Shown: positions 1 through 64,000 of the stretch, in pieces
Numbering within the stretch: position 1 is the first letter of the stretch
How the letters are laid out: each line of letters begins with the position of its first letter
Assembly: GCA_016930185.1 (NCBI GenBank)
Contig: JAFGHK010000059.1
Coordinates: forward strand, 9,251-73,250
Direction of reading: 5' to 3'
Length of the DNA: 64,000 nucleotides
Origin: Dehalococcoidales bacterium
Lineage (GTDB): Bacteria; Chloroflexota; Dehalococcoidia; Dehalococcoidales; RBG-16-60-22
Notes under the pieces: model-generated
Database searches by the model: none
The model's input: the letters and a program-made list of their open reading frames with translations, nothing else
What the model was told of the DNA's origin: nothing
Position numbers and translations under genes: made by a program

Positions 1-1
1 C

Positions 2-334
2 GTGCGCGGCATCTTCGCCGAAAGGGACGAGTCCGGCTCCGGTCGTGTGTTCCGCCGCGGCTTCAAAATCAATCCCGCTGAAAAGGTGCTGGTCGTTGAC
101 GACGTTATGACCACCGGCAGCTCGGTTCGCGAGGTCATTACCGCCGTGAAAAAGCTGGGCGGCAGCGTGGTCGGCGTCGGCGTCCTCGTCGACCGCTCTA
201 TAAAGGAGCCCGACTTCTCCGTGCCGTTTTATGCCTGCCATCGCGCCGAGGTGATTACCTACCCGCCCGACCGGTGCCCCCTCTGCGCCAAAAAAATCCC
301 CCTGGTTAAGCCCGGCAGCGGCAAAGCAAAATGA
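2..334 (+). CDS. pyrE: orotate phosphoribosyltransferase, C-terminal part (5' end lies outside the window)
   Basis: PRPP-binding loop VLVVDDVMTTGSS; the frame is open to the window edge. Confidence 0.8.
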   Translation: MRGIFAERDESGSGRVFRRGFKINPAEKVLVVDDVMTTGSSVREVITAVKKLGGSVVGVGVLVDRSIKEPDFSVPFYACHRAEVITYPPDRCPLCAKKIPLVKPGSGKAK

Positions 335-363
335 TGGTATAGGACAAGTTTTCATTACATAGT

Positions 364-393
364 CCGTCATTCCCAACTTGGTTGGGAATCCAG
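364..393. repeat. REP-like hairpin, family A copy 1 (CCGTCATTCCCAAC-loop-GTTGGGAATCCAG)
   Basis: Stem ATTCCCAAC/GTTGGGAAT with a short loop, 30 nt after the pyrE stop. The same arms recur at 25565-25617 with an expanded loop. Confidence 0.75.
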
Positions 394-452
394 TTCAAAG
401 ATTCCTTTAGTCCAGCTCTCGTAAGAATAAATAATAATTCGGGAGGCCTGCC

Positions 453-872
453 ATGGAAACCGCCGCTGTTATCGCCGTCAGTGCCGTCGTCGCTATCCTG
501 GTCATTATCGTCGTTGGCTATATCATCCGCCTCAACTACGAGCACCGCCTGCGCAGCGAAATCGAGCAGGCGCGCAAGTCGGCCATACAGCAGAGTCGCG
601 CCGTCCTCGGCGGCAAGTTCACCGAGCAGATGGTGCCATTTTTTCCCGACTTCAACTACGACCCCACTGAAGTGCGTTTTATCGGCAGTCCTATCGACAT
701 GGTGGTGTTTCCTGGCCTGGCCCAAAACGACCCCCAGGAAATAGTCATTTTAGAAGTAAAGACCGGTAGGAGTGCCGGACTGACCCCTGCCCAGAAGAAA
801 ATCCGCCAGCTTATCGAGGACGGTATGGTCAGGTGGGAAGAACTCTACAGGCAGGTGGAGGGGGAACCTTAG
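453..872 (+). CDS. membrane-anchored Holliday-junction-resolvase-like endonuclease family protein
   Basis: N-terminal TM helix (AAVIAVSAVVAILVIIVVGYII), then FPDFNYDP..RFIGSPIDMVVF..EIVILEVKTGRS..LTPAQKKIRQLIEDGMVRWEE. This matches my memory of the PF10107 family (endonuclease related to archaeal HJ resolvase). Confidence 0.6.
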   Translation: METAAVIAVSAVVAILVIIVVGYIIRLNYEHRLRSEIEQARKSAIQQSRAVLGGKFTEQMVPFFPDFNYDPTEVRFIGSPIDMVVFPGLAQNDPQEIVILEVKTGRSAGLTPAQKKIRQLIEDGMVRWEELYRQVEGEP

Positions 873-2593
873 CCCTGTCTCCCGAACTCCCTTTCAATCT
901 GCGCCGCGCTTAACTTGATTATCGTGGGTCGACCGTGCGGGCAGGTGTGGGGATTGTCGGTTTGTTCCAGCTGGCGCACCAGCGACCCCATTTCTTCTTC
1001 ACTCAAGACTTGACCGCTTTTAATCGCTCCGTGGCAGGCAATCGACGCCGTCATTTTTTCTTCCCATTTACTCCGCTCCTCCCCGGCCAGCGCGTCCAGC
1101 AGTTCCTTGAGCATCGCCGACCAGTCGTCGCCGGCCGCTATCACCGGCACCGTCCGCACCAGATAGGTACGGTCGCCGAACGACTCTATATTAAAGCCGA
1201 AGTCGACCAGCTTTTCGAGGCACGACTTCATAATTGCGTCCTGCCGCGGCGTCACCTCGAGGGTCGCTGACTCCAGCAGTCCCTGTACCTCCGGTTTTTT
1301 CTGTTCTCTCTGGCGCCTGACCCTGTCAAAGCGTACCCGCTCGTGCGCCGCGTGCTGGTCGATGAGGTACAGTCCTTCCGGCCCCTCAGCGACGATGTAG
1401 GCGCTCATGAACTGTCCCACCACCCTCAAGACCGGCAGGGACGTCAGCAGTGACGGCGTGGACTCCTTTGGTGATGGTCCGACCCCTTCACTTTCGGCGG
1501 ATGTTCCCCATAACTGCTCCAGCTGACTGGATGGCGTTGCTTTGTAGGGCGCGGCGACATCTTCCACCTGGCGTACCGGCATCTGCGACGTCAGGGCCTG
1601 CCTGACCGCTCGCTGCACCGACCGGAAGACCTCCCCTTCGTTGTGGAACTTGACCTCGCTCTTAGCGGGATGGATGTTGACGTCCACCTCGTCCGGCGGT
1701 AGTGTAATATTGACGACCGCCACCGGGTGCCTGCCCGTCATCAGCAGTCCGCTGTAGGCTTCCTCCACCGCGTAGGGAAGGATACGACTGCTCACCCAGC
1801 GGCGGTTTACGAAAAAGCTTAGGTAGCCCCGCCCCGCACGACCCAGCTCCGGGGCGCCGACCATTCCCGATACGTGGATGTCTAAAGTCCCCCGATTGGC
1901 TGTCCAGCTCTGCTGTGTGCTGTCCACTGTCATCATTTTGGAGGCGGTAGCGACCCCATATACGTCGATAATCGCGTCGAGCAGCTTGCCCTTGCCCGAC
2001 GTTTTTAAAGTTTCCTTGCCGTCGACGGCCAGACTGAACGCTGCTTCCGGGTAGGCGAGGGCGTACTGGCTGGCGACGTTGGCGACGTGGCTGCTCTCGG
2101 TGGCTATCGACTTCAGGAATTTGAGTCGGGCCGGTACGCGCTTGAACAGGTTTCTGACCGTAATCGTGGTGCCCCGGGTGCGCGCCTGGCCTTTCTTTTG
2201 CGTGACCACCCCGCCCTCCAGCGACAGGCAAATGCCGGATTTTTCATCGACGGCGCAGGTAAGTAGTTCTACGTCGGCGACCGCCCCTATGCTGGGCAGG
2301 GCCTCGCCCCGGAAGCCGAGGCTGCCGATGTTCAAAAGGTCTTGCGGACTGCTTATCTTGCTGGTGGCGTGCCGCTCGAAGGCAAGTTCGACCTCGCTGT
2401 TGGGGATGCCGACCCCGTTATCGACGACTTTTATTAGCTGAATGCCCCCGCCCCTTATCTCCACCCCGATTTGACTCGACCCCGCGTCGAGGGCGTTTTC
2501 CACCAGCTCCTTCACCACCGACGCCGGCCTCTCCACCACCTCCCCGGCGGCTATCTGGTTAATGGTCTCTTTGTCGAGGACTTTTATGGTCAT
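869..2593 (-). CDS. mutL: DNA mismatch repair protein MutL
   Basis: GHKL ATPase motifs (INQIAAGEVVERPASVVKELVENALDAG, DNGVGI). C-terminal region with DQHAAHERV and ACHGAIKSG. Confidence 0.95.
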   Translation of the reverse strand: MTIKVLDKETINQIAAGEVVERPASVVKELVENALDAGSSQIGVEIRGGGIQLIKVVDNGVGIPNSEVELAFERHATSKISSPQDLLNIGSLGFRGEALPSIGAVADVELLTCAVDEKSGICLSLEGGVVTQKKGQARTRGTTITVRNLFKRVPARLKFLKSIATESSHVANVASQYALAYPEAAFSLAVDGKETLKTSGKGKLLDAIIDVYGVATASKMMTVDSTQQSWTANRGTLDIHVSGMVGAPELGRAGRGYLSFFVNRRWVSSRILPYAVEEAYSGLLMTGRHPVAVVNITLPPDEVDVNIHPAKSEVKFHNEGEVFRSVQRAVRQALTSQMPVRQVEDVAAPYKATPSSQLEQLWGTSAESEGVGPSPKESTPSLLTSLPVLRVVGQFMSAYIVAEGPEGLYLIDQHAAHERVRFDRVRRQREQKKPEVQGLLESATLEVTPRQDAIMKSCLEKLVDFGFNIESFGDRTYLVRTVPVIAAGDDWSAMLKELLDALAGEERSKWEEKMTASIACHGAIKSGQVLSEEEMGSLVRQLEQTDNPHTCPHGRPTIIKLSAAQIEREFGRQG

Positions 2594-2694
2594 CTTTTTA
2601 ACACAATGTTACACGTTTCCGTGTATATTGTCAAGCGTTTATTTGATTTAAGTTTAGTCTTTTAGGGCAGGGGGAGTCAAAGGATTATTCTATT

Positions 2695-2781
2695 CTGTCA
2701 TGCTGGAGTCCCGCTCGTGGTGAGCCTGTCGAACCATTGGGACGAAGCATCTCAGGGTGGGGTAGTGCTTTACCTCAACCC
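2695..2781. repeat. REP-like hairpin, family B copy 1 (CTGTCATGCTGGAGTCCCG...GGGACGAAGCATCTC plus GGGTGGGG...AACCC tail)
   Basis: Arms ATGCT/AGCAT and GTCCC/GGGAC around a 26-nt loop. Related copies lie at 25496-25536 and 37825-37881. Confidence 0.75.
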
Positions 2782-2814
2782 TTTTGTCCCCGATAAAAAT
2801 CCATCCCCCTTTAT

Positions 2815-2977
2815 CCCCCTTCCTTTGTCAAAGGAAGGGGGAGGGAAAAGTGAGAGGGGCTGGCGCCCCTCTCCGCAGGCTACTCCCTTTGGGGTATTGA
2901 CGTCTCCCTTTGACAAAGGGAGACAGGAGAGGGATTTTACCTCCCCGTCTTCCCCTCTCTGCCAGCGGAGAGGGGAA
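2815..2977. repeat. nest of four long palindromes/hairpins (two related pairs)
   Basis: P1 2815-2841 is CCCCCTTCCTTTG-T-CAAAGGAAGGGGG. P2 2852-2873 is GAGAGGGGC-tggc-GCCCCTCTC. P3 2902-2924 is GTCTCCCTTTG-A-CAAAGGGAGAC. P4 2950-2977 is TTCCCCTCTC-tgccagcg-GAGAGGGGAA. Confidence 0.85.
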
Positions 2978-3031
2978 TTAAAGAGGAAAGGTCGGTAGCC
3001 CCACCCCTCTTAAGCACCCCGTTAAATATGT

Positions 3032-3499
3032 TTATCTAATCTTTATTTCACTAGATATGTTTTTATAATCCTCTTCTGTGATATTAATGATGGAAACTTG
3101 AAGATACTGATTCCAAGTTTTTCCCTTGTCTGCAATAAATACGATATTATCAATGAAATTCGGTCTAGTAATATTTGCTTTATCGCTTATTTCCTCGGTA
3201 GAATAATAAATTTGCAGAGGATTTTTACTTTCGTGGAGTATCCGAAACTTAATTCTGTATGGAAAAAGGAAATTGTTTTTACCTTTTTTCCAGCCTATAT
3301 CATTTACGCTATGAAAATATTTTTCGATAAATTCAATAGTGGCTCTAAATTTACCACCATGCGTATATACAACTGCTTTATCCCCTGATTTAAGGTATTT
3401 TTCTAAAGTCACGAAGTAACGTGCATCCATTCCCCACATTTGATTCTGTTTACATATTTTCCAATTTTCCTCTGATGTGACAATACACCAGTATCTCAT
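3032..3499 (-). CDS. stand-alone EVE (PUA-like) domain protein, archaeal UPF0310-like
   Basis: MRYWCIVTSEENW..WG, internal FPYRIKF and C-terminal EEDYKNI follow the pattern I recall for PH1033/UPF0310 EVE proteins. The gene is strongly AT-rich and starts 8 nt after the pcrA stop on the same strand. Confidence 0.65.
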   Translation of the reverse strand: MRYWCIVTSEENWKICKQNQMWGMDARYFVTLEKYLKSGDKAVVYTHGGKFRATIEFIEKYFHSVNDIGWKKGKNNFLFPYRIKFRILHESKNPLQIYYSTEEISDKANITRPNFIDNIVFIADKGKTWNQYLQVSIINITEEDYKNISSEIKIR

Positions 3500-3507
3500 A
3501 AAGTCCC

Positions 3508-5673
3508 CTACACCTTCTCAATCTTCGCGAAGCTCAATAAAAACCGCTTTACGCCCTCCCCGTCGAAGGCCACCACCACCTCGGCGTCGTTCCTGGTCTT
3601 GCGGTAGTTGACCACCACTCCCTCCCCGAACTGGTCGTGCCGCACGTGGTCGCCGGCCTTGAACTCGGGCAGTTCGCCATCAAGCTGTATTTCCTTTTCC
3701 TTCGCCTCTGCGGCCGCTATCCACTCGTCTTCTTTTGCCGTCACCCCGCCCCTTTCAATCAGCTCCGGCGGTATGTCCAGCAGGAAGCGCGACGGCTTGT
3801 TGACCGTGCTGGAGCCCATCAGGTGACGTCGGAATGCCCTGACCAGGTACACCTTCTGCTTTGCCCTGGTAATGCCTACGTAGCACAATCGACGCTCCTC
3901 CTCGAGCTGGGCGGGGTCGTCGATGCTTTTGTAATGCGGCAGGATGCCCTCCTCCATGCCGATGATGAACACCACCGGGAACTCCAGCCCCTTGGCCTGG
4001 TGGAGAGTGATGAGGGTGACCGTATCTACCTTTTCCGGGAGGTCGTCCACGTCCGAGACCAGCGCCACCCCTTCGAGTAAGGCCGTCAGCCCTTCTTCTG
4101 GCGGCAGGTCCCTGTAGTCCTGCGCCACCCCCCGCAGCTCCATGACGTTCTCCCACCGGTCCTCCCCGTCGACCAGTCCCGTGATGTACTGCTTGTAGCC
4201 CGACTTCTCAACGACGTGGTCGAAGAGTTTTACCATGTCCAGTTCCCGACTCTTCTCGATGAAGTTTTCTATCATTACCGCGAAGCCGGACAGCACCTTG
4301 ACCGTCCGCGCGCTGAAGGGGAGTTCTTCGCTGCTTTCATTCGACTGCGCTAATAACTGCAGAGCTTTGTATTCATTGACGCCCTGCGACTCCGCCCAGC
4401 GGGTGAGTTCGTCCAGGCTGCGCTCGCCGATGCCCCTCTGCGGCACGTTGATGACCCGCCTTAAACTGACCGTATCATAGGGGTTCTGAATCAAACGTAA
4501 GTAGGCGATGACGTCCTTGACCTCGCGCCTTTCGTAGAAGCGCGTGCCCGCCACCAGCTTGTAGGGCATGCCGTAGCGGATGAAGGCCTCTTCCAGGGCT
4601 CTCGACTGCGCATTTGTGCGGTACATCACGGCGCAGTCGCTCGATTTAGCCTCCCCGCTCCGCACCAGCTTGTCGATTTCGCTGACCACCCACTGCGCCT
4701 CTTCCTCGGCGGAGTAGGTCTCGATAACGTTAGGGGGCAGCCCCTTTTCGTTTTCCGTCCACAGCTCCTTGGGCTTGCGCTGCTTATTTGCCGATATGAC
4801 GTGCGTTGCCGCGTCGAGAATCAGCTGCGTGGAGCGGTAGTTCTGCTCCAGCAGGATTACCTTGGCGTCCGGGAAGTCCTTTTCGAAGTTGAGTATATTG
4901 CGGATGTCCGCCGCCCGCCAGGAGTAAATCGACTGGTCGGGGTCGCCGACCACGCACACGTTGCGGTACTTGCCCGCCAGCTGCTTCACCAGTTCGTACT
5001 GCACCAGGTTGGTGTCCTGGAACTCGTCCACCTGGATGTGCATGTAGCGCTGCTGGTATCTTTCCAGTATCTTCGGGTTCTGTCGGAATAGCAGCACCGT
5101 CTTCAGCAAGAGGTCGTCGAAGTCCAGCGCCGCACTGTCGGTCAGCAGCCTTTGATATCGCTCGTACACGCGCTTGGTCACCTCGTCGAAGTAGCTCTTG
5201 CCGTGCAGGTCGGACGGCTCCTGCATCTGGCTTTTAGCGCTGGAGATGACCGACTGCAAAGCTCGCGGGGCGAATTGCTTGGGGTCGAGTGCCAGGTCTT
5301 GGAGACTGCGTTTTATCAGGCTTATCTGGTCGTCGTCGTCATAAATACTGAACTTCTTATCGACACCGATAGCCTTGCCGTCCTGCCTTAAGATGCGGGC
5401 ACAGATGGCATGGAACGTGCCGAGTGTCAGGTCCCTCACCGACGCGCTGACCAGCCTGTTGAGTCGCTCCTCCATCTCGCGGGCGGCTTTGTTGGTGAAG
5501 GTTACCGCCATGATACTCCGCGGGTTTACCCCCACCACCCGGATGAGATAAGCGACCCGGTGCGTGATGACGCGGGTCTTACCGCTGCCCGGCCCGGCCA
5601 GTATCAGTACCGGCCCGTTGATGGCTTCCACGGCTTCTTTCTGGGCGGGATTCAGTCCGTCGAGGATATCCAT
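3508..5673 (-). CDS. pcrA: ATP-dependent DNA helicase, UvrD/PcrA family
   Basis: Walker A AGPGSGKT, motif II VDEFQDTN, TLHQAKGLEF, VGITRA, and a C-terminal Tudor-like tail (GDHVRHDQFGEGVV). Confidence 0.93.
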   Translation of the reverse strand: MDILDGLNPAQKEAVEAINGPVLILAGPGSGKTRVITHRVAYLIRVVGVNPRSIMAVTFTNKAAREMEERLNRLVSASVRDLTLGTFHAICARILRQDGKAIGVDKKFSIYDDDDQISLIKRSLQDLALDPKQFAPRALQSVISSAKSQMQEPSDLHGKSYFDEVTKRVYERYQRLLTDSAALDFDDLLLKTVLLFRQNPKILERYQQRYMHIQVDEFQDTNLVQYELVKQLAGKYRNVCVVGDPDQSIYSWRAADIRNILNFEKDFPDAKVILLEQNYRSTQLILDAATHVISANKQRKPKELWTENEKGLPPNVIETYSAEEEAQWVVSEIDKLVRSGEAKSSDCAVMYRTNAQSRALEEAFIRYGMPYKLVAGTRFYERREVKDVIAYLRLIQNPYDTVSLRRVINVPQRGIGERSLDELTRWAESQGVNEYKALQLLAQSNESSEELPFSARTVKVLSGFAVMIENFIEKSRELDMVKLFDHVVEKSGYKQYITGLVDGEDRWENVMELRGVAQDYRDLPPEEGLTALLEGVALVSDVDDLPEKVDTVTLITLHQAKGLEFPVVFIIGMEEGILPHYKSIDDPAQLEEERRLCYVGITRAKQKVYLVRAFRRHLMGSSTVNKPSRFLLDIPPELIERGGVTAKEDEWIAAAEAKEKEIQLDGELPEFKAGDHVRHDQFGEGVVVNYRKTRNDAEVVVAFDGEGVKRFLLSFAKIEKV

Positions 5674-5779
5674 ATACCTGAATTATAACACTAACAGGGT
5701 GGGGGAAGCTAAAGGGAGCATTGCTTGACAATATTGTTAAGTGTGCATATATAATTACTGAAATCCAACATTGGGCTCT

Positions 5780-5813
5780 TTGACATCATGACGCTATAAC
5801 GTTATAATGTCAT
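5780..5813 (+). promoter_or_regulatory. consensus sigma70-type promoter overlapped by a 26-bp palindromic operator-like site
   Basis: TTGACA (5780-5785), a 17-nt spacer, then TATAAT (5803-5808), 25 nt upstream of the RHH gene. There is a perfect 12-bp palindrome TATAACGTTATA (5795-5806) with outer arms ATGAC/GTCAT (5788-5813). A second TTGACA-17-TATATA lies at 5725-5753. Confidence 0.7.
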
Positions 5814-5832
5814 CATTAGTGGAGGTGATATC

Positions 5833-6021
5833 ATGGCTTCCTCTAGTAAGAGAATCACTGTTTATCTGGACAATGATTTGCATAAAGCCTTGCGGTTGAA
5901 ATCTATAGCTACTTCTAAATCGGTGTCGGACCTTGTTAATAGGGCTGTAAGAGAGTCACTGAAAAAAGACAAGAAAAATTATAACTTGATACTAGAAATA
6001 ATGTCTAAACCCGTGCGCTGA
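5833..6021 (+). CDS. ribbon-helix-helix (CopG/ParD-like) DNA-binding protein, orphan antitoxin-like
   Basis: KRITVYLDNDLHKALRLKSIATSKSVSDLVNRAVRESL fits the beta-strand/helix/helix RHH pattern. SD GGAGGTG precedes the ATG. Confidence 0.7.
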   Translation: MASSSKRITVYLDNDLHKALRLKSIATSKSVSDLVNRAVRESLKKDKKNYNLILEIMSKPVR

Positions 6022-6438
6022 CGCCTGGAAGCCCACCGACTCGTAAAACCTGTGCGCCCCCTCCCGCCGCTTGTCGCTCGTCAGCATTACCTTGTAGCAG
6101 CCGGCCTCTTTGGCCAGTTTCATGCAGTGTTCCATCAGTGCCCTGCCGATGCCCTTGCGGCGCTTTTTCTCGTCCACCACCATGTATTCCACCACCCCGA
6201 AAGGCGAGGTCCTGTGCGCCATCCCCGGCAGGATTGCCATGAACAGCGTGCCTGATACCTCCCCGTTTTCCTCCGCCACCAGCAGACTGCAGCCGGTTGT
6301 CCGGGATATTTTTTCCAGTGTTTCGCGGCACTCTTCAAGCGGCGCTGCCTTATAGTCTCCCGGCTGGAAAGAGAACTGACTGTAAAGCTCAAGGATGCGG
6401 GGGATATCCTTCTCCGTGGCAGGCCTGATAATCGCCAT
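5992..6438 (-). CDS. GNAT family N-acetyltransferase
   Basis: Acetyl-CoA motif VDEKKRRKGIGRALMEH and C-terminal AHRFYESVGF. I prefer the ATG at 6438 (MAIIRPATEKD, AGGA upstream) over the ORF-track start at 6498, which overlaps purA. Confidence 0.8.
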   Translation of the reverse strand: MAIIRPATEKDIPRILELYSQFSFQPGDYKAAPLEECRETLEKISRTTGCSLLVAEENGEVSGTLFMAILPGMAHRTSPFGVVEYMVVDEKKRRKGIGRALMEHCMKLAKEAGCYKVMLTSDKRREGAHRFYESVGFQASAHGFRHYF

Positions 6439-6454
6439 TGTCTTTGAGTCCTGG

Positions 6455-7738
6455 CTAAAACAGCGACCTTCTGACGATGGTCTGCTCACGCCTTTCACCC
6501 ACGGAAATCATACTTACCGGGCAGCCGATGAGTTCTTCCAGCCGCTTGATATATTTCTTGGCTCTATTGGGGAGTTCGCTGAAAACGCGTGTCTTGGCGG
6601 TGGAAGCCTGCCATCCCGGCATTTCCTCGAGGACCGGCTGGCATTTCTCTAGGGTGGTGATGCTGGCCGGGAAATCGTTAATCGTTTTTCCTTTTATTTT
6701 ATAATCGGTGCATATTTTCACGCGCGGCAGGGTATCCAGCATATCGAGTCGCGTGATAGCGATGCTGTTGAAGCCGTTGACACGGGCGCTCATGCGGGCG
6801 GCCACGGCATCGAACCAGCCGCAGCGGCGGGGCCGACCGCTTACCGTGCCGTATTCATGGGCTATTTCCCTGATTTTGTTGCCGGTCTCGTCGTTCAGTT
6901 CTGTGGGCATGGGACCGGCGCCCACCCTTGTCTGATATGACTTATACACGCCCAGGATATGGGTAAGCTTGTTGGGGGCAATCCCCGACCCCAGGCAGGC
7001 CCCGGCCGACATCGGTGAGGAAGAGGTGGTAAACGGATAGGTGCCGAAGTCCGGGTCGAGCAGAGTGCCCTGTGCGCCTTCCAGCAGCACCGGTTCGCCG
7101 CGGGTGATAGCTTCGTTAAGCACTGTTGATGTATCGCAGATATTGGGAGCCCAGCGGTCGGCATACTCGCAGTACTGCTTGTAAATGGTGTTAAATGACA
7201 ACGCTTCCACGTAATAGACTTGAGTGAACATGTTATTTTTCTTTTCCAGCGCTGTAGCTAATTTTCCCTTCAATACTTCCTTGTCAAGCAGGTCGCCGGC
7301 CCTGATGCCCGTCCTCGCTACCTTGTCGGCGAAGGCCGGCCCGATGCCTTTGCGCGTGGTGCCGATGGCTTTGCCTCCCAGGGCTTTTTCCTCCTGCCCC
7401 TCGATAACAATGTGGTAGGGCATGATGAGGTGGGCGCGGTCGCTGATGAGCAGACGGGACGTGTCTATGCCGCGTTTATTAAGGTCGTCGATTTCTTTAT
7501 TCAGCACGGCGGGATTGATAACAACGCCATTGCCGATAATAGAAGTGGTCTCTTTGTAGAAAATACCCGACGGCGTGAGACGCAGCTTAAATACACCGTG
7601 AGGATTGACCACCGTGTGGCCGGCATTATCTCCGCCGGAAAAGCGTACTACATACTTGGCTTTTTCCGCCAGCATATCAACGAGTTTTCCTTTACCTTCG
7701 TCTCCCCACTGGGCCCCGATTACAGCAACAACCGGCAT
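6455..7738 (-). CDS. purA: adenylosuccinate synthetase
   Basis: P-loop GAQWGDEGKGK, GTTRKGIGP, and family-typical length. The ATG at 7738 is preceded by AAGGAGG, so the TTG at 7756 is probably not used. Confidence 0.95.
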   Translation of the reverse strand: MPVVAVIGAQWGDEGKGKLVDMLAEKAKYVVRFSGGDNAGHTVVNPHGVFKLRLTPSGIFYKETTSIIGNGVVINPAVLNKEIDDLNKRGIDTSRLLISDRAHLIMPYHIVIEGQEEKALGGKAIGTTRKGIGPAFADKVARTGIRAGDLLDKEVLKGKLATALEKKNNMFTQVYYVEALSFNTIYKQYCEYADRWAPNICDTSTVLNEAITRGEPVLLEGAQGTLLDPDFGTYPFTTSSSPMSAGACLGSGIAPNKLTHILGVYKSYQTRVGAGPMPTELNDETGNKIREIAHEYGTVSGRPRRCGWFDAVAARMSARVNGFNSIAITRLDMLDTLPRVKICTDYKIKGKTINDFPASITTLEKCQPVLEEMPGWQASTAKTRVFSELPNRAKKYIKRLEELIGCPVSMISVGERREQTIVRRSLF

Positions 7739-7834
7739 TTTTACCTCCTTGAGCAAAACCCATACATTCTACCATCAAGGGCATGGGTTGTCTATCTTAT
7801 TTATAATAGTAACGAAAAAAATTAATGATTGATA

Positions 7835-8431
7835 TCAGGGGCGTGTCTGCCGCCAGGCGTACACCATCCGCTCGATAACGGTAATCCAGCTGAAAAAGGT
7901 AATCACCGCCAGCGTAATGAGCAGGGCGTTCTCAAACTGGCTTAGCATCAGTCCCAGCGCCAGGATAATAACTCTCTCCGGACGTGTAAAAATTCCGGCT
8001 TTGCACTCGATGCCCTGCCCCTCCATACGGGCGCGTATATAACTGACGGTCAGGGAGCCCACCAGCGCCACCGCCGCGAGGATGATTTCCGTAACCTGCC
8101 CGTACTTGGCGAATACCGCCAGCAATGTTACCAGTAATATTGCCTCGGAAAGCCGGTCGAGCGTGGAATCGAGTATAGCCCCGAAGCGGGTGGTCTTGCC
8201 GGTGGCGCGGGCCAGCGCCCCGTCCAGCATATCGAACAGGCCGGCCACCAGCACTACAATCCCCGCCGCCAGCAGATGCTCGGTGACAATCAGCGCCCCG
8301 GCCGCGATGGTGATTATAAATCCTGTCCAGGTGATGGAATTCGGTGTCAGCGGCGTCCTGGCAAGGACGTTGACTATCGGCCCGGCTATTCGTTCGGCGA
8401 TTGTTTTACGACATGATTCCATTCTGGTCAT
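7835..8431 (-). CDS. CDP-alcohol phosphatidyltransferase (candidate phosphatidylinositol-phosphate synthase)
   Basis: Signature D-x2-DG-x2-AR-x8-G-x3-D-x3-D (DMLDGALARATGKTTRFGAILDSTLDRL) and about 6 TM helices. It sits downstream of ino1 and a PimA-like GT. Confidence 0.8.
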   Translation of the reverse strand: MTRMESCRKTIAERIAGPIVNVLARTPLTPNSITWTGFIITIAAGALIVTEHLLAAGIVVLVAGLFDMLDGALARATGKTTRFGAILDSTLDRLSEAILLVTLLAVFAKYGQVTEIILAAVALVGSLTVSYIRARMEGQGIECKAGIFTRPERVIILALGLMLSQFENALLITLAVITFFSWITVIERMVYAWRQTRP

Positions 8432-8472
8432 AATTCGGTATCATCCTGAAACAGCATTGGTCTTCGGGCTTT

Positions 8473-9621
8473 TTACTGCGTTTTTACAGTCGATTGCTTG
8501 ATATTGTTCAAAACCTGATTATATACATCCAGCAATTTTCTGGCGATAATTTCCCAGTCGAACTGCCGCGCTCGGGGTATGCCCCTGTCGCCCATATGCT
8601 GCCTTAGCTGCTTGTTCCTTAAGAGCCTTAAAATAGCTTCGGCGAGTTGGTAGGAGTCCTTGGGCGGCACGGCTATGCCCTCCACGCCGTCGTTAAGGAC
8701 GCTGGAATAGCCCTCGATGTTCGATGCGATAACCGGCCTGCCGACCGACATCGCTTCCAGCAGCACGATACCCTGGCTCTCCCGCCCCGTGGCCGGGAAA
8801 CAGACGATATCCGCGGTCTTGTAATATCTCGGCAAATCTTTGTATGTTGCATAGCCCCTGAAATTCACGTCCGGCAGTCCGTACTGGCGCACGAATTTTT
8901 GGTATTTCTTGCGCAGCCGCACCCCCGGCCCCACCTGTATCAGGCGGCAGTCGGGCACTTCCGGTTTGATTAATTTATAGGCTTCCAGCAGGAAATCGAA
9001 CCCCTTTCTCTTTTCCAGTCTCCCCACGAAGAGGATATTCGTCTTCCCATCGTTAAAGTTATCGAATGGAGCTACTTTTTCATGGAAATGCTGGGTGTCC
9101 ACTCCGTTGGGAATGATGACGTAATCGTTAGGGAAGTATTTATTAACATAGGAAAGAGCCACCTTTGAGACGGCGATACGCCCGTCCAGCTTGCGGAACC
9201 AGCGGTCCAGATACCATTTAACGATTGGAGAGAACATAGTGTACCAGGGTTTGCCACCGGAAGCATGGAATGTGCCTACCATTGGCGATTTCTTTAATCT
9301 AAGGATGGTCGTACAAAGGGTGGGCATCAGGGGTTCGTGCAGGTGGCAGATATCGAACTTCTCCCGCTCGAATACCTCTTTAATTTTACTCTCCAACCGG
9401 AGGGATATGGTAATACGTGCGATAGAACCGCTGACCGGTATGGGACGCGGCGTGCCGATGCGGATAAATCGGTCGCTCATTGTGTAAACAGCTTTAGATG
9501 CCGGGGCGATTATTTTAACATCGTGCCCCAGTTTGGTGAACTGCTTTTCCAGACACGATATGTGGCTGACCACGCCGCCCGGTGAAGCGAAGTCGTAAGG
9601 GGAAACCAGGGCAATTTTCAT
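8473..9621 (-). CDS. GT4 glycosyltransferase, PimA-like
   Basis: N-terminus MKIALVSPYDFASPGGVVSHI..GHDVKIIAP parallels mycobacterial PimA. It has the GT4 C-terminal E-x7-E region (GIVLLEAMSVGRPVIAS). Confidence 0.8.
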   Translation of the reverse strand: MKIALVSPYDFASPGGVVSHISCLEKQFTKLGHDVKIIAPASKAVYTMSDRFIRIGTPRPIPVSGSIARITISLRLESKIKEVFEREKFDICHLHEPLMPTLCTTILRLKKSPMVGTFHASGGKPWYTMFSPIVKWYLDRWFRKLDGRIAVSKVALSYVNKYFPNDYVIIPNGVDTQHFHEKVAPFDNFNDGKTNILFVGRLEKRKGFDFLLEAYKLIKPEVPDCRLIQVGPGVRLRKKYQKFVRQYGLPDVNFRGYATYKDLPRYYKTADIVCFPATGRESQGIVLLEAMSVGRPVIASNIEGYSSVLNDGVEGIAVPPKDSYQLAEAILRLLRNKQLRQHMGDRGIPRARQFDWEIIARKLLDVYNQVLNNIKQSTVKTQ

Positions 9622-9627
9622 GCCGCT

Positions 9628-10743
9628 TTATTTAGACCCCCGTTTTTTAGCCGGTTTCTTTTTTGCAGATATCGCGTTGGCTGCGATAAACTCCTCGACC
9701 TTGTTGCGGGCCTCGGAGTCGCTGTACTGTATCGGCGGAGTCTTCATGAAATAAGAAGAAGGCGCGGTCAATGACCCCTTCATGCCGCGGTCCATAGCGA
9801 GCTTGCAGCACCTTATAGCATCGATGACGACGCCGGCGGAGTTGGGGCTGTCCCAGACCTCCAGCTTGGCCTCGACCAGCAGGGGAACATCGCCGAAGGT
9901 ACGGCCTTCCATCCTGATATGGCAGAACTTGCGGTCAAGCAGGAAAGGAACGTAATCGCTGGGACCCACGTGAATATCATCGGGGTCTATTTTATAAGGC
10001 AGCTGGGAGGTTACGGAGCCGGTCTTGGATATTTTCTTGGACTCCAGGCGCTCCCTTTCCAGCATATTGAGGAAATCGGTGTTGCCCCCAAAGTTCAGCT
10101 GGTAGGTCTTTTCCATTTTCACGCCGCGGTCAACGAACAGCTTGGTCAGTACGCGGTGGACAATCGTGGCGCCCACCTGCGACTTAACATCATCGCCGAT
10201 AACCGGCAGACCGTGGTCGGCAAAGCGTGCTGACCAGTCCTTGCGGCTGGCGATGAACACCGGGATGCAGTTGATGAAGCCGCAGCCGGCCTGTAATACC
10301 TGCTCGACGTACCACTTGGTAGCCATTTCGCTGCCGACGGGCAGGTAGTTCAATACAACGTCTGTCTTGGTCTCCTTGAGCACCTTGACGATATCCACGG
10401 TAGGTGGGGAGGCTTTCTGGATAATCTCGGAAAGGTACTTGCCTAGTCCGTCGTGCGTCATGCCCCGGCTTACCTTAACGCCCGTCATGGGCACATCGCA
10501 GAATTTATAGGTGTTGTTCGGCTTGGCGTATATCGCCTGCGCCAGGTCCTTCCCAACCTTGTTTTTATCGACATCGAAAGCGGCTACGAAGTTGACATCG
10601 GAGATATGATAGCCGCCCAGGTTGACGTGCATGAGTCCCGGCACTTTTTCATCGTCTTTGGCGTTTTTGTAGTAATATACTCCCTGTACCAGGGAAGAGG
10701 CGCAGTTGCCCACGCCGATGATTGCCACGTTTATTTTCCCCAT
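9628..10743 (-). CDS. ino1: myo-inositol-1-phosphate synthase
   Basis: NAD-binding N-terminus [19 protein letters not shown]. Length is about 370 aa, like the short bacterial/archaeal MIPS type, with a conserved central region ([15 protein letters not shown]). Confidence 0.85.
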
Positions 10744-10910
10744 TTTTATTTGCTACCCCTTTCTTACAAGATGATTTTACGCTGGAAACGGATGATCATC
10801 TAGCTACAACAGGCATCCGATGCACTATACTCTCTTTGAGAGCAGGCTGTCAAGATTAGGTCCTCAATTCACAATATGATAACCCTTATTTCCCCTGCTC
10901 ATTGGTTGTT

Positions 10911-11885
10911 CTAAATCAGCACCTTTTTCGGTCGCCAGTTCCCGTTGTCTTTATCGCGTATCAGTATCGCCAGGAAACGCCCGTCTCGACTGTATGCCCG
11001 ACGGTATCTTTGACTGTCTTTATTAGCTTTTTCCCTCTGTTTAATCAGGCTGCCTGTCTTTATCGCTTTTTCCTCGTCCTCGTCGACTGTTAGCGCGGGA
11101 ATGTCCTGCAGCACACTGTCGATAGGGTAGAGGTATTGCTGCCAGTCGCCTTCCTTAATAGCGTCCTCCAGTTGCTCTATGGAGACGGCGTCCTTAATAT
11201 CGAAAATACCGTAGCGGGTACGTACCAGCGTTTTTAGGTAAGCCCCGCACCCCAGCCCCTCCCCGAGGTCGTTAGCTAGCGCTCGTATATAGGTTCCCTT
11301 GCTGCATTCTATTTCCATGGTTGCCAGCGGCGGCTGCCAGGACAGCAACTCCAGTCGGTGGATGGTTGCTTTTCGACTTTTCCTCTGTACGGCAATACCC
11401 GCCCTGGCCAGACGGTAAAGGGGCTGCCCTTTATACTTGACGGCGCTGTACATAGGGGGGACTTGCTCGATATCGCCCCGGAATTGCTCCAAAGCCTCTT
11501 CAAGTTTGTTGACATCTATGCCTGAAATGTCACCCTGATATATCGTTTTCCCGGAGCTGTCATGAGTGTCGGTAGCTTTGCCCAGTTCTACCCCGGCGCG
11601 GTAGGTCTTTCTGGTATGCATAAGGTATTCGACGATGCGTGTCCCTTGCCCCAGGCATACCGGCAGTACCCCCGATGCATCGGGGTCGAGCGTTCCGGCG
11701 TGTCCGGTGCGGCGCTCGCCGGTCAGGCGTCTTATCAGGGCCACTACGCTGAAAGAGGTCTTGCCCGCAGGTTTGTTGATGTTAAAAATGCCGTCCAAAA
11801 TAAATCCGTTTTTTTTATAATGAAACAAAATTATTGTGAGGTATTCCTTAAAGAGTATCCGGGTTATCTTTATGGGTAACTTCAT
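10911..11885 (-). CDS. truB: tRNA pseudouridine(55) synthase
   Basis: INKPAGKTSF..GHAGTLDPDASGVLPVCLG catalytic Asp motif and a C-terminal PUA-like region. The true start is uncertain: the ATG at 11885 overlaps rbfA by 38 nt, and an in-frame TTG at 11828 is an alternative. Confidence 0.9.
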   Translation of the reverse strand: MKLPIKITRILFKEYLTIILFHYKKNGFILDGIFNINKPAGKTSFSVVALIRRLTGERRTGHAGTLDPDASGVLPVCLGQGTRIVEYLMHTRKTYRAGVELGKATDTHDSSGKTIYQGDISGIDVNKLEEALEQFRGDIEQVPPMYSAVKYKGQPLYRLARAGIAVQRKSRKATIHRLELLSWQPPLATMEIECSKGTYIRALANDLGEGLGCGAYLKTLVRTRYGIFDIKDAVSIEQLEDAIKEGDWQQYLYPIDSVLQDIPALTVDEDEEKAIKTGSLIKQREKANKDSQRYRRAYSRDGRFLAILIRDKDNGNWRPKKVLI

Positions 11886-12210
11886 CGATAAGATGCAGGA
11901 TGTGGTCGCCGTGCTCGATGGAGTTGTCCCAGATAAAATGCAGTTCCGGAGTATAGCGCAGTCTTACTTTGTTGGCCAGTGATTTGCGCAGGAAGCCTGA
12001 AGCTGACTTTAGAACTCCCATGATTTTCTGCTCCTCTTGCTGCCCGCTGATGCTGCTGATATAGACTTTTGCATGCTTGAGGTCGAGGGAGGTATCCACC
12101 TCTGTTACGGTGATAAATTCGGTCAGGCGGGGGTCTCTTAGCTCCTGCTGGATAAGCTCGCTGATTTCACGGCGCAGGAGCGTATTAACACGTTCGATAC
12201 GATGGGACAT
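11848..12210 (-). CDS. rbfA: ribosome-binding factor A
   Basis: RIERVNTLLRREISELI and VTVTEVDTSLDLKHAKVY are typical RbfA. It holds the conserved position between infB and truB. Confidence 0.92.
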   Translation of the reverse strand: MSHRIERVNTLLRREISELIQQELRDPRLTEFITVTEVDTSLDLKHAKVYISSISGQQEEQKIMGVLKSASGFLRKSLANKVRLRYTPELHFIWDNSIEHGDHILHLIDEVTHKDNPDTL

Positions 12211-12231
12211 GATATCGGTTCCGGCGGTGTG

Positions 12232-14121
12232 TTATTTGCCGGATTTCTCCATTTTATAGAATTCCAGAACGTCACCGACCTTGAAGTCGTTAAAGTCCTT
12301 GATGCCTACGCCGCACTCATAACCGGCGACTACTTCCTTGGCGTCGTCCTTGAAACGCTTGAGACTGGATACCGTTGACTCAACCAGTGTATCTTTACCC
12401 CGCTTCACCCTCACGGACATGTTGCGGGTTACCTTACCCTCGGAAACCAGAATACCGGCGGCTTTGTTCCCTTTGCCGGCCGAGAAGACCGCTCTTACAT
12501 CCGCCCGTCCTTCGATTACTTCGGTGAATTTAGGCTCCAGCAGTCCCTTCAGCGCTTTATCCACGTCGTCGATTAGATTGTAGATAATATCGTAGAAACG
12601 TATGTCCACGCCGGTGCTGGCGGCCAGGCGGCGTGCCCCTTCGCTGGCGTTGACGCTGAAACCGATGATTAGTCCGTTAGAAGCTGCCGCCAGCATGACA
12701 TCACTTTCGGTGACGTTGCCGGGTGCGCTGTGTATTATCCTTACCTTTACTTCATCCGTCCCCAGGCGCTCCAGCGAGCTTACGACAGGCTCGATGCTAC
12801 CCTGTACGTCCGTCTTCAGGATAACATTGAGTTCCTTGACCTTGCCGGTGCTTATCTGGTCGTAAAGGTTATCTAGGTTGACTGCTTTTTTATCTAAAGC
12901 CTCTTGTTCCAGTTCGGTGCGTTTTCTGGCAAGTATTGCCTGGGCGTGGCGCTCGTCGCTGACGGCCGTTAGTGTGTCTCCCACCTTCGGAACCTCCCCC
13001 AAACCCAGTATTTCCACCGGCATGGACGGTTCGGCCTTCTTTATACGCTTGCGTTTCTCATTGAACATAGCCCTCACCCTGCCCCATGTCATCCCGACCA
13101 CCACGGTGTCCTCCTCTTTTAAGGTGCCGGACTGTATGAGAACGGTGGCCAGCGGACCCATTGTCTTATCTTTTTCAGCTTCTATAACCACGCCGGCCGC
13201 AAGTTGATCGGGATTCGCCTTCAGGTCTTCCATCTCTGCCACCAGCAGCACGCTTTCCAGCAGTTCTTTAATGCCTTTCTTTTCCTTGGCGGAGACTTCC
13301 GCGCATACGATGTCGCCTCCAAACTCCTCGACCACTAAGCCGGCTTCGGTAAGCTGCTGTTTTACCATATTGGGGTTGGCATTATCTTTATCTATTTTAT
13401 TAATTGCCACCACGATAGGCACTTCCGCCGCCCGGGCATGGTTGATGGCTTCTTTTGTCTGGGGCATCACGCCGTCATCGGCAGCCACTACCAGGATAGT
13501 AACATCGGTAATATTAGCCCCGTGAGCACGCATGGCGGTAAAGGCTTCATGACCGGGGGTATCCAGAAACGTAATCTTCTGACCGTCTATAGTTATCTGA
13601 TAAGCGCCGATATGCTGGGTAATGCCTCCCGCTTCGGAATCGACGACGTTAGTCTTGCGTATAGCGTCGAGCAGTTTAGTCTTGCCGTGGTCGACATGTC
13701 CCATGACGGTGACCACCGGCGGGCGCGCCACCGGGTTCTCCGCCTCTTTCACGTATTTCCGCTTGAGACGCTTGCTTTCCTCGGCGGCGCTGGCCATCAT
13801 CTGGTCTTTAATTGGCACCAGGTGGGGTTTATAGCCGAAGCTGGTTGCTATAGAGCCGGCTGTCTCGTAATCTATAACCTGGTTGATGTTAGCCATGATG
13901 CCGTTACGCATCAGCTGCTTGATTATATTAATAGCGTCGATGTCCAGCATTTCTGCTAGCTGGCGCACGCTTATTGAGCGCGGCAGGTTGATAACCGGGA
14001 TGTTGTCCTTTTCCGGTTCCTGAACCGGCTTTTCCGTAGCTTTGCTGACGGTTTTTCTCGGTTTACTTGCGGTTTTTCTCGGTTTACTCGCGGTTTTCCT
14101 CGGTCTGCTGGCTCTAGCCAA
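12232..14121 (-). CDS. infB: translation initiation factor IF-2
   Basis: GTPase G1 GHVDHGKT and G3 DTPGH. TTG start overlapping the ylxR stop (TTGGCTAG). The N-terminus carries a PRKTASK tandem repeat. Confidence 0.95.
14049..14111. repeat. 3 x 21-bp tandem repeat inside the infB 5' end
   Basis: CGGTTTTTCTCGGTTTACTTG, CGGTTTTTCTCGGTTTACTCG and CGGTTTTCCTCGGTCTGCTGG on the + strand. They encode (S)KPRKTA repeats. Confidence 0.9.
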
Positions 14122-14419
14122 TGGTTGACTCCTTTAGCAGTTTTTCTCCGGCTTCACCGAGTCGTTCCAGGTTTTCGGTTTCAATTTTTACCTTTAAAGC
14201 GTGCTGCAGCTGCTGTCCTTTTAAAACCTTTTCCCAGCACATCCTGTCCCGACATAAATACGTTCCCCGCCCCTCCATTTTACCCGTAACATCTATTTCC
14301 ACTTCACCTGTGGAGGTGCGTACCAGTCGCACCATTTCCCGTTTGGTTTTTACCTTACGGCAGGCTGCGCAGGTCCGCTGCGGGTTTGCCTTGCCGGTTG
14401 CCGCTCGGGTTTTAGAAAT
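14114..14419 (-). CDS. ylxR: YlxR/RnpM-family (DUF448) RNA-binding protein, probable non-canonical ATT start
   Basis: The ORF track starts at the ATG at 14335. However, the family-typical [14 protein letters not shown] segment is encoded in frame upstream (14338-14377), with no ATG/GTG/TTG available. An ATT at 14419-14417 follows a GGAGGAGGAGG run. Confidence 0.6.
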
Positions 14420-15857
14420 ATTCCTCCTCCTCCTCTGTGTAGTCGCGGCGGCCTTTTCTGCCCTTGCCGCTTTCTTCTCCTGTTTCTTTCGTACGGGCGC
14501 CCTTCTTTTTCTTCTTGGATTTAGCGGGCTTTTCCTTTTCTTTGGTTCGCCTGGGTGTTAGTATATCCTCGGCGAAGCGCAGCTTCGGCTGACCTTCTTC
14601 GGACGGTTCCTCCGACTTTATCTGGGGAGGCATTAGTATTTCCGCCGCAACCGGTTCTCCTTCAGCCTCTTCTTTGACTTCTTCCTCGGCTGGCTCTTCA
14701 ACCACCTCCACGGGTTCTAGTTGAGCGAGGATTTCCTCGGGCAATTCTTCTACGGCTGCCTCTTTTTCTATTTCTTCTTCTGCTTTTGCTTCGGGAGCGC
14801 CGGCTTCTTCGATTTTCTCGGCTTCGGCTGTAGAAGCGCTCTTGATGTCGATGCGCCAGCCGGTAAGCTTGGCGGCCAGCCGTGCGTTCTGTCCCTCTTT
14901 ACCGATAGCTAGAGAAAGCTGCTTGTCCGGTACGACTACCGCAGCTACCTGTTCCTCATTATTAAGTTGGACGCCTATAATATGTGCCGGGCTTAACGCG
15001 TTGGCGATGAATGTGGCTGGGTCAGGACTCCACATGACCACATCTATTTTCTCGCCGTTAAGCTCGCTAACGATATTTTGTATCCTGATGCCCCGCAGCC
15101 CCACGCAGCACCCCACGGGGTCGATGCCTTCCTGCTTGGCGGCTACGGCTATTTTGCTTCTGAACCCGGCCTCGCGGGCAATCGACTTTATCTCGACGGT
15201 GCCGTTATAGACCTCCGGCACTTCCAGTTCGAACAAACGACGTAATAACTCCGGGTGAGAGCGCGACACGATTACTCTGGGACCCTTGGTGGTGCGGGCT
15301 ACCTGTAGTAATACCACCTTCAGGTGTTGTCCCACCCTGTACCTCTCGGTGTGTACCTGCTCCGATGCCGGCAGGATAGCTTCGGTCCTGCCCAGTTCGA
15401 CGAATGCCTGCCCTGCCTCGAAGCGCTGGACGACGCCGCTTACAACCTCGCCCTCTTTATCGGCGTATTCCTCGAAAATGGCGCTGTGCTCGGCTTCGTG
15501 CAGGCGCTGCAGGATAACCTGCTTGGCTGTCTGCGCTGCGATGCGACCGGCGTTGGCTGGAGTGGACTCTATCATGATTGCCTCGCCGACCTTAATGTCG
15601 CTATTAGTTTTTTTTGCCTCCCGCAGTGATATCTCGATCTCCCGGTCTTTGGGTTTTTCTACCACTGTTTTTTCCACCCATACCTCCACCGCCCCGGTAT
15701 TTGGATTGATTTTGACGGCTATATTCTGATTGGAGGAAAAGCTGTCCTTTTTATAGGCTGAAACCAGTGCCGCTTCAACTGCGTTGAGGACGACATCCTT
15801 CGGCAGGTTTTTCTCCGCCGAAAGCTGCGTAATGGCGAGCAAAAAATCGCTCTTCAT
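14412..15857 (-). CDS. nusA: transcription termination/antitermination factor NusA with acidic/basic low-complexity tail
   Basis: N-terminal domain, S1 ([21 protein letters not shown]) and two KH domains (GxxG: [10 protein letters not shown]). The last ~130 aa are a Glu-rich then Lys-rich tail. Confidence 0.95.
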
Positions 15858-15900
15858 TTCGGATGCTGACCTCCGCTTTATTCTTTTTTAAATATTCACT

Positions 15901-15929
15901 AATTAAAAAAGTGGGGCTCAAACCCACTT
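15901..15929 (-). terminator. intrinsic-terminator-like hairpin in the nusA leader
   Basis: The minus strand reads AAGTGGG-tttgagc-CCCACTT followed by TTTTAATT. It lies between the predicted nusA promoter (15965-15993) and the nusA SD/ATG (15857). Confidence 0.6.
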
Positions 15930-15964
15930 CTCATGTAAAGTTATTCTTATCCTGTGGCAGCTTC

Positions 15965-15993
15965 ATTATAGCACGGTTTATATCGGTATGCAA
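15965..15993 (-). promoter_or_regulatory. predicted nusA operon promoter (extended -10)
   Basis: The minus strand reads TTGCAT (15993-15988), a 17-nt spacer, then TGcTATAAT (-10 at 15970-15965). Confidence 0.55.
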
Positions 15994-16032
15994 TATCAAA
16001 TGAAACGATTTTATCACAATTATCAAATGAAA
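15994..16032. repeat. two direct copies of TATCAAATGAAA, 27 bp apart, in the nusA/GNAT divergent region
   Basis: Exact 12-mers at 15994-16005 and 16021-16032, immediately upstream of the nusA -35 element. Confidence 0.7.
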
Positions 16033-16145
16033 AGAAATGTGGATAATGGCTGTATTCTAGAAATCCTTTGTTTGCTGGGTTATAATATGGAATATACTTC
16101 ATCTCGGTTAACCCGGATGAAAAATTAAAAAGGGGGAATACTTAA

Positions 16146-16586
16146 ATGAAGACGATTGACAAAAACGCAGTAAAAATACGTCGATTGGTATCCAGCGACA
16201 TTACCCCCACACTGGGAATCTGGTGGGCTGATATCCCTGAAAAGGAGATGGTGGCTGACCAGTTGCGTGGGCCTCGCGATTTGAGCTTTATTGCCGAGTA
16301 TGAAGGCGTCTTGGTCGGGTTTATCCTGGCCAAACTTGAGTATTCCGGTTTCCCCATGACCGGCACGGGTATGGTATTTCTCATCGCGGTTAATCCTGAT
16401 TACCAGAGAAGCGGCATCGGCACAATGCTTATCGACGCATTGGAAAATTACTGTAAGTCCAAGGGAATAAACGTTATCCGTGCGCTTGTTCCCAGGAAAG
16501 ATGAGAAAATGGTCAAGTATTTTGCCGACAAAGGCTTTTGTGAAAGCAACATGATTAATTACGACAAGCCATGTCCTGCTAGATAG
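16146..16586 (+). CDS. GNAT family N-acetyltransferase
   Basis: Acetyl-CoA motif VNPDYQRSGIGTMLIDAL. A TAGAAA-17-TATAAT promoter-like site lies at 16058-16086. Confidence 0.8.
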   Translation: MKTIDKNAVKIRRLVSSDITPTLGIWWADIPEKEMVADQLRGPRDLSFIAEYEGVLVGFILAKLEYSGFPMTGTGMVFLIAVNPDYQRSGIGTMLIDALENYCKSKGINVIRALVPRKDEKMVKYFADKGFCESNMINYDKPCPAR

Positions 16587-16616
16587 AAGTGACTTTATAG
16601 TGTTGAGGAACGAAAC

Positions 16617-17786
16617 TTGGTTACAGACAAATTAAAGGGTGCCATTGCTAAGGAAATAGACGGGCGCTACAAGCAGCTCTCTAAGTTAAGCCGGAACATT
16701 CATGATAACCCGGAGACGGGTATGAAAGAACGTCGCGCGGCGGCATGGCTTACCGCATTTTTAAAAGAACATGGTTTTACCGTGACTAAAGGCATCGCTG
16801 GAATGCCCACTGCTTTCCACGGTATTTATGGCACAGGCAAACCTGCCGTTGGTTTTCTGGCCGAATATGATGCCTTGCCTAAGATAGGCCATGCCTGCGG
16901 ACACAACCTGATAGCTACCAGTGCCGTGGCTGCCGCTATAGCCGCAAAAAAGGCGGTAGATAAGTTCGGCGGCAGTATCGTCGTTTACGGCACACCTGCC
17001 GAAGAAACTGATGCTGGCAAGGCTATCATGGCTAAAAAAGGTGTTTTTAAAGAGCTGGATGCGGCAATGATTACCCACCCGGGCGCTAATCGGGTGCTGT
17101 TTCATGCCCTGGCATGCCAGACCCTGGAGGTCGAGTTTTTAGGTAAAGCCGCTCATGCTGCCGCTTCTCCCGAGGCGGGCGTCAATGCCCTTGAGGCTAT
17201 GATTTTATCGTTTAACGCTATTAATTCTCTGCGTCAGCACATCAGGGACACCGCCCGTGTCCACGGTATAATAACCGATGGCGGTGAAGCTCCTAATGTT
17301 GTCCCGGCCCATAGCGCCGCTACCTTCCTTGTTCGCGCCGGGGATGATAAATACCTCGATGTCTTAAAAGATAAGGTGATTAATTGCTTTGCCGGTGCCG
17401 CGGCTGCCACCGGCGCCGAGCTCAAATATCGCTGGGCGGACGTGCGCTATGCCGCTATGTTAAATAACGTGACCCTGGCCAGGCTTTTTCGTAAAAATAT
17501 GCAGGCGCTGGGACATTCTATTCCACTCGGTCGTTCCGGAGGTTTTGGCGGAAGTTCCGATGTTGGTAACGTAAGTCAGCTGGTGCCGACTATTCAGCCT
17601 ATGGTACCAATTGCCTCTAAGAAAGTATTGATTCATTCCCCTGAATTTGCTAAGGCGACTGGCAAAGAAAAATCATTACTTGTTATGCTTTATGCCGCCA
17701 AGGCCATGGCGATGACCGCCGCCGACTTAATAGCAAGTCCGGAAGCGCTTGCCGCTGTTCGTGCCGAGTTCCGTAAAAATAAATAG
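16617..17786 (+). CDS. M20 family metallopeptidase/amidohydrolase (AbgB-like)
   Basis: GHACGHNLIA metal-binding motif, GTPAEE, and family-typical length. TTG start. Confidence 0.8.
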   Translation: MVTDKLKGAIAKEIDGRYKQLSKLSRNIHDNPETGMKERRAAAWLTAFLKEHGFTVTKGIAGMPTAFHGIYGTGKPAVGFLAEYDALPKIGHACGHNLIATSAVAAAIAAKKAVDKFGGSIVVYGTPAEETDAGKAIMAKKGVFKELDAAMITHPGANRVLFHALACQTLEVEFLGKAAHAAASPEAGVNALEAMILSFNAINSLRQHIRDTARVHGIITDGGEAPNVVPAHSAATFLVRAGDDKYLDVLKDKVINCFAGAAAATGAELKYRWADVRYAAMLNNVTLARLFRKNMQALGHSIPLGRSGGFGGSSDVGNVSQLVPTIQPMVPIASKKVLIHSPEFAKATGKEKSLLVMLYAAKAMAMTAADLIASPEALAAVRAEFRKNK

Positions 17787-17896
17787 GCGCTTTCTCCGTT
17801 AAAAGGGGATTGAAAGAAATAATATTATAAAAATTTTAGCTTCACTCTACCTGTAAAATGGCATTTTCAGGATAAAAATATTAACATTAAAGTAGT

Positions 17897-18877
17897 ATGA
17901 AAGTTTATCTTGGTATTGACGTAGGTTCGGTCACGGTCAAGTTCGCGGCCCTCGATGAGGCTGATGAACTGCTGGCCGGGCTTTATTTGCCTGCCGCAGG
18001 CCGACCTGTAGCTGTAATCCAGCAGGGACTAGGTGAGATTGGCCGCAGGTTACCTTCGGACATTGAAATCAAGGGGGTGGCTACTACCGGCAGTGCGCGC
18101 TACCTGGCCGGGGCCATCGTCGGCGCTGATATTGTTAAAAATGAAATTACCTGTCAGGCAGTAGCGGCCGTTCGGGCTGTCCCGGATGTAAAGACCGTTA
18201 TCGAAATCGGCGGGCAGGATAGCAAACTCATTATCATCCGCGACGGCATGGTGGAGGATTTTGCTATGAACACGGTATGCGCCGCCGGTACCGGCAGCTT
18301 CCTCGACCACCAGGCGGCGCGCCTGAACATGGATATTCAAGAGTTCTCGCGCCGGGCGTCCGCAGGCGAGGATAAAGTACACATCTCTGGCCGCTGCACT
18401 GTTTTCGCCGAGTCGGACATGGTTCATAAGCAGCAGATGGGGCATAATGTCGACGATATTATTTACGGACTCTGCCGTACACTGGTACGGAATTACTTGA
18501 GCGATGTCGGCTCGGGCAAGGATATCAGCCCGCCGGTGGTATTCCAGGGCGGCGTCGCTTTTAATAAGGGCATTATCCGGACACTGCGGGAAGAGCTGAA
18601 AATGGATATTATTGTGCTTCCCCACCATGAGCTCACGGGGGCTATCGGCGCTGCGCTGCTGGCCCATGAAGCGGCAAACCGGACAGCGGGTGACTGCCGC
18701 TTCCGCGGCTTTGAAATTAGCGACGCTGAATATGAAACCTCCTCATTCGAGTGCCATGCCTGTCCTATGTCCTGTGAGATAGTCAGGATTTCACAGCAGG
18801 GAAATGTTATCGCGTCGTGGGGAGGCCAGTGCGATATGTGGGAGGCTGTTGCCCCCGGCATAAAGGAGAGTAGTTGA
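17897..18877 (+). CDS. BadF/BadG/BcrA/BcrD-type ATPase (acyl-CoA dehydratase activase-like) with C-terminal Cys motif
   Basis: GIDVGSVTVK phosphate-1 motif, EIGGQDSK, and NTVCAAGTGSFLD typical of the activase family. The C-terminus carries CHACPMSCE...GGQCDMW. Confidence 0.7.
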   Translation: MKVYLGIDVGSVTVKFAALDEADELLAGLYLPAAGRPVAVIQQGLGEIGRRLPSDIEIKGVATTGSARYLAGAIVGADIVKNEITCQAVAAVRAVPDVKTVIEIGGQDSKLIIIRDGMVEDFAMNTVCAAGTGSFLDHQAARLNMDIQEFSRRASAGEDKVHISGRCTVFAESDMVHKQQMGHNVDDIIYGLCRTLVRNYLSDVGSGKDISPPVVFQGGVAFNKGIIRTLREELKMDIIVLPHHELTGAIGAALLAHEAANRTAGDCRFRGFEISDAEYETSSFECHACPMSCEIVRISQQGNVIASWGGQCDMWEAVAPGIKESS

Positions 18878-19881
18878 AGACTGTCAAAATCGCCCTCGAT
18901 GCCGCCGGCGGTGATTACGCGCCGCACGAGATGGTCAAGGGCGCTATTAAAGGTGTACAGGAATATGGTGTGGAAATCGTCCTGGTGGGCAGGAAAAACG
19001 TGCTCCGAAAGCTGCTGGAAAAGTCGCCCGTTAAAGGCGGCATTTCCATCGTTGATGCCACGGAGGTCATCGACTTTAATGAGCACCCCATCAGGTCGCT
19101 TCAAAACAAGCCGAATTCATCGATTGTTATAGGCATTAACTTGCTGAAGAGGGGTGATGCCTCGGCTTTTATTTCGGCCGGGAATACCGGCGCCGTCGTA
19201 GCTTCCTCTCTGCTTACTCTGGGCAAGGCTAACAGCATCAGCCGACCGGCCATCGGTTGCTTCCTTGATGTCTTAACCTCCCGGCCTTCGCTGCTGGTGG
19301 ATGCCGGGGCCAACTCTGATTGCCGTCCGGAGCATTTACTTGAGTTCGCCCGCCTCGGCACTCTCTTCAGCAAGTATATTCTTGATATACCCTTCCCCAA
19401 GGTCGGGCTTTTAAGTAACGGTATGGAGGAAGGCAAGGGGAACCGCTTGACCCAGGAGACCTTCCAGCTTTTAAAAGACGCCAAGAATATTACCTTCATC
19501 GGCAATATTGAAGGACATGATATTTCCCGTAATACTGCTGATGTCATTGTAACCGATGGCTTTACCGGTAATATTGTGCTTAAGACCATCGAAGGTTCAA
19601 ATGATAATTTCCTGAATTCCATGCGGGAGTTGGGGCACGTCTTTTCCAGCGTTTCCCGTCTAAAGACGCGTGAGCTTTTAAAAGAGATTGGGCTTGGCTC
19701 CTGGACTAAGAAGCTGGATTTCAGCGAATATGGTGGTGCCTGTTTGCTCGGGATTAACGGCAATGTCATTATCGCCCATGGTCGCAGCAAGGCCAGGGCT
19801 GTGAAAAACGCTATCGGCCTGGCTAAGGAGACCGTAGAGCGGGGTATAACCGAAAAACTTAAAGAGGAGAGTCATGAGTAA
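18874..19881 (+). CDS. plsX: phosphate acyltransferase PlsX
   Basis: KIALDAAGGDYAP N-terminus, GNTGA and TDGFTGN motifs. The TTG start overlaps the upstream stop by 4 nt. Confidence 0.93.
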   Translation: MKTVKIALDAAGGDYAPHEMVKGAIKGVQEYGVEIVLVGRKNVLRKLLEKSPVKGGISIVDATEVIDFNEHPIRSLQNKPNSSIVIGINLLKRGDASAFISAGNTGAVVASSLLTLGKANSISRPAIGCFLDVLTSRPSLLVDAGANSDCRPEHLLEFARLGTLFSKYILDIPFPKVGLLSNGMEEGKGNRLTQETFQLLKDAKNITFIGNIEGHDISRNTADVIVTDGFTGNIVLKTIEGSNDNFLNSMRELGHVFSSVSRLKTRELLKEIGLGSWTKKLDFSEYGGACLLGINGNVIIAHGRSKARAVKNAIGLAKETVERGITEKLKEESHE

Positions 19882-20206
19882 ATCAGAGGAAGTCACTGAT
19901 GCAAAATTTGATGAAATGGTCCTGAAGGCCAAGACGCCGGTACTGGTCGATTTCTGGGCGCCGTGGTGTGGGCCATGCAAGATGATCGAGCCGATAGTCG
20001 AGGCATTGGCTGGTGAATATGAGGGAAAAGTATCTTTTATGAGGATGAACGTCGATGATAGTCCGAATACTGCACAGCAGTATGGTGTGATGAGCATTCC
20101 CACCTTAATGGTATTTAAAAACGGGCAGCCGGTTTCCAATATCGTCGGGTTCCGTCCCAAACCGGAACTTAGCAAAGTTCTTGATAAAGCCTTGGCAGGC
20201 GGGTAA
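19874..20206 (+). CDS. trxA: thioredoxin
   Basis: WAPWCGPCK active site. The start overlaps the plsX stop by 8 nt. Confidence 0.95.
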   Translation: MSKSEEVTDAKFDEMVLKAKTPVLVDFWAPWCGPCKMIEPIVEALAGEYEGKVSFMRMNVDDSPNTAQQYGVMSIPTLMVFKNGQPVSNIVGFRPKPELSKVLDKALAGG

Positions 20207-20211
20207 TAGAT

Positions 20212-21141
20212 ATGGCTGGACCGAAGAAAAATAAATATGATGTCATCATCATCGGCGGGGGACCGGCCGGTTTAAGCGCCGGCATTTACACTGCCCGAGC
20301 CCGTTTGTCCACACTCCTTATTGAAAAGGGTGGTATCGGCGGACAGATAATCAATTCCGAGATGGTGGAAAATTACCCGGGTTTTACCAACGGCATTGGT
20401 GGTATCGACCTTACCCAGGCAATGCACCAGCAGGCCACGAAATTCGGCATGGAAACGATTTACGATGAGGTCACCGGAATCAAGGTAGCCGGAAAGCAGA
20501 AAACGGTAACGACCGCCCAGGGTAAGTTTACCGCCACGGCAGTCATCATTGCCGGAGGTGCGGTACGCCAGAAGCTGGGCGTGCCCGGTGAAGCGGAGTT
20601 TACCGGCAAAGGCGTGTCTTACTGCGCCACCTGCGACGGCGCTTTCTTCCGTGATAAAACGGTGGCTGTGGTCGGGGGTGGCAATGCAGCGACGACGGAA
20701 GCCCTGGAACTTACCAAGTTCGCTAAGAAGGTTGTCATCATACATCGCCGCAACGAACTGCGGGCTACCCAAATCATGCAGGAAAGGGTAAAGTCTCATC
20801 CCAAGATAAAAATATCCTGGGACACGGTGGTGCTGGAGATACTGGGAGACAAAGCCGTGGAAAAATTGAAACTGCAGAATGTCAAGACTAAAAAAGAAAC
20901 ATTGCTTCCCGTGTCCGGCGTGTTTGTTTCCGTGGGCTCGCAGCCAGCTACCGGTTATCTTAAGGGAGTGCTGAAACTGGACGCGGTAGGGGCTATTGTA
21001 ACCGATGAAAAACTGGAGGCCGGCGTGCCGGGTATTTTTGCCACCGGGGATATCCGCAGCGGCTCCATAAGGCAGGTTGTCAGCGCCGCCGGCGATGGTG
21101 CTGTCGCCGCTGTTAACGCCGGTAAATACATCAGCGAATAA
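20212..21141 (+). CDS. trxB: thioredoxin-disulfide reductase
   Basis: FAD motif IIIGGGPAG, redox CATCDG, and NADPH motif VVGGGNAA. Confidence 0.95.
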   Translation: MAGPKKNKYDVIIIGGGPAGLSAGIYTARARLSTLLIEKGGIGGQIINSEMVENYPGFTNGIGGIDLTQAMHQQATKFGMETIYDEVTGIKVAGKQKTVTTAQGKFTATAVIIAGGAVRQKLGVPGEAEFTGKGVSYCATCDGAFFRDKTVAVVGGGNAATTEALELTKFAKKVVIIHRRNELRATQIMQERVKSHPKIKISWDTVVLEILGDKAVEKLKLQNVKTKKETLLPVSGVFVSVGSQPATGYLKGVLKLDAVGAIVTDEKLEAGVPGIFATGDIRSGSIRQVVSAAGDGAVAAVNAGKYISE

Positions 21142-21255
21142 TAATCGGACTTAAGAAAAAATTTTTCCTGTTTTTTATTTCTCCCGTTTAAGATAATTTG
21201 ACGGAAACCCTTTGTAAGTTGTTAAATAACTTGTCGTCTAGAAAAGGAGCAAAAC

Positions 21256-22053
21256 GTGAAGGTAATTTTCATTGCGGATGTCCCTAATGTCGCCATGGCG
21301 GGCCAGACCAAGGAGGTCGCCAACGGCTACGCGCGCAACTTCCTCTTTCCCCGCAAGCTGGCGGTCCTGGCCAATTCGCAGGCAGCGGCCACGGTAGAGT
21401 CGCATCTGAAAAAAGTATTGAAGCAGCGCGCCATTGAAGAAGCCGAAATGGCTGAACTGGCTAAAAAGCTTGAAGGCGTGGCAATTACACTTAAAGCCAA
21501 GGTCGGCGAGAAAGACAAGCTCTACGGTTCGGTCACCGTCGCTGATATCGCCGAAGCCTTAAGTAAAGAAATCAGCCGTGAAATAGATAGAAAGAAAATA
21601 GACCTCGCCGAGCCGATTCGTCAGGTGGGTGTCTATGATTTAGTGGTTAGATTCACCCATGATATTACCGCCGGAGTTGTCGTCACCGTCATGTCCGATG
21701 CCGAGGGCGCGGAAATACCGGTGAGAGCTGAAGAAGCTGTTATTCCGGAAGAAGAGATGAAGGAAAAGAAAGCCAAGGCAGAGAAGAAAGAGAAAAAGGC
21801 CAAGAAAGCAAAAGCGCCTAAAGAAGCTAAGGAAGAGAAACCTGCTGCGACAGAAGAAGCGGAAAAACCGGCTAAGGAAAAGAAAGCTAAAGCTGCCAAA
21901 GAAGAAAAACCGGCTAGGGAAAAGAAAGCAAAGGCCGCCAAAGCTGAAAAACCGGCTGCAGAAGAAAAGCCCGATAAAAAAGAGAAGAAAGAAAAGAAAC
22001 CGAAAGCAAAGGCTAAAAAAGCGAAAGAAGCAGAAGAGGAAAAGAAGGAATAG
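21256..22053 (+). CDS. rplI: 50S ribosomal protein L9 with ~115-aa Lys/Ala/Glu-rich C-terminal extension
   Basis: MKVIFIADVPNVAMAGQTKEVANGYARNFLFPRKLAV is a typical L9 N-domain. GTG start after AAAGGAG. From about aa 150 the sequence is a KEKKAKA-type tail. Confidence 0.9.
   Translation: MKVIFIADVPNVAMAGQTKEVANGYARNFLFPRKLAVLANSQAAATVESHLKKVLKQRAIEEAEMAELAKKLEGVAITLKAKVGEKDKLYGSVTVADIAEALSKEISREIDRKKIDLAEPIRQVGVYDLVVRFTHDITAGVVVTVMSDAEGAEIPVRAEEAVIPEEEMKEKKAKAEKKEKKAKKAKAPKEAKEEKPAATEEAEKPAKEKKAKAAKEEKPAREKKAKAAKAEKPAAEEKPDKKEKKEKKPKAKAKKAKEAEEEKKE
21862..21960. repeat. 42-bp tandem repeat (about 2.4 copies) inside the rplI tail
   Basis: GAAAAACCGGCTAAGGAAAAGAAAGCTAAAGCTGCCAAAGAA, then a near-identical unit at 21904-21945, then a partial third from 21946. 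Confidence 0.85.
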
Positions 22054-22059
22054 CCTGAA

Positions 22060-23442
22060 GTGAATGAAGCAAGGCTCCCGCCCAATGATAATGACGCCGA
22101 AGAAGCGGTCATCGGTTCGCTGCTGATTGACGGTGCTTCCATTTTCCAGGTAGCCGACTTTTTACAGGCGTCGGATTTCTATTTCGAGCAGAACCGCCTG
22201 CTTTACGATGCTGCCATGGCGCTTTACCAGCGCGATGAGGCTATCGACCAGGTCACTCTGGCGCAGGAGCTTTCACGAACCGGCAAACTGGAGACCTGCG
22301 GCGGCGCCGCACGTTTGAGCTACCTCATATCCGTCTGCCCCACCTCCCTGGATATCGAGCATTATGCCCGTATCGTTTACCGCCTGTCTGTGATGCGCCA
22401 GCTGATAACCGCCGGCGACCGCATTTCTGCCATCGGTTATGAGTCTGCCCCTGATGTTGAGGAAAGTCTTGCCAAAGCCGAGGGTATCTTGTTCCGTTTG
22501 CGCCGCGGCGGCTCTGTTAACGACCTTACCCATATCCGCGAGGTGCTGGATAAATATTTTGAAGTTGCCCCGCCTTCCTCCGAGGAGCGCCCCGAGCAAC
22601 TGCCCTTCGTGCTTTCCGGTTTCGCCGGACTTGATGAGTTCCTTAACGGGTTCCAGCGGTCCGACCTTATTATTATTGCCGGTCGCCCCAGCATGGGCAA
22701 GACCAGCCTGGCTTTAAATATCGCCCGCAATGCCGCCGTCGAGCACCGGGCTACCGTTGCCCTCTTCAGTCTGGAAATGAGTCGCGATTCCCTGGTCACG
22801 CGTCTCGTCTCCAGCGAATCTAGCGTCAATGCCCGTCGTATTCGCTTCGGAGAGCATAAGACCGAGGAAGAAGAGAAGAAAGTCATGGAAGCTACCGGTG
22901 TTCTCTCGGAAGCCCCCATTTACGTTGATGATACGCCGATGATTCGTATGGCGGAAATGCGCTCCAAGGCCCTACGTCTTAATTACGAGCGCGGTATCGA
23001 CCTTGTTATCCTTGACTATCTCCAGTTAATGCAGGGGGAAGGCACCAGCCGCGGCGAAAACCGCGTCCAGGAAATCAGCTTGATCTCCCGGTCCCTCAAA
23101 GCGCTGGCCCGTGAAATCAATGCGCCGGTCATAGGAGTCTCCCAGCTTAGCCGCGCTGTAGAGTGGCGGGCCTCTCACGAGCCCCAGCTCTCCGACCTCC
23201 GTGAAAGCGGCAGTATCGAGCAGGATGCCGATGTCGTTCTCTTTATCTACCGCGATGAATATTATTACAAGAGCGAGGAAGAGTGGATAGCCGCCCACCC
23301 CGACCGTGAATACCCGCGTGAGGAAGCCGATGTTATCATCGCCAAGCACCGCAACGGGCCTACCGGCCGGGTTAAGATGCGCTTCCGCCATAACCTGGCT
23401 AAATTCGAGACTCTGGGCAGCGTGGAGCCGACTCTGCTATGA
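22060..23442 (+). CDS. dnaB: replicative DNA helicase DnaB
   Basis: LPPNDNDAEEAVIGSLL N-terminus, Walker A GRPSMGKT, Walker B LVILDYLQLM, and SQLSR. Confidence 0.95.
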   Translation: MNEARLPPNDNDAEEAVIGSLLIDGASIFQVADFLQASDFYFEQNRLLYDAAMALYQRDEAIDQVTLAQELSRTGKLETCGGAARLSYLISVCPTSLDIEHYARIVYRLSVMRQLITAGDRISAIGYESAPDVEESLAKAEGILFRLRRGGSVNDLTHIREVLDKYFEVAPPSSEERPEQLPFVLSGFAGLDEFLNGFQRSDLIIIAGRPSMGKTSLALNIARNAAVEHRATVALFSLEMSRDSLVTRLVSSESSVNARRIRFGEHKTEEEEKKVMEATGVLSEAPIYVDDTPMIRMAEMRSKALRLNYERGIDLVILDYLQLMQGEGTSRGENRVQEISLISRSLKALAREINAPVIGVSQLSRAVEWRASHEPQLSDLRESGSIEQDADVVLFIYRDEYYYKSEEEWIAAHPDREYPREEADVIIAKHRNGPTGRVKMRFRHNLAKFETLGSVEPTLL

Positions 23443-24146
23443 TGCAATTTCAGGGTTTTCCGTCCGGCGGCAAAGTCAAATATACAGCGGTGCCTGATGT
23501 CTTTTTCAGCGCCGTTTTGCCCCATATCACCGATATCAACGAACTGAAAGTAACGCTGCACCTGATGGCGGCGCTTTATAGTCGTAAGGGCTACCCCCGT
23601 TTTCTCCGTTACAGTGAGTTAAAGGGCGACGCCGTCATGATGCAGGGTCTCAAAGGCTCGGAGGAAGCGTTACAGGATGCTTTGAAAAAGGCCATCGAGC
23701 GCGGCACCATATTGAGCTTAGCCGTAGAAAAGGAAAAAGTATCTGAAGACATTTATTTTCTTAATGATGTGCCCGGCCGCCAGGCTGTGGATAAAATAAA
23801 GAGCGGCGAACTTGAGCTGGCCGGACTCAAAGCAGGGGAGTCCGTACCTGGCCCTTCGGAGCCACTGCCTGATATTTTTACCCTCTACGAGCAGAATATC
23901 GGCATGCTGACGCCCATGATTGCCGACGAGATCCGCGACGCTGAAAAGCTTTACCCGGAAAGCTGGATTCGGGATGCCGTTAAAGAGGCGGTTTTACATA
24001 ACAAACGTAATATTAAATATATCTCCAGGATTTTACAAAACTGGTCGATAGAAGGTCGCAGCGATGGAACATATCAGCGAGATTCTAAAGCGACAGGGCC
24101 GGACAAATACATCAAAGGAAAATACGGACACATGGTCCGGCGCTGA
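23439..24146 (+). CDS. DnaD-domain replication initiation/primosome protein
   Basis: The C-terminal LYEQNIGMLTPMIADEIRDAEKLYPESWIRDAVKEAVLHNKRNIKYISRILQNW matches the DnaD/DnaB_2 repeat pattern. The start overlaps the dnaB stop (ATGA). Confidence 0.7.
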   Translation: MMQFQGFPSGGKVKYTAVPDVFFSAVLPHITDINELKVTLHLMAALYSRKGYPRFLRYSELKGDAVMMQGLKGSEEALQDALKKAIERGTILSLAVEKEKVSEDIYFLNDVPGRQAVDKIKSGELELAGLKAGESVPGPSEPLPDIFTLYEQNIGMLTPMIADEIRDAEKLYPESWIRDAVKEAVLHNKRNIKYISRILQNWSIEGRSDGTYQRDSKATGPDKYIKGKYGHMVRR

Positions 24147-25476
24147 AGAAGCGTCCTCGAACGGCCCCGACTGCCCAATCTGCAGGGGCGCCCGTGTCGT
24201 CCATCCCCGTTTGCCTTCGGGGCAGGTGGACTACAGTCGGGTTGTTCCCTGCAGCTGTGTTAAAAACAAGCAGGAAGGTGACCGCTACTCGCGACTCAAG
24301 CAGTACAGTAATCTTGGCGCTCTGGAACGTTTTACCTTTGAAAATCTTATGCCGGAAGGTCGCAGCAGCAGCCCCCAGAAACAGGAGAGTTTTTCCCGCG
24401 CCTTCCAGGCAGCCAAAGCCTTTGCCGATACGCCGGAAGGCTGGCTGGTGTTCAGCGGCCCCAGCGGCAGCGGCAAGACCCACCTGGCGGCGGCCATCGT
24501 CAATGAATCTATCGAAAAAGGCCAGCCTGCCTTTTATATCAGCACACCCGATTTACTGGATAGATTGCGCGCCTCTTTTGACGCCGATAGCGAGACCCCC
24601 TACGATGAGTTTTTCGAGCAGGTAAAGAATACCCCTCTCCTCGCTTTGGACGACCTCGGTGTGCAGTCTGCCACCCCCTGGGCTAAAGAGAAACTCGACC
24701 AGTTGCTGACGGCGCGCTTTAACGCCAGCCTGCCTACGGTTATCGTGACCGCCGTGGCGCTGGAAGACCTTGATGACCGACTGCGTACCCGCCTCACCGA
24801 TGCCCGTTTGGCCCACGTTTTTGTCCTTGAGGAAAAATCGCCGGCCTCTATCTACGCCTGGTCGCCGGAGTTCGACCTCCAGAAGAACATGACCTTTATC
24901 AATTATAAGCGCCGCACTGATTTGTCTATGGAGCAGCAGGACAACATGGACGCCGCTTACCGTCTGGCCTTCGATTTTGCCAAGAACCCGGAAGGCTGGC
25001 TGGTCTTAATGGGGGAGACCGGCTGCGGCAAGACGCACCTGGCCTCCGCCATCGTCAACTACTGCTATGAACAGGGTAAACCGGCATTATTCGTCGTCGT
25101 CCCTGATTTCCTCGACCATCTTCGTTCCGCCTTCAACCCGGAAAGCAAGGTCTCTTACGACCGACTTTTTGAAAGCGTTAAGACCGCTCCTTTGCTCGTG
25201 TTGGACGACTTCGGTGAGCAGACAACCAACCCGTGGGTGAAGGAAAAGCTTTATCAGCTTATTAACTACCGCTATAACAGCCGCCTCCCCACCGTTATCA
25301 CCACGCGTCTTTCCCTTGATGAGATAATGGGGGAAGTCGATAGCTCTATAAGCTCTCGCCTCGTCGATAGAAAAATAAGCGTGACTTTTAATATAATAGC
25401 CCCCGACTTCCGCACCGATAGGAAGTCAACCTCCCGGCGGACTTCATCGCGGGGTAAGACCTCCCGCAACCGCTAA
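24064..25476 (+). CDS. DnaC/DnaI-like helicase loader with N-terminal Zn-ribbon and two tandem AAA+ modules
   Basis: CPICRG..CSC, then two modules. Module 1 has GWLVFSGPSGSGKTHLAAAIVN...LLALDDLG. Module 2 has GWLVLMGETGCGKTHLASAIVN...LLVLDDFG. It overlaps the dnaD-like gene by 83 nt. Confidence 0.8.
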   Translation: MEHISEILKRQGRTNTSKENTDTWSGAEEASSNGPDCPICRGARVVHPRLPSGQVDYSRVVPCSCVKNKQEGDRYSRLKQYSNLGALERFTFENLMPEGRSSSPQKQESFSRAFQAAKAFADTPEGWLVFSGPSGSGKTHLAAAIVNESIEKGQPAFYISTPDLLDRLRASFDADSETPYDEFFEQVKNTPLLALDDLGVQSATPWAKEKLDQLLTARFNASLPTVIVTAVALEDLDDRLRTRLTDARLAHVFVLEEKSPASIYAWSPEFDLQKNMTFINYKRRTDLSMEQQDNMDAAYRLAFDFAKNPEGWLVLMGETGCGKTHLASAIVNYCYEQGKPALFVVVPDFLDHLRSAFNPESKVSYDRLFESVKTAPLLVLDDFGEQTTNPWVKEKLYQLINYRYNSRLPTVITTRLSLDEIMGEVDSSISSRLVDRKISVTFNIIAPDFRTDRKSTSRRTSSRGKTSRNR

Positions 25477-25495
25477 CCCTTTCCTCTGTCATGCT

Positions 25496-25536
25496 GGAGT
25501 CCCGATTTATCGGGACGAAGCATCTCCGGGCAGGGA
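25496..25536. repeat. REP-like hairpin, family B copy 2
   Basis: CTGTCATGCTGGAGTCCCG-atttatc-GGGACGAAGCATCTC, 20 nt after the loader gene stop. Confidence 0.8.
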
Positions 25537-25564
25537 GGCGTTCCTATCCCCTATCCGTCATTCC

Positions 25565-25617
25565 CAACCCGCCTGTCCCGTACTTCAGTCGGGGATTGGG
25601 AATCCAGCCCCCTCCCC
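25565..25617. repeat. REP-like hairpin, family A copy 2 (expanded loop)
   Basis: CCGTCATTCCCAAC...ATTGGGAATCCAG, the same arms as 364-393. Confidence 0.75.
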
Positions 25618-25726
25618 CCGCGACAAAATCCCCTTCCCTTTCTCCCCCTAACCCCCTATACTATTAACTGAGTACTGTGAACTGTAAACTATTTAACAAA
25701 AAAAAATAGAAAAATAAATACTTTTC

Positions 25727-25866
25727 ACGGAACGAATCGAGGCTAAAACGGTAAAACAAACAAAAATTTAACGGAACGAATCGAGTCTGAAAATAATCGT
25801 TATTCCTCGTTCTAAAGCTAAAATAAAAAAATTTAAAAATACCCTTTTTACAAAACGAATGACGAG
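25727..25866. repeat. dispersed direct repeats ACGGAACGAATCGAG in an AT-rich convergent spacer
   Basis: Exact 15-mers at 25727-25741 and 25771-25785 (44-bp period). There is a degenerate copy ACAAAACGAATGACGAG at 25850-25866 and a degenerate inverted copy around 25794-25812. Confidence 0.7.
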
Positions 25867-25889
25867 TAATTTTCATAAATCTTTGTTTT

Positions 25890-26573
25890 TCAAGATTTAA
25901 GCTTTGCCTTTTCCTTAAACGCCAGTGCCCCCGTCGGGCAAACCTCGACACACTCCCGGCAGTTTAGGCACCTGTCTTTGCCTATAGGTTCATCCCCGAA
26001 GGTTGTCACCACCCTCTTGAAGCCCCGGTGCGCAAATCCCAGCACGGCTTTGTCTCCATGCTTACGGCATTCCCAGATGCACCGGCCGCACACAACGCAT
26101 TTATTGGGGTCGAGGGTAAAAAGGGAATTGCTGTCGTCTATCGGCAGCTCGCGCCTAAGCGGACGCAGGTTTTTCGGTTTCAGACTGCACTTGAGCGCCT
26201 TGGCTATTTTCTGCAGCTCGCAGTCGCCGTTGGCGCTGCAGTGTGCGCAGTCGAGGGCGTGCGACGCCATTAAAAGTTCGAACCCCGCACGGGATAAATC
26301 GAGCGCCTTTTTTCCCTTTGTATTAACGACCATCCCGTCCCTTACCTCCACCGTGCAGGAGGTCACCGGCTTTTTCTCCCCCTCTATCTCTACCCAGCAC
26401 AGCCGGCAAGAAGCGTTAGGCTCCGGCTTGTCTTTGATGGCGCACAGATTGGGGATATATATACCGTTCTCCAGTGCCGCCCATAACAATTTTTCACCGG
26501 CGCGGGTCTTTATTTCCTTCCCGTCTATCTTGAGTGTCACCTGTATATTGCGTGTGCTCATATCGGTTTTCAC
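25890..26573 (-). CDS. NuoG/HydA N-terminal-like Fe-S protein (2Fe-2S, His-ligated 4Fe-4S, two 4Fe-4S) lacking any catalytic domain
   Basis: KIDGKEI..CRLCWVEI (2Fe-2S), HALDCAHCSANGDC, CVVCGRCIWEC and CLNCRECVEVCPTGA. It ends after 227 aa with no H-cluster or molybdopterin region. Confidence 0.75.
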   Translation of the reverse strand: MKTDMSTRNIQVTLKIDGKEIKTRAGEKLLWAALENGIYIPNLCAIKDKPEPNASCRLCWVEIEGEKKPVTSCTVEVRDGMVVNTKGKKALDLSRAGFELLMASHALDCAHCSANGDCELQKIAKALKCSLKPKNLRPLRRELPIDDSNSLFTLDPNKCVVCGRCIWECRKHGDKAVLGFAHRGFKRVVTTFGDEPIGKDRCLNCRECVEVCPTGALAFKEKAKLKS

Positions 26574-26579
26574 TTTTAC

Positions 26580-28520
26580 TTATGGTTTTGACTTTTGAGC
26601 TTTTTCTTTTAAGTTATCCTCTGGCACCTCACTCGGCGGCGACAGCTTGACGATGGCGTTGTACTGCGGCGGGCATGCCTTAAGGCAGGTGCCGCACTTG
26701 ACACACTTCTCCTGGTCGATGATTTTATATCGCTTTTTAGGATGACTGTATATTGCCTCAACCGTGCATTCACCCACGCAAGCGTCGCAGGAGCGTTCGC
26801 ACTTATCGGGCAGGATATAGTAGGCGATGAGGTCCTGACACATCAGCGCCGGACACCTGCCGAGTGTGATGTGTTCTTCATATTCCTGCCTGAAGTACCG
26901 CAGCGTGGTGAGGATAGGGTTGGGCGCCGTCCGCCCGAGCTGGCATAGCGACCCTGCCTTTATCTCCCCCGCCAGCTTCTCCAGTAAATCTATGTCCTCG
27001 ATTTTCCCCTTGCCCTGGGTAAAGTCGGCCAGTAACTCCAGCATCTGTTTTGTTCCCAGCCGGCAGAACGTGCATTTGCCGCAGGACTCGCGCTGGGTGA
27101 ATTCCAGGAAGTAGCGGGCTATCTCCACCATGCAGTCCTCCTCGTCGCATACCACCATCCCCCCCGACCCCATGATAGCCCCGGCATTCTGTAATGAATC
27201 GAAGTCCACCGGCAGGTCTAAAGCCGCTTCCGGCAGGCAGCCTCCGGACGGACCTCCTATCTGGACTGCTTTAAAGCTTTTTTTGTTTGGAATGCCGCTG
27301 CCCACGTTGAAGATAATCTGGCGCAGCGTGGTGCCCATCGGCACCTCCACCATGCCCGTGTTGACTATTTTGCCCGCCAGCGCGAAAACGGCGGTGCCTG
27401 GACTTTCTCTGCTTCCGATTCCTCTAAACCACTCTGCGCCGTTATTGATAATCCGCGGCACATAGGCCAGTGTTTTGACATTATTGACGACCGTCGGCTT
27501 GCCGAAGAGACCCTGCACAGCCGGGTATGGCGGACGGTATCGGGGCATTCCCGCGTTGCCTTCAATCGAGGCTATCAGGGCTGTTTCTTCCCCGCACACA
27601 AACGCACCCGAGCCCTGGAATATCTGGATATCGAAGCTGAAGTCAGACCCCAGTACATGACTTCCTGTCAGATTTAACTTTTTTGCCTGTTTTAGTGCTG
27701 TCTCCAGCCGCGCCACTGCCAGCGGGTACTCGGCGCGGACATAGATGTAGCCGTAGCGTGCCCCCACCCCGTAGCCCGCGATAATTATCCCTTCGATTAC
27801 CGAGTGCGGGTCGCTCTCCAGTATTGCACGGTCGACAAATGCCCCGGGGTCGCCCTCGTCGGCGTTGCAGATTACGTACCTTGGCGTTCTCTTAGCATCA
27901 CGGCAGTATTGCCATTTTATACCAGTAGGAAAACCCGCTCCGCCCCTCCCCCTTAACCCGGATTTCTTTACTTCGTCGATGACGTTTTGTGGTGCCATTC
28001 CGAGGATTTTGGCCAGGCCTGCATAGCCCCCTGCAGCTATGTACTGCTCGATATCGGCAGGGTCAATATGCCCGCAGTTTTTCAGAACAATCTTTTGTTC
28101 GTGCTCGGCGCGCGGAAAGTCCTGGAAACTCGGAAGCATGTCGTTAGCTTCCAGTGCCCCGATGACGAACTCCGGGCACGGGTTTTCTCCGAGGATGAAC
28201 TCGTTGACCAGTCTCTCGGCGATGACCGGGTTGACATAGCCGTAGCATATCGCCGGATAGCCTGGCTTGCCGATGATGACGATTGGCTCGGCGTAGCAGT
28301 GACCCATACAGCCTACTTCTATCACCGGGCAATCTAGATTATGCTTCTTTATCTCTTCGCGGAAAGCCTTGAGTACGTCTAAGGCGCCGGCTGCCCGCCC
28401 GCAGGTGGCTGCCCCAACCATTATGTAAGTCTTGTTTTGCTTGAGTTCACGTACGTGCGACTCGGCACGCTCTTTTATTTCCCGGAAAACGGCGGCTGCC
28501 GGGAGTTCACTTGCTTTCAC
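26580..28520 (-). CDS. NuoF/HydB/HndC-like NAD(P)H-binding flavoprotein with extra Fe-S domains
   Basis: Thioredoxin-like 2Fe-2S N-domain (CGRAAG..CMGHCYAEP), FMN/NADH site GLRGRGGAGFPTGIKW, N3 cluster SCGKCTFCR, and a C-terminal 2x4Fe-4S (CVKCGTCLKACP). Confidence 0.88.
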   Translation of the reverse strand: MKASELPAAAVFREIKERAESHVRELKQNKTYIMVGAATCGRAAGALDVLKAFREEIKKHNLDCPVIEVGCMGHCYAEPIVIIGKPGYPAICYGYVNPVIAERLVNEFILGENPCPEFVIGALEANDMLPSFQDFPRAEHEQKIVLKNCGHIDPADIEQYIAAGGYAGLAKILGMAPQNVIDEVKKSGLRGRGGAGFPTGIKWQYCRDAKRTPRYVICNADEGDPGAFVDRAILESDPHSVIEGIIIAGYGVGARYGYIYVRAEYPLAVARLETALKQAKKLNLTGSHVLGSDFSFDIQIFQGSGAFVCGEETALIASIEGNAGMPRYRPPYPAVQGLFGKPTVVNNVKTLAYVPRIINNGAEWFRGIGSRESPGTAVFALAGKIVNTGMVEVPMGTTLRQIIFNVGSGIPNKKSFKAVQIGGPSGGCLPEAALDLPVDFDSLQNAGAIMGSGGMVVCDEEDCMVEIARYFLEFTQRESCGKCTFCRLGTKQMLELLADFTQGKGKIEDIDLLEKLAGEIKAGSLCQLGRTAPNPILTTLRYFRQEYEEHITLGRCPALMCQDLIAYYILPDKCERSCDACVGECTVEAIYSHPKKRYKIIDQEKCVKCGTCLKACPPQYNAIVKLSPPSEVPEDNLKEKAQKSKP

Positions 28521-29043
28521 TTTTCTCTTTTTCCTTCTTACCTTCCTCGTACCCGAAACCCAGCAGCAGGCCGTCTACCCTGGTTGGCTCTACCTGCCCC
28601 TCCGGCTTCTCGTCCACTACTGTTACCGGTGCCATGGTGCAGCACCCCACGCATGCCACAATATCCAGGTCGAATTCGCGGTCAGGCGTGGTCTCTCCCG
28701 AATCTATTTTCAGGCGCCGTTTCCAGGCGTCCAGCGTGATATAGCCGCCCTTCATGTGACAGGCAGTACCCAGGCATACCCTGATCGAATGCTTGCCGGG
28801 AGGGTTGAGACGGAACTGGTTATAGAAAGTTACCACGCTGTACACATCTATCGCCGCGATACCAAGATAATCGGCGATTTTTAGCATCGATTCTCGCGGC
28901 AGGTAGCCGAGCTTTCCCTGCACGCCCTGCAGTATCGGGATAAGATACTGCTTTTTGCGGGTGAACCTCTTTAATATCGTTTCGGTTTCTTTAACAATAT
29001 GTTTCCGTTCCTTTTCGTTTGCTGCTGAATTTACTTTGCTCAT
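28507..29043 (-). CDS. NuoE/HydC/HndA-like 2Fe-2S subunit
   Basis: CLGTACHMKG...CVGCCTMAP cluster motif. I prefer the ATG at 29043 over the TTG at 29097. It overlaps the NuoF-like start by 14 nt. Confidence 0.85.
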   Translation of the reverse strand: MSKVNSAANEKERKHIVKETETILKRFTRKKQYLIPILQGVQGKLGYLPRESMLKIADYLGIAAIDVYSVVTFYNQFRLNPPGKHSIRVCLGTACHMKGGYITLDAWKRRLKIDSGETTPDREFDLDIVACVGCCTMAPVTVVDEKPEGQVEPTRVDGLLLGFGYEEGKKEKEKSESK

Positions 29044-29199
29044 GGTATATTGCCCGCTACAATTCTGGCGAAGCTGACGGCTTTTGTCAAGGAACAATAT
29101 ATATTCTGCTCATTCACATGATATTAACACTCTGTTTATTTCTCGCGCCCTATTATTTACATTTTTTTTACGCTTCGGGGCATAGACTGCAGGTATCGA

Positions 29200-31359
29200 A
29201 TGACCGGGGTGTTGCCTATGAAGCAGTCTGGTATCAAAAAAATATGCCCTAAATTACTGCCAGTTCTGCTGGCGGTGATAGTCCTTTGCCTTATTGTTAC
29301 CTATGGTACGGTAATGGCTGACACTACCTGGACCCAGACTACCCAGGCGGACTTTACCTCCGGCACGTTTGTACAGCTGGATGCCGCCAGCAGCCCCGGC
29401 GACGTCAAGCTGACGCAGTGGGGCAGCGGTTATATCTATGCCTTTAGGGGCAGCGAAACAAAGACCTTCTGGCGCTACGATATCGCCACCGATACCTGGT
29501 CGCCTTTGGCCGACGCCCCCTATAATGTAGCCGCCGGCGGTGCTTTAGTCTATGATGGCAGCAACTATATCTACGCCCTGCACGGCAATTTGTCCGGAAA
29601 CTGGCATCATGACCGCTATTTTTCGCGATACGATATCGCCTCTAATACCTGGTCGTCTTTAGAGCAAACACCGTGTTCTGTTGGTGAGGGCGGTTCGCTT
29701 ACGTTCGACGGGACCTATATCTATGCCTTGAGGGGTAATTATAAGCAGCACTTCTGGCGTTATGACATTTCCACCAATTCCTGGTCTTATCTGGCATACA
29801 CTCCTGCGGGTGTTGGCGGTGGTGGCGCCTTGACTTACGCTGGGGGCGATTATATTTACGCGTTTAGGGGGAGCTGCACCAGCCACTTCTGGGAATACAG
29901 CATCTCCGGAGACACCTGGACTTATTTGACCGGGTCTCCCTCCGGGGTGGGTGACGGCGGCGCGCTGGCCTCTGACGGCGGGAATTATATCTACGCGCTT
30001 AAGGGCGAAAATACCGTCACCTTCTGGCGTTATAACGTTTCAACAGATTCCTGGATGGCCATGGCGGATACCCCGTCAACGCCATGCGTTTACGGCGGTG
30101 GTGCTCTCGTCTTTGATAAAAACGCCAATTTCTATGCCCTGCACGGCAATAATGAGGATGATTTCTGGAAATACGGTGTTACCGGTAATTCCTGGGCGAC
30201 AATGCACGATACCCCGGCGGATGTAGCTTATGGCGGCGCACTCGCATTTAAAGAGGGAGGAGTGTATTATTCCTCCGGAAATCTTGTGTCCTCGACTTAC
30301 GATACGGGAGACGCCTCGGTTTTCGGCAACCTGGCATGGACGGCCACTGCTCCCGCCGGCACTTCTATAAAATTCCAGATAGCCACCAATAATGATAGCG
30401 CCACCTGGGTTTTTAAGGGGCCCGACGGCACGGCGGGAACGTATTACACCTCTAGCGGTGGCCCGATATGGTACGGTCATGATACCGACCGTTATATTAA
30501 ATATAAGGCATTTTTCGGCACTACCGATACCAGCCAGACCCCTGTATTGCATGATGTCAGTATCAACTACAGCCCCTGGACATACCAGCCGACCGCCAAC
30601 ACCTCTGCGGCTACTCTGGTGGAGGAGACTACCGCCACCCTGCACGGCTCGGTCGTTAACGACGGCGGAGAAGCCTGCCAGTATCAGTTTATCTACGGCA
30701 CGGTCTACGGCGGCCCTTATCCCTACAGCACCGGCTGGACGGGTAGTGTGACTACCGGGCAGTCCTTCAGCGCGGCTGTTACAGGTCTGGCAAAGGGTAC
30801 TAAATACTACTTTGTGGCGCAGGTGAAAAACACCTCCGGCACCGGTAGTGGCGGTCAGCTTGATTTCCTTACCAAGCCCGACCCCCCCTTCTCCTTTACC
30901 GCCACGGCCGCCAGTGATACGCAGATTAATCTTAGCTGGACTAAGGGCGACGGTGCCTGGAAGACACTGGTGCGCCGCAGCGCTTCCGGCTATCCTTTAG
31001 ATAAAGACGACGGCGTGCAGGTCTATTTTGATACTGGCACGTCTGTTTCTGATACTGGGCTGACCTCGGATACGCTTTATTACTATCGCGCCTGGTCTTA
31101 TGTTTCCGGCAGCGAGCAGTGGTCGGATGGCTATGCCGACGCCAGCGCGCAGACTAACCCCGGACCTACAACCACAACTCCCCCCACCACTTCACCGACT
31201 ACCGAAGCTCCGTTAACTATCGGCGGCTCCGTTTATCCTGTGAACAAGCTGGAGGTCCTCATGCCCTGGCTCTGTCTTGCCGGGGGCATCATGCTGATTG
31301 TGGGGGCGATTGTCTTTAGAGTAGTCAGGAGAAGGTCATCGCGGCGTAATCTGAACTAA
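29200..31359 (+). CDS. secreted Kelch-repeat beta-propeller / FN3 surface protein with C-terminal membrane anchor
   Basis: Signal/TM LPVLLAVIVLCLIV (the likely start is the ATG at 29218). Six to seven repeats of YIYA[FL][RH]G...FW[RK]YD[IV]xT[DN][ST]W. Two FN3-like modules, a PT-rich linker, then VYPVNK-TM-RRRSSRR. Confidence 0.8.
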   Translation: MTGVLPMKQSGIKKICPKLLPVLLAVIVLCLIVTYGTVMADTTWTQTTQADFTSGTFVQLDAASSPGDVKLTQWGSGYIYAFRGSETKTFWRYDIATDTWSPLADAPYNVAAGGALVYDGSNYIYALHGNLSGNWHHDRYFSRYDIASNTWSSLEQTPCSVGEGGSLTFDGTYIYALRGNYKQHFWRYDISTNSWSYLAYTPAGVGGGGALTYAGGDYIYAFRGSCTSHFWEYSISGDTWTYLTGSPSGVGDGGALASDGGNYIYALKGENTVTFWRYNVSTDSWMAMADTPSTPCVYGGGALVFDKNANFYALHGNNEDDFWKYGVTGNSWATMHDTPADVAYGGALAFKEGGVYYSSGNLVSSTYDTGDASVFGNLAWTATAPAGTSIKFQIATNNDSATWVFKGPDGTAGTYYTSSGGPIWYGHDTDRYIKYKAFFGTTDTSQTPVLHDVSINYSPWTYQPTANTSAATLVEETTATLHGSVVNDGGEACQYQFIYGTVYGGPYPYSTGWTGSVTTGQSFSAAVTGLAKGTKYYFVAQVKNTSGTGSGGQLDFLTKPDPPFSFTATAASDTQINLSWTKGDGAWKTLVRRSASGYPLDKDDGVQVYFDTGTSVSDTGLTSDTLYYYRAWSYVSGSEQWSDGYADASAQTNPGPTTTTPPTTSPTTEAPLTIGGSVYPVNKLEVLMPWLCLAGGIMLIVGAIVFRVVRRRSSRRNLN

Positions 31360-32012
31360 CCCCTCCGACCGAATATCCGGCTGCCGATGCGTACCATGTT
31401 GGCGCCTTCTTCCAGGGCGATTTTGTAAGAATCTGTCATGCCCATGGAAAGAAATTTCATTTCTATGTTCGGCATGGCTGCTTTCCTGATGCTGTCGAAT
31501 AGTGCTTTCGTTTCTCGTAAACAGGCGCGCAGTTCTTCCTCCTGTATTGTCGCCGGCCCCATGGTCATAAGTCCCATCACTTGGATATTTTCCATCCCCG
31601 TGATGTCTTTAATCAGTTGTTCCGCGTTTTCCGGGTAAACCCCCGCCTTTTGCGCCTCCCGCCCGCTGTTGATTTCAATCAGCACTGGCATTATCTTGCC
31701 TATCTGACTGCATCTTTTATCGATTTCTGCCGCCAGTTCGACGGAATCGACCGTTTCTATCATGTCGAAAAGTGCTACAGCCTTCTTTACCTTGTTTTTC
31801 TGCAGGTGACCGATGAAATGCCACTTGACCTTACTACCTACTTCCTGATAGGCCTTTTCTGCTTCCTGCAGGTAGTTCTCCCCGATAATCCCGATGCCTG
31901 CCTCCACTGCTTCCGCGATTTCATCGGGCGTTCTTGTTTTTGCCGCGGCCACCAGTTTTACGCCTTCTGTCAACTCGGCAAGTAGTTGTTTAACATTCTC
32001 CGCAATGCTCAT
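31356..32012 (-). CDS. yggS: YggS-family pyridoxal-phosphate homeostasis protein
   Basis: LVAAAKTR (PLP Lys), HFIGHLQKNKVK and LSMGMTDSY motifs. Confidence 0.9.
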   Translation of the reverse strand: MSIAENVKQLLAELTEGVKLVAAAKTRTPDEIAEAVEAGIGIIGENYLQEAEKAYQEVGSKVKWHFIGHLQKNKVKKAVALFDMIETVDSVELAAEIDKRCSQIGKIMPVLIEINSGREAQKAGVYPENAEQLIKDITGMENIQVMGLMTMGPATIQEEELRACLRETKALFDSIRKAAMPNIEMKFLSMGMTDSYKIALEEGANMVRIGSRIFGRRG

Positions 32013-32188
32013 TTTTTTATTGGTAGTGGTAAGAAAGCTGGACTAATCACATTTTACCCCACCCGGGCAGCAGTAATAAAGAAAATCACTTAAATTTTGG
32101 GTAGGAAAAATATACGTGTATGAAGAAATACAGATAAAAATAACTGGGGGAATTAGATAATTTATGGTGAGGGAACAAGAAGCAGGTT

Positions 32189-32743
32189 TTATTCTTTGAT
32201 TGTTACCAGCTTCTTCTTTTTTGGATTTTTAGTTAGTGATTTTTGAAATATTTCTTTCATCGAGGCGGACATGCTGTTCAGCTTGGCGGCATCCGTGAAT
32301 TTCCTCTGTGCGGCCAGTTCTTCCTGTGCCGTGATGCGGATTACCCGTATATCGGCCAGGACCTTCTGAATCTCCTCGTTGGCCTCGTGTATCATATCTT
32401 CGATTTCTTTCTGCGTTGCCAGGCGTGTGTGCAGCACCAGCCGATGGGCTTCACTGCGTGCTTTCATGGCGGTTTCCTGCTGGTATTTAACCGCTTCTGC
32501 CCTCATCTTACGGATTAAATTCAGTTCCTGCTGGGCTATTTTCCGTATCCTGATTAGTGAAGTCGTGCTCTCACCGGTGTCTCCACTGCCATCGGATACC
32601 GGCCTGACGGACGGCTGCCTGGAGGCATGCGCCTTTTTCATGGGTGCCGCTGCTCTGGACGTCATTACTCTATTCGGGCTGTTATCCGCAGCCTGTTTGT
32701 TTTTATATGGCTCTACGCGTACTTTGCTTTGCGATATTTCCAT
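32189..32743 (-). CDS. hypothetical coiled-coil protein (disordered N-terminus, ATP-synthase-b-like helical region)
   Basis: Long ORF with no competing frame. The helical segment is RKMRAEAVKYQQETAMKARSEAHRLV...EIEDMIHEANEEIQKVLADI. No domain recognised. Confidence 0.55.
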   Translation of the reverse strand: MEISQSKVRVEPYKNKQAADNSPNRVMTSRAAAPMKKAHASRQPSVRPVSDGSGDTGESTTSLIRIRKIAQQELNLIRKMRAEAVKYQQETAMKARSEAHRLVLHTRLATQKEIEDMIHEANEEIQKVLADIRVIRITAQEELAAQRKFTDAAKLNSMSASMKEIFQKSLTKNPKKKKLVTIKE

Positions 32744-32938
32744 ATTTTACCTTTTTAAGACAATCAGTATCCGTTCTAATATTACATCTTGCTAGCGGTA
32801 GATACGGAGATGGGTATCACCTAATGTTGCTGGGTGTAACCCCCTAAATTTCCCTGGACTCCTCGTAGCTGGTGTGTAAAGCGTAATGGTTATGCTAGAA
32901 TAAAATCATTATCTGTTCTTGAACAAGGAGGTCAAGCT

Positions 32939-33208
32939 TTGTCTCCTGCTGAATATCTGGGTATATTCGCCGGGATTTTTACCACTTTTTCCACCGTTCC
33001 ACAATTATTGCGCATATATAAGCTTAAAAGCGCCCATGAGATAAGCTTTCTCTTCAATACGTCATTATTGATGGGGGTTACCATCTGGCTGGTCTATGGC
33101 ATTGTACTCGGACTCGTTCCATTAATAATATGGAACGCAATAGGCATCATTTTGAACGGCTGGCTACTATTCGCCAAGTTCAGGTACGGTCGGGCAAAAA
33201 GCATCTAG
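32939..33208 (+). CDS. SemiSWEET (PQ-loop) sugar transporter
   Basis: 89 aa with 3 TM. PQ motif FTTFSTVPQLLRIYK and W..YG in TM2. TTG start after AAGGAGG. Confidence 0.8.
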   Translation: MSPAEYLGIFAGIFTTFSTVPQLLRIYKLKSAHEISFLFNTSLLMGVTIWLVYGIVLGLVPLIIWNAIGIILNGWLLFAKFRYGRAKSI

Positions 33209-33278
33209 AAAGGCTTTTTATCACTGTGTTACAGTATCTGCCGTTAAATTATTCACATTTTCTTAAAAATCAGTTAGA

Positions 33279-33313
33279 AAACCATTGACCAATTGATTTA
33301 AATGGTTTACACT
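33279..33313 (+). promoter_or_regulatory. promoter-like element embedded in an inverted repeat
   Basis: TTGACC (33285-33290), a 17-nt spacer, then TACACT (33308-33313). IR AAACCATT (33279-33286) / AATGGTTT (33301-33308). About 210 nt upstream of the dksA-like gene. Confidence 0.4.
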
Positions 33314-33524
33314 ATGTATATTCCATCTCTTTGTATTACGATGAAAATGAGTGTATCCGTGATTATTGGCTGCCGGCACCGGTGGCATTGTTTATTTGCC
33401 TATTCGAGGGCGATGCTGGATTAACCAGTCCTTTTTCACAGTTTCTTTTTTCTAACTTTTGTTTATAGCAGCATATATAATGGATGGAATCGAGTGATAT
33501 TCCTGAAAGCCTTTCTCGATACTG

Positions 33525-33929
33525 GTGGAGACGCTTACGGAGGGACATATGGCTGAACAATATAAGAAACAGCATGGGCAGTTGACAGTTGAGCACAAGC
33601 GTCTTAGCGGCGAGTTGGCACAGCTGCAGACGAATAAGTCCACCGCTGAGGAGCGGCGGGAGGGCAGTCCCTTCGGCAAGCGTGAGGAAGAAGCCACCGA
33701 GACCCTGGAACTGGAAAAACGCCTGGCACTGGAAAATCGTATCCGTCAGGAAATAGCTTCCGTTGAGCATGCCCTGGATAAAATCAAGAAGGGCACCTAC
33801 GGACTCTGCGATAACTGCGGCAAGAAAATCGCCCCCGAACGTCTGGAGGCGCTGCCGCAGGCAAGCCTTTGCTTAAACTGCAAGGCGCTGTTGGCTAAAA
33901 ATGCAAAAACTACATCTCCCCCAAGATAG
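33525..33929 (+). CDS. DksA/TraR-family C4 zinc-finger protein
   Basis: Coiled-coil N-terminus, then CDNCGKKI...CLNCK. Confidence 0.8.
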   Translation: METLTEGHMAEQYKKQHGQLTVEHKRLSGELAQLQTNKSTAEERREGSPFGKREEEATETLELEKRLALENRIRQEIASVEHALDKIKKGTYGLCDNCGKKIAPERLEALPQASLCLNCKALLAKNAKTTSPPR

Positions 33930-34407
33930 ATGGCGCGATATTATCTTCGGCAGTGTTGTCGTTCTCGTTATTGTCATCGACCAACTCACCAAAGCATTAA
34001 TCAGGGCTAATCTTGCCATCGGGGAAATTTGGTTTGATGCCGGTTTTTTGCAGATAATAAATGTGCATAATACCGGGGCGGCCTTCGGTTTTTTCAAAGA
34101 CCATTCCCTTACCTTTATTATCACCGCTGCTATCGGTGTCATCGTCATCTTAATACTGGCTTTCCTTTTACGCAGTCGCTGGCGCTTCCTTGAAAGCATG
34201 TGGGTCAGGGTAGGGATGGCTCTGGTAATGGGTGGCATTATCGGTAATAATCTCATCGACCGCATCCGTATGGGGTATGTTACTGATTTTATCGACTTTA
34301 AAATATGGCCGGCCTGGAATGTGGCTGATGCCTCTATAACCGTCGGTGTTATCATAATTGCTTACCGACTTATATTCTATCCCGGTGGCGCTAAAAGCGA
34401 AGTATGA
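33901..34407 (+). CDS. lspA: lipoprotein signal peptidase (signal peptidase II)
   Basis: VIDQLTK, NTGAAFG and the FKIWPAWNVAD catalytic Asp motifs, with 4 TM. Confidence 0.92.
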   Translation: MQKLHLPQDRWRDIIFGSVVVLVIVIDQLTKALIRANLAIGEIWFDAGFLQIINVHNTGAAFGFFKDHSLTFIITAAIGVIVILILAFLLRSRWRFLESMWVRVGMALVMGGIIGNNLIDRIRMGYVTDFIDFKIWPAWNVADASITVGVIIIAYRLIFYPGGAKSEV

Positions 34408-35300
34408 CCAAGGAGTATTCCTTTACTGCTGACGTTGCCGGCGTCCGCCTCGATAGGTTTGTCGGGGAGAGATGCCCGGAGCTTTCACGCACCCATGCCC
34501 GGGAGCTTATTGGGGAAGGCTTGATTACTGTTAATGATAAGGCGGCCAAGCCCAGTGTCAAGCTGAATCCCGGCGATAAAATAAGTATCACTATTCCCCC
34601 TGCCCCTCAACCCGACCTGGAGGCGGAAGATATACCCCTCAAAATTATCTATGAAGATGAAGATGTTCTGGTGGTGGATAAGCCGGCCGGTCTGGCGGTG
34701 CACCCTGCCCCCGGCCACCCCTCTCATACGCTTGTGAACGCTGTCCTTAATTATCTGCCTTCTTTAGCCGGTGAAGATGATTCACTTCGACCCGGCATCG
34801 TTCACCGACTTGACAAAGATACCTCCGGGCTGATTTTGGTGGCTAAAAACCGCGTGGCGCAGGCGAATCTCTCGGCGCAGTTTAAAAACCGTATCGTGAA
34901 AAAGGCCTACCTGGCGCTGGTAAAGGGTAAACTCACGCCGGAGCAGGGTATCATCGAGGCCGCCATCGGCCGCGACCGTCATCATCGCCAGCGCATGGCC
35001 GTTGTCTCAAAGGGCAGGGAGGCCCGTACGGAATACCGCGTCGTCAAATATTACGGCAATCATACTCTACTGGAAATCAAACCGGAGACCGGCCGCACTC
35101 ACCAGATAAGAGTGCACCTGGCCGCCATTGGCTTTCCCGTCGTCGGCGATGCCGCCTACGGACTCAAGTCCCCCCGTTTCCCCCGCCAATTCCTCCACGC
35201 CGGCAAGATAGCTTTTCGTTTGCCCTCCACAGGTGACTTCGTGGAATTTGAGTCCCCCCTCCCCCCCGATTTAAAGCAGGTATTGGCAGATATTAGTTAA
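34404..35300 (+). CDS. rluD: RluA-family 23S rRNA pseudouridine synthase (RluD-like)
   Basis: S4 domain, HRLDKDTSGL catalytic motif, and GRTHQIRVH. Confidence 0.92.
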   Translation: MTKEYSFTADVAGVRLDRFVGERCPELSRTHARELIGEGLITVNDKAAKPSVKLNPGDKISITIPPAPQPDLEAEDIPLKIIYEDEDVLVVDKPAGLAVHPAPGHPSHTLVNAVLNYLPSLAGEDDSLRPGIVHRLDKDTSGLILVAKNRVAQANLSAQFKNRIVKKAYLALVKGKLTPEQGIIEAAIGRDRHHRQRMAVVSKGREARTEYRVVKYYGNHTLLEIKPETGRTHQIRVHLAAIGFPVVGDAAYGLKSPRFPRQFLHAGKIAFRLPSTGDFVEFESPLPPDLKQVLADIS

Positions 35301-35464
35301 TCAATTCCTTCCGCCTTTGTAACAGGCGCGTAAAGGGAGACCAAAAGGATTTTCCTTTTTCTCCTGTTCTGTTGTTGATATTATTTATTTAAAAATATAG
35401 ATAGATTGTGCTAAATGCTAAATTTGGTGTAATATCTCTGTAACGTAACATAGGTTAGTAAAAA

Positions 35465-36487
35465 ATGGAAAAACGACGTAGCGTAGCTAAAATAGTTGGC
35501 GGTACTATCGTTATCGTATTTTTCATATATTTCTTGTTACTAATAGGATCTATGGTTCCAATAGCATTCTGGCTAGTATCGTTACTGATTGGTTTAATCA
35601 TATTATTATTAAACGTGGCTAACTGGAAAGGTGTAAGCTGGAATCTTGGTCCAAAGTCGCTGGTTATCATTAATTTTTCAATATCGGTATATCTGCTTGC
35701 ACTATATTTCTTCATCTTTGGCCTTGTATCAGGTTTACATTGGGTAGCTGTAACCTGGGGATTACCAATATTGATTGGAATCGTGTTCCTTATCATGGAC
35801 ACAATTTATCTGATAAGGAAAGAAGATATTAAAAGAGGCATGCGCGGCTTCAGTTTTGGTTTGGGAGCATACTCATATACCGCGGTAATGTTGATATTTT
35901 TTAGCCATCTCTTAATGACAATACCCCAAAATACTCCTAGTGAAACTGTAAATCAGGAAGGAAATAAAATACTTGAGCTTGTACTTAATGATTTGTACGG
36001 TAATGATTCGAGTTATGTAATGATTTCTCCTCAAACAACATTGGGTAATGGTGAATATGATAACGATTACCTCGAAAAAATGAAAGGAGAAATTATAGGA
36101 TCATTTACTATTTCTATGCATGGCAGTGTTTACTATATTGGAGATAGCCATACTTCCGTTTCAATTAGTAAAACAGCATTCCAGGAGTTGATAAACAGGT
36201 TTATTAAAGAAAATCGATCTCCGCATACATTATCTATTCCGTCATCCCTCGAAAAAGGCTACTATATCGATTATGATAAACGATATAGCTGGTATCCCTT
36301 CCCGGTATGGCATTTAACTCATCCTGTTAACGGACCGATAGTAGATGTATCGTCACCGGTCTATGATGAGAGATCCGGTTTAGTAATCATATATATTGGA
36401 ACCTATTATGATAACACTATATATTTTTTTAAATATAAAAATGGTGAAATAGAAATTCTTTATCATTTTAATTTATTGACTTCTTAA
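35465..36487 (+). CDS. orphan membrane protein (about 5 N-terminal TM plus ~190-aa Tyr/Asn/Ile-rich C-terminal domain) on an AT-rich patch
   Basis: Long ORF in a ~1.3-kb AT-rich segment. No motif I recognise. Confidence 0.6.
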   Translation: MEKRRSVAKIVGGTIVIVFFIYFLLLIGSMVPIAFWLVSLLIGLIILLLNVANWKGVSWNLGPKSLVIINFSISVYLLALYFFIFGLVSGLHWVAVTWGLPILIGIVFLIMDTIYLIRKEDIKRGMRGFSFGLGAYSYTAVMLIFFSHLLMTIPQNTPSETVNQEGNKILELVLNDLYGNDSSYVMISPQTTLGNGEYDNDYLEKMKGEIIGSFTISMHGSVYYIGDSHTSVSISKTAFQELINRFIKENRSPHTLSIPSSLEKGYYIDYDKRYSWYPFPVWHLTHPVNGPIVDVSSPVYDERSGLVIIYIGTYYDNTIYFFKYKNGEIEILYHFNLLTS

Positions 36488-36616
36488 TCATTTTTTAACT
36501 GAGTTGTAGCCAAAAATGTTTTATTTTTTTATTGGGATTTTGCGATATATCTTGATACAATAAATCCTTAACTGTAAAATGTAATTGTAGACTGTTGGCT
36601 TTTTTAGGAGATTAAC

Positions 36617-37816
36617 ATGAAGTATCGCAGGTTCGGCAAGCTCGATTGGAAGGTATCCGCCCTCGGATTCGGCGCCATGCGCCTGCCGGTTGTCGGCGGC
36701 GACCAGGCTAAAATCGACGAGCCGGAAGCCATTAAGATGATCCGCCACGCGGCGGATAACGGTGTCAACTATATCGACTCCGCCTATATGTACCATATGG
36801 GCCAGAGCGAGTTGGTGGTCGGCAAGGCGCTTAAGGACGGCTACCGACAGAAAATGAAGGTCGTCACCAAGCTCCCCGCCCGCATGATTGAAAAAGCCGA
36901 GGACTTCGACCGCATTCTCGGCGAGCAGCTTAAAAAACTTGATGTCGATAAGATTGATTTTTACCTCCTGCACGGACTTGATAAGGCCGGCTGGACTAAG
37001 GTGCGCGACTTCGATGTGCTTAACTGGGCGGAAAAGCAGATGGCTCAGGGAAAATTCGGCCGCCTGGGCTTTTCCTTCCACGATGAATATGCTGTCTTTA
37101 AGGAAATCATCGATTCTTATGATAACTGGGTGCTCGCGCAGGTGCAGTACAACTACATGGATGAGAACGAGCAGGCCAGCCGTAAAGGCGTTGAATACGC
37201 CGCCTCTAAAGATATTGCCGTCGTTGTCATGGAGCCCCTCCGCGGTGGCAAGCTGGCTAAAGAACCCCCGCCCGAGCCCGTCGCCAGGGTCTTAAAGGAA
37301 GCTAAACGCCAGATGAGGGGCGTGGAATGGGCTTTCAACTGGATCTGGAACCAGCCGGTAACTTCCCTTACCTTGAGCGGCATGAGCACCATGGAGCAGG
37401 TAGTGGAGAATCTCCAGTTCGCCGACCGTTTCGGCGGTCCAGGCACGCTCAAAGCCGACGACCTTGAAACTATAAAAAAAATTAAGGAAGCTTTTAAAAG
37501 TTTGAGCCCCATTCCCTGCACTGCCTGCCGCTACTGTGTGCCCTGTCCCAACAACGTGGATATACCCCGCGTTTTCCAGATTTATAACGACGCCGTCATG
37601 TACGACGATATGCAGCACGGCAAGTTCATGTATAATGGACCCTTCGGGATTGCGCAGGACCAGCGCGCCGACCAGTGCACACAGTGCGAAGAATGCCTGG
37701 AAAAGTGCCCCCAGGATATAAATATCCCGGAATGGCTTGAAAAAGCCCACGAGGCGCTTTATTCCGATGTGCCGGTGGGCCCTCCCGCCCCACCGCCCCC
37801 CAAGCCCAAGGAGTAG
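36617..37816 (+). CDS. aldo/keto reductase fused to a C-terminal 2x[4Fe-4S]-type ferredoxin segment
   Basis: AKR N-terminus MKYRRFGKLDWKVSALGFGAMRLP, and Cys motifs CTACRYCVPCP and CTQCEECLEKCP. Confidence 0.85.
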   Translation: MKYRRFGKLDWKVSALGFGAMRLPVVGGDQAKIDEPEAIKMIRHAADNGVNYIDSAYMYHMGQSELVVGKALKDGYRQKMKVVTKLPARMIEKAEDFDRILGEQLKKLDVDKIDFYLLHGLDKAGWTKVRDFDVLNWAEKQMAQGKFGRLGFSFHDEYAVFKEIIDSYDNWVLAQVQYNYMDENEQASRKGVEYAASKDIAVVVMEPLRGGKLAKEPPPEPVARVLKEAKRQMRGVEWAFNWIWNQPVTSLTLSGMSTMEQVVENLQFADRFGGPGTLKADDLETIKKIKEAFKSLSPIPCTACRYCVPCPNNVDIPRVFQIYNDAVMYDDMQHGKFMYNGPFGIAQDQRADQCTQCEECLEKCPQDINIPEWLEKAHEALYSDVPVGPPAPPPPKPKE

Positions 37817-37824
37817 TACACGAG

Positions 37825-37881
37825 TGTCATTCTGAGCGCAGCGAAGAATCTCGGGGTGGGGTTATGCTTCGTCTTAACCCC
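37825..37881. repeat. REP-like hairpin, family B copy 3 (variant)
   Basis: TGTCATTCTGAGCGCAGCGAAGAATCTC plus GGGGTGGGGTTATGCTTCGTCTTAACCCC (stem GGGGTTA/TAACCCC), 9 nt after the AKR stop. Confidence 0.75.
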
Positions 37882-37884
37882 TTG

Positions 37885-38520
37885 CTAATTTGCCTTGTCC
37901 CTTAACATCGCCCACGACGTTATTCCAGTCCCCGGTACTATACCCTCTTCAATTACCTTAAAACCAAAATGTTCGTATAACGCTACATTCTTCTCCGCCT
38001 GCGTCTCCAGGAAGCAGGGTAATTCCTCTTTATCAATTCTAGCGAATATAGGTTTCAATAGCTTACTGCTGAATCCCTGCCCTTGGTATTGGGGGTCGAC
38101 ACCTAGCATTTGCAGATACCAGTGCGGAAACGGCGCTGCTCGCTTACGCGCCGCCATAGCATACTTGCCAAAAGCCATCTGCCGCTTCGTAGACCTTATT
38201 CCCACGATTAAAGGTACGAAGAATCTCCCGCTGATGATGTTAGTCCACCATGCATCATGTCGACTCTTCTCGGAAAACCATACGGCTACACCCTCATACC
38301 TTGGCGATGTTGCATATACCTCGCCGTATTTCAGTCCGTGGTTTATCATCGACCGGTAAATCCTGGGAGATGTCTTCCTCCTTTTGTCTTCATTCTGCTC
38401 GAAATACACGGATAAAGGATAGTCATGAAACGCCCTCGCCAGCACCTCTGCCGCCCCTTTCATATCCGCTTTTGTTAGGCGTATTAGATTGTTTAAATCG
38501 TTCCTCACTTGTTGCCCCAT
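37885..38520 (-). CDS. GNAT family N-acetyltransferase
   Basis: VDPQYQGQGFSSKLLKP acetyl-CoA motif and C-terminal LYEHFGFKV. Confidence 0.75.
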   Translation of the reverse strand: MGQQVRNDLNNLIRLTKADMKGAAEVLARAFHDYPLSVYFEQNEDKRRKTSPRIYRSMINHGLKYGEVYATSPRYEGVAVWFSEKSRHDAWWTNIISGRFFVPLIVGIRSTKRQMAFGKYAMAARKRAAPFPHWYLQMLGVDPQYQGQGFSSKLLKPIFARIDKEELPCFLETQAEKNVALYEHFGFKVIEEGIVPGTGITSWAMLRDKAN

Positions 38521-38589
38521 CTGGCTTTAGAACCTCCCGATATGCTATAATTATTACCTGGAATAAGATTAATTTACAAGGACATCGCC

Positions 38590-38742
38590 ATGACGCCTAA
38601 AACAGCTAAGACTGATAAGACTGCTAAAACTGATAAACCGACCAAAGACCTCGAGACTTTTATCGAGAACGTCAATAAAAAAGACAAGGTAAACGGTCTT
38701 AAGATAACCTTCGGTTTCACCAAGCGTAAGAGGAAGCGTTAA
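38590..38742 (+). CDS. possible small Lys-rich protein (50 aa), below the ORF-track cutoff
   Basis: ATG at 38590 to TAA at 38740-38742 encodes MTPKTAKTDKTAKTDKPTKDLETFIENVNKKDKVNGLKITFGFTKRKRKR. An extended -10 TGcTATAAT lies at 38543-38551, and AAGGA lies 7 nt before the ATG. Confidence 0.35.
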   Translation: MTPKTAKTDKTAKTDKPTKDLETFIENVNKKDKVNGLKITFGFTKRKRKR

Positions 38743-38751
38743 CCGGGGTTT

Positions 38752-39759
38752 TTACTTCCTTCTACCTCCTTTTTCTTTTACAAACGGCTCTTCATCCGTG
38801 AAATCCGGGCGGTAGCTCTGGGTGGACGCCATGCCCTGCAGCCAGCCGTTTTCAATGCCTAGCCTCTCCGCTATGTCAACTACCTCCTGGTATTCCTGCG
38901 GTAATATCTTACGGTTCAACTCCTTGTATTTGTAGGCGCGGTGCGTCGGGTAATACTGTGACATGATGCTAACGGCCACGCGAGGGGAGACTTCTTCGAC
39001 CAGCCACCGCAGCGAGTCTTCACTGCCGGCGATTCCGTTCGGCAATATCAGGTGTCGTATAATCAGTCCCTTTTGCGCGATACCGTCCCTATCCATTATC
39101 AGGTCGCCTACCTGCCTCTGCATCTTTATAATCGCCGCCCGGGCATAATCTGCATAGTGTCTCACCCGCGAGTATTTCCTGCCTGATTCATTGGAAGCAT
39201 ACCTGATATCCGCCAGGTAGATGCTGATAATGCCGTCCAGCTCTTTCAAAGTCTTGACCGAGTCGTAGCTGCTGGTGTTATAGACCAGCGGCAGTCGCAA
39301 GCCCATCGGCACCGCCTCTACCAGCGCACGCACGATTTGCGGGACGAAGTGTGACGGTGTTACCAGGTTGATGTTGTGGCAGTGCAGTTCGTCCTGGAGA
39401 TAGAGCATCCGCTCCGCCAGCGCACGGGTGGAGACCTCATTTCCATTCTGTAATTCCGGCGACTGGCTTATCTGGTAGTTCTGACAATACACGCAGCGCA
39501 TATTACAGTTCCCGAAAAATATTGTCCCCGACCCCCAGCTGCCGGAGAGCGCCGGCTCCTCACCGTGGTGCGCGCAGTACGAGGATACGATCGGCAGCAG
39601 CCCCGAATTACATTTACCCAGCTTCCCGTCGAGTCGGTTTACGCCGCACTCCCGCGGGCAGATGTCGCATTCTGCAAGCCGTGCTTCCAGCGACCGGACA
39701 CGCCGTTCAAGTTCTCCGGAACGATAAAGAGAAATATATCCGGGTTCAAGAGCATTCAT
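38752..39759 (-). CDS. radical SAM protein, PflX-like (COG1313-type)
   Basis: CNMRCVYCQN radical SAM triad and an extra N-terminal Cys cluster CDICPRECG..KC. Confidence 0.8.
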   Translation of the reverse strand: MNALEPGYISLYRSGELERRVRSLEARLAECDICPRECGVNRLDGKLGKCNSGLLPIVSSYCAHHGEEPALSGSWGSGTIFFGNCNMRCVYCQNYQISQSPELQNGNEVSTRALAERMLYLQDELHCHNINLVTPSHFVPQIVRALVEAVPMGLRLPLVYNTSSYDSVKTLKELDGIISIYLADIRYASNESGRKYSRVRHYADYARAAIIKMQRQVGDLIMDRDGIAQKGLIIRHLILPNGIAGSEDSLRWLVEEVSPRVAVSIMSQYYPTHRAYKYKELNRKILPQEYQEVVDIAERLGIENGWLQGMASTQSYRPDFTDEEPFVKEKGGRRK

Positions 39760-40162
39760 TACTCTTTTTCCTTACTTCAAGATTCAGTCCGATTATCCGC
39801 AGGACTTCAACCTCCTCCCCTGTATTAACATCCCCCTCATTACACACGGCTTTCCAGTATTCGCCATTTATTTTGACCGTCCCCTTAGGACACAAGGATT
39901 CTGTCACCTCACCCGTCATCCCCAACATGCCTTCAGCGCCGGACGTTTTTCGCCGCATTATCGCCGGAATGAGCGCCCGATGCAGTATGAAGATTAAGGT
40001 CCCCAGCGCCAGCACCAGGACGATTATCACCGGTATTGATAGCTCAACATCGAAAATCCATAGTATGAGCGCAATTATCGCCAGTACGATGATATCGTCC
40101 AGCAGCGCCAGCAGGACGATAAACCAGGCCTTTGTTTTGGTCGTTGCATCTTTTTTATCCAT
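39746..40162 (-). CDS. NfeD-family membrane protein (short form)
   Basis: N-terminal TM helices plus a C-terminal OB-fold motif GMTGEVTESLCPKGTVKINGEYWKAV..GEEVEVLRIIGLNLEV. Confidence 0.8.
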   Translation of the reverse strand: MDKKDATTKTKAWFIVLLALLDDIIVLAIIALILWIFDVELSIPVIIVLVLALGTLIFILHRALIPAIMRRKTSGAEGMLGMTGEVTESLCPKGTVKINGEYWKAVCNEGDVNTGEEVEVLRIIGLNLEVRKKSNECS

Positions 40163-40164
40163 TT

Positions 40165-41025
40165 TTAAGTTATTCCCGCCCAGGGGAAGCGCATTAGCTG
40201 CCCCTTTTCCACCAGTTCATCCACTTTGTGACTTAGCGTCCACTTTTCAAGCACTTTTAGAATATGGTCGATATGGCGGTTGCGCTTTTCCCTGTCCTTC
40301 CACTTGGCTTCGGTCAGGTCTTCCGCCATGCCTTCGGATGCCAGCCATTCCACGAGCGTGTCCCAGTGCTGGTGAAGTGAAATCAATATATAGCCGTCCC
40401 GGCAGGGCAGGACATCGAAAGCGTCGTTCCAGTGCCGGCTGCCTTGCCTTTCAGCCACGACACCGCTGTAAAATTGCCTCGGCAGCACATGGTCGATTGT
40501 AGCCGCCACGCACTCTAATATAGAAATATCAATATGTTGCCCCTCGCCCGTAGCATGCCTTTGCCGTAGCGCCAGCAGTATGCCGTTGACTGCGAATAGC
40601 GACGCCGTATTATATGACTGCGCCCCGCATAACTTAAGGGGTTTCGCCGCCTCCCCCGTTACGGAAAGCCAGCCGCCCAGCGCCTGATTTATCAGGTCGG
40701 ACGACTTCAGGTCTCTATAAGGCCCGCTCTGCCCGAAGTGTGTGATGGAAACCATTATCAGGCGGGGGTTTATTTTTACCAGGTCTTGATAGCCCATCCC
40801 CAGCGACGCCAGATATCCCGGCTGAAATGTCTCGATAAGGACGTCCGCCTTTTTTGTCAGGCTGCGAAGTCGACTTTGTTCCTCTCTCTTTTCAAGATTA
40901 ATGCGAGTAACATCGGCGCCCATGCCGGAGAGAAGTTTGACGCACAATGAGCCCTTTTCATCGGTCAGGTCGAGAACACTGTAATCGGTGAGGGTAGCAT
41001 CTCGTGGCTTATTATACATTTTCAA
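40165..41025 (-). CDS. family III CoA-transferase-like protein, C-terminally short and apparently lacking the catalytic Asp
   Basis: VLDLTDEKGSLCVKLLSGMGADV and FGQSGPYRD match CaiB/BaiF-type N-terminal halves. It is only 286 aa. The position aligned to the catalytic Asp (SYADHVAG in the paralogue at 46192) reads AQSYNTAS. Confidence 0.65.
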   Translation of the reverse strand: MKMYNKPRDATLTDYSVLDLTDEKGSLCVKLLSGMGADVTRINLEKREEQSRLRSLTKKADVLIETFQPGYLASLGMGYQDLVKINPRLIMVSITHFGQSGPYRDLKSSDLINQALGGWLSVTGEAAKPLKLCGAQSYNTASLFAVNGILLALRQRHATGEGQHIDISILECVAATIDHVLPRQFYSGVVAERQGSRHWNDAFDVLPCRDGYILISLHQHWDTLVEWLASEGMAEDLTEAKWKDREKRNRHIDHILKVLEKWTLSHKVDELVEKGQLMRFPWAGIT

Positions 41026-41044
41026 AGCCTTTTAGCTAAAGGCA

Positions 41045-42736
41045 TTATTTCTGCTGCTTTTGTATCTTTGCCCAGGTATCCCGTAAAGTTACTGTCCGGT
41101 TGAATACCGGTTTTTCCGAGGAAGTGTCCGGGTCAACGCAGAAATAGCCTATTCTTTCAAACTGATAAAGGCTGCCGGGTGAAGCCTTGGCGAGAGAAGG
41201 TTCGACCCGACATGATTTCAATACCTCGAGGGAATCCGGATTAAGATAGTCCTTATAATCGGCACCTTCTTCCACGTCCAGAGGATTTTCCCTGTTGAAT
41301 AGCTTATCGTACAAACGCGCTTCGGCTTCGATAGCATGTGTAGCCGAGACCCAGTGCAGCGTGGATTGAACTCTCCGCCCGTCCGGAGCATCGCCGCCGC
41401 GCGTGGCCGGGTCGTAAGTACAATGGACCTCTATTATCTCTCCGGTTTTTTCGTCTTTTTTGACACCCACGCAGGTGACGAAATAGGCGTACCGCAATCT
41501 TACCTCGCGACCTGGTGTTAAACGGTAGTATTTCGGCGGCGGCACCTCGCGGAAATCATCCTGTTCTATATAGAGGACTTTTGAAAACGGCACTTTTCGC
41601 TTTCCGGCACCGGGGTCTTCGGGATTGTTCACCGCATCGAGCTCTTCCACCTGGTTTTCCGGGTAGTTGTCGATTACCAGACGCAGCGGGCGCAGCACAC
41701 CCATAACGCGCGGTGCCCGTTTGTTAAGGTCCTCACGTAGGCAATGCTCCAGGAAGGCGATGTCTATGGTGGTGTTGGCTCTGGAAACGCCGCTACTTTC
41801 GCAGTAAATCTTGATGGCTTCCGGCGTATAGCCGCGCCGGCGCATACCCGAGAGGGTCGGCATACGGGGGTCATCCCATCCACTCACTGTTCCCGCTTCC
41901 ACCAGTGGCCGGAGTACACGCTTACTCATCACGGTGTAGGTTAAACTGTATCTTCCAAACTCGATTTGCTGTGGATGATAGATTCCCAGTTCATCCAGAA
42001 ACCAGTCGTACAAAGGACGGTGGTCTTCAAATTCCAGCGAGCAGAGAGAATGGGTAATTCCTTCGATAGAATCCTCCAGACCATGCGCCCAGTCGTACAT
42101 CGGGTAGATGCACCATTTAGCGCCCGTATGGGGGTGCGTAGCGTGCAGGATGCGGTACATGACCGGGTCACGCATGTTCATGTTGGGTGAAGCCATATCG
42201 ATTTTCGCTCTAAGAACGTATGAGCCATCCGGGAACTCCCCGGCCTTCATGCGTGTAAATAAATCGAGGTTTTCTTCTATCGTACGGTCCCGGTAGGGGC
42301 TCGGTTTGCCCGGCTCGGTCAGGGTGCCGCGATATTCCCTGATTTCATCGGCAGATAACTTATCGACGTATGCTTTGCCCTTCTCGATAAGCTGCAAGGC
42401 ATATTCATACATTTGCTCGAAGTAGTCCGAGGCAAAATACAGGCGGTCTCCCCAGTCCCACCCCAGCCAGTGAATATCCTGCTTAATCGCATCTACATAT
42501 TTCTGTTCTTCCTTGGTGGGGTCGGTGTCATCGAATCTTAGATTGCACAGTCCGCCGAATTCCTCGGCGATGCTGAAGCTAATCCAGACGGCTTTGGCAT
42601 GCCCGATGTGCAGGTAGCCGTTAGGCTCCGGCGGAAACCGCGTGTGCACCCGTCCATCGAACTTGTTGGTCTTAAGGTCCTGGCGGACAATATCCCGTAT
42701 AAAATCGTCCGGTCGATTTGAATTAGTCGCGTTCAT
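41045..42736 (-). CDS. glnS: glutaminyl-tRNA synthetase
   Basis: [17 protein letters not shown] (HIGH) and VMSKR (KMSKS), with a C-terminal anticodon-binding beta-barrel length typical of GlnRS. Confidence 0.9.
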
Positions 42737-42765
42737 ATTGTCCTCTTGTTACCTCACGTCCTATC

Positions 42766-44244
42766 TTACGAATCACGGTTATTACCAAGCCTTGATATCG
42801 CAGCCTTTATTCTCTTCATGCATCTTTCTTTACCCAGTACAGCCATTGTCTCAAAGAGCGGCGGCGTGGCGTCGCGGGCGGTGGTAGCTACCCGCAGTAC
42901 GTTAAAAAGCTGCCCCGCCTTAACCCCCAGTTTTTCAGCCAGACGCCTTAGTGTATTTTCCAGCTGGTCACAGTCGAAGCTATCCAGCGAGGATAATATT
43001 TCTTCGGCACTTTTTAAAGCTGTTAATGCGGTTTCCGCATTCGTTTTTTTATCTGTAAACTTAGAAGCGTCATGTTCCAGCTTATCTACGAAGAAGAATT
43101 CGGCATAGGCAGCCGCATCTTTCAGCGTATTTATCCGTTCCCGTATCAGCGGTACTATTTGCCTTACATAATTTACATCCAGGGGCCGCTTAACTTCTGG
43201 CGGTAAATACTTATCCAGAAAAGGAAGTAGCTTTTCCGATAAATCATCGATAGTTAAACCGCGGATATAGACGCCGTTCATCCAGTCGAGCTTTTCCATA
43301 TTGAAAAACGCCCCCGTTTTGCCCATCCTTTCAATAGAGAAGTTCTCCACAATCTGCTGGCGGGTCATAATCTCCGTTTTATCGTCCAGCGACCAGCCGA
43401 TAAGCGTGAGAAAATTGAACATCGTCTCCGGCAGGTAGCCCATATCTCTGAAATCCAGGAGGGCCACCGCGCCGTGCCGTTTGCTTAATTTAGCACGGTC
43501 AGCCCCCACGATTACCGGGTGGTGGACGTAAAGCGGAGGCTCATAGCCGAGCGCCTTATACATGAGGAGGTGGCGGGGCGCGCTTGATAACCAGCCCTCG
43601 TCACGGATGACATGGCTTATTTTCATCGTGTGGTCGTCAACGACACTGGCGAGGTGGTAAGTGGGATAGCCGTCCGATTTCAACATGACAAAGTCATCGA
43701 TAATGCTGTTTTCAAAAACTACATCCCCGTATATAAGGTCGTGAAAGCGGGTTTGCCCTTGCTCCGGTACCTTGAAACGCACCACTGGCTTGATTCCGGC
43801 CGCTTCTTTCGCCGCCCTTTCCTGCGGACTTAAGTTGCGGCAGAAACGGTCATAACCGGTCTGCAGTTTACGGGCTTCTTGCTCCTTGCGTAAAGCTTCG
43901 AGACGCTCCGGGGAGCAATAGCAATAATAGGCGTTGCCTTTTTCTACTAGTTTTTTAGCGGCTTTTTGGTATAGCTCTAGCCGCTGCGACTGAAAGTAAG
44001 GCCCGTAATCTCCGCCGACCTCCGGCCCTTCATCCCAGTCGAGTCCCAGCCACTTAAGGCTCTCCATGATAGCTTCAAGGGCGCCCTCCTTTTTCCGGGC
44101 GACATCGGTATCCTCGATGCGCAGAATGAACTTTCCGCCGGTATGCCTGGCGAAAATCCAGTCGTACATGGCGGTGCGGATATTACCCACATGGGGTTTA
44201 CCGGTGGGGCTGGGCGCAAAGCGTACTCTTACAGGTTCGGTCAC
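42766..44244 (-). CDS. gltX: glutamyl-tRNA synthetase
   Basis: RFAPSPTGKPHVGNIRTA (HIGH-type) and KLSKR motifs, about 490 aa. Confidence 0.93.
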   Translation of the reverse strand: MTEPVRVRFAPSPTGKPHVGNIRTAMYDWIFARHTGGKFILRIEDTDVARKKEGALEAIMESLKWLGLDWDEGPEVGGDYGPYFQSQRLELYQKAAKKLVEKGNAYYCYCSPERLEALRKEQEARKLQTGYDRFCRNLSPQERAAKEAAGIKPVVRFKVPEQGQTRFHDLIYGDVVFENSIIDDFVMLKSDGYPTYHLASVVDDHTMKISHVIRDEGWLSSAPRHLLMYKALGYEPPLYVHHPVIVGADRAKLSKRHGAVALLDFRDMGYLPETMFNFLTLIGWSLDDKTEIMTRQQIVENFSIERMGKTGAFFNMEKLDWMNGVYIRGLTIDDLSEKLLPFLDKYLPPEVKRPLDVNYVRQIVPLIRERINTLKDAAAYAEFFFVDKLEHDASKFTDKKTNAETALTALKSAEEILSSLDSFDCDQLENTLRRLAEKLGVKAGQLFNVLRVATTARDATPPLFETMAVLGKERCMKRIKAAISRLGNNRDS

Positions 44245-44386
44245 GGTTGGCCTTTCTTGTGATTTTATCCTTTCATTCTACCATCCCGAACGTGATAAAT
44301 TCTAGGAAACCAGCTTGAATTGTATTTTGCATTGATTTATCTTAAAATAACGGAACGTCAGGGAAAACCGCCATCGGAGGGTTCAA

Positions 44387-45451
44387 ATGCGTAGGTTCAT
44401 CAGAAAAAGGTCAGATAAGGCGGGTCTTTCACCCGGAACAGCTATTTTTGTCGGTGAAAAAAAGGTAGACAAAGTTACTATCGAAATAATGGACTATGAT
44501 GAAACACAGATTACGGAAACGGAAGCCGCTAATATCGAGGAGTGTTTTCCGTTTAAAGACCAGCCGACCGTTACATGGATAAACATCGACGGGCTGCATG
44601 AAGTAGATATTATAGATAAGTTGGGCCATCATTTCGGTCTCCATCCCCTCCTAATTGAAGACATACTGAATACGGAACAGCGCCCTAAAATGGAAGAAAC
44701 AGAAAATTATATATTTTTTGTTCTTAAAATGATACAAATCAATGAAGACGACCACCAGATAACGACGGAGCAGGTTAGTGTAGTGCTCGGATCTAATTTC
44801 GTTATTTCTCTCCAGGAGCGCAAGGGTGATGTATTCGAGCCCGTAAGAGAAAGAATCAGAAAGAGCAAGTGGCGTATAAGAAAACTCGGCAGTGATTACC
44901 TTGCCTATGCTTTATTGGATGCTATCGTAGATAATTATTTTATAGTACTTGAAAATATCGGCGAACAAATTGAGGACACGGAACAGCAGCTTACGGATAA
45001 TCCAACTCGCGAGGTACTTAGCCGCATCCGTAATTTAAAGAAAGACATGATTTACCTAAGAAAATCAATCTGGCCTTTGAGGGAATTGATCAGTGGTATT
45101 CAACGTATAGAGTCATCTCTTATTCAAGAGTCTACGGGAGTTTATTTCAAAGACGTCTACGACCACACGATACAGATTATAGATACCGTCGAGAGCTACA
45201 GGGACACGATTTCCGGCATGCTGGATATTTATCTATCCAGTATAAGCAACAAAATGAACGAAGTCATGAAAGTGCTGACTATTTTTGCTTCTATCTTTAT
45301 ACCGCTGACGTTTGTAGCGGGTATCTACGGCATGAACTTTGAAAATATGCCGGAACTGAAATGGGGGTGGGGGTATTTCGGGCTTTTAGGTATTATGTTG
45401 GTTATCGTGATAGTCTTGTTTATCTACTTTAGAAGGAAAAAATGGCTTTAG
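44387..45451 (+). CDS. corA: magnesium/cobalt transporter CorA
   Basis: YGMNFENMPEL signature between two C-terminal TM helices. Confidence 0.93.
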   Translation: MRRFIRKRSDKAGLSPGTAIFVGEKKVDKVTIEIMDYDETQITETEAANIEECFPFKDQPTVTWINIDGLHEVDIIDKLGHHFGLHPLLIEDILNTEQRPKMEETENYIFFVLKMIQINEDDHQITTEQVSVVLGSNFVISLQERKGDVFEPVRERIRKSKWRIRKLGSDYLAYALLDAIVDNYFIVLENIGEQIEDTEQQLTDNPTREVLSRIRNLKKDMIYLRKSIWPLRELISGIQRIESSLIQESTGVYFKDVYDHTIQIIDTVESYRDTISGMLDIYLSSISNKMNEVMKVLTIFASIFIPLTFVAGIYGMNFENMPELKWGWGYFGLLGIMLVIVIVLFIYFRRKKWL

Positions 45452-45573
45452 TGTTTACTGTAAAAGAAAAAGGGAGTAAAAACATAATTTTATCGTCTGG
45501 AAGTTATATAATTATAAAAAGTGGAACGAGTTTAATTTCAGGGCACTATGTCCCTTAAGCTGGAGGTCTCCAT

Positions 45574-46137
45574 ATGGACGAAGATAGAATAATACCCGGA
45601 GATGGAAAATCGGTCACGGTGGTAGTCAGTCGTGTTGTAAAACCGGGCCATGACCGCGAGTATGATGAGTGGGTTAAAAAGTTATCGGAAGCCGCCAGGC
45701 AATCGCCGGGCAATACCGGTGTTACCGTCCTTATTCCGCCTTCCGGCAAGACCGGACTGCACCATGTGGTCATGCGTTTCGCCGACGAAAAGTCCATGCA
45801 CATCTGGGAGACTTCATATATACGACAAAAGCTGTCTAATGAGGCTGATGCCTTCTCCCGACGGAGCCGCCAGGAAGCTACCGGACTTGAAACATGGTTT
45901 TCCATACCGGACTGCCCGGAACTGGAAACGCCGCCGCACTGGAAAATGGCTATTGTCACCTTTTTTGCGGTATTTGTGCTTTCTATTGTAATTTTACAAC
46001 TGCTGAAATTAGCCTTTAAGGATATGAATTTCTATCTGGAAAGCACAATAGTGGCCGCTCTGCTGGTGGGTCTTTTAACCTGGGTGGTGATGCCTTTCTT
46101 GAGCCAGCGCGTCTTTAGAAAGTGGCTGTATAAGTAA
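45574..46137 (+). CDS. ABM (antibiotic biosynthesis monooxygenase)-like domain protein with C-terminal TM helices
   Basis: The N-terminal ~100 aa are ferredoxin-like ABM-type (VTVVVSRVVKPGHDREYDEWV). PPHWKMAIVTFF then leads into 2-3 TM helices. Confidence 0.55.
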   Translation: MDEDRIIPGDGKSVTVVVSRVVKPGHDREYDEWVKKLSEAARQSPGNTGVTVLIPPSGKTGLHHVVMRFADEKSMHIWETSYIRQKLSNEADAFSRRSRQEATGLETWFSIPDCPELETPPHWKMAIVTFFAVFVLSIVILQLLKLAFKDMNFYLESTIVAALLVGLLTWVVMPFLSQRVFRKWLYK

Positions 46138-46191
46138 GAAAAACGGATTATAGCCAATTAGTTTTGATTATTTCTAGAGTTTTAACAGGTT

Positions 46192-47343
46192 ATGGTAAAA
46201 GAGCCTAATCAGCCAATCCTCCATGATGTCCGCATCCTTGATTTTACATGGGCGCTGGCGGGGCCTTATGCTACGCGGCTATTAGCGGACTTCGGGGCGG
46301 AGGTAATCAAGGTGCAGTCGCCGCTGATGGAGAATCCTGATGATTCCTTGATGCAGGGGTACTATAACACCTGGAACCGCAGCAAGCTGGCGATTACACT
46401 GAACATGAATAAACCGGAGGGCGTAGCGCTGGCAAAAAGACTGGCGGGCATATGCGACGCGGTGGTGGAGAATTTTACGCCTCGTGTAATGGCCAACTGG
46501 GGGCTCGACTACGAAAACCTGAAAAAGGTTAAGCCGGACATCATCATGGTAAGCATGTCCGTGATGGGTGGAAAAAGCCCTCTTAGTTATTATTCGGGAT
46601 ACGGTCCGACGGTACATGCTTTATCCGGCATGGTACGGCTGACATCCTTTCCGGGCCGGCCGCCGATAGGGCCGGGTTTCTCTTATGCCGACCACGTAGC
46701 CGGGTTGTATGCGTCGATAGCCCTGCTGGGGGCGCTGGAAGAGCGGCGAAAAACGGGTAAAGGGCGGCATGTAGATATTTCCGAGCTTGATGTAATGGCA
46801 GGTCTGCTGGAGGGGGCTGCTCAAGAGCCGGTGGGTAACGACTCTTTAATCGCGGCGCCGCACAATGTTTATCGCTGCAAGGGGAAGAACCGTTGGTGTG
46901 CTATCGCTGTATTTACGGAGGAGGAGTGGCGGGGACTTAAGCAGGCGCTGGGAAACCCGTCCTGGGCGGAGGATGGGAAATTTGCCACTGTTTCCGGCAG
47001 GCGGAAAAATAAAAAGGAGTTGGACAGGCTATTATCGGGCTGGACGCAAAAACATACTGCCGAAGCAGTGATGTCATTACTGCAAAAGAACGGCGTAGCG
47101 GCTGGTATCGTGCAGGATGCCTCCGAGCTGGCTAAAGACCCGCAATTAAGGGTGCGGGGGTTCTTTATCGAGGATGCCAGGACGCCGTTAATTGACGCCT
47201 CGCCAATCAGGATGTCGGTGTCGGCAGCGGAGTACGGGCTATCAGCCCCGGAGCCGGGGCGGGATAACGACTACGTTTACGGGGAGCTGCTGGGCATAAG
47301 CCGCCGGGACATAGCGGAGCTTAAAAAACAGGGAGTTATATAG
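46192..47343 (+). CDS. family III CoA-transferase (CaiB/BaiF type), full length
   Basis: ILDFTWALAGPYATRLLADFGAEVIKV, FSYADHVAGLYA (catalytic Asp context), and a complete C-terminal domain. Confidence 0.85.
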   Translation: MVKEPNQPILHDVRILDFTWALAGPYATRLLADFGAEVIKVQSPLMENPDDSLMQGYYNTWNRSKLAITLNMNKPEGVALAKRLAGICDAVVENFTPRVMANWGLDYENLKKVKPDIIMVSMSVMGGKSPLSYYSGYGPTVHALSGMVRLTSFPGRPPIGPGFSYADHVAGLYASIALLGALEERRKTGKGRHVDISELDVMAGLLEGAAQEPVGNDSLIAAPHNVYRCKGKNRWCAIAVFTEEEWRGLKQALGNPSWAEDGKFATVSGRRKNKKELDRLLSGWTQKHTAEAVMSLLQKNGVAAGIVQDASELAKDPQLRVRGFFIEDARTPLIDASPIRMSVSAAEYGLSAPEPGRDNDYVYGELLGISRRDIAELKKQGVI

Positions 47344-47425
47344 TCCGGACGAGTATCTGTTATTGACGTCGGAATTGGTTGGTGATTAGAATAACAGGGA
47401 GTAAGGGCAGGAGAGAGAAATTATT

Positions 47426-47899
47426 ATGAAATATGTCTGGGCGCCGTGGCGAATCGAGTATATCAAGGCGGAAAAACCGGCCGGCTGTATCTTCTGTGAA
47501 AAGCCGAAAGAAAGTAAAGATAAAAAAAATTATATCCTTTATCGGGGCATAAAGAACTTTATCATGCTGAACAGCTATCCCTATAATCCCGGCCATATTT
47601 TAGTAGCCCCTTATCGACACACGGGGAACCTGGAGGAGCTTACGGAGGAGGAGCGCAGCGAGCATTACGAATTGGTAAGTCGGAGTGTCGCGGTGCTAAA
47701 AAAGGTCTTGAAACCCGCCGGTTTTAATATCGGGGCGAACTTGGGTAGGGTGGCAGGTGCGGGTATAGAAGACCATTTTCACAGTCATGTAGTGCCGCGG
47801 TGGCAGGGCGATAACAATTTTATGCCGGTGCTGGGGGATGCCAAGGTAATACCGCAGGCACTAGCGGACACCTATGATACACTCGCGGATTATTTTTAG
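47426..47899 (+). CDS. HIT family nucleotide hydrolase/transferase
   Basis: WAPWRIEYI N-terminus and histidine triad HFHSHVVPR. Confidence 0.85.
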   Translation: MKYVWAPWRIEYIKAEKPAGCIFCEKPKESKDKKNYILYRGIKNFIMLNSYPYNPGHILVAPYRHTGNLEELTEEERSEHYELVSRSVAVLKKVLKPAGFNIGANLGRVAGAGIEDHFHSHVVPRWQGDNNFMPVLGDAKVIPQALADTYDTLADYF

Positions 47900-50280
47900 C
47901 TGCGGACCGTGTGTTTCTTAGTGTGAGAAGTGCCGGCATTATATCTTTCGGATACTATTTCCAGCGGCAGGGTGAAGAAACAGCGTGTCCCGACACCCTC
48001 CTCGCTCTCAATCCAGATTTTACCCCCATGGGATTCAATCAGTCCTTTGCAGATGGATAATCCAAGACCGGCGCCGGCAACGCCTAATTTTTGACCTCGT
48101 GGAGAATGGAACATGCGCTGGAATAACTGCGGCATGTCGCTTTTAGGTATGCCTGTTCCATGGTCGATTATGGTAAAAAGTAGTTCGCCATCGATTTTCT
48201 GTACGGAAAGAGATATTTCCGTGCCGGGGTCGGAATACTTGACGGCATTATCGATAATGTTATCCAGAACCTGCCGAATACGCCGGCTATCGATGTTAAT
48301 TTTAGGTAGTCTAGGCGGCAGGTCCGATTTGAAAATATGTTCCGGGGCTCTGACAAGGGCTTCGCTGATAACGGTCTGGCAGAGAGTAATAATATCAGCC
48401 GGTACTTTTTTAATTGAAAGCATACCGACACCCAGGCGGGACATCTCCAGCAGCTGCTCGATTAGTTCCACCAGGCGGTCGGCGTTTTTATCGATTGTCT
48501 CTAGATATTCCCGTTTTTCAGCTGGCGTGAGTCTTTTATCATAGTCTATGAGCATGGTGGCAAAGCCTTTTATGCTGGCAAGCGGAGTGCGGAGTTCATG
48601 GGAAACATTAGCCAGGAGTTCCGCGCGCAGTCTGTCCAGCTGTTTTAAATTTTCTACTTCGAGCGCTTTTACCTCCATTCGTTTATAATCGGTAATATCA
48701 ACCGTAACGGCCAGCACGCAGGTTTCACCGTCAAGCTCAATCTGGTCGGCAGACCAGAGCATGTTACGTATTTCACCGGATTTAGTACGATAGCGGAATT
48801 CTTTATTACTAACCCGTCCATACTTTTTTAGGTGACTGACCATATCTTTACGGTCATCCCGGTTAACCCAGACATCCAGTTCGCTGGAACTGCGGCCAAT
48901 TACTTCTTCACGTGAATAACCCAAAACCCGGCAAAAACTTTCATTTATCTCCTTGAAGACCCCGTCTGAAAGTCTGGTAATACTGATTACCTGCGGGCTG
49001 GCGCGGAAAGCCTTAGCAAATTTTTCCTCCGACTCCTGAAGGGCTTGTTCTATCTGTTTACGTTCAGTAATATCATTACCAACGGTGAGCATACAGGGTC
49101 TACCGCCGAGATTAATCACATCCGCCGATAGTAAAACGGTCCGTATCTCGTGTGATTTATTTCGTAATATGAATTCTTCATTTTCAAAATGGCCCCTCTT
49201 TTCCAGTAACTGCTTCATGCGATAGCGGTCCCCAGGGTTTACCCAGAAATTCAATTCTTTAGAGGTATGGCCTATGGTTTCTTCGCGGGAATAACCGATA
49301 ATGGAGACAAAACTATCGTTGACTTCCAGGAATATACCGCCTTTCAGAGTGGCGATGGAGACAGCCTCGGGTATAGAGCGGAAAGCCTTGGAGAATTTTT
49401 CTTCGGAATCGCGTAAGGCTTGTTCTATTTTCTTAATCTCGGTGACATCTGTGGAAGAGGAAATGACGCATTCTTCGCCGCCGATGTTGATTTTCTCTGC
49501 GGAGAATAACAGTATTTGTATGTCGCCGTTTTTGGCGTAAAATTGTAGCTCTTCATTGTACACCCGCCCTTTTTTTTCAAGCGTTTTCATTACTCTTTTA
49601 CGGTCGTTATCATCTGCCCACATTTTAAGCTCTACTGATTTATTACCGATTAGCTCATCGTGGGTGTATCCTGTCATGCGGCTAAGACTGTCATTAGCCT
49701 CAATGAATCTTCCTTCTTTGATAGTGGTGATACTGATTGCCTGGGGACTGGAGCGGAAAGCTACGGCGAGTTTGTTTTCGGACTCTCTTAAAGCCTGCTC
49801 CACTTTACGGAGCTCGGTAACATCGGTAGCAACGGCAATCATACAGGGGTCGTTATCAATGCTAATTATTTCCGCCGAACAGAGCCACGTTCGGATTTCA
49901 CCGGACCTGATGCGGAAGTGATATTCTTTATTTTTCAGGCCGCCGGTTTCCTGTAAAATGCGCATCATGCTCACCTGTTCTTCGGGGTTGACGAAGAGCT
50001 TAAAATCATCGACGGTATGCCCGATAAGCTCATCGCGACTATAACCGGTGTTGCGGACAAAACTGTCATTGACCTCTATATATTTGCCGTCCTTTATAGA
50101 GGAAATGATAATCATGTCCGGGCTGGAAAGGAAGGCTTTATAGAACTTCTCCTCCGACTGGTTCAATTCATGGTCGGCCTTTTTACGCTCGACTTCAGCG
50201 GCGGCGAGTATTTCGAGTTGCCGGCGGGATTCCTGCAGTTCGCTGATGAGTTGCTTGCGGGTTTTTTGCGAATCTCTCAT
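47896..50280 (-). CDS. cytoplasmic sensor histidine kinase with about five tandem PAS domains
   Basis: Repeated ~125-aa PAS units (..SPDMIIISS.., ..SPQAISITT.., ..IPEAVSIAT.., ..SPQVISITR..). H-box SHELRTPL, and N/G boxes DNAVKYS, DHGTGIP, GAGLGLSI. No adjacent response regulator. Confidence 0.9.
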   Translation of the reverse strand: MRDSQKTRKQLISELQESRRQLEILAAAEVERKKADHELNQSEEKFYKAFLSSPDMIIISSIKDGKYIEVNDSFVRNTGYSRDELIGHTVDDFKLFVNPEEQVSMMRILQETGGLKNKEYHFRIRSGEIRTWLCSAEIISIDNDPCMIAVATDVTELRKVEQALRESENKLAVAFRSSPQAISITTIKEGRFIEANDSLSRMTGYTHDELIGNKSVELKMWADDNDRKRVMKTLEKKGRVYNEELQFYAKNGDIQILLFSAEKINIGGEECVISSSTDVTEIKKIEQALRDSEEKFSKAFRSIPEAVSIATLKGGIFLEVNDSFVSIIGYSREETIGHTSKELNFWVNPGDRYRMKQLLEKRGHFENEEFILRNKSHEIRTVLLSADVINLGGRPCMLTVGNDITERKQIEQALQESEEKFAKAFRASPQVISITRLSDGVFKEINESFCRVLGYSREEVIGRSSSELDVWVNRDDRKDMVSHLKKYGRVSNKEFRYRTKSGEIRNMLWSADQIELDGETCVLAVTVDITDYKRMEVKALEVENLKQLDRLRAELLANVSHELRTPLASIKGFATMLIDYDKRLTPAEKREYLETIDKNADRLVELIEQLLEMSRLGVGMLSIKKVPADIITLCQTVISEALVRAPEHIFKSDLPPRLPKINIDSRRIRQVLDNIIDNAVKYSDPGTEISLSVQKIDGELLFTIIDHGTGIPKSDMPQLFQRMFHSPRGQKLGVAGAGLGLSICKGLIESHGGKIWIESEEGVGTRCFFTLPLEIVSERYNAGTSHTKKHTVRS

Positions 50281-50669
50281 GATATTATATTTATATTTCT
50301 TCTATTAGTATTATAGTTCAAATATAGTTAAAAGAATGTTAAATATCCATTAAATTATTCGTTATTGATAATTACTAGCATGTGGTTTGGCGTATGTCAA
50401 GGTGCAAGAGTAAGAAAGAAAAAAACCGGAATCCCCCTTTGGTCATGCTTACATTAAAATTTTAGCCTAATCGTTTCATGGGTTGGAGTCGGTAATCATG
50501 AGGTAATAATGGAATTTCATCCCTGACAGCGCACCTATTATAGTCCACTGGATGTACTATCTTCAAACGGCGTAACACTGGCGGTCTAAACTTGAAGTTT
50601 CAAGCCTGCGGTGACATAATGCTCAAGATAACCATTTTCAAGGTGAAAATTGCTATGGAGCTTTTTTAA

Positions 50670-52031
50670 GTGGAGACCGTTGCGCAGGTCATTGCATTCG
50701 TAGGTATCCTGGTGTTCCTCGCGCACCTGTTTACCAGTATCTTCAGCCGGACAAGGATACCGGATGTCCTCTTGTTAATCATCATTGGCGTCTGTGTGGG
50801 GCCGGTGCTGGGGCTGGTGACGCCGACGGAATTTGGCTCGATAGGGCCGGTCTTCACAACGATTACGCTAATCATCATTCTTTTTGAAAGCGGCATCGCT
50901 TTAAAGCTAAGCATGTTGCGTTCCGCGCTGGGCGGGGCGATGATACTGGCTCCCTTGAGCTTTTTCCTGACGATGTTTGTAGTGTCCGGACTGGCTATCT
51001 GGGCGACGGACCTGGAGGTCCTGCCGGCATTTATCCTCGGGGCGGTGGTTGGCTCTACATCCGAGACGGTGGTGATACCACTCGTGAGGCAGCTCAAGGT
51101 GAAAGAAGAAACGCAGACGTTGCTTTCGGTGGAATCTACCGTCAACGACGTATTAAGCATCGTCATAACAGTGGCACTGGTTCAGGCCTATACTGCTGGA
51201 ACTTTCGAATTTGCATCCGTTTCGGGCAAGCTGATAGCCTCCTTCCTCGTAGCCCTGGTATTCGGCATCGTCGGCGCGCTTATATGGTCGGTCCTGCTGA
51301 ACAAGATACGCATTCTTAAAAACGCCATATTTACCACGCCGGCATTCGTTTTCATTATCTACGGCGTGGTGGAAATCCTGGGTTTCAGCGGGCCTATCGC
51401 CGCACTGGCTTTCGGAGTGACGATAGGCAATATCGAGTCGATTCACATCCCCATCTTCAAGACATCTTCGATGAAGGAGCCGGTGGGGCTTAGTGAGACG
51501 GAGAAAGTATTCTTCAGCGAGGTGGCCTTCCTGCTAAAGACGTTCTTTTTCATCTATCTGGGGATTTCCCTGGAGCTTATCACCAGCTGGTTTATCATCG
51601 TGGCGCTGATATTTACCGTAGTGGCGTTTGCTTTACGCATACCTGCGGTAAAAACATCTATCAGGAAAGCCATGCCCCAGAAAGACCTCTCTGTAATAGC
51701 GGTGATGGTACCTAAAGGGCTGGCCGCTGTGGTACTGGCCAGCCTGCCGGTACAACAGGGGGTAGTCGGTGGTGATACAATAAAGAGTATAACCTACGGC
51801 ATTATTGTCTTTAGCATCATCTTCACCTCCATACTAGTGCTGCTGTTGGAGAAGACGCCTCTGCCAAAGCTATATGCCAGGATTCTCACGCCGGAGTGGC
51901 CGTGGTTCAGAAGGAAACAAGTGAAGCAGGGGGTAGTGGAAGGGGTAGTTGAAGAGAAAGCGCCCGAACCAGCGCCGAAAAACAAGGTGAGGAGAAGCAC
52001 GAGAAAAACACCGACAAGAGATAAAAAATAA
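50670..52031 (+). CDS. cation:proton antiporter (Na+/H+ exchanger, CPA1-like)
   Basis: About 12 TM helices, with a GTG start 9 nt after GGAG. Lys/Arg-rich cytoplasmic tail. Confidence 0.8.
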   Translation: METVAQVIAFVGILVFLAHLFTSIFSRTRIPDVLLLIIIGVCVGPVLGLVTPTEFGSIGPVFTTITLIIILFESGIALKLSMLRSALGGAMILAPLSFFLTMFVVSGLAIWATDLEVLPAFILGAVVGSTSETVVIPLVRQLKVKEETQTLLSVESTVNDVLSIVITVALVQAYTAGTFEFASVSGKLIASFLVALVFGIVGALIWSVLLNKIRILKNAIFTTPAFVFIIYGVVEILGFSGPIAALAFGVTIGNIESIHIPIFKTSSMKEPVGLSETEKVFFSEVAFLLKTFFFIYLGISLELITSWFIIVALIFTVVAFALRIPAVKTSIRKAMPQKDLSVIAVMVPKGLAAVVLASLPVQQGVVGGDTIKSITYGIIVFSIIFTSILVLLLEKTPLPKLYARILTPEWPWFRRKQVKQGVVEGVVEEKAPEPAPKNKVRRSTRKTPTRDKK

Positions 52032-52079
52032 TTCTGCCGTAAATGTGTTTTAGAAAATACCAAGGAGGGACGGTTTTTA

Positions 52080-52766
52080 ATGGATATAACCCAGGCCATC
52101 AAGGAAAGAAAAAGCATACGGGCTTTCAAGCCCGACCCCGTGAAGCTGGAATTACTTAAAAAGATAATCAAGCAGGCGCAGAGGGCGCCGTCATGGGCGA
52201 ATACCCAGCCCTGGGAATTCGCCGTTGTTACCGGTAAGAAACTCAAAGTTATTCAGGAGGCTTGTGTTCAGCGGGGTGCGCAGGACATGCAGAATTCACA
52301 GTCGGAAGTTGCCCGTCCTTATGATTTCCCGGAACCCTATATTTCCCGCATTAAGAAGTTACAGGCCAGCGAAAGCCGGGGCCGCACCCGTGAAATGACC
52401 AAAGAGGATTTTGAAGCCCGCTTTGCGGATAACGCCCGTCATTACGGCGCGCCGGCGTGTATCTACCTGCTGGTAGGGAAAAATTTTATCTATCAGGATG
52501 AGGGTGTTAATGCCTGGTCTATGTACGACTGCGGTTCTGTTGTCCAGAACATCATGCTGCTGGCGGTTAACTATGGACTGGGGACAATCGCCCAGGCGAT
52601 GGCGGTCGTCTATCCCGATATCATAAGGAAAGAGCTGGGAATCCCGGAGGACAAGCTCATCGCGCTGGGTATCGCCATAGGCTACCCGGACTGGGATGCC
52701 CCGATTAACAAAGGCACCAGGGATAGAGAACCGCTGGACGAGATAGCCAAATTCTACGGGTTTTAG
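52080..52766 (+). CDS. nitroreductase family protein
   Basis: AIKERKSIRAF and APSWANTQPWEF motifs. Confidence 0.85.
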   Translation: MDITQAIKERKSIRAFKPDPVKLELLKKIIKQAQRAPSWANTQPWEFAVVTGKKLKVIQEACVQRGAQDMQNSQSEVARPYDFPEPYISRIKKLQASESRGRTREMTKEDFEARFADNARHYGAPACIYLLVGKNFIYQDEGVNAWSMYDCGSVVQNIMLLAVNYGLGTIAQAMAVVYPDIIRKELGIPEDKLIALGIAIGYPDWDAPINKGTRDREPLDEIAKFYGF

Positions 52767-52977
52767 CCAATACCGACGGCTATAAAAAAACACACTATAT
52801 ACACATAAGCGCTCTTTTTAATACAGGGCGGCGCCGGTTCTGCGGAACAACCAATGACGGTAAAATCGTTTTTTTTACAATACCTTAATGTTTACCACGT
52901 TATCACGACGCTGCCCCCCCGAGCTTGAAAGAAAACGGGTTTATGATACTATTAGGTATGAAAGGAATAGATACGAA

Positions 52978-53433
52978 ATGGCAGAACTGAAGACAGGTAA
53001 ATATATAATAACCAATGTCAAAGCGGACAAGTTATTCCCCGGTGAGAAGAAGTGGGCGGGTAGGGTTCCGGGTAAAGGACCGAATATGCCCACGCATGTA
53101 ATGTGGCTGGACGAAGATGTTATCCCCGGGGCTTTCTATTCGGAGTGCGTTTGGATATGGCCGGAGTGTTCCTCTGATGAACCGGCGGCCGAGGAACATA
53201 TCCACGATTTTACGGAGGTGGTGACCTTTTTCGGTACCGACTTTGAACATCCGCAGGAACTGTGCGGTGAGGTGGAACTCTGGCTCGACGGTGAAAAGCA
53301 TGTCATGACTAGGAGTTTTCTGGCTTACATACCGGCGGGTATGAAGCACTGTCCGCTTATCGTGCGTAAGGTGAAAAAACCGATATTCCATTTTACGGTG
53401 GGGTTGGGGGGAGATTACGTTCGCGGTAAATAG
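52978..53433 (+). CDS. hypothetical protein, possibly cupin-fold
   Basis: EEHIHDFTEVVTFFG...GEVELWLDGEKH...IPAGMKHCP resembles a cupin metal motif. I prefer the ATG at 52978 (MAELK) over 52888. Confidence 0.5.
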   Translation: MAELKTGKYIITNVKADKLFPGEKKWAGRVPGKGPNMPTHVMWLDEDVIPGAFYSECVWIWPECSSDEPAAEEHIHDFTEVVTFFGTDFEHPQELCGEVELWLDGEKHVMTRSFLAYIPAGMKHCPLIVRKVKKPIFHFTVGLGGDYVRGK

Positions 53434-53454
53434 ATAATGGTATTCTATACTGTT

Positions 53455-55971
53455 TTATGAGTCTTTTTTCATCTTGCGGAAAAGTGGCGACGGCCACCAG
53501 TTCCAACGCCCCAGCAAAGTCGCCAGTGCCGGCACTAGGAGAGCGCGTACCAGGAAAGTATCGATTAACACGCCGATAGCGATAGCTACGCCTATATGGA
53601 GGACCATGGGGAAAGTTGAGCTCGCCAGCGTGGCAAAGGTGCCGGCCAGGATAATGCCGCAGGAAGTGATAACGTTGCCGGTATTGGCAACGGCCTGGTG
53701 AACTGCTTCTTTGATTGACTTGTTCTGCGATTCTTCGCGGATTCGTGATACGAGGAAAATATTGTAGTCCGCCCCCACCGCCGCCAGCATGACAAAGACG
53801 AAGACTGGCAGCATGTTAATCAGGCTTTCGAATTTCAACAGGTCTAAAAAGATCCAGGCGGTTAAGCCGAGCGTAGTGCCGTAGTTAAGCAGCACCGTTA
53901 ATACCATGTATATCGGGGCTAAAAGACTGCGCAGCAATATAACGATGACGAATAGTATGCCTATTGAAGTGACGACAATTACTATAGTCAGGTCGTCATT
54001 GCTGGTTTTTACCATATCTGTGTATAGGGCTGTCTCCCCGCCGACATAATGTTCAATTTCTCCAACGTCGGAAGCTGCTATGGCGGCAGTTACTGCCTCC
54101 CGTATATCCGGCAGGACAAGCGCGGCGTCATTTGAATAGGGGTCGACATCCAGTATCAGGTACATCCTCGCAGTGGTGCCGTCGGCGGAAAAATAGACCG
54201 CCTTAAGCCAGTCAACGAACACGCCGCTGCCATTTAGTTGAAACTCATTACCCAGGCCGGTCAGGGCATCGCCGAGGTCGTAAAGCGATGTCTGGAGCTG
54301 CGAAATCAGGTCCGGTAATTCTGAAGGTGATGCCGTATTAATCTGAACTGCCAGCGCAGAGACCTGCGGAAGTATAGCCGACGATGATATAAAATTAGGA
54401 CTTTGCGTGACCCCCGGGTACTCTAGCGCCAGGGCTTCCAGTTGGTCGGATTGGGACTGCAGCAGTGACAAACTGCTGGAGCTGAAGACGGGCGTAGTTA
54501 CTATATCTCCGAGACTTTTGACCTGTTCCCCGAGGCTGATGAGCTGGTCACCGGCAATAGAGGGATAATCGACTCTTGACAGGTCTTCGTCTTCGGTCAG
54601 CTTCTGTGCCACCTGGTCGATGCCTTCAAGCGAGTCCGGAGTAAGCAGATTGCCGCTTTCCGATTGCAGTACCAGGGTCAGCGGTGATAACTCGCCAACC
54701 GGGAAATGGTCCCTGATTATATTAAGCCCCTGGCTGGATTCCTCACCGGAGGATAGCTGCGTCAGTACATTGGCGGACAATTTGAACCCGGGTATGGCTA
54801 AGTACGGGATAAGCAGCACTATAATAATAGGTACGGCTGTAAGTATAGGGTGGCGGGAAATCCATTCACCGGTTTTTGCCCAGCCCCAACGCCTCTTTTT
54901 TGGTTTCGTTTCTTCCTTCGGCTTGTTCTTAGTTGGCCAGAACAGGAAGCGCCCGAAAATGGATATCAATGCGGGCACGAGAGTTACTCCGGCGGCAAGT
55001 GTAACGGCGATGCCTATGGCGAGGGCGTAGCCGCTGGTTTGAGTCATCCCAAAGCGTGACACGCTCAAGCAAAGGAAGGCGATGATTACGGTAATTGCGC
55101 TGGCAAAAATAACGGGCCCGATTTGCCTCATCGTGAAGTCGATTCCCCGTGTGTTATCGGCACGTGCTGTTTCTTCACGGAAGCGGGAAATGATAAACAG
55201 ACAGTAATCCGTGCCCACGCCGAATATAGTAACCACCATGTAGGCGTCGATTACGGTGGAAATGCTTAATCCGGCCCCGGCAAGATAACCGATGATACCG
55301 CGCGCGACCAGGAAGCTGACTCCAATCGCTACCAGGGGCACCAGGGCGGCAATCGGCGAGCGATAGACTATTAGGAGCAGGACAATGACCAGGATAATCG
55401 TTACCAGGGTGGTGTTGTCGATTGTGCGCTGGACCGATTCAAACATGTCATGGATGAAGCCCATGCTCCCGGTGAAATAGATAGATGTTTCCGGATAAAG
55501 GGCGAATTGCTTGCGGATGGTTTTTATTGCCTGCTCTACATTTTCGTCCAGCGCCGAGGAGGAAAACCCCACGGACATCATCATCGTGGTATCGTCCTGG
55601 CTGACGAGGGAAGAGCGCAGGGCTTCGCTATCGAATATCGAGGTAACGCGGGTGACCGCCTCGGGGCTGTTATCTGAAATGAGCCAGTTGCGCAGTTTCA
55701 AGGCCTGGTCCATATCTTGTTGATTCAGACCTTGTTCATTATAAACGACGATTGTGCCGCTGGTTTCCTGCGCACCGGAGCCGAATTTTTCATTCAGGAG
55801 ATCGCGGGCATAGACGGACTCAGTCTTTTCCGGGAGAAACTGACTCTGGTCGGTAATTCCGACCTCCGATAGAGTCGGCGCCTGGAACACAAGAAATATG
55901 GTGATGGCTAGCCAGCAGCCGAGGATGTAAAAGCGGTATTTATGAGCAAAACGTCCGAGTGCGGAGAACAT
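53455..55971 (-). CDS. MMPL-family RND-type membrane transporter
   Basis: Two halves, each a large extracytoplasmic domain followed by a 5-6-TM bundle. Motifs GTDYCLFIISRFREE and GADYNIFLVSRIREE. Confidence 0.88.
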   Translation of the reverse strand: MFSALGRFAHKYRFYILGCWLAITIFLVFQAPTLSEVGITDQSQFLPEKTESVYARDLLNEKFGSGAQETSGTIVVYNEQGLNQQDMDQALKLRNWLISDNSPEAVTRVTSIFDSEALRSSLVSQDDTTMMMSVGFSSSALDENVEQAIKTIRKQFALYPETSIYFTGSMGFIHDMFESVQRTIDNTTLVTIILVIVLLLIVYRSPIAALVPLVAIGVSFLVARGIIGYLAGAGLSISTVIDAYMVVTIFGVGTDYCLFIISRFREETARADNTRGIDFTMRQIGPVIFASAITVIIAFLCLSVSRFGMTQTSGYALAIGIAVTLAAGVTLVPALISIFGRFLFWPTKNKPKEETKPKKRRWGWAKTGEWISRHPILTAVPIIIVLLIPYLAIPGFKLSANVLTQLSSGEESSQGLNIIRDHFPVGELSPLTLVLQSESGNLLTPDSLEGIDQVAQKLTEDEDLSRVDYPSIAGDQLISLGEQVKSLGDIVTTPVFSSSSLSLLQSQSDQLEALALEYPGVTQSPNFISSSAILPQVSALAVQINTASPSELPDLISQLQTSLYDLGDALTGLGNEFQLNGSGVFVDWLKAVYFSADGTTARMYLILDVDPYSNDAALVLPDIREAVTAAIAASDVGEIEHYVGGETALYTDMVKTSNDDLTIVIVVTSIGILFVIVILLRSLLAPIYMVLTVLLNYGTTLGLTAWIFLDLLKFESLINMLPVFVFVMLAAVGADYNIFLVSRIREESQNKSIKEAVHQAVANTGNVITSCGIILAGTFATLASSTFPMVLHIGVAIAIGVLIDTFLVRALLVPALATLLGRWNWWPSPLFRKMKKDS

Positions 55972-56140
55972 TGTTACTTAATTATATAGTCCTGTTCGTG
56001 CGATTGTCCATACCTAGAATAACTATAGTTATCTCAATCATATCACAAGATAAAACGATGGCTGATGCGGCGGGAAATAGAGCTGAAGTAAATAGTGGCA
56101 TATATACCGAATTATCAAGGGTGCTTATTGGTCTGGGGGG

Positions 56141-57379
56141 TCACTTTTCAGAGGCGTGTTTCTTCGTCTTGGACGCCGGTTTTGATTGAGGTTGCTCTTT
56201 AGCTCCGGCAAGTTCCAGGGTGCGGTTAGCTATTTCTGTGGCCTGGTTAACGATACTGGTCCATTTTTCACCAGCCTCGCTCTCTGCCCTGACTACAATA
56301 TCTCTTGCCTTTTGTTCCGCCGCATGGATGATTTTGCTGGCCTTCTCCCGGCTTTCTTTTATCAATTTAGTAGACTCCGCGGCTGTTTCGGATTTGGCTT
56401 TGTCCACCGCCTCGGCGAGAAGTCTGGCGGAATCTTTGTCTGCTTTGGCTTTTACCTTGGCCATGAGTTCTTTCGCGGTATTTTCGTTAGCGGCTTTTAG
56501 CTTGGTCGGTAGCGCTTCTGCATCTTTTTCTGCTTTAGCGATAATCTTAGAGGCTCTGCTACGGGCATCGGCTAGTACTTTGGCTGCGTCTTCTTCGGCG
56601 TTGGCTCTGGCGCGGTCGGCTATTTCAACGGCTGATTTTTCTGCTTCGTTAATGATTTCCGATACCTGTTCCTTGGCCTCGGTAATCAGCTTGGCAGCTT
56701 CCGCTTTTGCGGTTTTTATAACATCTTCTTTAGCTGTTAATTGGCAGTTAGCTGCTAGTGCATCATGGACGATTTCCTCTGACTTGCGGTGTGCTTCACT
56801 TACGAGTTTATCCGCCTCTCCCTTCGCCTTGGCATAAATATCTTCTTGGGCCGTCATTTCCTTGACGGTAAGCTCCGCCATGTCGATTATCTGGGCGGCT
56901 TTTTGGCGGGCTTCCGCGATTATAGCGGCCGCGGTGGTTTCGGCTTCGGTCTTGATTTTATGCAGTATGTGGGTGGCTTGGTGTTCCGCGTTTTGGATGA
57001 TTTTCTCGGCCTTCCCCTTGGTCTCGTCTATAAGCTTGGCGGATTTTGTCTCTGCTTCATTCTGGCCTTTAACAGCAATATCCCTGGCCACTTGTTCCGC
57101 ACGGGAAATTATTTGAGAAGCTCTTTGCTTGGCATCGTTGAAAACCAGCGTTGATGGCGCAGCACGCTCCTCGGTCCTCTCCTTTGGTTTTGTGTCTTTC
57201 GTCCGTGGTAGCAGACGATTGGTTATAGGGAATTGGGGACGCTTCGCCCCCATTTTTTCAGCTTCCTTTTTTTCGTCTTTTTCAGAAGGGTGGTTAATTG
57301 TCAATGGCTGGTGGCACCAGCGGCAGACTGTGCCGAAGGCTTCCTGCCCGCAGTGCGGGCATTTATGGGGCGTTCTCAT
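56141..57379 (-). CDS. Zn-ribbon protein with ~330-aa Ala/Glu/Lys-rich helical repeat region
   Basis: N-terminal CPHCGQEAFGTVCRWC, then reiterated A-x2-I-I-x2-A-E-x2-A type segments (AEKIIQNAEHQA, AAQIIDMAE, SEIINEAEKSA, SKIIAKAEKDA, SKIIHAAEQKA). Confidence 0.7.
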   Translation of the reverse strand: MRTPHKCPHCGQEAFGTVCRWCHQPLTINHPSEKDEKKEAEKMGAKRPQFPITNRLLPRTKDTKPKERTEERAAPSTLVFNDAKQRASQIISRAEQVARDIAVKGQNEAETKSAKLIDETKGKAEKIIQNAEHQATHILHKIKTEAETTAAAIIAEARQKAAQIIDMAELTVKEMTAQEDIYAKAKGEADKLVSEAHRKSEEIVHDALAANCQLTAKEDVIKTAKAEAAKLITEAKEQVSEIINEAEKSAVEIADRARANAEEDAAKVLADARSRASKIIAKAEKDAEALPTKLKAANENTAKELMAKVKAKADKDSARLLAEAVDKAKSETAAESTKLIKESREKASKIIHAAEQKARDIVVRAESEAGEKWTSIVNQATEIANRTLELAGAKEQPQSKPASKTKKHASEK

Positions 57380-57623
57380 ACAATTACCTCTTTTGTAATA
57401 ACAATGACAATGCCTTCTGGCGATGCATCTTTTTTAGCTCGTATAGCACACATAAAATATCTGGTTAGCATGATTATAACATATCCTGGCAACCAACTTA
57501 AGCCTCCGTATTGAGTAATTGTTCGATAGAAGAATGCTTTGATTTGAGTCTATAAATATCTAAAGTAACCCAAAGTTATCATATGCCTGAAATTGATAGC
57601 CAGAACCCAAGTATTATTGGTGT

Positions 57624-57789
57624 TTCCCCTAGTGGGAATTAAGGGGAATCTTACTATCGACTTGCTGGCTTAGCAAGTAATATCAGAGGTATAAACCTTA
57701 ATCGCGCCGTATCAAATCTATATTAAGGATGTTAGAAAGATTGACCTCCGAAGCTAAACGATTTAACGAGGCTCATTTCTTACCCTCGT
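57624..57789 (+). other. four consecutive stem-loops in the 470-nt pilin upstream region
   Basis: H1 is TTCCCCT (57624-30) / AGGGGAA (57642-48). H2 is ACTTGCT (57660-66) / AGCAAGT (57672-78). H3 is CCTTAAT (57696-702) / ATTAAGG (57722-28). H4 is ACGAGG (57766-71) / CCTCGT (57784-89). Confidence 0.5.
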
Positions 57790-57850
57790 GCTATCTAAGA
57801 ATTTCACCTAATTTTATTATACCGAAAGTCTTAAGAAAAGGAGGGAAAAT

Positions 57851-58225
57851 ATGAAAGGCTTTGCGAAAAAGGGCAGCAAGGGTGAAAAAGGTTTTACCCT
57901 GGTCGAACTACTCATCGTGTTTACCTTGCTGGGAATTCTGGCTGCTATCATGATTCCTAACGTGTCAGGATTAGTCGGCTATGGTCAGACGCAAGGTGCC
58001 GAAGCGGAACTGTCTATCATACAGACGGCGATGGATACCATGATGGCGAAAGAGAACCTCTCTCAAGTCGCCGACACCAGTGGTGTCAATGCTACTAACA
58101 ACATGTCATCGTTCCCTGTCAGTGGCACTTCGCTTTATACCGGCTACGTGCGATTTGAACTGGCCAAGGGCACCTATTCCTGCGACACCACCGGCCTGGT
58201 TACCCAGGAAGACACCGGGTTCTAG
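57851..58225 (+). CDS. type IV pilin / pseudopilin with class III (prepilin) signal peptide
   Basis: MKGFAKKGSKGEKG/FTLVELLIVFTLLGILAAI has a Gly-Phe cleavage site, Glu+5 and a hydrophobic helix. Strong SD AAAGGAGGG. Confidence 0.9.
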   Translation: MKGFAKKGSKGEKGFTLVELLIVFTLLGILAAIMIPNVSGLVGYGQTQGAEAELSIIQTAMDTMMAKENLSQVADTSGVNATNNMSSFPVSGTSLYTGYVRFELAKGTYSCDTTGLVTQEDTGF

Positions 58226-58309
58226 GAGTGTGTGCAGCGTATAAGTTAGTAATTAGTAACTTGTAAGCAAAACAACTGTAAATCAAAACCGGGTATTAGT
58301 GAGTGTTTT

Positions 58310-60577
58310 ATGCCGATGAACACAACAACTACAAATAGCGGTATAAATGATGGCGAAAAGCTGGAGACAACAGCTACGCTGAACGCTAAGACCGGTGAGG
58401 AGACCCAAAAGGCAGCCTCTTTGAATGGCGATTCCAAAGAATTGCTGTTAAGAGCGCAACAAAACGCTCTTGAAGCTAAAGAGGCTGCCTTGGGTGCCAT
58501 CAACCGGTTTTATCAGGAGAGCAAGGCATCTGAAACCAAATCTACGAAAATGTTGACCGAGCTGGAGGATGCACTTCAGCTTGCTTTGGATGCTACGAGG
58601 AAGTCTAGAGGCTCTAAAAATAAACGTAGCCAGGAAACCAGCGAGTCCACCACCGCGCCACAAGACGAAACGAATCTTAAAGAACCAATCAAGATTCTGA
58701 ATGCCAATCCATTCGGCATTGTTGGGGATTTAAAGAGGTCCCTTTTTAAGGTGAAGCCCACCGATGCCGAAGTCAAAGAAGAATTTTACCGGCTGGTAAT
58801 GCGTAAAAGCCCCCAACTGCGCCAGCTTATTGATGATCTAACCGAAGATAAAGCCAGGGTCAGGATTGAAAAAGTCATTTCCCAGGCTAAGTCGGAAATA
58901 GCGGCGGCCCGCGTGGCGGTGAATAAAGTTCAGCAAGAGGTTAACACCACCAAGGAAGAGGCAAAAAAGACCTATCTCGATGCCGAGAACGCCCGCAAAG
59001 CTGCCGAATTACTCATCAGCCAGGTAAAACAGGAAACAATTACCAAGGCTGCTAATGAAATTATCAGGGCCCGCGAAGAAGTGAAAGCAGCTAAAGGAGC
59101 TGCTAGCATGGCTGTTCAACGGGCTGAAGAAGAAATCAGGAAAAATTGTGAAGAAGCGGCAACTGTGGATAGAAACGCCCAGGTTACCGTCGCCTTAGCC
59201 AATGAAAAATTAAAAAAATACGCCGAGGAACTAAAGGCTTATAAACTCCAGGCGCACATTGCGGTCAAACAGGCCCGCGAAGAGGTAAGTAAAGCTAAAG
59301 CGGATGCTGAAGCGGCACGCAGCGTAGTTCAAGAGTCGCTGGAGAAATCTGCTCTGGAAAGCCAGCAGGCTAAGGCGGATATCGAGACCGCCCAGAAAAT
59401 GATGCAGGAAGCTACCGTAATAGCGGAAAAGCATGCTTATGATGAATTCCTGGAAGAAGTTAATGACTTGAGGCAGCAAATAAGCTCTATAAATGCAAAA
59501 TCGCGCGAGGCCATCAATAAAGCACAGCGTGAAAGCCGCGAGGCTAAAGAAGAGCTGGATATGGTGAGAAAGACCAGTGAAGAAGCGGTAAACACGGCGC
59601 GTCGTGAGGCTTCGGAAGCTCGGGAAGAGGCTGAAAGAGCTAAACAGGCATTGATTGAGACAAAAAATCGCTCTAGGGAAGAAACTAGCAAACTGCGACA
59701 GCAAACAGAAACCAGTGTAATACAGGCCAGCGAAGCCATAACGCAGGCCAAGAAAGATATTATAAATATTACCCGCGATGACATTATCAGGTCGAGGCAG
59801 GAACTCGAGGCGCCTTTTATGGCAGCGAAATACGACGACCAGCCGGTATCCGAGAAGCTGGATGCCGGATACGTCGCCACCGTATTACATGAAATGCGCA
59901 GTCCGTTGCACTCTATTTCAGGTTTTACCAAATTAATGAAAGAAGAAGGTGTGACTGATGATGCCACGAGGCAGGAATTCCTCTCTATCATGGAGCAGCA
60001 GAGTGAAACTCTGAACAAACTAATCGATGACCTGTCTGATATTTTAAACAATAAGAATGAAGGACTGACCATCAACGCCGAAGCGGTTTCTTCATACGAC
60101 ATGATTAACGAGGCTATCAACGGCGCGCAATCGATGGCGCAGCAGAAGAACAATCTGATAGGCCATAATCTTAACCCCGAACTGCCGAAGGTAAAAGCCG
60201 ATGCCTCCCGCGTCAAGCAGGTAATTACTAACCTGCTGAACAACGCTATTAAGTTCAGTCCTGAAAACCGCCCTATATTCGTCAAGGCTCAACCGAAGGA
60301 CAATGAATTGGTGGTACAGGTAACTGATTATGGCATTGGCATTCCCAAGGGAGAGCTGAAGGCTATCTTTAACAAGGGGCATCGGGCAGAGAACCGCGGC
60401 GACGTGGAGGGTAGCGGTCTCGGGCTCCATATATGCCATCAGATAGTCAAGGCGCACGGCGGCGATATTTGGGCGGAAAGCGTAGAGGGAGAAGGCAGTA
60501 CCTTCTGTTTTACTCTGCCGAAAGCCGCCGCGGAAAATCCGGAAAATAAAATCGTAGAGAAAAGCTATGTCGGGTAA
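58310..60577 (+). CDS. soluble histidine kinase with ~500-aa coiled-coil N-terminal region
   Basis: No TM helix or PAS/GAF recognised. There is a long A/E/K/Q-rich helical region. H-box LHEMRSPLHSI, N-box LLNNAIKFS, G1 DYGIGIP and G2 GSGLGL. Confidence 0.85.
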   Translation: MPMNTTTTNSGINDGEKLETTATLNAKTGEETQKAASLNGDSKELLLRAQQNALEAKEAALGAINRFYQESKASETKSTKMLTELEDALQLALDATRKSRGSKNKRSQETSESTTAPQDETNLKEPIKILNANPFGIVGDLKRSLFKVKPTDAEVKEEFYRLVMRKSPQLRQLIDDLTEDKARVRIEKVISQAKSEIAAARVAVNKVQQEVNTTKEEAKKTYLDAENARKAAELLISQVKQETITKAANEIIRAREEVKAAKGAASMAVQRAEEEIRKNCEEAATVDRNAQVTVALANEKLKKYAEELKAYKLQAHIAVKQAREEVSKAKADAEAARSVVQESLEKSALESQQAKADIETAQKMMQEATVIAEKHAYDEFLEEVNDLRQQISSINAKSREAINKAQRESREAKEELDMVRKTSEEAVNTARREASEAREEAERAKQALIETKNRSREETSKLRQQTETSVIQASEAITQAKKDIINITRDDIIRSRQELEAPFMAAKYDDQPVSEKLDAGYVATVLHEMRSPLHSISGFTKLMKEEGVTDDATRQEFLSIMEQQSETLNKLIDDLSDILNNKNEGLTINAEAVSSYDMINEAINGAQSMAQQKNNLIGHNLNPELPKVKADASRVKQVITNLLNNAIKFSPENRPIFVKAQPKDNELVVQVTDYGIGIPKGELKAIFNKGHRAENRGDVEGSGLGLHICHQIVKAHGGDIWAESVEGEGSTFCFTLPKAAAENPENKIVEKSYVG

Positions 60578-61763
60578 AGTACTGATAATTGAAGACGACC
60601 CTACCTCTTTGAGGTTGATAGAGTACGCTCTTAAGCAGCGTGGCTACCAGGTCATAACGACTCTTAACGGGCTGGAAGGCATCATAACCGCCCAGAAAGA
60701 GGATCCTGACCTTATTATTCTGGATATTATGCTGCCCGGAATTGACGGCTTTGAGGTATGCCGCAGGCTGCACTCCGGCTCACAGACGGCTAAGATACCG
60801 ATTTTAATTATTTCCGCCAAGACTCAAAAAGAAGATATCAATACCGGGTTTAAGGCCGGCGCTGATGATTACCTGCTCAAACCGGCCTCGCCGACTGAGA
60901 TTATAAATCGCGTGGAGAGTCTGCTTTCCAAGAAAATAACTGGCCAGGCAAAGGTGGTATCTTTTATAAATACCAGCGAGATTCCTGGTCTTACTATGGT
61001 CATGGTCAATGTCGCGGCGGCGCTCGTCGAACAGGAAAAACAGGTTACACTGGTGGACGCATCAAACAGCTATAAAGGACAAAACGGCAAGGATAAAATA
61101 TCTTCAAAACAGGAAGGCCGGGTGATTCTGGAAGTAGATACCATAGATAATGGGGCGCAGGAGCCGGGACTGGAAACACTGCCTTCCGGAATAAGAGTCC
61201 TCCACGTGGATGATGTATTTGACGGTAAAGACGGCGTGTCGGAAACCAGTCTCGACCTCATACAGAAAATCGGCAAGGCTAATGATTATTTGCTGGTCGA
61301 CCTGCCCCTTAAGCCGAATCATTTTACCACCTCGATGCTCAAGAGCAGCGACCTCGTGATGATATTAAGCGAATACCGCATCGATAGTCTCGTTAATACC
61401 AGGAATGCTGTCACGCTGTTGAATTTCCTCGGCGTTACCGCTGAAAAAATGGCTGTCGTGCTGGCGGACCCGGAGGGTAAGAACCAGAACCTGACCACTA
61501 CCAACATGAAGCAGTTTATCGAGGCTAACCTGGGGATTATGCTGGTGGAAGTAGTCTCTTTCGATGCCAAGATGTACCAGCTATTCTACCTGGACAGCCA
61601 GCCCGTAATACAATCCAATCCAAACCAGAAACTGGCACAGGACCTGAAGCGTATCGCCCGGTATATCGCTACGTATAACTATACGGGGCAGGAAACCAGG
61701 CAAACTAAAAAAGTGACTTCTCCCGCGGAGGTGAAAGTTGACGCTGACAAATCACAAGCCTAA
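60567..61763 (+). CDS. response-regulator receiver fused to ParA/MinD/CpaE(TadZ)-like domain with degenerate P-loop
   Basis: REC residues are intact (IIEDDP, ILDIMLPG, IISAKT, LLKP). In the C-terminal domain, VVSFINTSEIPGLTMVMVNVAAALVEQEKQVTLVDAS aligns to xxSxKGGVGKTTxAxNLAxxLAxxGxxVxLVD with KGGVGKT replaced by SEIPGLT. An NDYLLVDLP Walker-B-like segment is present. Confidence 0.75.
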   Translation: MSGKVLIIEDDPTSLRLIEYALKQRGYQVITTLNGLEGIITAQKEDPDLIILDIMLPGIDGFEVCRRLHSGSQTAKIPILIISAKTQKEDINTGFKAGADDYLLKPASPTEIINRVESLLSKKITGQAKVVSFINTSEIPGLTMVMVNVAAALVEQEKQVTLVDASNSYKGQNGKDKISSKQEGRVILEVDTIDNGAQEPGLETLPSGIRVLHVDDVFDGKDGVSETSLDLIQKIGKANDYLLVDLPLKPNHFTTSMLKSSDLVMILSEYRIDSLVNTRNAVTLLNFLGVTAEKMAVVLADPEGKNQNLTTTNMKQFIEANLGIMLVEVVSFDAKMYQLFYLDSQPVIQSNPNQKLAQDLKRIARYIATYNYTGQETRQTKKVTSPAEVKVDADKSQA

Positions 61764-63426
61764 AGGCACGCTGGGGGAATCGTTGGTTCAGAAGCAGGTT
61801 ATTACTCCGGAACAGCTCCAGGAAGCCCAGGAAAAGCAAAAAGAACAGGGCGGCAAGCTTAGTGAAATCCTGATTAATCTGGGTTTCGTTAAGGTCGAAG
61901 AGCTGGCGTCGTTCCTTAGCATCATGTGGAATTTGCCTCTTATCGACCTTAAGACGCACGTGGTGCAGCCGGAGGCCCTGGCATTGATACCGGAAGAACT
62001 GGCCAGGAAGCACCTTTTTATACCCCTGCAGATCATCAACGATTCGTTGATGGTGGTGATGGCTGACCCCGATGACTATATTACCATCGGGGATATTTTT
62101 GCCAGGACCAATATGAAGGTACAGGTGGCGTTCGCTAACGCTGCGGATATCCGGCGCGCTATCGACATTTACTATCGCGCTACCGATGAAATACAGGAGA
62201 AAGTAGGCGGGATCCTTCCGGCGGATATCGGCGACCGCGAATCCACCGCCGATTTTAATGTTGAAACGCCCATTACGGAAAGCCTGGACCTGCTTATCGA
62301 ACAGGCTGTCAGAGACCGGGCGTCCGATATTCACCTTGAGCCGCAGAGTGACCGCCTGCGTATCCGTTACCGTATCGACGGTGTGCTGTATGATATGAAC
62401 TCTGTGCCTATGAACATCCACGCAGAACTGGCTTCCAGGATAAAAATTTTGGCAGAAATGGACGTGACCCGTTCTAAGCAGGCGCAGGACGGGCAGTTTT
62501 CCTTAAAAATTGGTGATAAGAACATTGATATCCGTGTCGCCAGCACTGATACCATCCACGGCGAGCGGATTACCCTGCGTCTGCTGGATAAATCGGTATC
62601 GCTTTTTACACTGCCGGAGCTGGGCTTTTTGCCGGATACCCTGAAAAAATACCAGTCGCTTTTACACTATCCCTTCGGCATGATTTTGGTGGGGGGGCCG
62701 ACCGGTTCCGGTAAAACAACCACGCTTTATACATCTATCAATGAAATCGACCGTAAAAGATATAACATTATGACCATCGAAGACCCCGTGGAATACCAGT
62801 TCGAGAATATTACCCAGAGCCAGCTGGACACCAAAGCCGGCATAACCTTCGCCAGCGGCCTGCGGGCATTACTCCGGCAGGACCCGGATGTGATTCTCGT
62901 GGGGGAAATACGTGATAAAGAGACTGCCATCACCGCCGTACAAGCGGCCCTTACCGGACATCTGGTATTTTCTTCTATCCATGCTAATGATACCGTCAGC
63001 ATGATTACGCGCCTTATCGACCTCGGTGTGGAGCCGGGGCTCGTCTCTTCCACGCTTATCGCTTTAGTAGCCCAGCGTATGGTCCGCCGTATATGCACCA
63101 ATTGTCGTATAGCGGTGACGCCTAACGCCGTACAGAAAGAGATATACCTCAAAGAAATGGGTGAGGAACTAACGACCGTATATAAAGGGGCTGGCTGTCA
63201 TCTCTGCGGCAATACCGGCTACATGGGCAGAATAGGTATCTTCGAATTGCTCGTCATGAGTGAAGAAATACAGAAAATGTTAATTAGCGACGTCAGCATA
63301 GGTGTGTTGAGAGAAGAAGTGATTCGCGAGGGGATTTACACCATGAGGCGTGACGGCCTGTTGAAGGTAAAAGAAGGAATCACCACTTTTGAAGAAGTGA
63401 TGAATAGCATATTTACGATTGGATAA
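61738..63426 (+). CDS. pilB: type IV pilus assembly ATPase (PilB/GspE family)
   Basis: T2SSE_N-like N-domain, Walker A GGPTGSGKTTTLY, Walker B DPDVILVGEIRD, His box TGHLVFSSIHAN, and tetracysteine CTNC...CHLC. TTG start after GGAGGTG. Confidence 0.92.
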   Translation: MTLTNHKPKGTLGESLVQKQVITPEQLQEAQEKQKEQGGKLSEILINLGFVKVEELASFLSIMWNLPLIDLKTHVVQPEALALIPEELARKHLFIPLQIINDSLMVVMADPDDYITIGDIFARTNMKVQVAFANAADIRRAIDIYYRATDEIQEKVGGILPADIGDRESTADFNVETPITESLDLLIEQAVRDRASDIHLEPQSDRLRIRYRIDGVLYDMNSVPMNIHAELASRIKILAEMDVTRSKQAQDGQFSLKIGDKNIDIRVASTDTIHGERITLRLLDKSVSLFTLPELGFLPDTLKKYQSLLHYPFGMILVGGPTGSGKTTTLYTSINEIDRKRYNIMTIEDPVEYQFENITQSQLDTKAGITFASGLRALLRQDPDVILVGEIRDKETAITAVQAALTGHLVFSSIHANDTVSMITRLIDLGVEPGLVSSTLIALVAQRMVRRICTNCRIAVTPNAVQKEIYLKEMGEELTTVYKGAGCHLCGNTGYMGRIGIFELLVMSEEIQKMLISDVSIGVLREEVIREGIYTMRRDGLLKVKEGITTFEEVMNSIFTIG

Positions 63427-63456
63427 AATGCCATTTTGTTCTACAGAGGAATATGA

Positions 63457-64000
63457 ATGTACCAGTATGAAGCATACACTCTTGATAAAGAGATCGTTCA
63501 GGGCACTATCGATGCCCCGAGCGAAGGCATAGCCGAGGAAAGACTCAATGGGGCCGGATATCATCAGATATTAACTCTAAGAAAAACGTCCCCGTCGCTT
63601 TCTGCATCTATCAAGAGGCTGTTTCTCCGCCCCTCCTCTGTCAAGAAGGCAGAATTCGTAGATTTTTTCCAGCAGTTAGCCACGCTTTTAGATTCCCAGA
63701 TGCCTTTCGTACAGGCTTTGTGGGTGCTGGCGGAACAAACTCCCAATCCTACTTTGAGAGATGTTATTACCAGGCTAGGCAGGGATGTGTCCGGGGGTGT
63801 TCCTTTCTCTCTGGCGCTGGGGCAGTATCCCAAGCTCATATCAAGCCATTACTGCCAGGTGATTAAGGTAAGTGAAAAATCCGGCGACCTGATGCGCGGT
63901 TTAAGGCTGGTAGCGGGTTATATAGAAAAAGAAGCCACCTTAAGCGGTCACGTTAAGCGTATGCTGTCTTACCCTGCGTTTCTTGGTTTAGCGGCGCTGG
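63457..64000 (+). CDS. pilC: type IV pilus platform protein (PilC/GspF family), 3' end outside the window
   Basis: Not in the ORF track because there is no stop in the window. From the ATG at 63457: MYQYEAYTLDKEIVQGTIDAPSEGIAEERL...AEFVDFFQQLATLLDSQMPFVQALWVL...YPKLISSHYCQVIKVSEKSGDL, typical of the first T2SSF repeat. Confidence 0.85.
   Translation, partial: MYQYEAYTLDKEIVQGTIDAPSEGIAEERLNGAGYHQILTLRKTSPSLSASIKRLFLRPSSVKKAEFVDFFQQLATLLDSQMPFVQALWVLAEQTPNPTLRDVITRLGRDVSGGVPFSLALGQYPKLISSHYCQVIKVSEKSGDLMRGLRLVAGYIEKEATLSGHVKRMLSYPAFLGLAAL

Follow-up and report, generated by a model that had tools for sequence, protein, structure and literature searches.

A type IV pilus gene cluster at the end of the window

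The window, a stretch of 64,000 nucleotides from the metagenome-assembled genome of an uncultured Dehalococcoidales bacterium (Chloroflexota), ends in a monoderm-type, type IVa-like pilus gene cluster. Five open reading frames on the forward strand (57851-58225, 58310-60577, 60567-61763, 61738-63426, and 63457 to the window edge) encode a pilin, a histidine kinase, a protein combining a receiver with a MinD-like domain, a PilB-type ATPase and a PilC-type platform protein. These genes and a divergent neighbor are as follows.

56141-57379, reverse: possibly associated protein of 412 residues, divergent, with an N-terminal CxxC...CxxC zinc-ribbon-like motif
57851-58225, forward: major prepilin, 124 residues (N_methyl, TIGR02532)
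58310-60577, forward: soluble histidine kinase, 755 residues, with a coiled-coil N-terminal region and a HisKA and HATPase_c core
58310-59809, forward: N-terminal ~500 residues of the kinase, coiled-coil-like by composition
59888-59890, forward: codon of His527, predicted phospho-acceptor in the H-box (VLHEMRSPLHSI), inside HisKA
60200-60526, forward: HATPase_c ATP-binding domain of the kinase, residues 631-739 (profile match, E 5e-29)
60567-61763, forward: response regulator, 398 residues, receiver and MinD/ParA-fold domain without P-loop (Response_reg, AAA_31)
60567-60935, forward: receiver domain, residues 1-123 (Response_reg at 5-117, E 1e-28)
60951-61676, forward: MinD/ParA-fold domain, residues ~129-370 (profile match, AAA_31, BcsQ)
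61738-63426, forward: PilB-type extension ATPase, 562 residues (T2SSE, E 3e-118; MshEN, E 4e-17)
63457-64000, forward: PilC-type platform protein, cut by the window end (T2SSF, E 6e-20)

The first-pass annotation had proposed the five open reading frames with these coordinates and a common direction, all of which agree with the list of open reading frames, and its domain assignments were correct for all five by Pfam/NCBIfam-type profile matches. The profile searches it had called for found N_methyl, HisKA, HATPase_c, Response_reg, AAA_31, MshEN, T2SSE and T2SSF.

The pilin carries the prepilin leader MKGFAKKGSKGEKG followed by FTLVELL (G-1, F+1, E+5), and a class III signal peptide was found by N_methyl (32.9 bits against a cutoff of 21.2, E 4e-8) as well as by TIGR02532. 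It also scores against the GspG, PilA and ComGC pilin models, with no Flp-type model among its profile matches. The 412-residue protein encoded divergently upstream contains long coiled-coil repeats resembling DivIVA, Scy and ATP synthase b; a homologue with 35-51% identity is found at the corresponding place, likewise divergent, in L085, L086 and L096-L098, and the upstream flanks of L088, L089, L111 and L113 gave no match to it.

For the ATPase, the best NCBIfam model is that of type IV-A PilB (TIGR02538), whose score of 532 bits lies below the strict equivalog cutoff of 675; the TadA model (TIGR03819) reached 50.8 bits, and NF053729 scored 59 bits against a cutoff of 38. Its orthologues are 70-88% identical. 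A stretch at the N-terminus (61771-61920) fits the MshEN-type c-di-GMP-binding motif, a predicted site through which PilB may be controlled in another way than by the two-component pair.

The junctions between the genes are overlapping or close, and ribosome-binding sites fall within the gene in front. The kinase and regulator genes overlap by 11 nucleotides and the regulator and PilB genes by 26, so the overlaps noted in the first reading are real. PilB starts with TTG, five nucleotides downstream of a strong GGAGGTG Shine-Dalgarno sequence, the PilC and pilin genes have GAGGA/GGAGG ribosome-binding sites, and a strong GGAGGG lies upstream of the pilin gene. From the overlaps and the synteny described below, the pair and the pilus genes are probably co-transcribed.

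Genes past the window were read from two contigs, L001 (~100% identical) and L097 (96% identical). The identical contig L001 carries the operon on past the window edge, and the two show a PilC of 404 residues (its full length in L001), three prepilin-like genes, a PilO-like gene and a PilM-PilN fusion. The end of the window appears to be the first half of a monoderm-type, type IVa-like operon of ten genes, in the order pilin, kinase, regulator, PilB, PilC, three prepilin-like genes, PilO-like gene, PilM-PilN fusion. The absence of PilM, PilN and PilO remarked upon in the first-pass annotation holds inside the window, where the edge cuts the operon, but not further downstream. The 484-residue PilM-PilN orthologue in L085 scores 29.7 bits for PilN, above the cutoff of 22.8, and E 2e-10 for PilM (TIGR01175), below threshold; the PilO-like assignment (207 residues, one membrane segment, coiled coil) is by position and topology only. 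No PilT or other PilB paralogue lies within the 64-kb window, and no prepilin peptidase (PilD, Peptidase_A24) was recorded among the called genes flanking L085, L086, L088 and L089; the genes for PilD and PilT may lie in another part of the genome.

The two-component pair

The kinase combines a HisKA domain (residues 522-577), in which His527 lies, with the HATPase_c domain, and the N (NLLNNAIKFS), G1 (DYGIGI) and G2 (GSGLGL) boxes are present along with the H-box. No membrane segment was found, the maximum 19-residue hydropathy over the whole protein being 0.56. The N-terminal ~500 residues contain no Pfam domain above threshold and no known sensor domain; between residues 200 and 500 they consist to 59% of A/E/K/Q/R, with zero prolines and one glycine, and the first 500 residues are kept at 30-67% identity among orthologues. 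A weak match to Scy is on record for the orthologue in L086.

The receiver of the regulator is canonical (D10, D11, D53 with its codon at 60723-60725, S83 and K105); D11, D53, S83 and K105 are invariant across 21 aligned family sequences, and the receiver model superimposes on activated receivers with a Foldseek rmsd of ~1 Å. In the window and in most lineages, the two-component residue set (H, N, G1 and G2 in the kinase; D-D-D-S/T-K in the receiver) is complete. Phosphotransfer from kinase to receiver is suggested by the adjacency of the two genes, their 11-nucleotide overlap and their co-occurrence in 13/13 loci.

The C-terminal half of the regulator has the MinD/ParA fold. AAA_31 matches residues 129-270 with 31 bits against a cutoff of 27 and was found in 16/16 family members, BcsQ in 15/16, and the profile of the regulator aligns over the full length of archaeal MinD-1 (1hyq; E 4e-7). 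The minD_arch score is only 31.7 bits against a cutoff of 201. In the alignment with 1hyq, the GKGGTGKTT of MinD-1 falls on the family sequence nsseipglt. The Walker A position (60963-60995) reads FINTSEIPGLT, with NTSEIPGLT where KGGxGKT is expected, and neither the signature nor the catalytic position of the deviant Walker A motif KGGxxGK[T/S] holds a lysine in any of the 21 aligned family members (16 in a second alignment). Lacking the P-loop, the MinD-like half is probably not an ATPase. Profile searches with the regulator gave no DNA-binding, enzymatic output, sigma-54 AAA+ or HTH domain, leaving a receiver and a MinD fold alone.

In structure comparisons, the model of the regulator (pLDDT 71.5) matched TadZ (3fkq) with a Foldseek E of 1.4e-9 at 14% identity and an rmsd of 15.5 Å. 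Its query TM-score of 0.41 is the highest among the 50 matches listed, and 3fkq is the sole solved structure among them that spans both domains. Sequence profiles gave no match to 3fkq at E up to 10, and Pfam TadZ_N was not among the matches of the regulator at E up to 0.01.

Conservation of the gene order

The arrangement recurs in every informative related locus and is thus not due to chance. PilB directly follows the regulator gene in 17/17 intact metagenome loci, the kinase precedes it in 13/13 informative loci, and the pilin, whose orthologues are 58-72% identical, stands before the kinase in all eight loci informative on this point. The same gene order is found in genome contigs at 51-61% identity, and the synteny, which extends down to ~40-50% identity, strongly backs the initial proposal that the signaling pair is part of the machine operon; the neighborhood survey suggested at the same time finds the kinase and regulator inserted before PilB again and again. 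In loci that lack PilB through PilM/N, the receiver is gone too, by internal deletion.

More divergent loci retain part of this arrangement. In other Dehalococcoidales (L005-L007), a receiver of 56-60% identity occupies the same slot between kinase and PilB, which points to kinase, receiver and PilB as the conserved core; in L006, whose open reading frames were read, the receiver is a stand-alone protein of ~135 residues and the kinase is of a different, PAS-rich type. Two relatives further removed, L094 and L095, are also located directly before a MshEN-type PilB; L095 has a KGGVGTS motif. The CpaE/TadZ-type motif is kept in the outgroups P0143 and P0151 (KGGVGTS, KGGAGVT) and partly in P0134/P0135, and the nearest outgroups score best against the CpaE-homologue model TIGR03815, with no family cutoff reached. 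Shortened relatives bear the label 'Flp pilus assembly CpaE family ATPase' in one source.

One subclade (L089, L090, L109, L112, L113) has a pseudokinase: its histidine is replaced by N or R, HATPase_c is missing and D10 of the receiver is changed to A, yet both genes are kept before PilB. The two of these loci that extend far enough, L089 and L113, contain the full pilus cluster, with extra kinases and receivers just upstream. A ~75-residue HTH gene (MerR/HTH_17) precedes the pilin in L085, L086 and L089 and is absent from the window.

Proposed role of the pair

Gene content, intact catalytic and phospho-acceptor residues, the missing Walker A motif, the absence of a DNA-binding domain and the strict linkage to PilB are established for the pair. 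We consider it somewhat more probable than not (roughly 0.55, jointly with the ten-gene monoderm-type operon) that this pilus operon has its own two-component pair, whose target is the machine and not DNA. The likeliest role of the regulator is that of a TadZ-like adaptor, switchable by phosphorylation, with a direct action on the PilB motor. The soluble coiled-coil kinase would phosphorylate itself on His527 upon a cue from the cytoplasm or from the machine and pass the phosphate to Asp53 of the receiver. Phosphorylation might then alter how the P-loop-less MinD-fold domain, the receiver, or both dock on their partner, either the PilB hexamer or the PilM/PilC platform, and this change could turn pilus assembly on or off or fix the site at which the machine assembles. 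Such a role would be comparable to that of TadZ/CpaE in Tad pili and of the PilB-binding response regulators of cyanobacteria and Xanthomonas.

It is possible, though we find it distinctly less probable, that the pair serves chiefly for structure or positioning, with phosphorylation dispensable or vestigial. A coiled-coil kinase dimer with the receiver and pseudo-MinD protein would then be a fixed scaffold in the cytoplasm, the DHp helices of the kinase docking on the receiver as they do in complexes of kinase and regulator, and would recruit or stabilize the PilB hexamer at the PilC/PilM platform in the manner of TadZ with its non-phosphorylatable receiver. The pseudokinase subclade speaks for this, since it keeps both genes before PilB without the histidine, HATPase_c and D10, so that phosphorylation is not essential to the role of the pair everywhere; the loss of Walker A across the whole family, the conservation of the coiled-coil region and the description of the TadZ receiver as an atypical protein-interaction domain point the same way. 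However, the catalytic residues of kinase and receiver are strictly kept in the window and in most lineages, which argues for ongoing selection on phosphotransfer, and the additional kinases and receivers upstream in L089 and L113 could supply phosphorylation there. Similarly tentative is the idea that the pair has become a structural part of the type IVa pilus motor, as a stator- or hub-like cytoplasmic assembly of the coiled-coil kinase dimer and the receiver/pseudo-MinD protein around the PilB hexamer that is tunable by phosphorylation in most lineages and 'fossilized' in the one subclade without histidine, ATP-binding domain and P-loop. If true, TadZ/CpaE would have here a phosphorylatable relative that possibly resembles an ancestral state, and a machine of the PilM/N/O type would for the first time be seen to have such a hub.

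An indirect control of pilus gene expression, analogous to PilS/PilR, with the phosphorylated regulator sequestering or releasing for instance a MerR/HTH_17 factor, is improbable. Two-component pairs beside pilin genes classically control pilin transcription, as PilS/PilR do, and the HTH gene before the pilin in three related loci would offer a target, but this gene is not in the window, the regulator has no DNA-binding or sigma-54 activator AAA+ domain, the kinase has none of the membrane segments of PilS, and the tightest linkage, by overlapping genes, is to PilB and not to the pilin promoter. Least probable by far is that the regulator is an ordinary division or Tad protein of the CpaE/Ssd/MinD type, the cluster being either a Tad locus that was typed wrongly or a chance neighbor. 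Its TadZ-like architecture, the outgroup scores against TIGR03815 and the CpaE label on shortened relatives would fit, but the reading as a Tad locus or a chance neighbor is largely refuted by the PilB-type ATPase with its MshEN N-domain (TIGR02538 532 versus TIGR03819 51 bits), the PilM-PilN fusion and the 17/17 linkage, which excludes chance. In addition, the pilin has a GFxxxE-type motif, the Walker A-like K/RGGxGxS/T is absent and no family cutoff is reached.

To our knowledge, it is only for a few diderm models that the switching and positioning of type IV pilus motors are understood, and TadZ/CpaE hubs are regarded as Tad-specific, with an 'atypical receiver' for which we know of no input. 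A gene pair fixed before the motor ATPase suggests that this motor is switched or positioned in a manner not yet described, and the regulator family would represent a TadZ-like hub in a PilB/PilM/PilN-type machine, with a receiver that looks fully functional and a kinase encoded alongside. Further, the family displays three grades of enzymatic decay, from an intact CpaE-type motif, through loss of the P-loop, to loss of the kinase histidine and ATP-binding domain, and so offers a comparative handle on how signaling proteins turn into parts of nanomachines and on the former role of the TadZ receiver. It also identifies pilus regulation in the Dehalococcoidia, most of which are uncultured and which matter in the environment.

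Comparison with known systems

A full-text search of a literature library found no description of a kinase and a receiver/CpaE-like protein as a pair inside a PilB/PilM/PilN-type cluster, in line with the initial impression that the arrangement matches no described system. The cluster resembles those of monoderms such as Streptococcus sanguinis and Clostridium in its pilin, minor pilins, PilB, PilC and PilM/N/O and in having no secretin. We know of no kinase, receiver or MinD-like gene in these monoderm clusters; they include PilD and PilT, whereas here none was recorded (PilD in the related clusters, PilT in the window). A PilM-PilN fusion also occurs in C. difficile (PMC6916266).

As with PilS/PilR near pilA in Pseudomonas, Geobacter and Myxococcus, a kinase-regulator pair lies between pilin and motor genes. 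PilS is a sensor that crosses the membrane several times, and PilR belongs to the NtrC-type sigma-54 activators and has AAA+ and HTH domains, whereas here the kinase is soluble and the regulator has neither domain. A Pil-Chp chemosensory system was rejected, the kinase being of the HisKA class and not CheA-type; no CheA, CheW or MCP families were recorded among the genes of related clusters.

The proposed mode of action has parallels in response regulators that modulate PilB by direct binding, namely the PATAN-REC proteins PixG, PixE and LsiR of Synechocystis (bioRxiv 10.1101/2021.06.11.447907) and DrdR of Xanthomonas (PMC13507683). Like these and the PilB-binding PilG/PilH of Pseudomonas, the regulator has a phosphorylatable receiver, no DNA-binding output and a proposed post-translational action on a type IVa extension ATPase. 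The PilB-binding regulators, however, are orphans or belong to CheA-type chemotaxis-like systems outside the pilB operon, and their receivers are joined to PATAN or to a second receiver. Here, the regulator is encoded inside the operon with a MinD fold, alongside a soluble, coiled-coil, HisKA-class kinase.

In architecture, the regulator resembles TadZ/CpaE, with which it shares an N-terminal receiver fold, a C-terminal ParA/MinD fold, a length of ~390 residues and a gene position immediately upstream of the secretion ATPase of the system. TadZ, a ParA/MinD-like protein, acts as the factor that positions the Tad ATPase, and its receiver is an atypical, non-phosphorylated protein-interaction domain (bioRxiv 10.64898/2026.07.08.737194). 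The receiver of the present regulator is canonical, has a dedicated kinase encoded next to it and is presumably phosphorylated; the Walker A-like K/RGGxGxS/T motif, present in the nearest outgroups, is wholly lost; and the partner ATPase is a PilB with MshEN in a PilM/PilN/PilO-type cluster, in contrast to the TadA/CpaF and Flp pilins of Tad systems. The TadZ-like hub proposed in the first-pass annotation is supported by the span of the 3fkq match and by the KGGxGxT/S motif and CpaE-homologue scores of the outgroups; it is refined by the loss of the P-loop and by a receiver that, unlike that of TadZ, is canonical.

The pilus gene cluster

Reading of the open reading frames recovered all five co-directional genes reported in the first-pass annotation:

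57851-58225, +, prepilin (N_methyl, E 4e-8; Pfam / NCBIfam)
58310-60577, +, histidine kinase, 755 aa (HisKA 522-577, HATPase_c 631-739)
60567-61763, +, REC/MinD-like regulator, 398 aa (Response_reg 5-117, E 1e-28; AAA_31 129-270, 31 bits, cutoff 27)
61738-63426, +, PilB-type ATPase, 562 aa (MshEN and T2SSE, E 3e-118; top model type IV-A PilB, TIGR02538, 532 bits)
63457 to window end, +, PilC platform protein (T2SSF fragment)

The junction sequences likewise bear out the gene overlaps proposed there, 11 nt between kinase and regulator and 26 nt between regulator and PilB. PilB starts at a TTG codon, preceded at a distance of 5 nt by a Shine-Dalgarno sequence (GGAGGTG) that lies within the regulator gene; good ribosome-binding sites also precede the prepilin and PilC starts. 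A promoter and terminator scan was neutral on the existence of a single transcript: it found one promoter-like site where chance alone predicts nine, and about as many terminator-like sites as chance would give. A search of the pilin-kinase gap for an internal transcription signal found none.

The absence of PilM, PilN and PilO, which the first-pass annotation had remarked on, proved to be an effect of the window edge, since these genes lie downstream in longer contigs. A lookup of identical PilB proteins led to contigs that reach past the window end, and one of them (L001, ∼100% identical to the window) adds 4.5 kb. It completes PilC (404 aa), after which come two small genes for prepilin-like proteins (PilV/ComGE/ComGF-like) and a third prepilin-like gene, whose 445-aa product is internally duplicated. 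A bitopic PilO-like protein of 207 residues and the beginning of a PilM-like gene follow. In relatives, the final gene of the cluster encodes a PilM-PilN fusion of ∼485 residues (PilN 29.7 bits, above cutoff; PilM E 2e-10), followed by unrelated genes; such fusions are already known from Clostridium (PMC6916266). No PilB/PilT paralogue occurs within the 64-kb window and no prepilin peptidase family was recorded near the related clusters of four diverged genome contigs (L085, L086, L088, L089). The nearest proteins come from Dehalococcoidales and Chloroflexi MAGs. The cluster is a compact, secretin-less, monoderm-type T4a-like machine.

Two of its components have features of their own. The third prepilin-like gene (L001, 4833-6170) encodes two repeats of ∼150 residues, each starting W(D/E)DFESG.W.GG.GW.DDWTHSG, and its product, which ranges from 133 to 445 residues depending on lineage, may serve as a tip or adhesin subunit. 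In PilB, residues 12-61 (window 61771-61920) match the MshE-related c-di-GMP-binding model NF053729 (59 bits, cutoff 38), with several signature residues deviating by eye, for example T for the first R. Judged from this motif, PilB may receive a second input via a nucleotide messenger.

Upstream of the prepilin, a divergently transcribed gene (56141-57379, −) encodes a 412-aa protein whose N-terminus carries a zinc-ribbon-like motif (CxxC...CxxC). Its long coiled-coil repeats score weakly against models of DivIVA/Wag31, Scy, ATP synthase b, V-ATPase E and FliH/SctL, and the protein resembles the kinase N-terminus in composition. L085, L086 and L096-L098 have a homologue at this divergent position; none was matched in the upstream flanks of L088, L089, L111 and L113. 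A MerR/HTH_17-type gene of ∼75 codons lies directly upstream of the pilin in L085 (7047-7274), L086 (6988-7221) and L089 (7318-7533); it is missing from the window, which has a 470-bp non-coding stretch there instead (57380-57850). Also upstream of the pilus genes are an 838-aa MMPL-family transporter (53455-55971, −), whose gene likewise neighbours the cluster in L085 and L086, and a soluble kinase of 794 residues in which PAS-like modules are repeated (47896-50280, −).

Kinase and regulator

The kinase has no membrane segment (top 19-residue hydropathy 0.56). The N-terminal ∼500 residues are coiled-coil-like in composition, and domain searches recognised no sensor domain in them; despite this, they are 30-67% identical among orthologues. 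The H-box, VLHEMRSPLHSI, with His527, is intact, as are the N, G1 and G2 boxes. In L085 the kinase reading frame shifts within the DHp-CA linker (about 9590-9640 of the 1.47-Mb contig); either the assembly is at fault there or the gene has recently become a pseudogene. We rejected the apparent truncation as a real shortening, as it results from the frameshift only.

The regulator belongs to a family of more than 120 clusters (50-96% identity), nearly all of ∼390 residues and named in databases merely as 'response regulator' or 'CheY-like/MinD-like'; a lookup of the exact sequence returned no identical entry. In full-length queries, both PDB sequence search and Foldseek, receiver domains dominate the matches, and it was the C-terminal domain alone that settled the sequence side. 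In the receiver, D11, D53, S83 and K105 are invariant across a 21-sequence alignment, and its predicted model superimposes on activated receivers at ∼1 Å. Profile comparison shows the C-terminal half to be a complete MinD/ParA fold: archaeal MinD-1 (1hyq) is matched along its whole length (E 4e-7), with Soj, Wzc, BcsQ and FleN as the next matches; AAA_31 was matched in 16 of 16 family members and BcsQ in 15 of the 16. Opposite the GKGGTGKTT P-loop of MinD, the profile of the regulator family has N-S-S-E-I-P-G-L-T, and both lysines are gone in every aligned member. On this sequence evidence it is very unlikely that the MinD-fold domain hydrolyses ATP. Domain searches found neither a DNA-binding nor any other output domain.

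Conservation of the gene order

A survey of gene neighbourhoods, of the kind suggested in the first-pass annotation, showed that the kinase and REC/MinD-like insert recurs in related genomes and metagenome loci. The four diverged genome contigs (51-61% identity) share the order pilin, kinase, REC/MinD-like, PilB, PilC, followed by two to three prepilin-like genes, a gene of ∼200 codons and PilM-PilN. A metagenome scan with a family-specific C-terminal profile yielded 19 loci, in which PilB directly follows the regulator wherever an intact locus extends far enough (17/17), the coiled-coil kinase precedes the regulator (13/13) and the pilin precedes the kinase (8/8).

The lone exception among the metagenome loci, L110 (identical to L093), is a decay remnant, and L091 and L092 are two more. 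L092 (2143-3039), L093 and L110 have an internal deletion of the receiver, leaving a 298-aa product, and L091 (576-1352) retains the MinD-like part alone as a 258-aa gene; PilB is not next in any of the four. The L091 remnant is joined straight to a GAF-HD gene that in L088 comes after the whole pilus cluster. We therefore rejected the view that family members of 250-300 residues are split, REC-less versions.

In a pseudokinase subclade (L089, 8005-9921; L090; L109; L112, 550-2469; L113, 4673-6550), with regulators that share about 50-52% identity with that of the window, the kinase homologue stops ∼45 residues past the H-box and so lacks HATPase_c. This truncation is real, unlike that in L085, and L089 and L090 are independent assemblies. 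The phospho-accepting histidine is replaced by N or R (VLNEMR, VLREMR or VLNEIR) and D10 of the receiver by A. Both genes still precede PilB, and the two contigs that extend far enough (L089, L113) carry a complete pilus cluster; just upstream of the pilin they have additional HK, REC-REC, REC-GAF-HK and OmpR-type genes. The retention of both genes despite the lost kinase residues argues that the role of the pair in the machine does not wholly depend on its own phosphotransfer chemistry.

Relatives of the regulator

When the C-terminal domain was used for an exhaustive profile search, scores fell sharply past the family and continued into a long tail of proteins of ∼380-400 residues with the same layout.

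States of the Walker A position, best C-terminal model and gene order in the window family and its relatives
Outgroups (P0143, P0151, others): KGGVGTS, KGGAGVT; CpaE homologue, 64 bits (P0143); MinD-like gene, REC/MinD, PilB (L095)
Intermediates (P0134, P0135; ∼40% identity): KEKVGTT, KGKAGTT; archaeal-type MinD, 75 bits (P0134); kinase, REC/MinD, PilB, overlaps 8 and 4 nt (L094)
Window family: NTSEIPGLT; archaeal-type MinD, 32 bits, C-terminal half only; pilin, kinase, REC/MinD, PilB, PilC

The outgroups have canonical receivers, and their K/RGGxGxS/T motif is the one described for TadZ (bioRxiv 10.64898/2026.07.08.737194). Downstream in both L094 and L095 lies a PilB that shares 53% identity with that of the window and whose N-terminus is of the MshEN type. 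Generic receiver patterns dominated when the genome collection was scanned with the alignment at full length, and only three loci from other Dehalococcoidales (L005-L007) were informative for the pilus cluster. There, a receiver 56-60% identical to the window's lies between a kinase and PilB, and no MinD-like homologue was found at its slot. The open reading frames of L006 show a stand-alone receiver of ∼135 residues (6998-7399) with PilB next, and a kinase of a different type, a 1119-aa REC-PAS(-rich) protein. From these contexts, the conserved core runs from kinase through receiver to PilB; the MinD-fold domain is a CpaE-like addition whose nucleotide site has been lost in the lineage of the window.

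Proposed mechanism

The best-supported reading is a phospho-switched docking of the regulator on the motor. What the sequences show is that the residue set is intact, that the regulator lacks a DNA-binding output and that linkage to PilB is strict and often involves gene overlap. The coiled-coil region of the soluble kinase would sense a cue from the cytoplasm or associated with the machine; the kinase would then autophosphorylate on His527 and pass the phosphate to Asp53 of the receiver; the phosphorylated receiver would alter docking of the regulator on PilB, or on PilM/PilC, and pilus assembly would thereby be gated or positioned.

The main rival to this reading holds that the regulator is largely a structural hub and its phosphorylation vestigial. 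The pseudokinase subclade favours such a hub, whereas the catalytic residues, strictly conserved outside that subclade, speak against it. Transcriptional control of the PilS/PilR kind is unlikely, and so is a mis-typed Tad or cell-division protein: membership tests rejected PilS/PilR, Pil-Chp, a Tad locus and a cell-division MinD/Ssd protein.

Comparison with known systems

Full-text literature, with subscription journals thinly covered, yielded no description of a kinase and REC/MinD-like pair in a PilB cluster, and surveys of Gram-positive pili list pil clusters without kinase or receiver. The hosts are uncultured, which limits experimental access. For specialists in type IV pili and two-component systems, the interest lies mainly in the combination of features across pilus classes and in an enzymology that is lost by degrees. 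Reviews hold TadZ to be specific to T4c pili and PilM/N/O to T4a pili.

Phospho-switched docking has precedents in its parts. TadZ positions the Tad ATPase (bioRxiv 10.64898/2026.07.08.737194), DrdR binds PilB and PilT and raises their ATPase activity (PMC13507683), and PATAN-REC regulators bind PilB1 (bioRxiv 10.1101/2021.06.11.447907). By analogy, the system would work like TadZ/CpaE combined with a PilB-binding response regulator. As the TadZ family is defined, however, the regulator falls outside it: in contrast to TadZ, its receiver is canonical, the window protein lacks the Walker A-like motif, its partner ATPase is of the PilB type, and PilM/PilN are present in the cluster.
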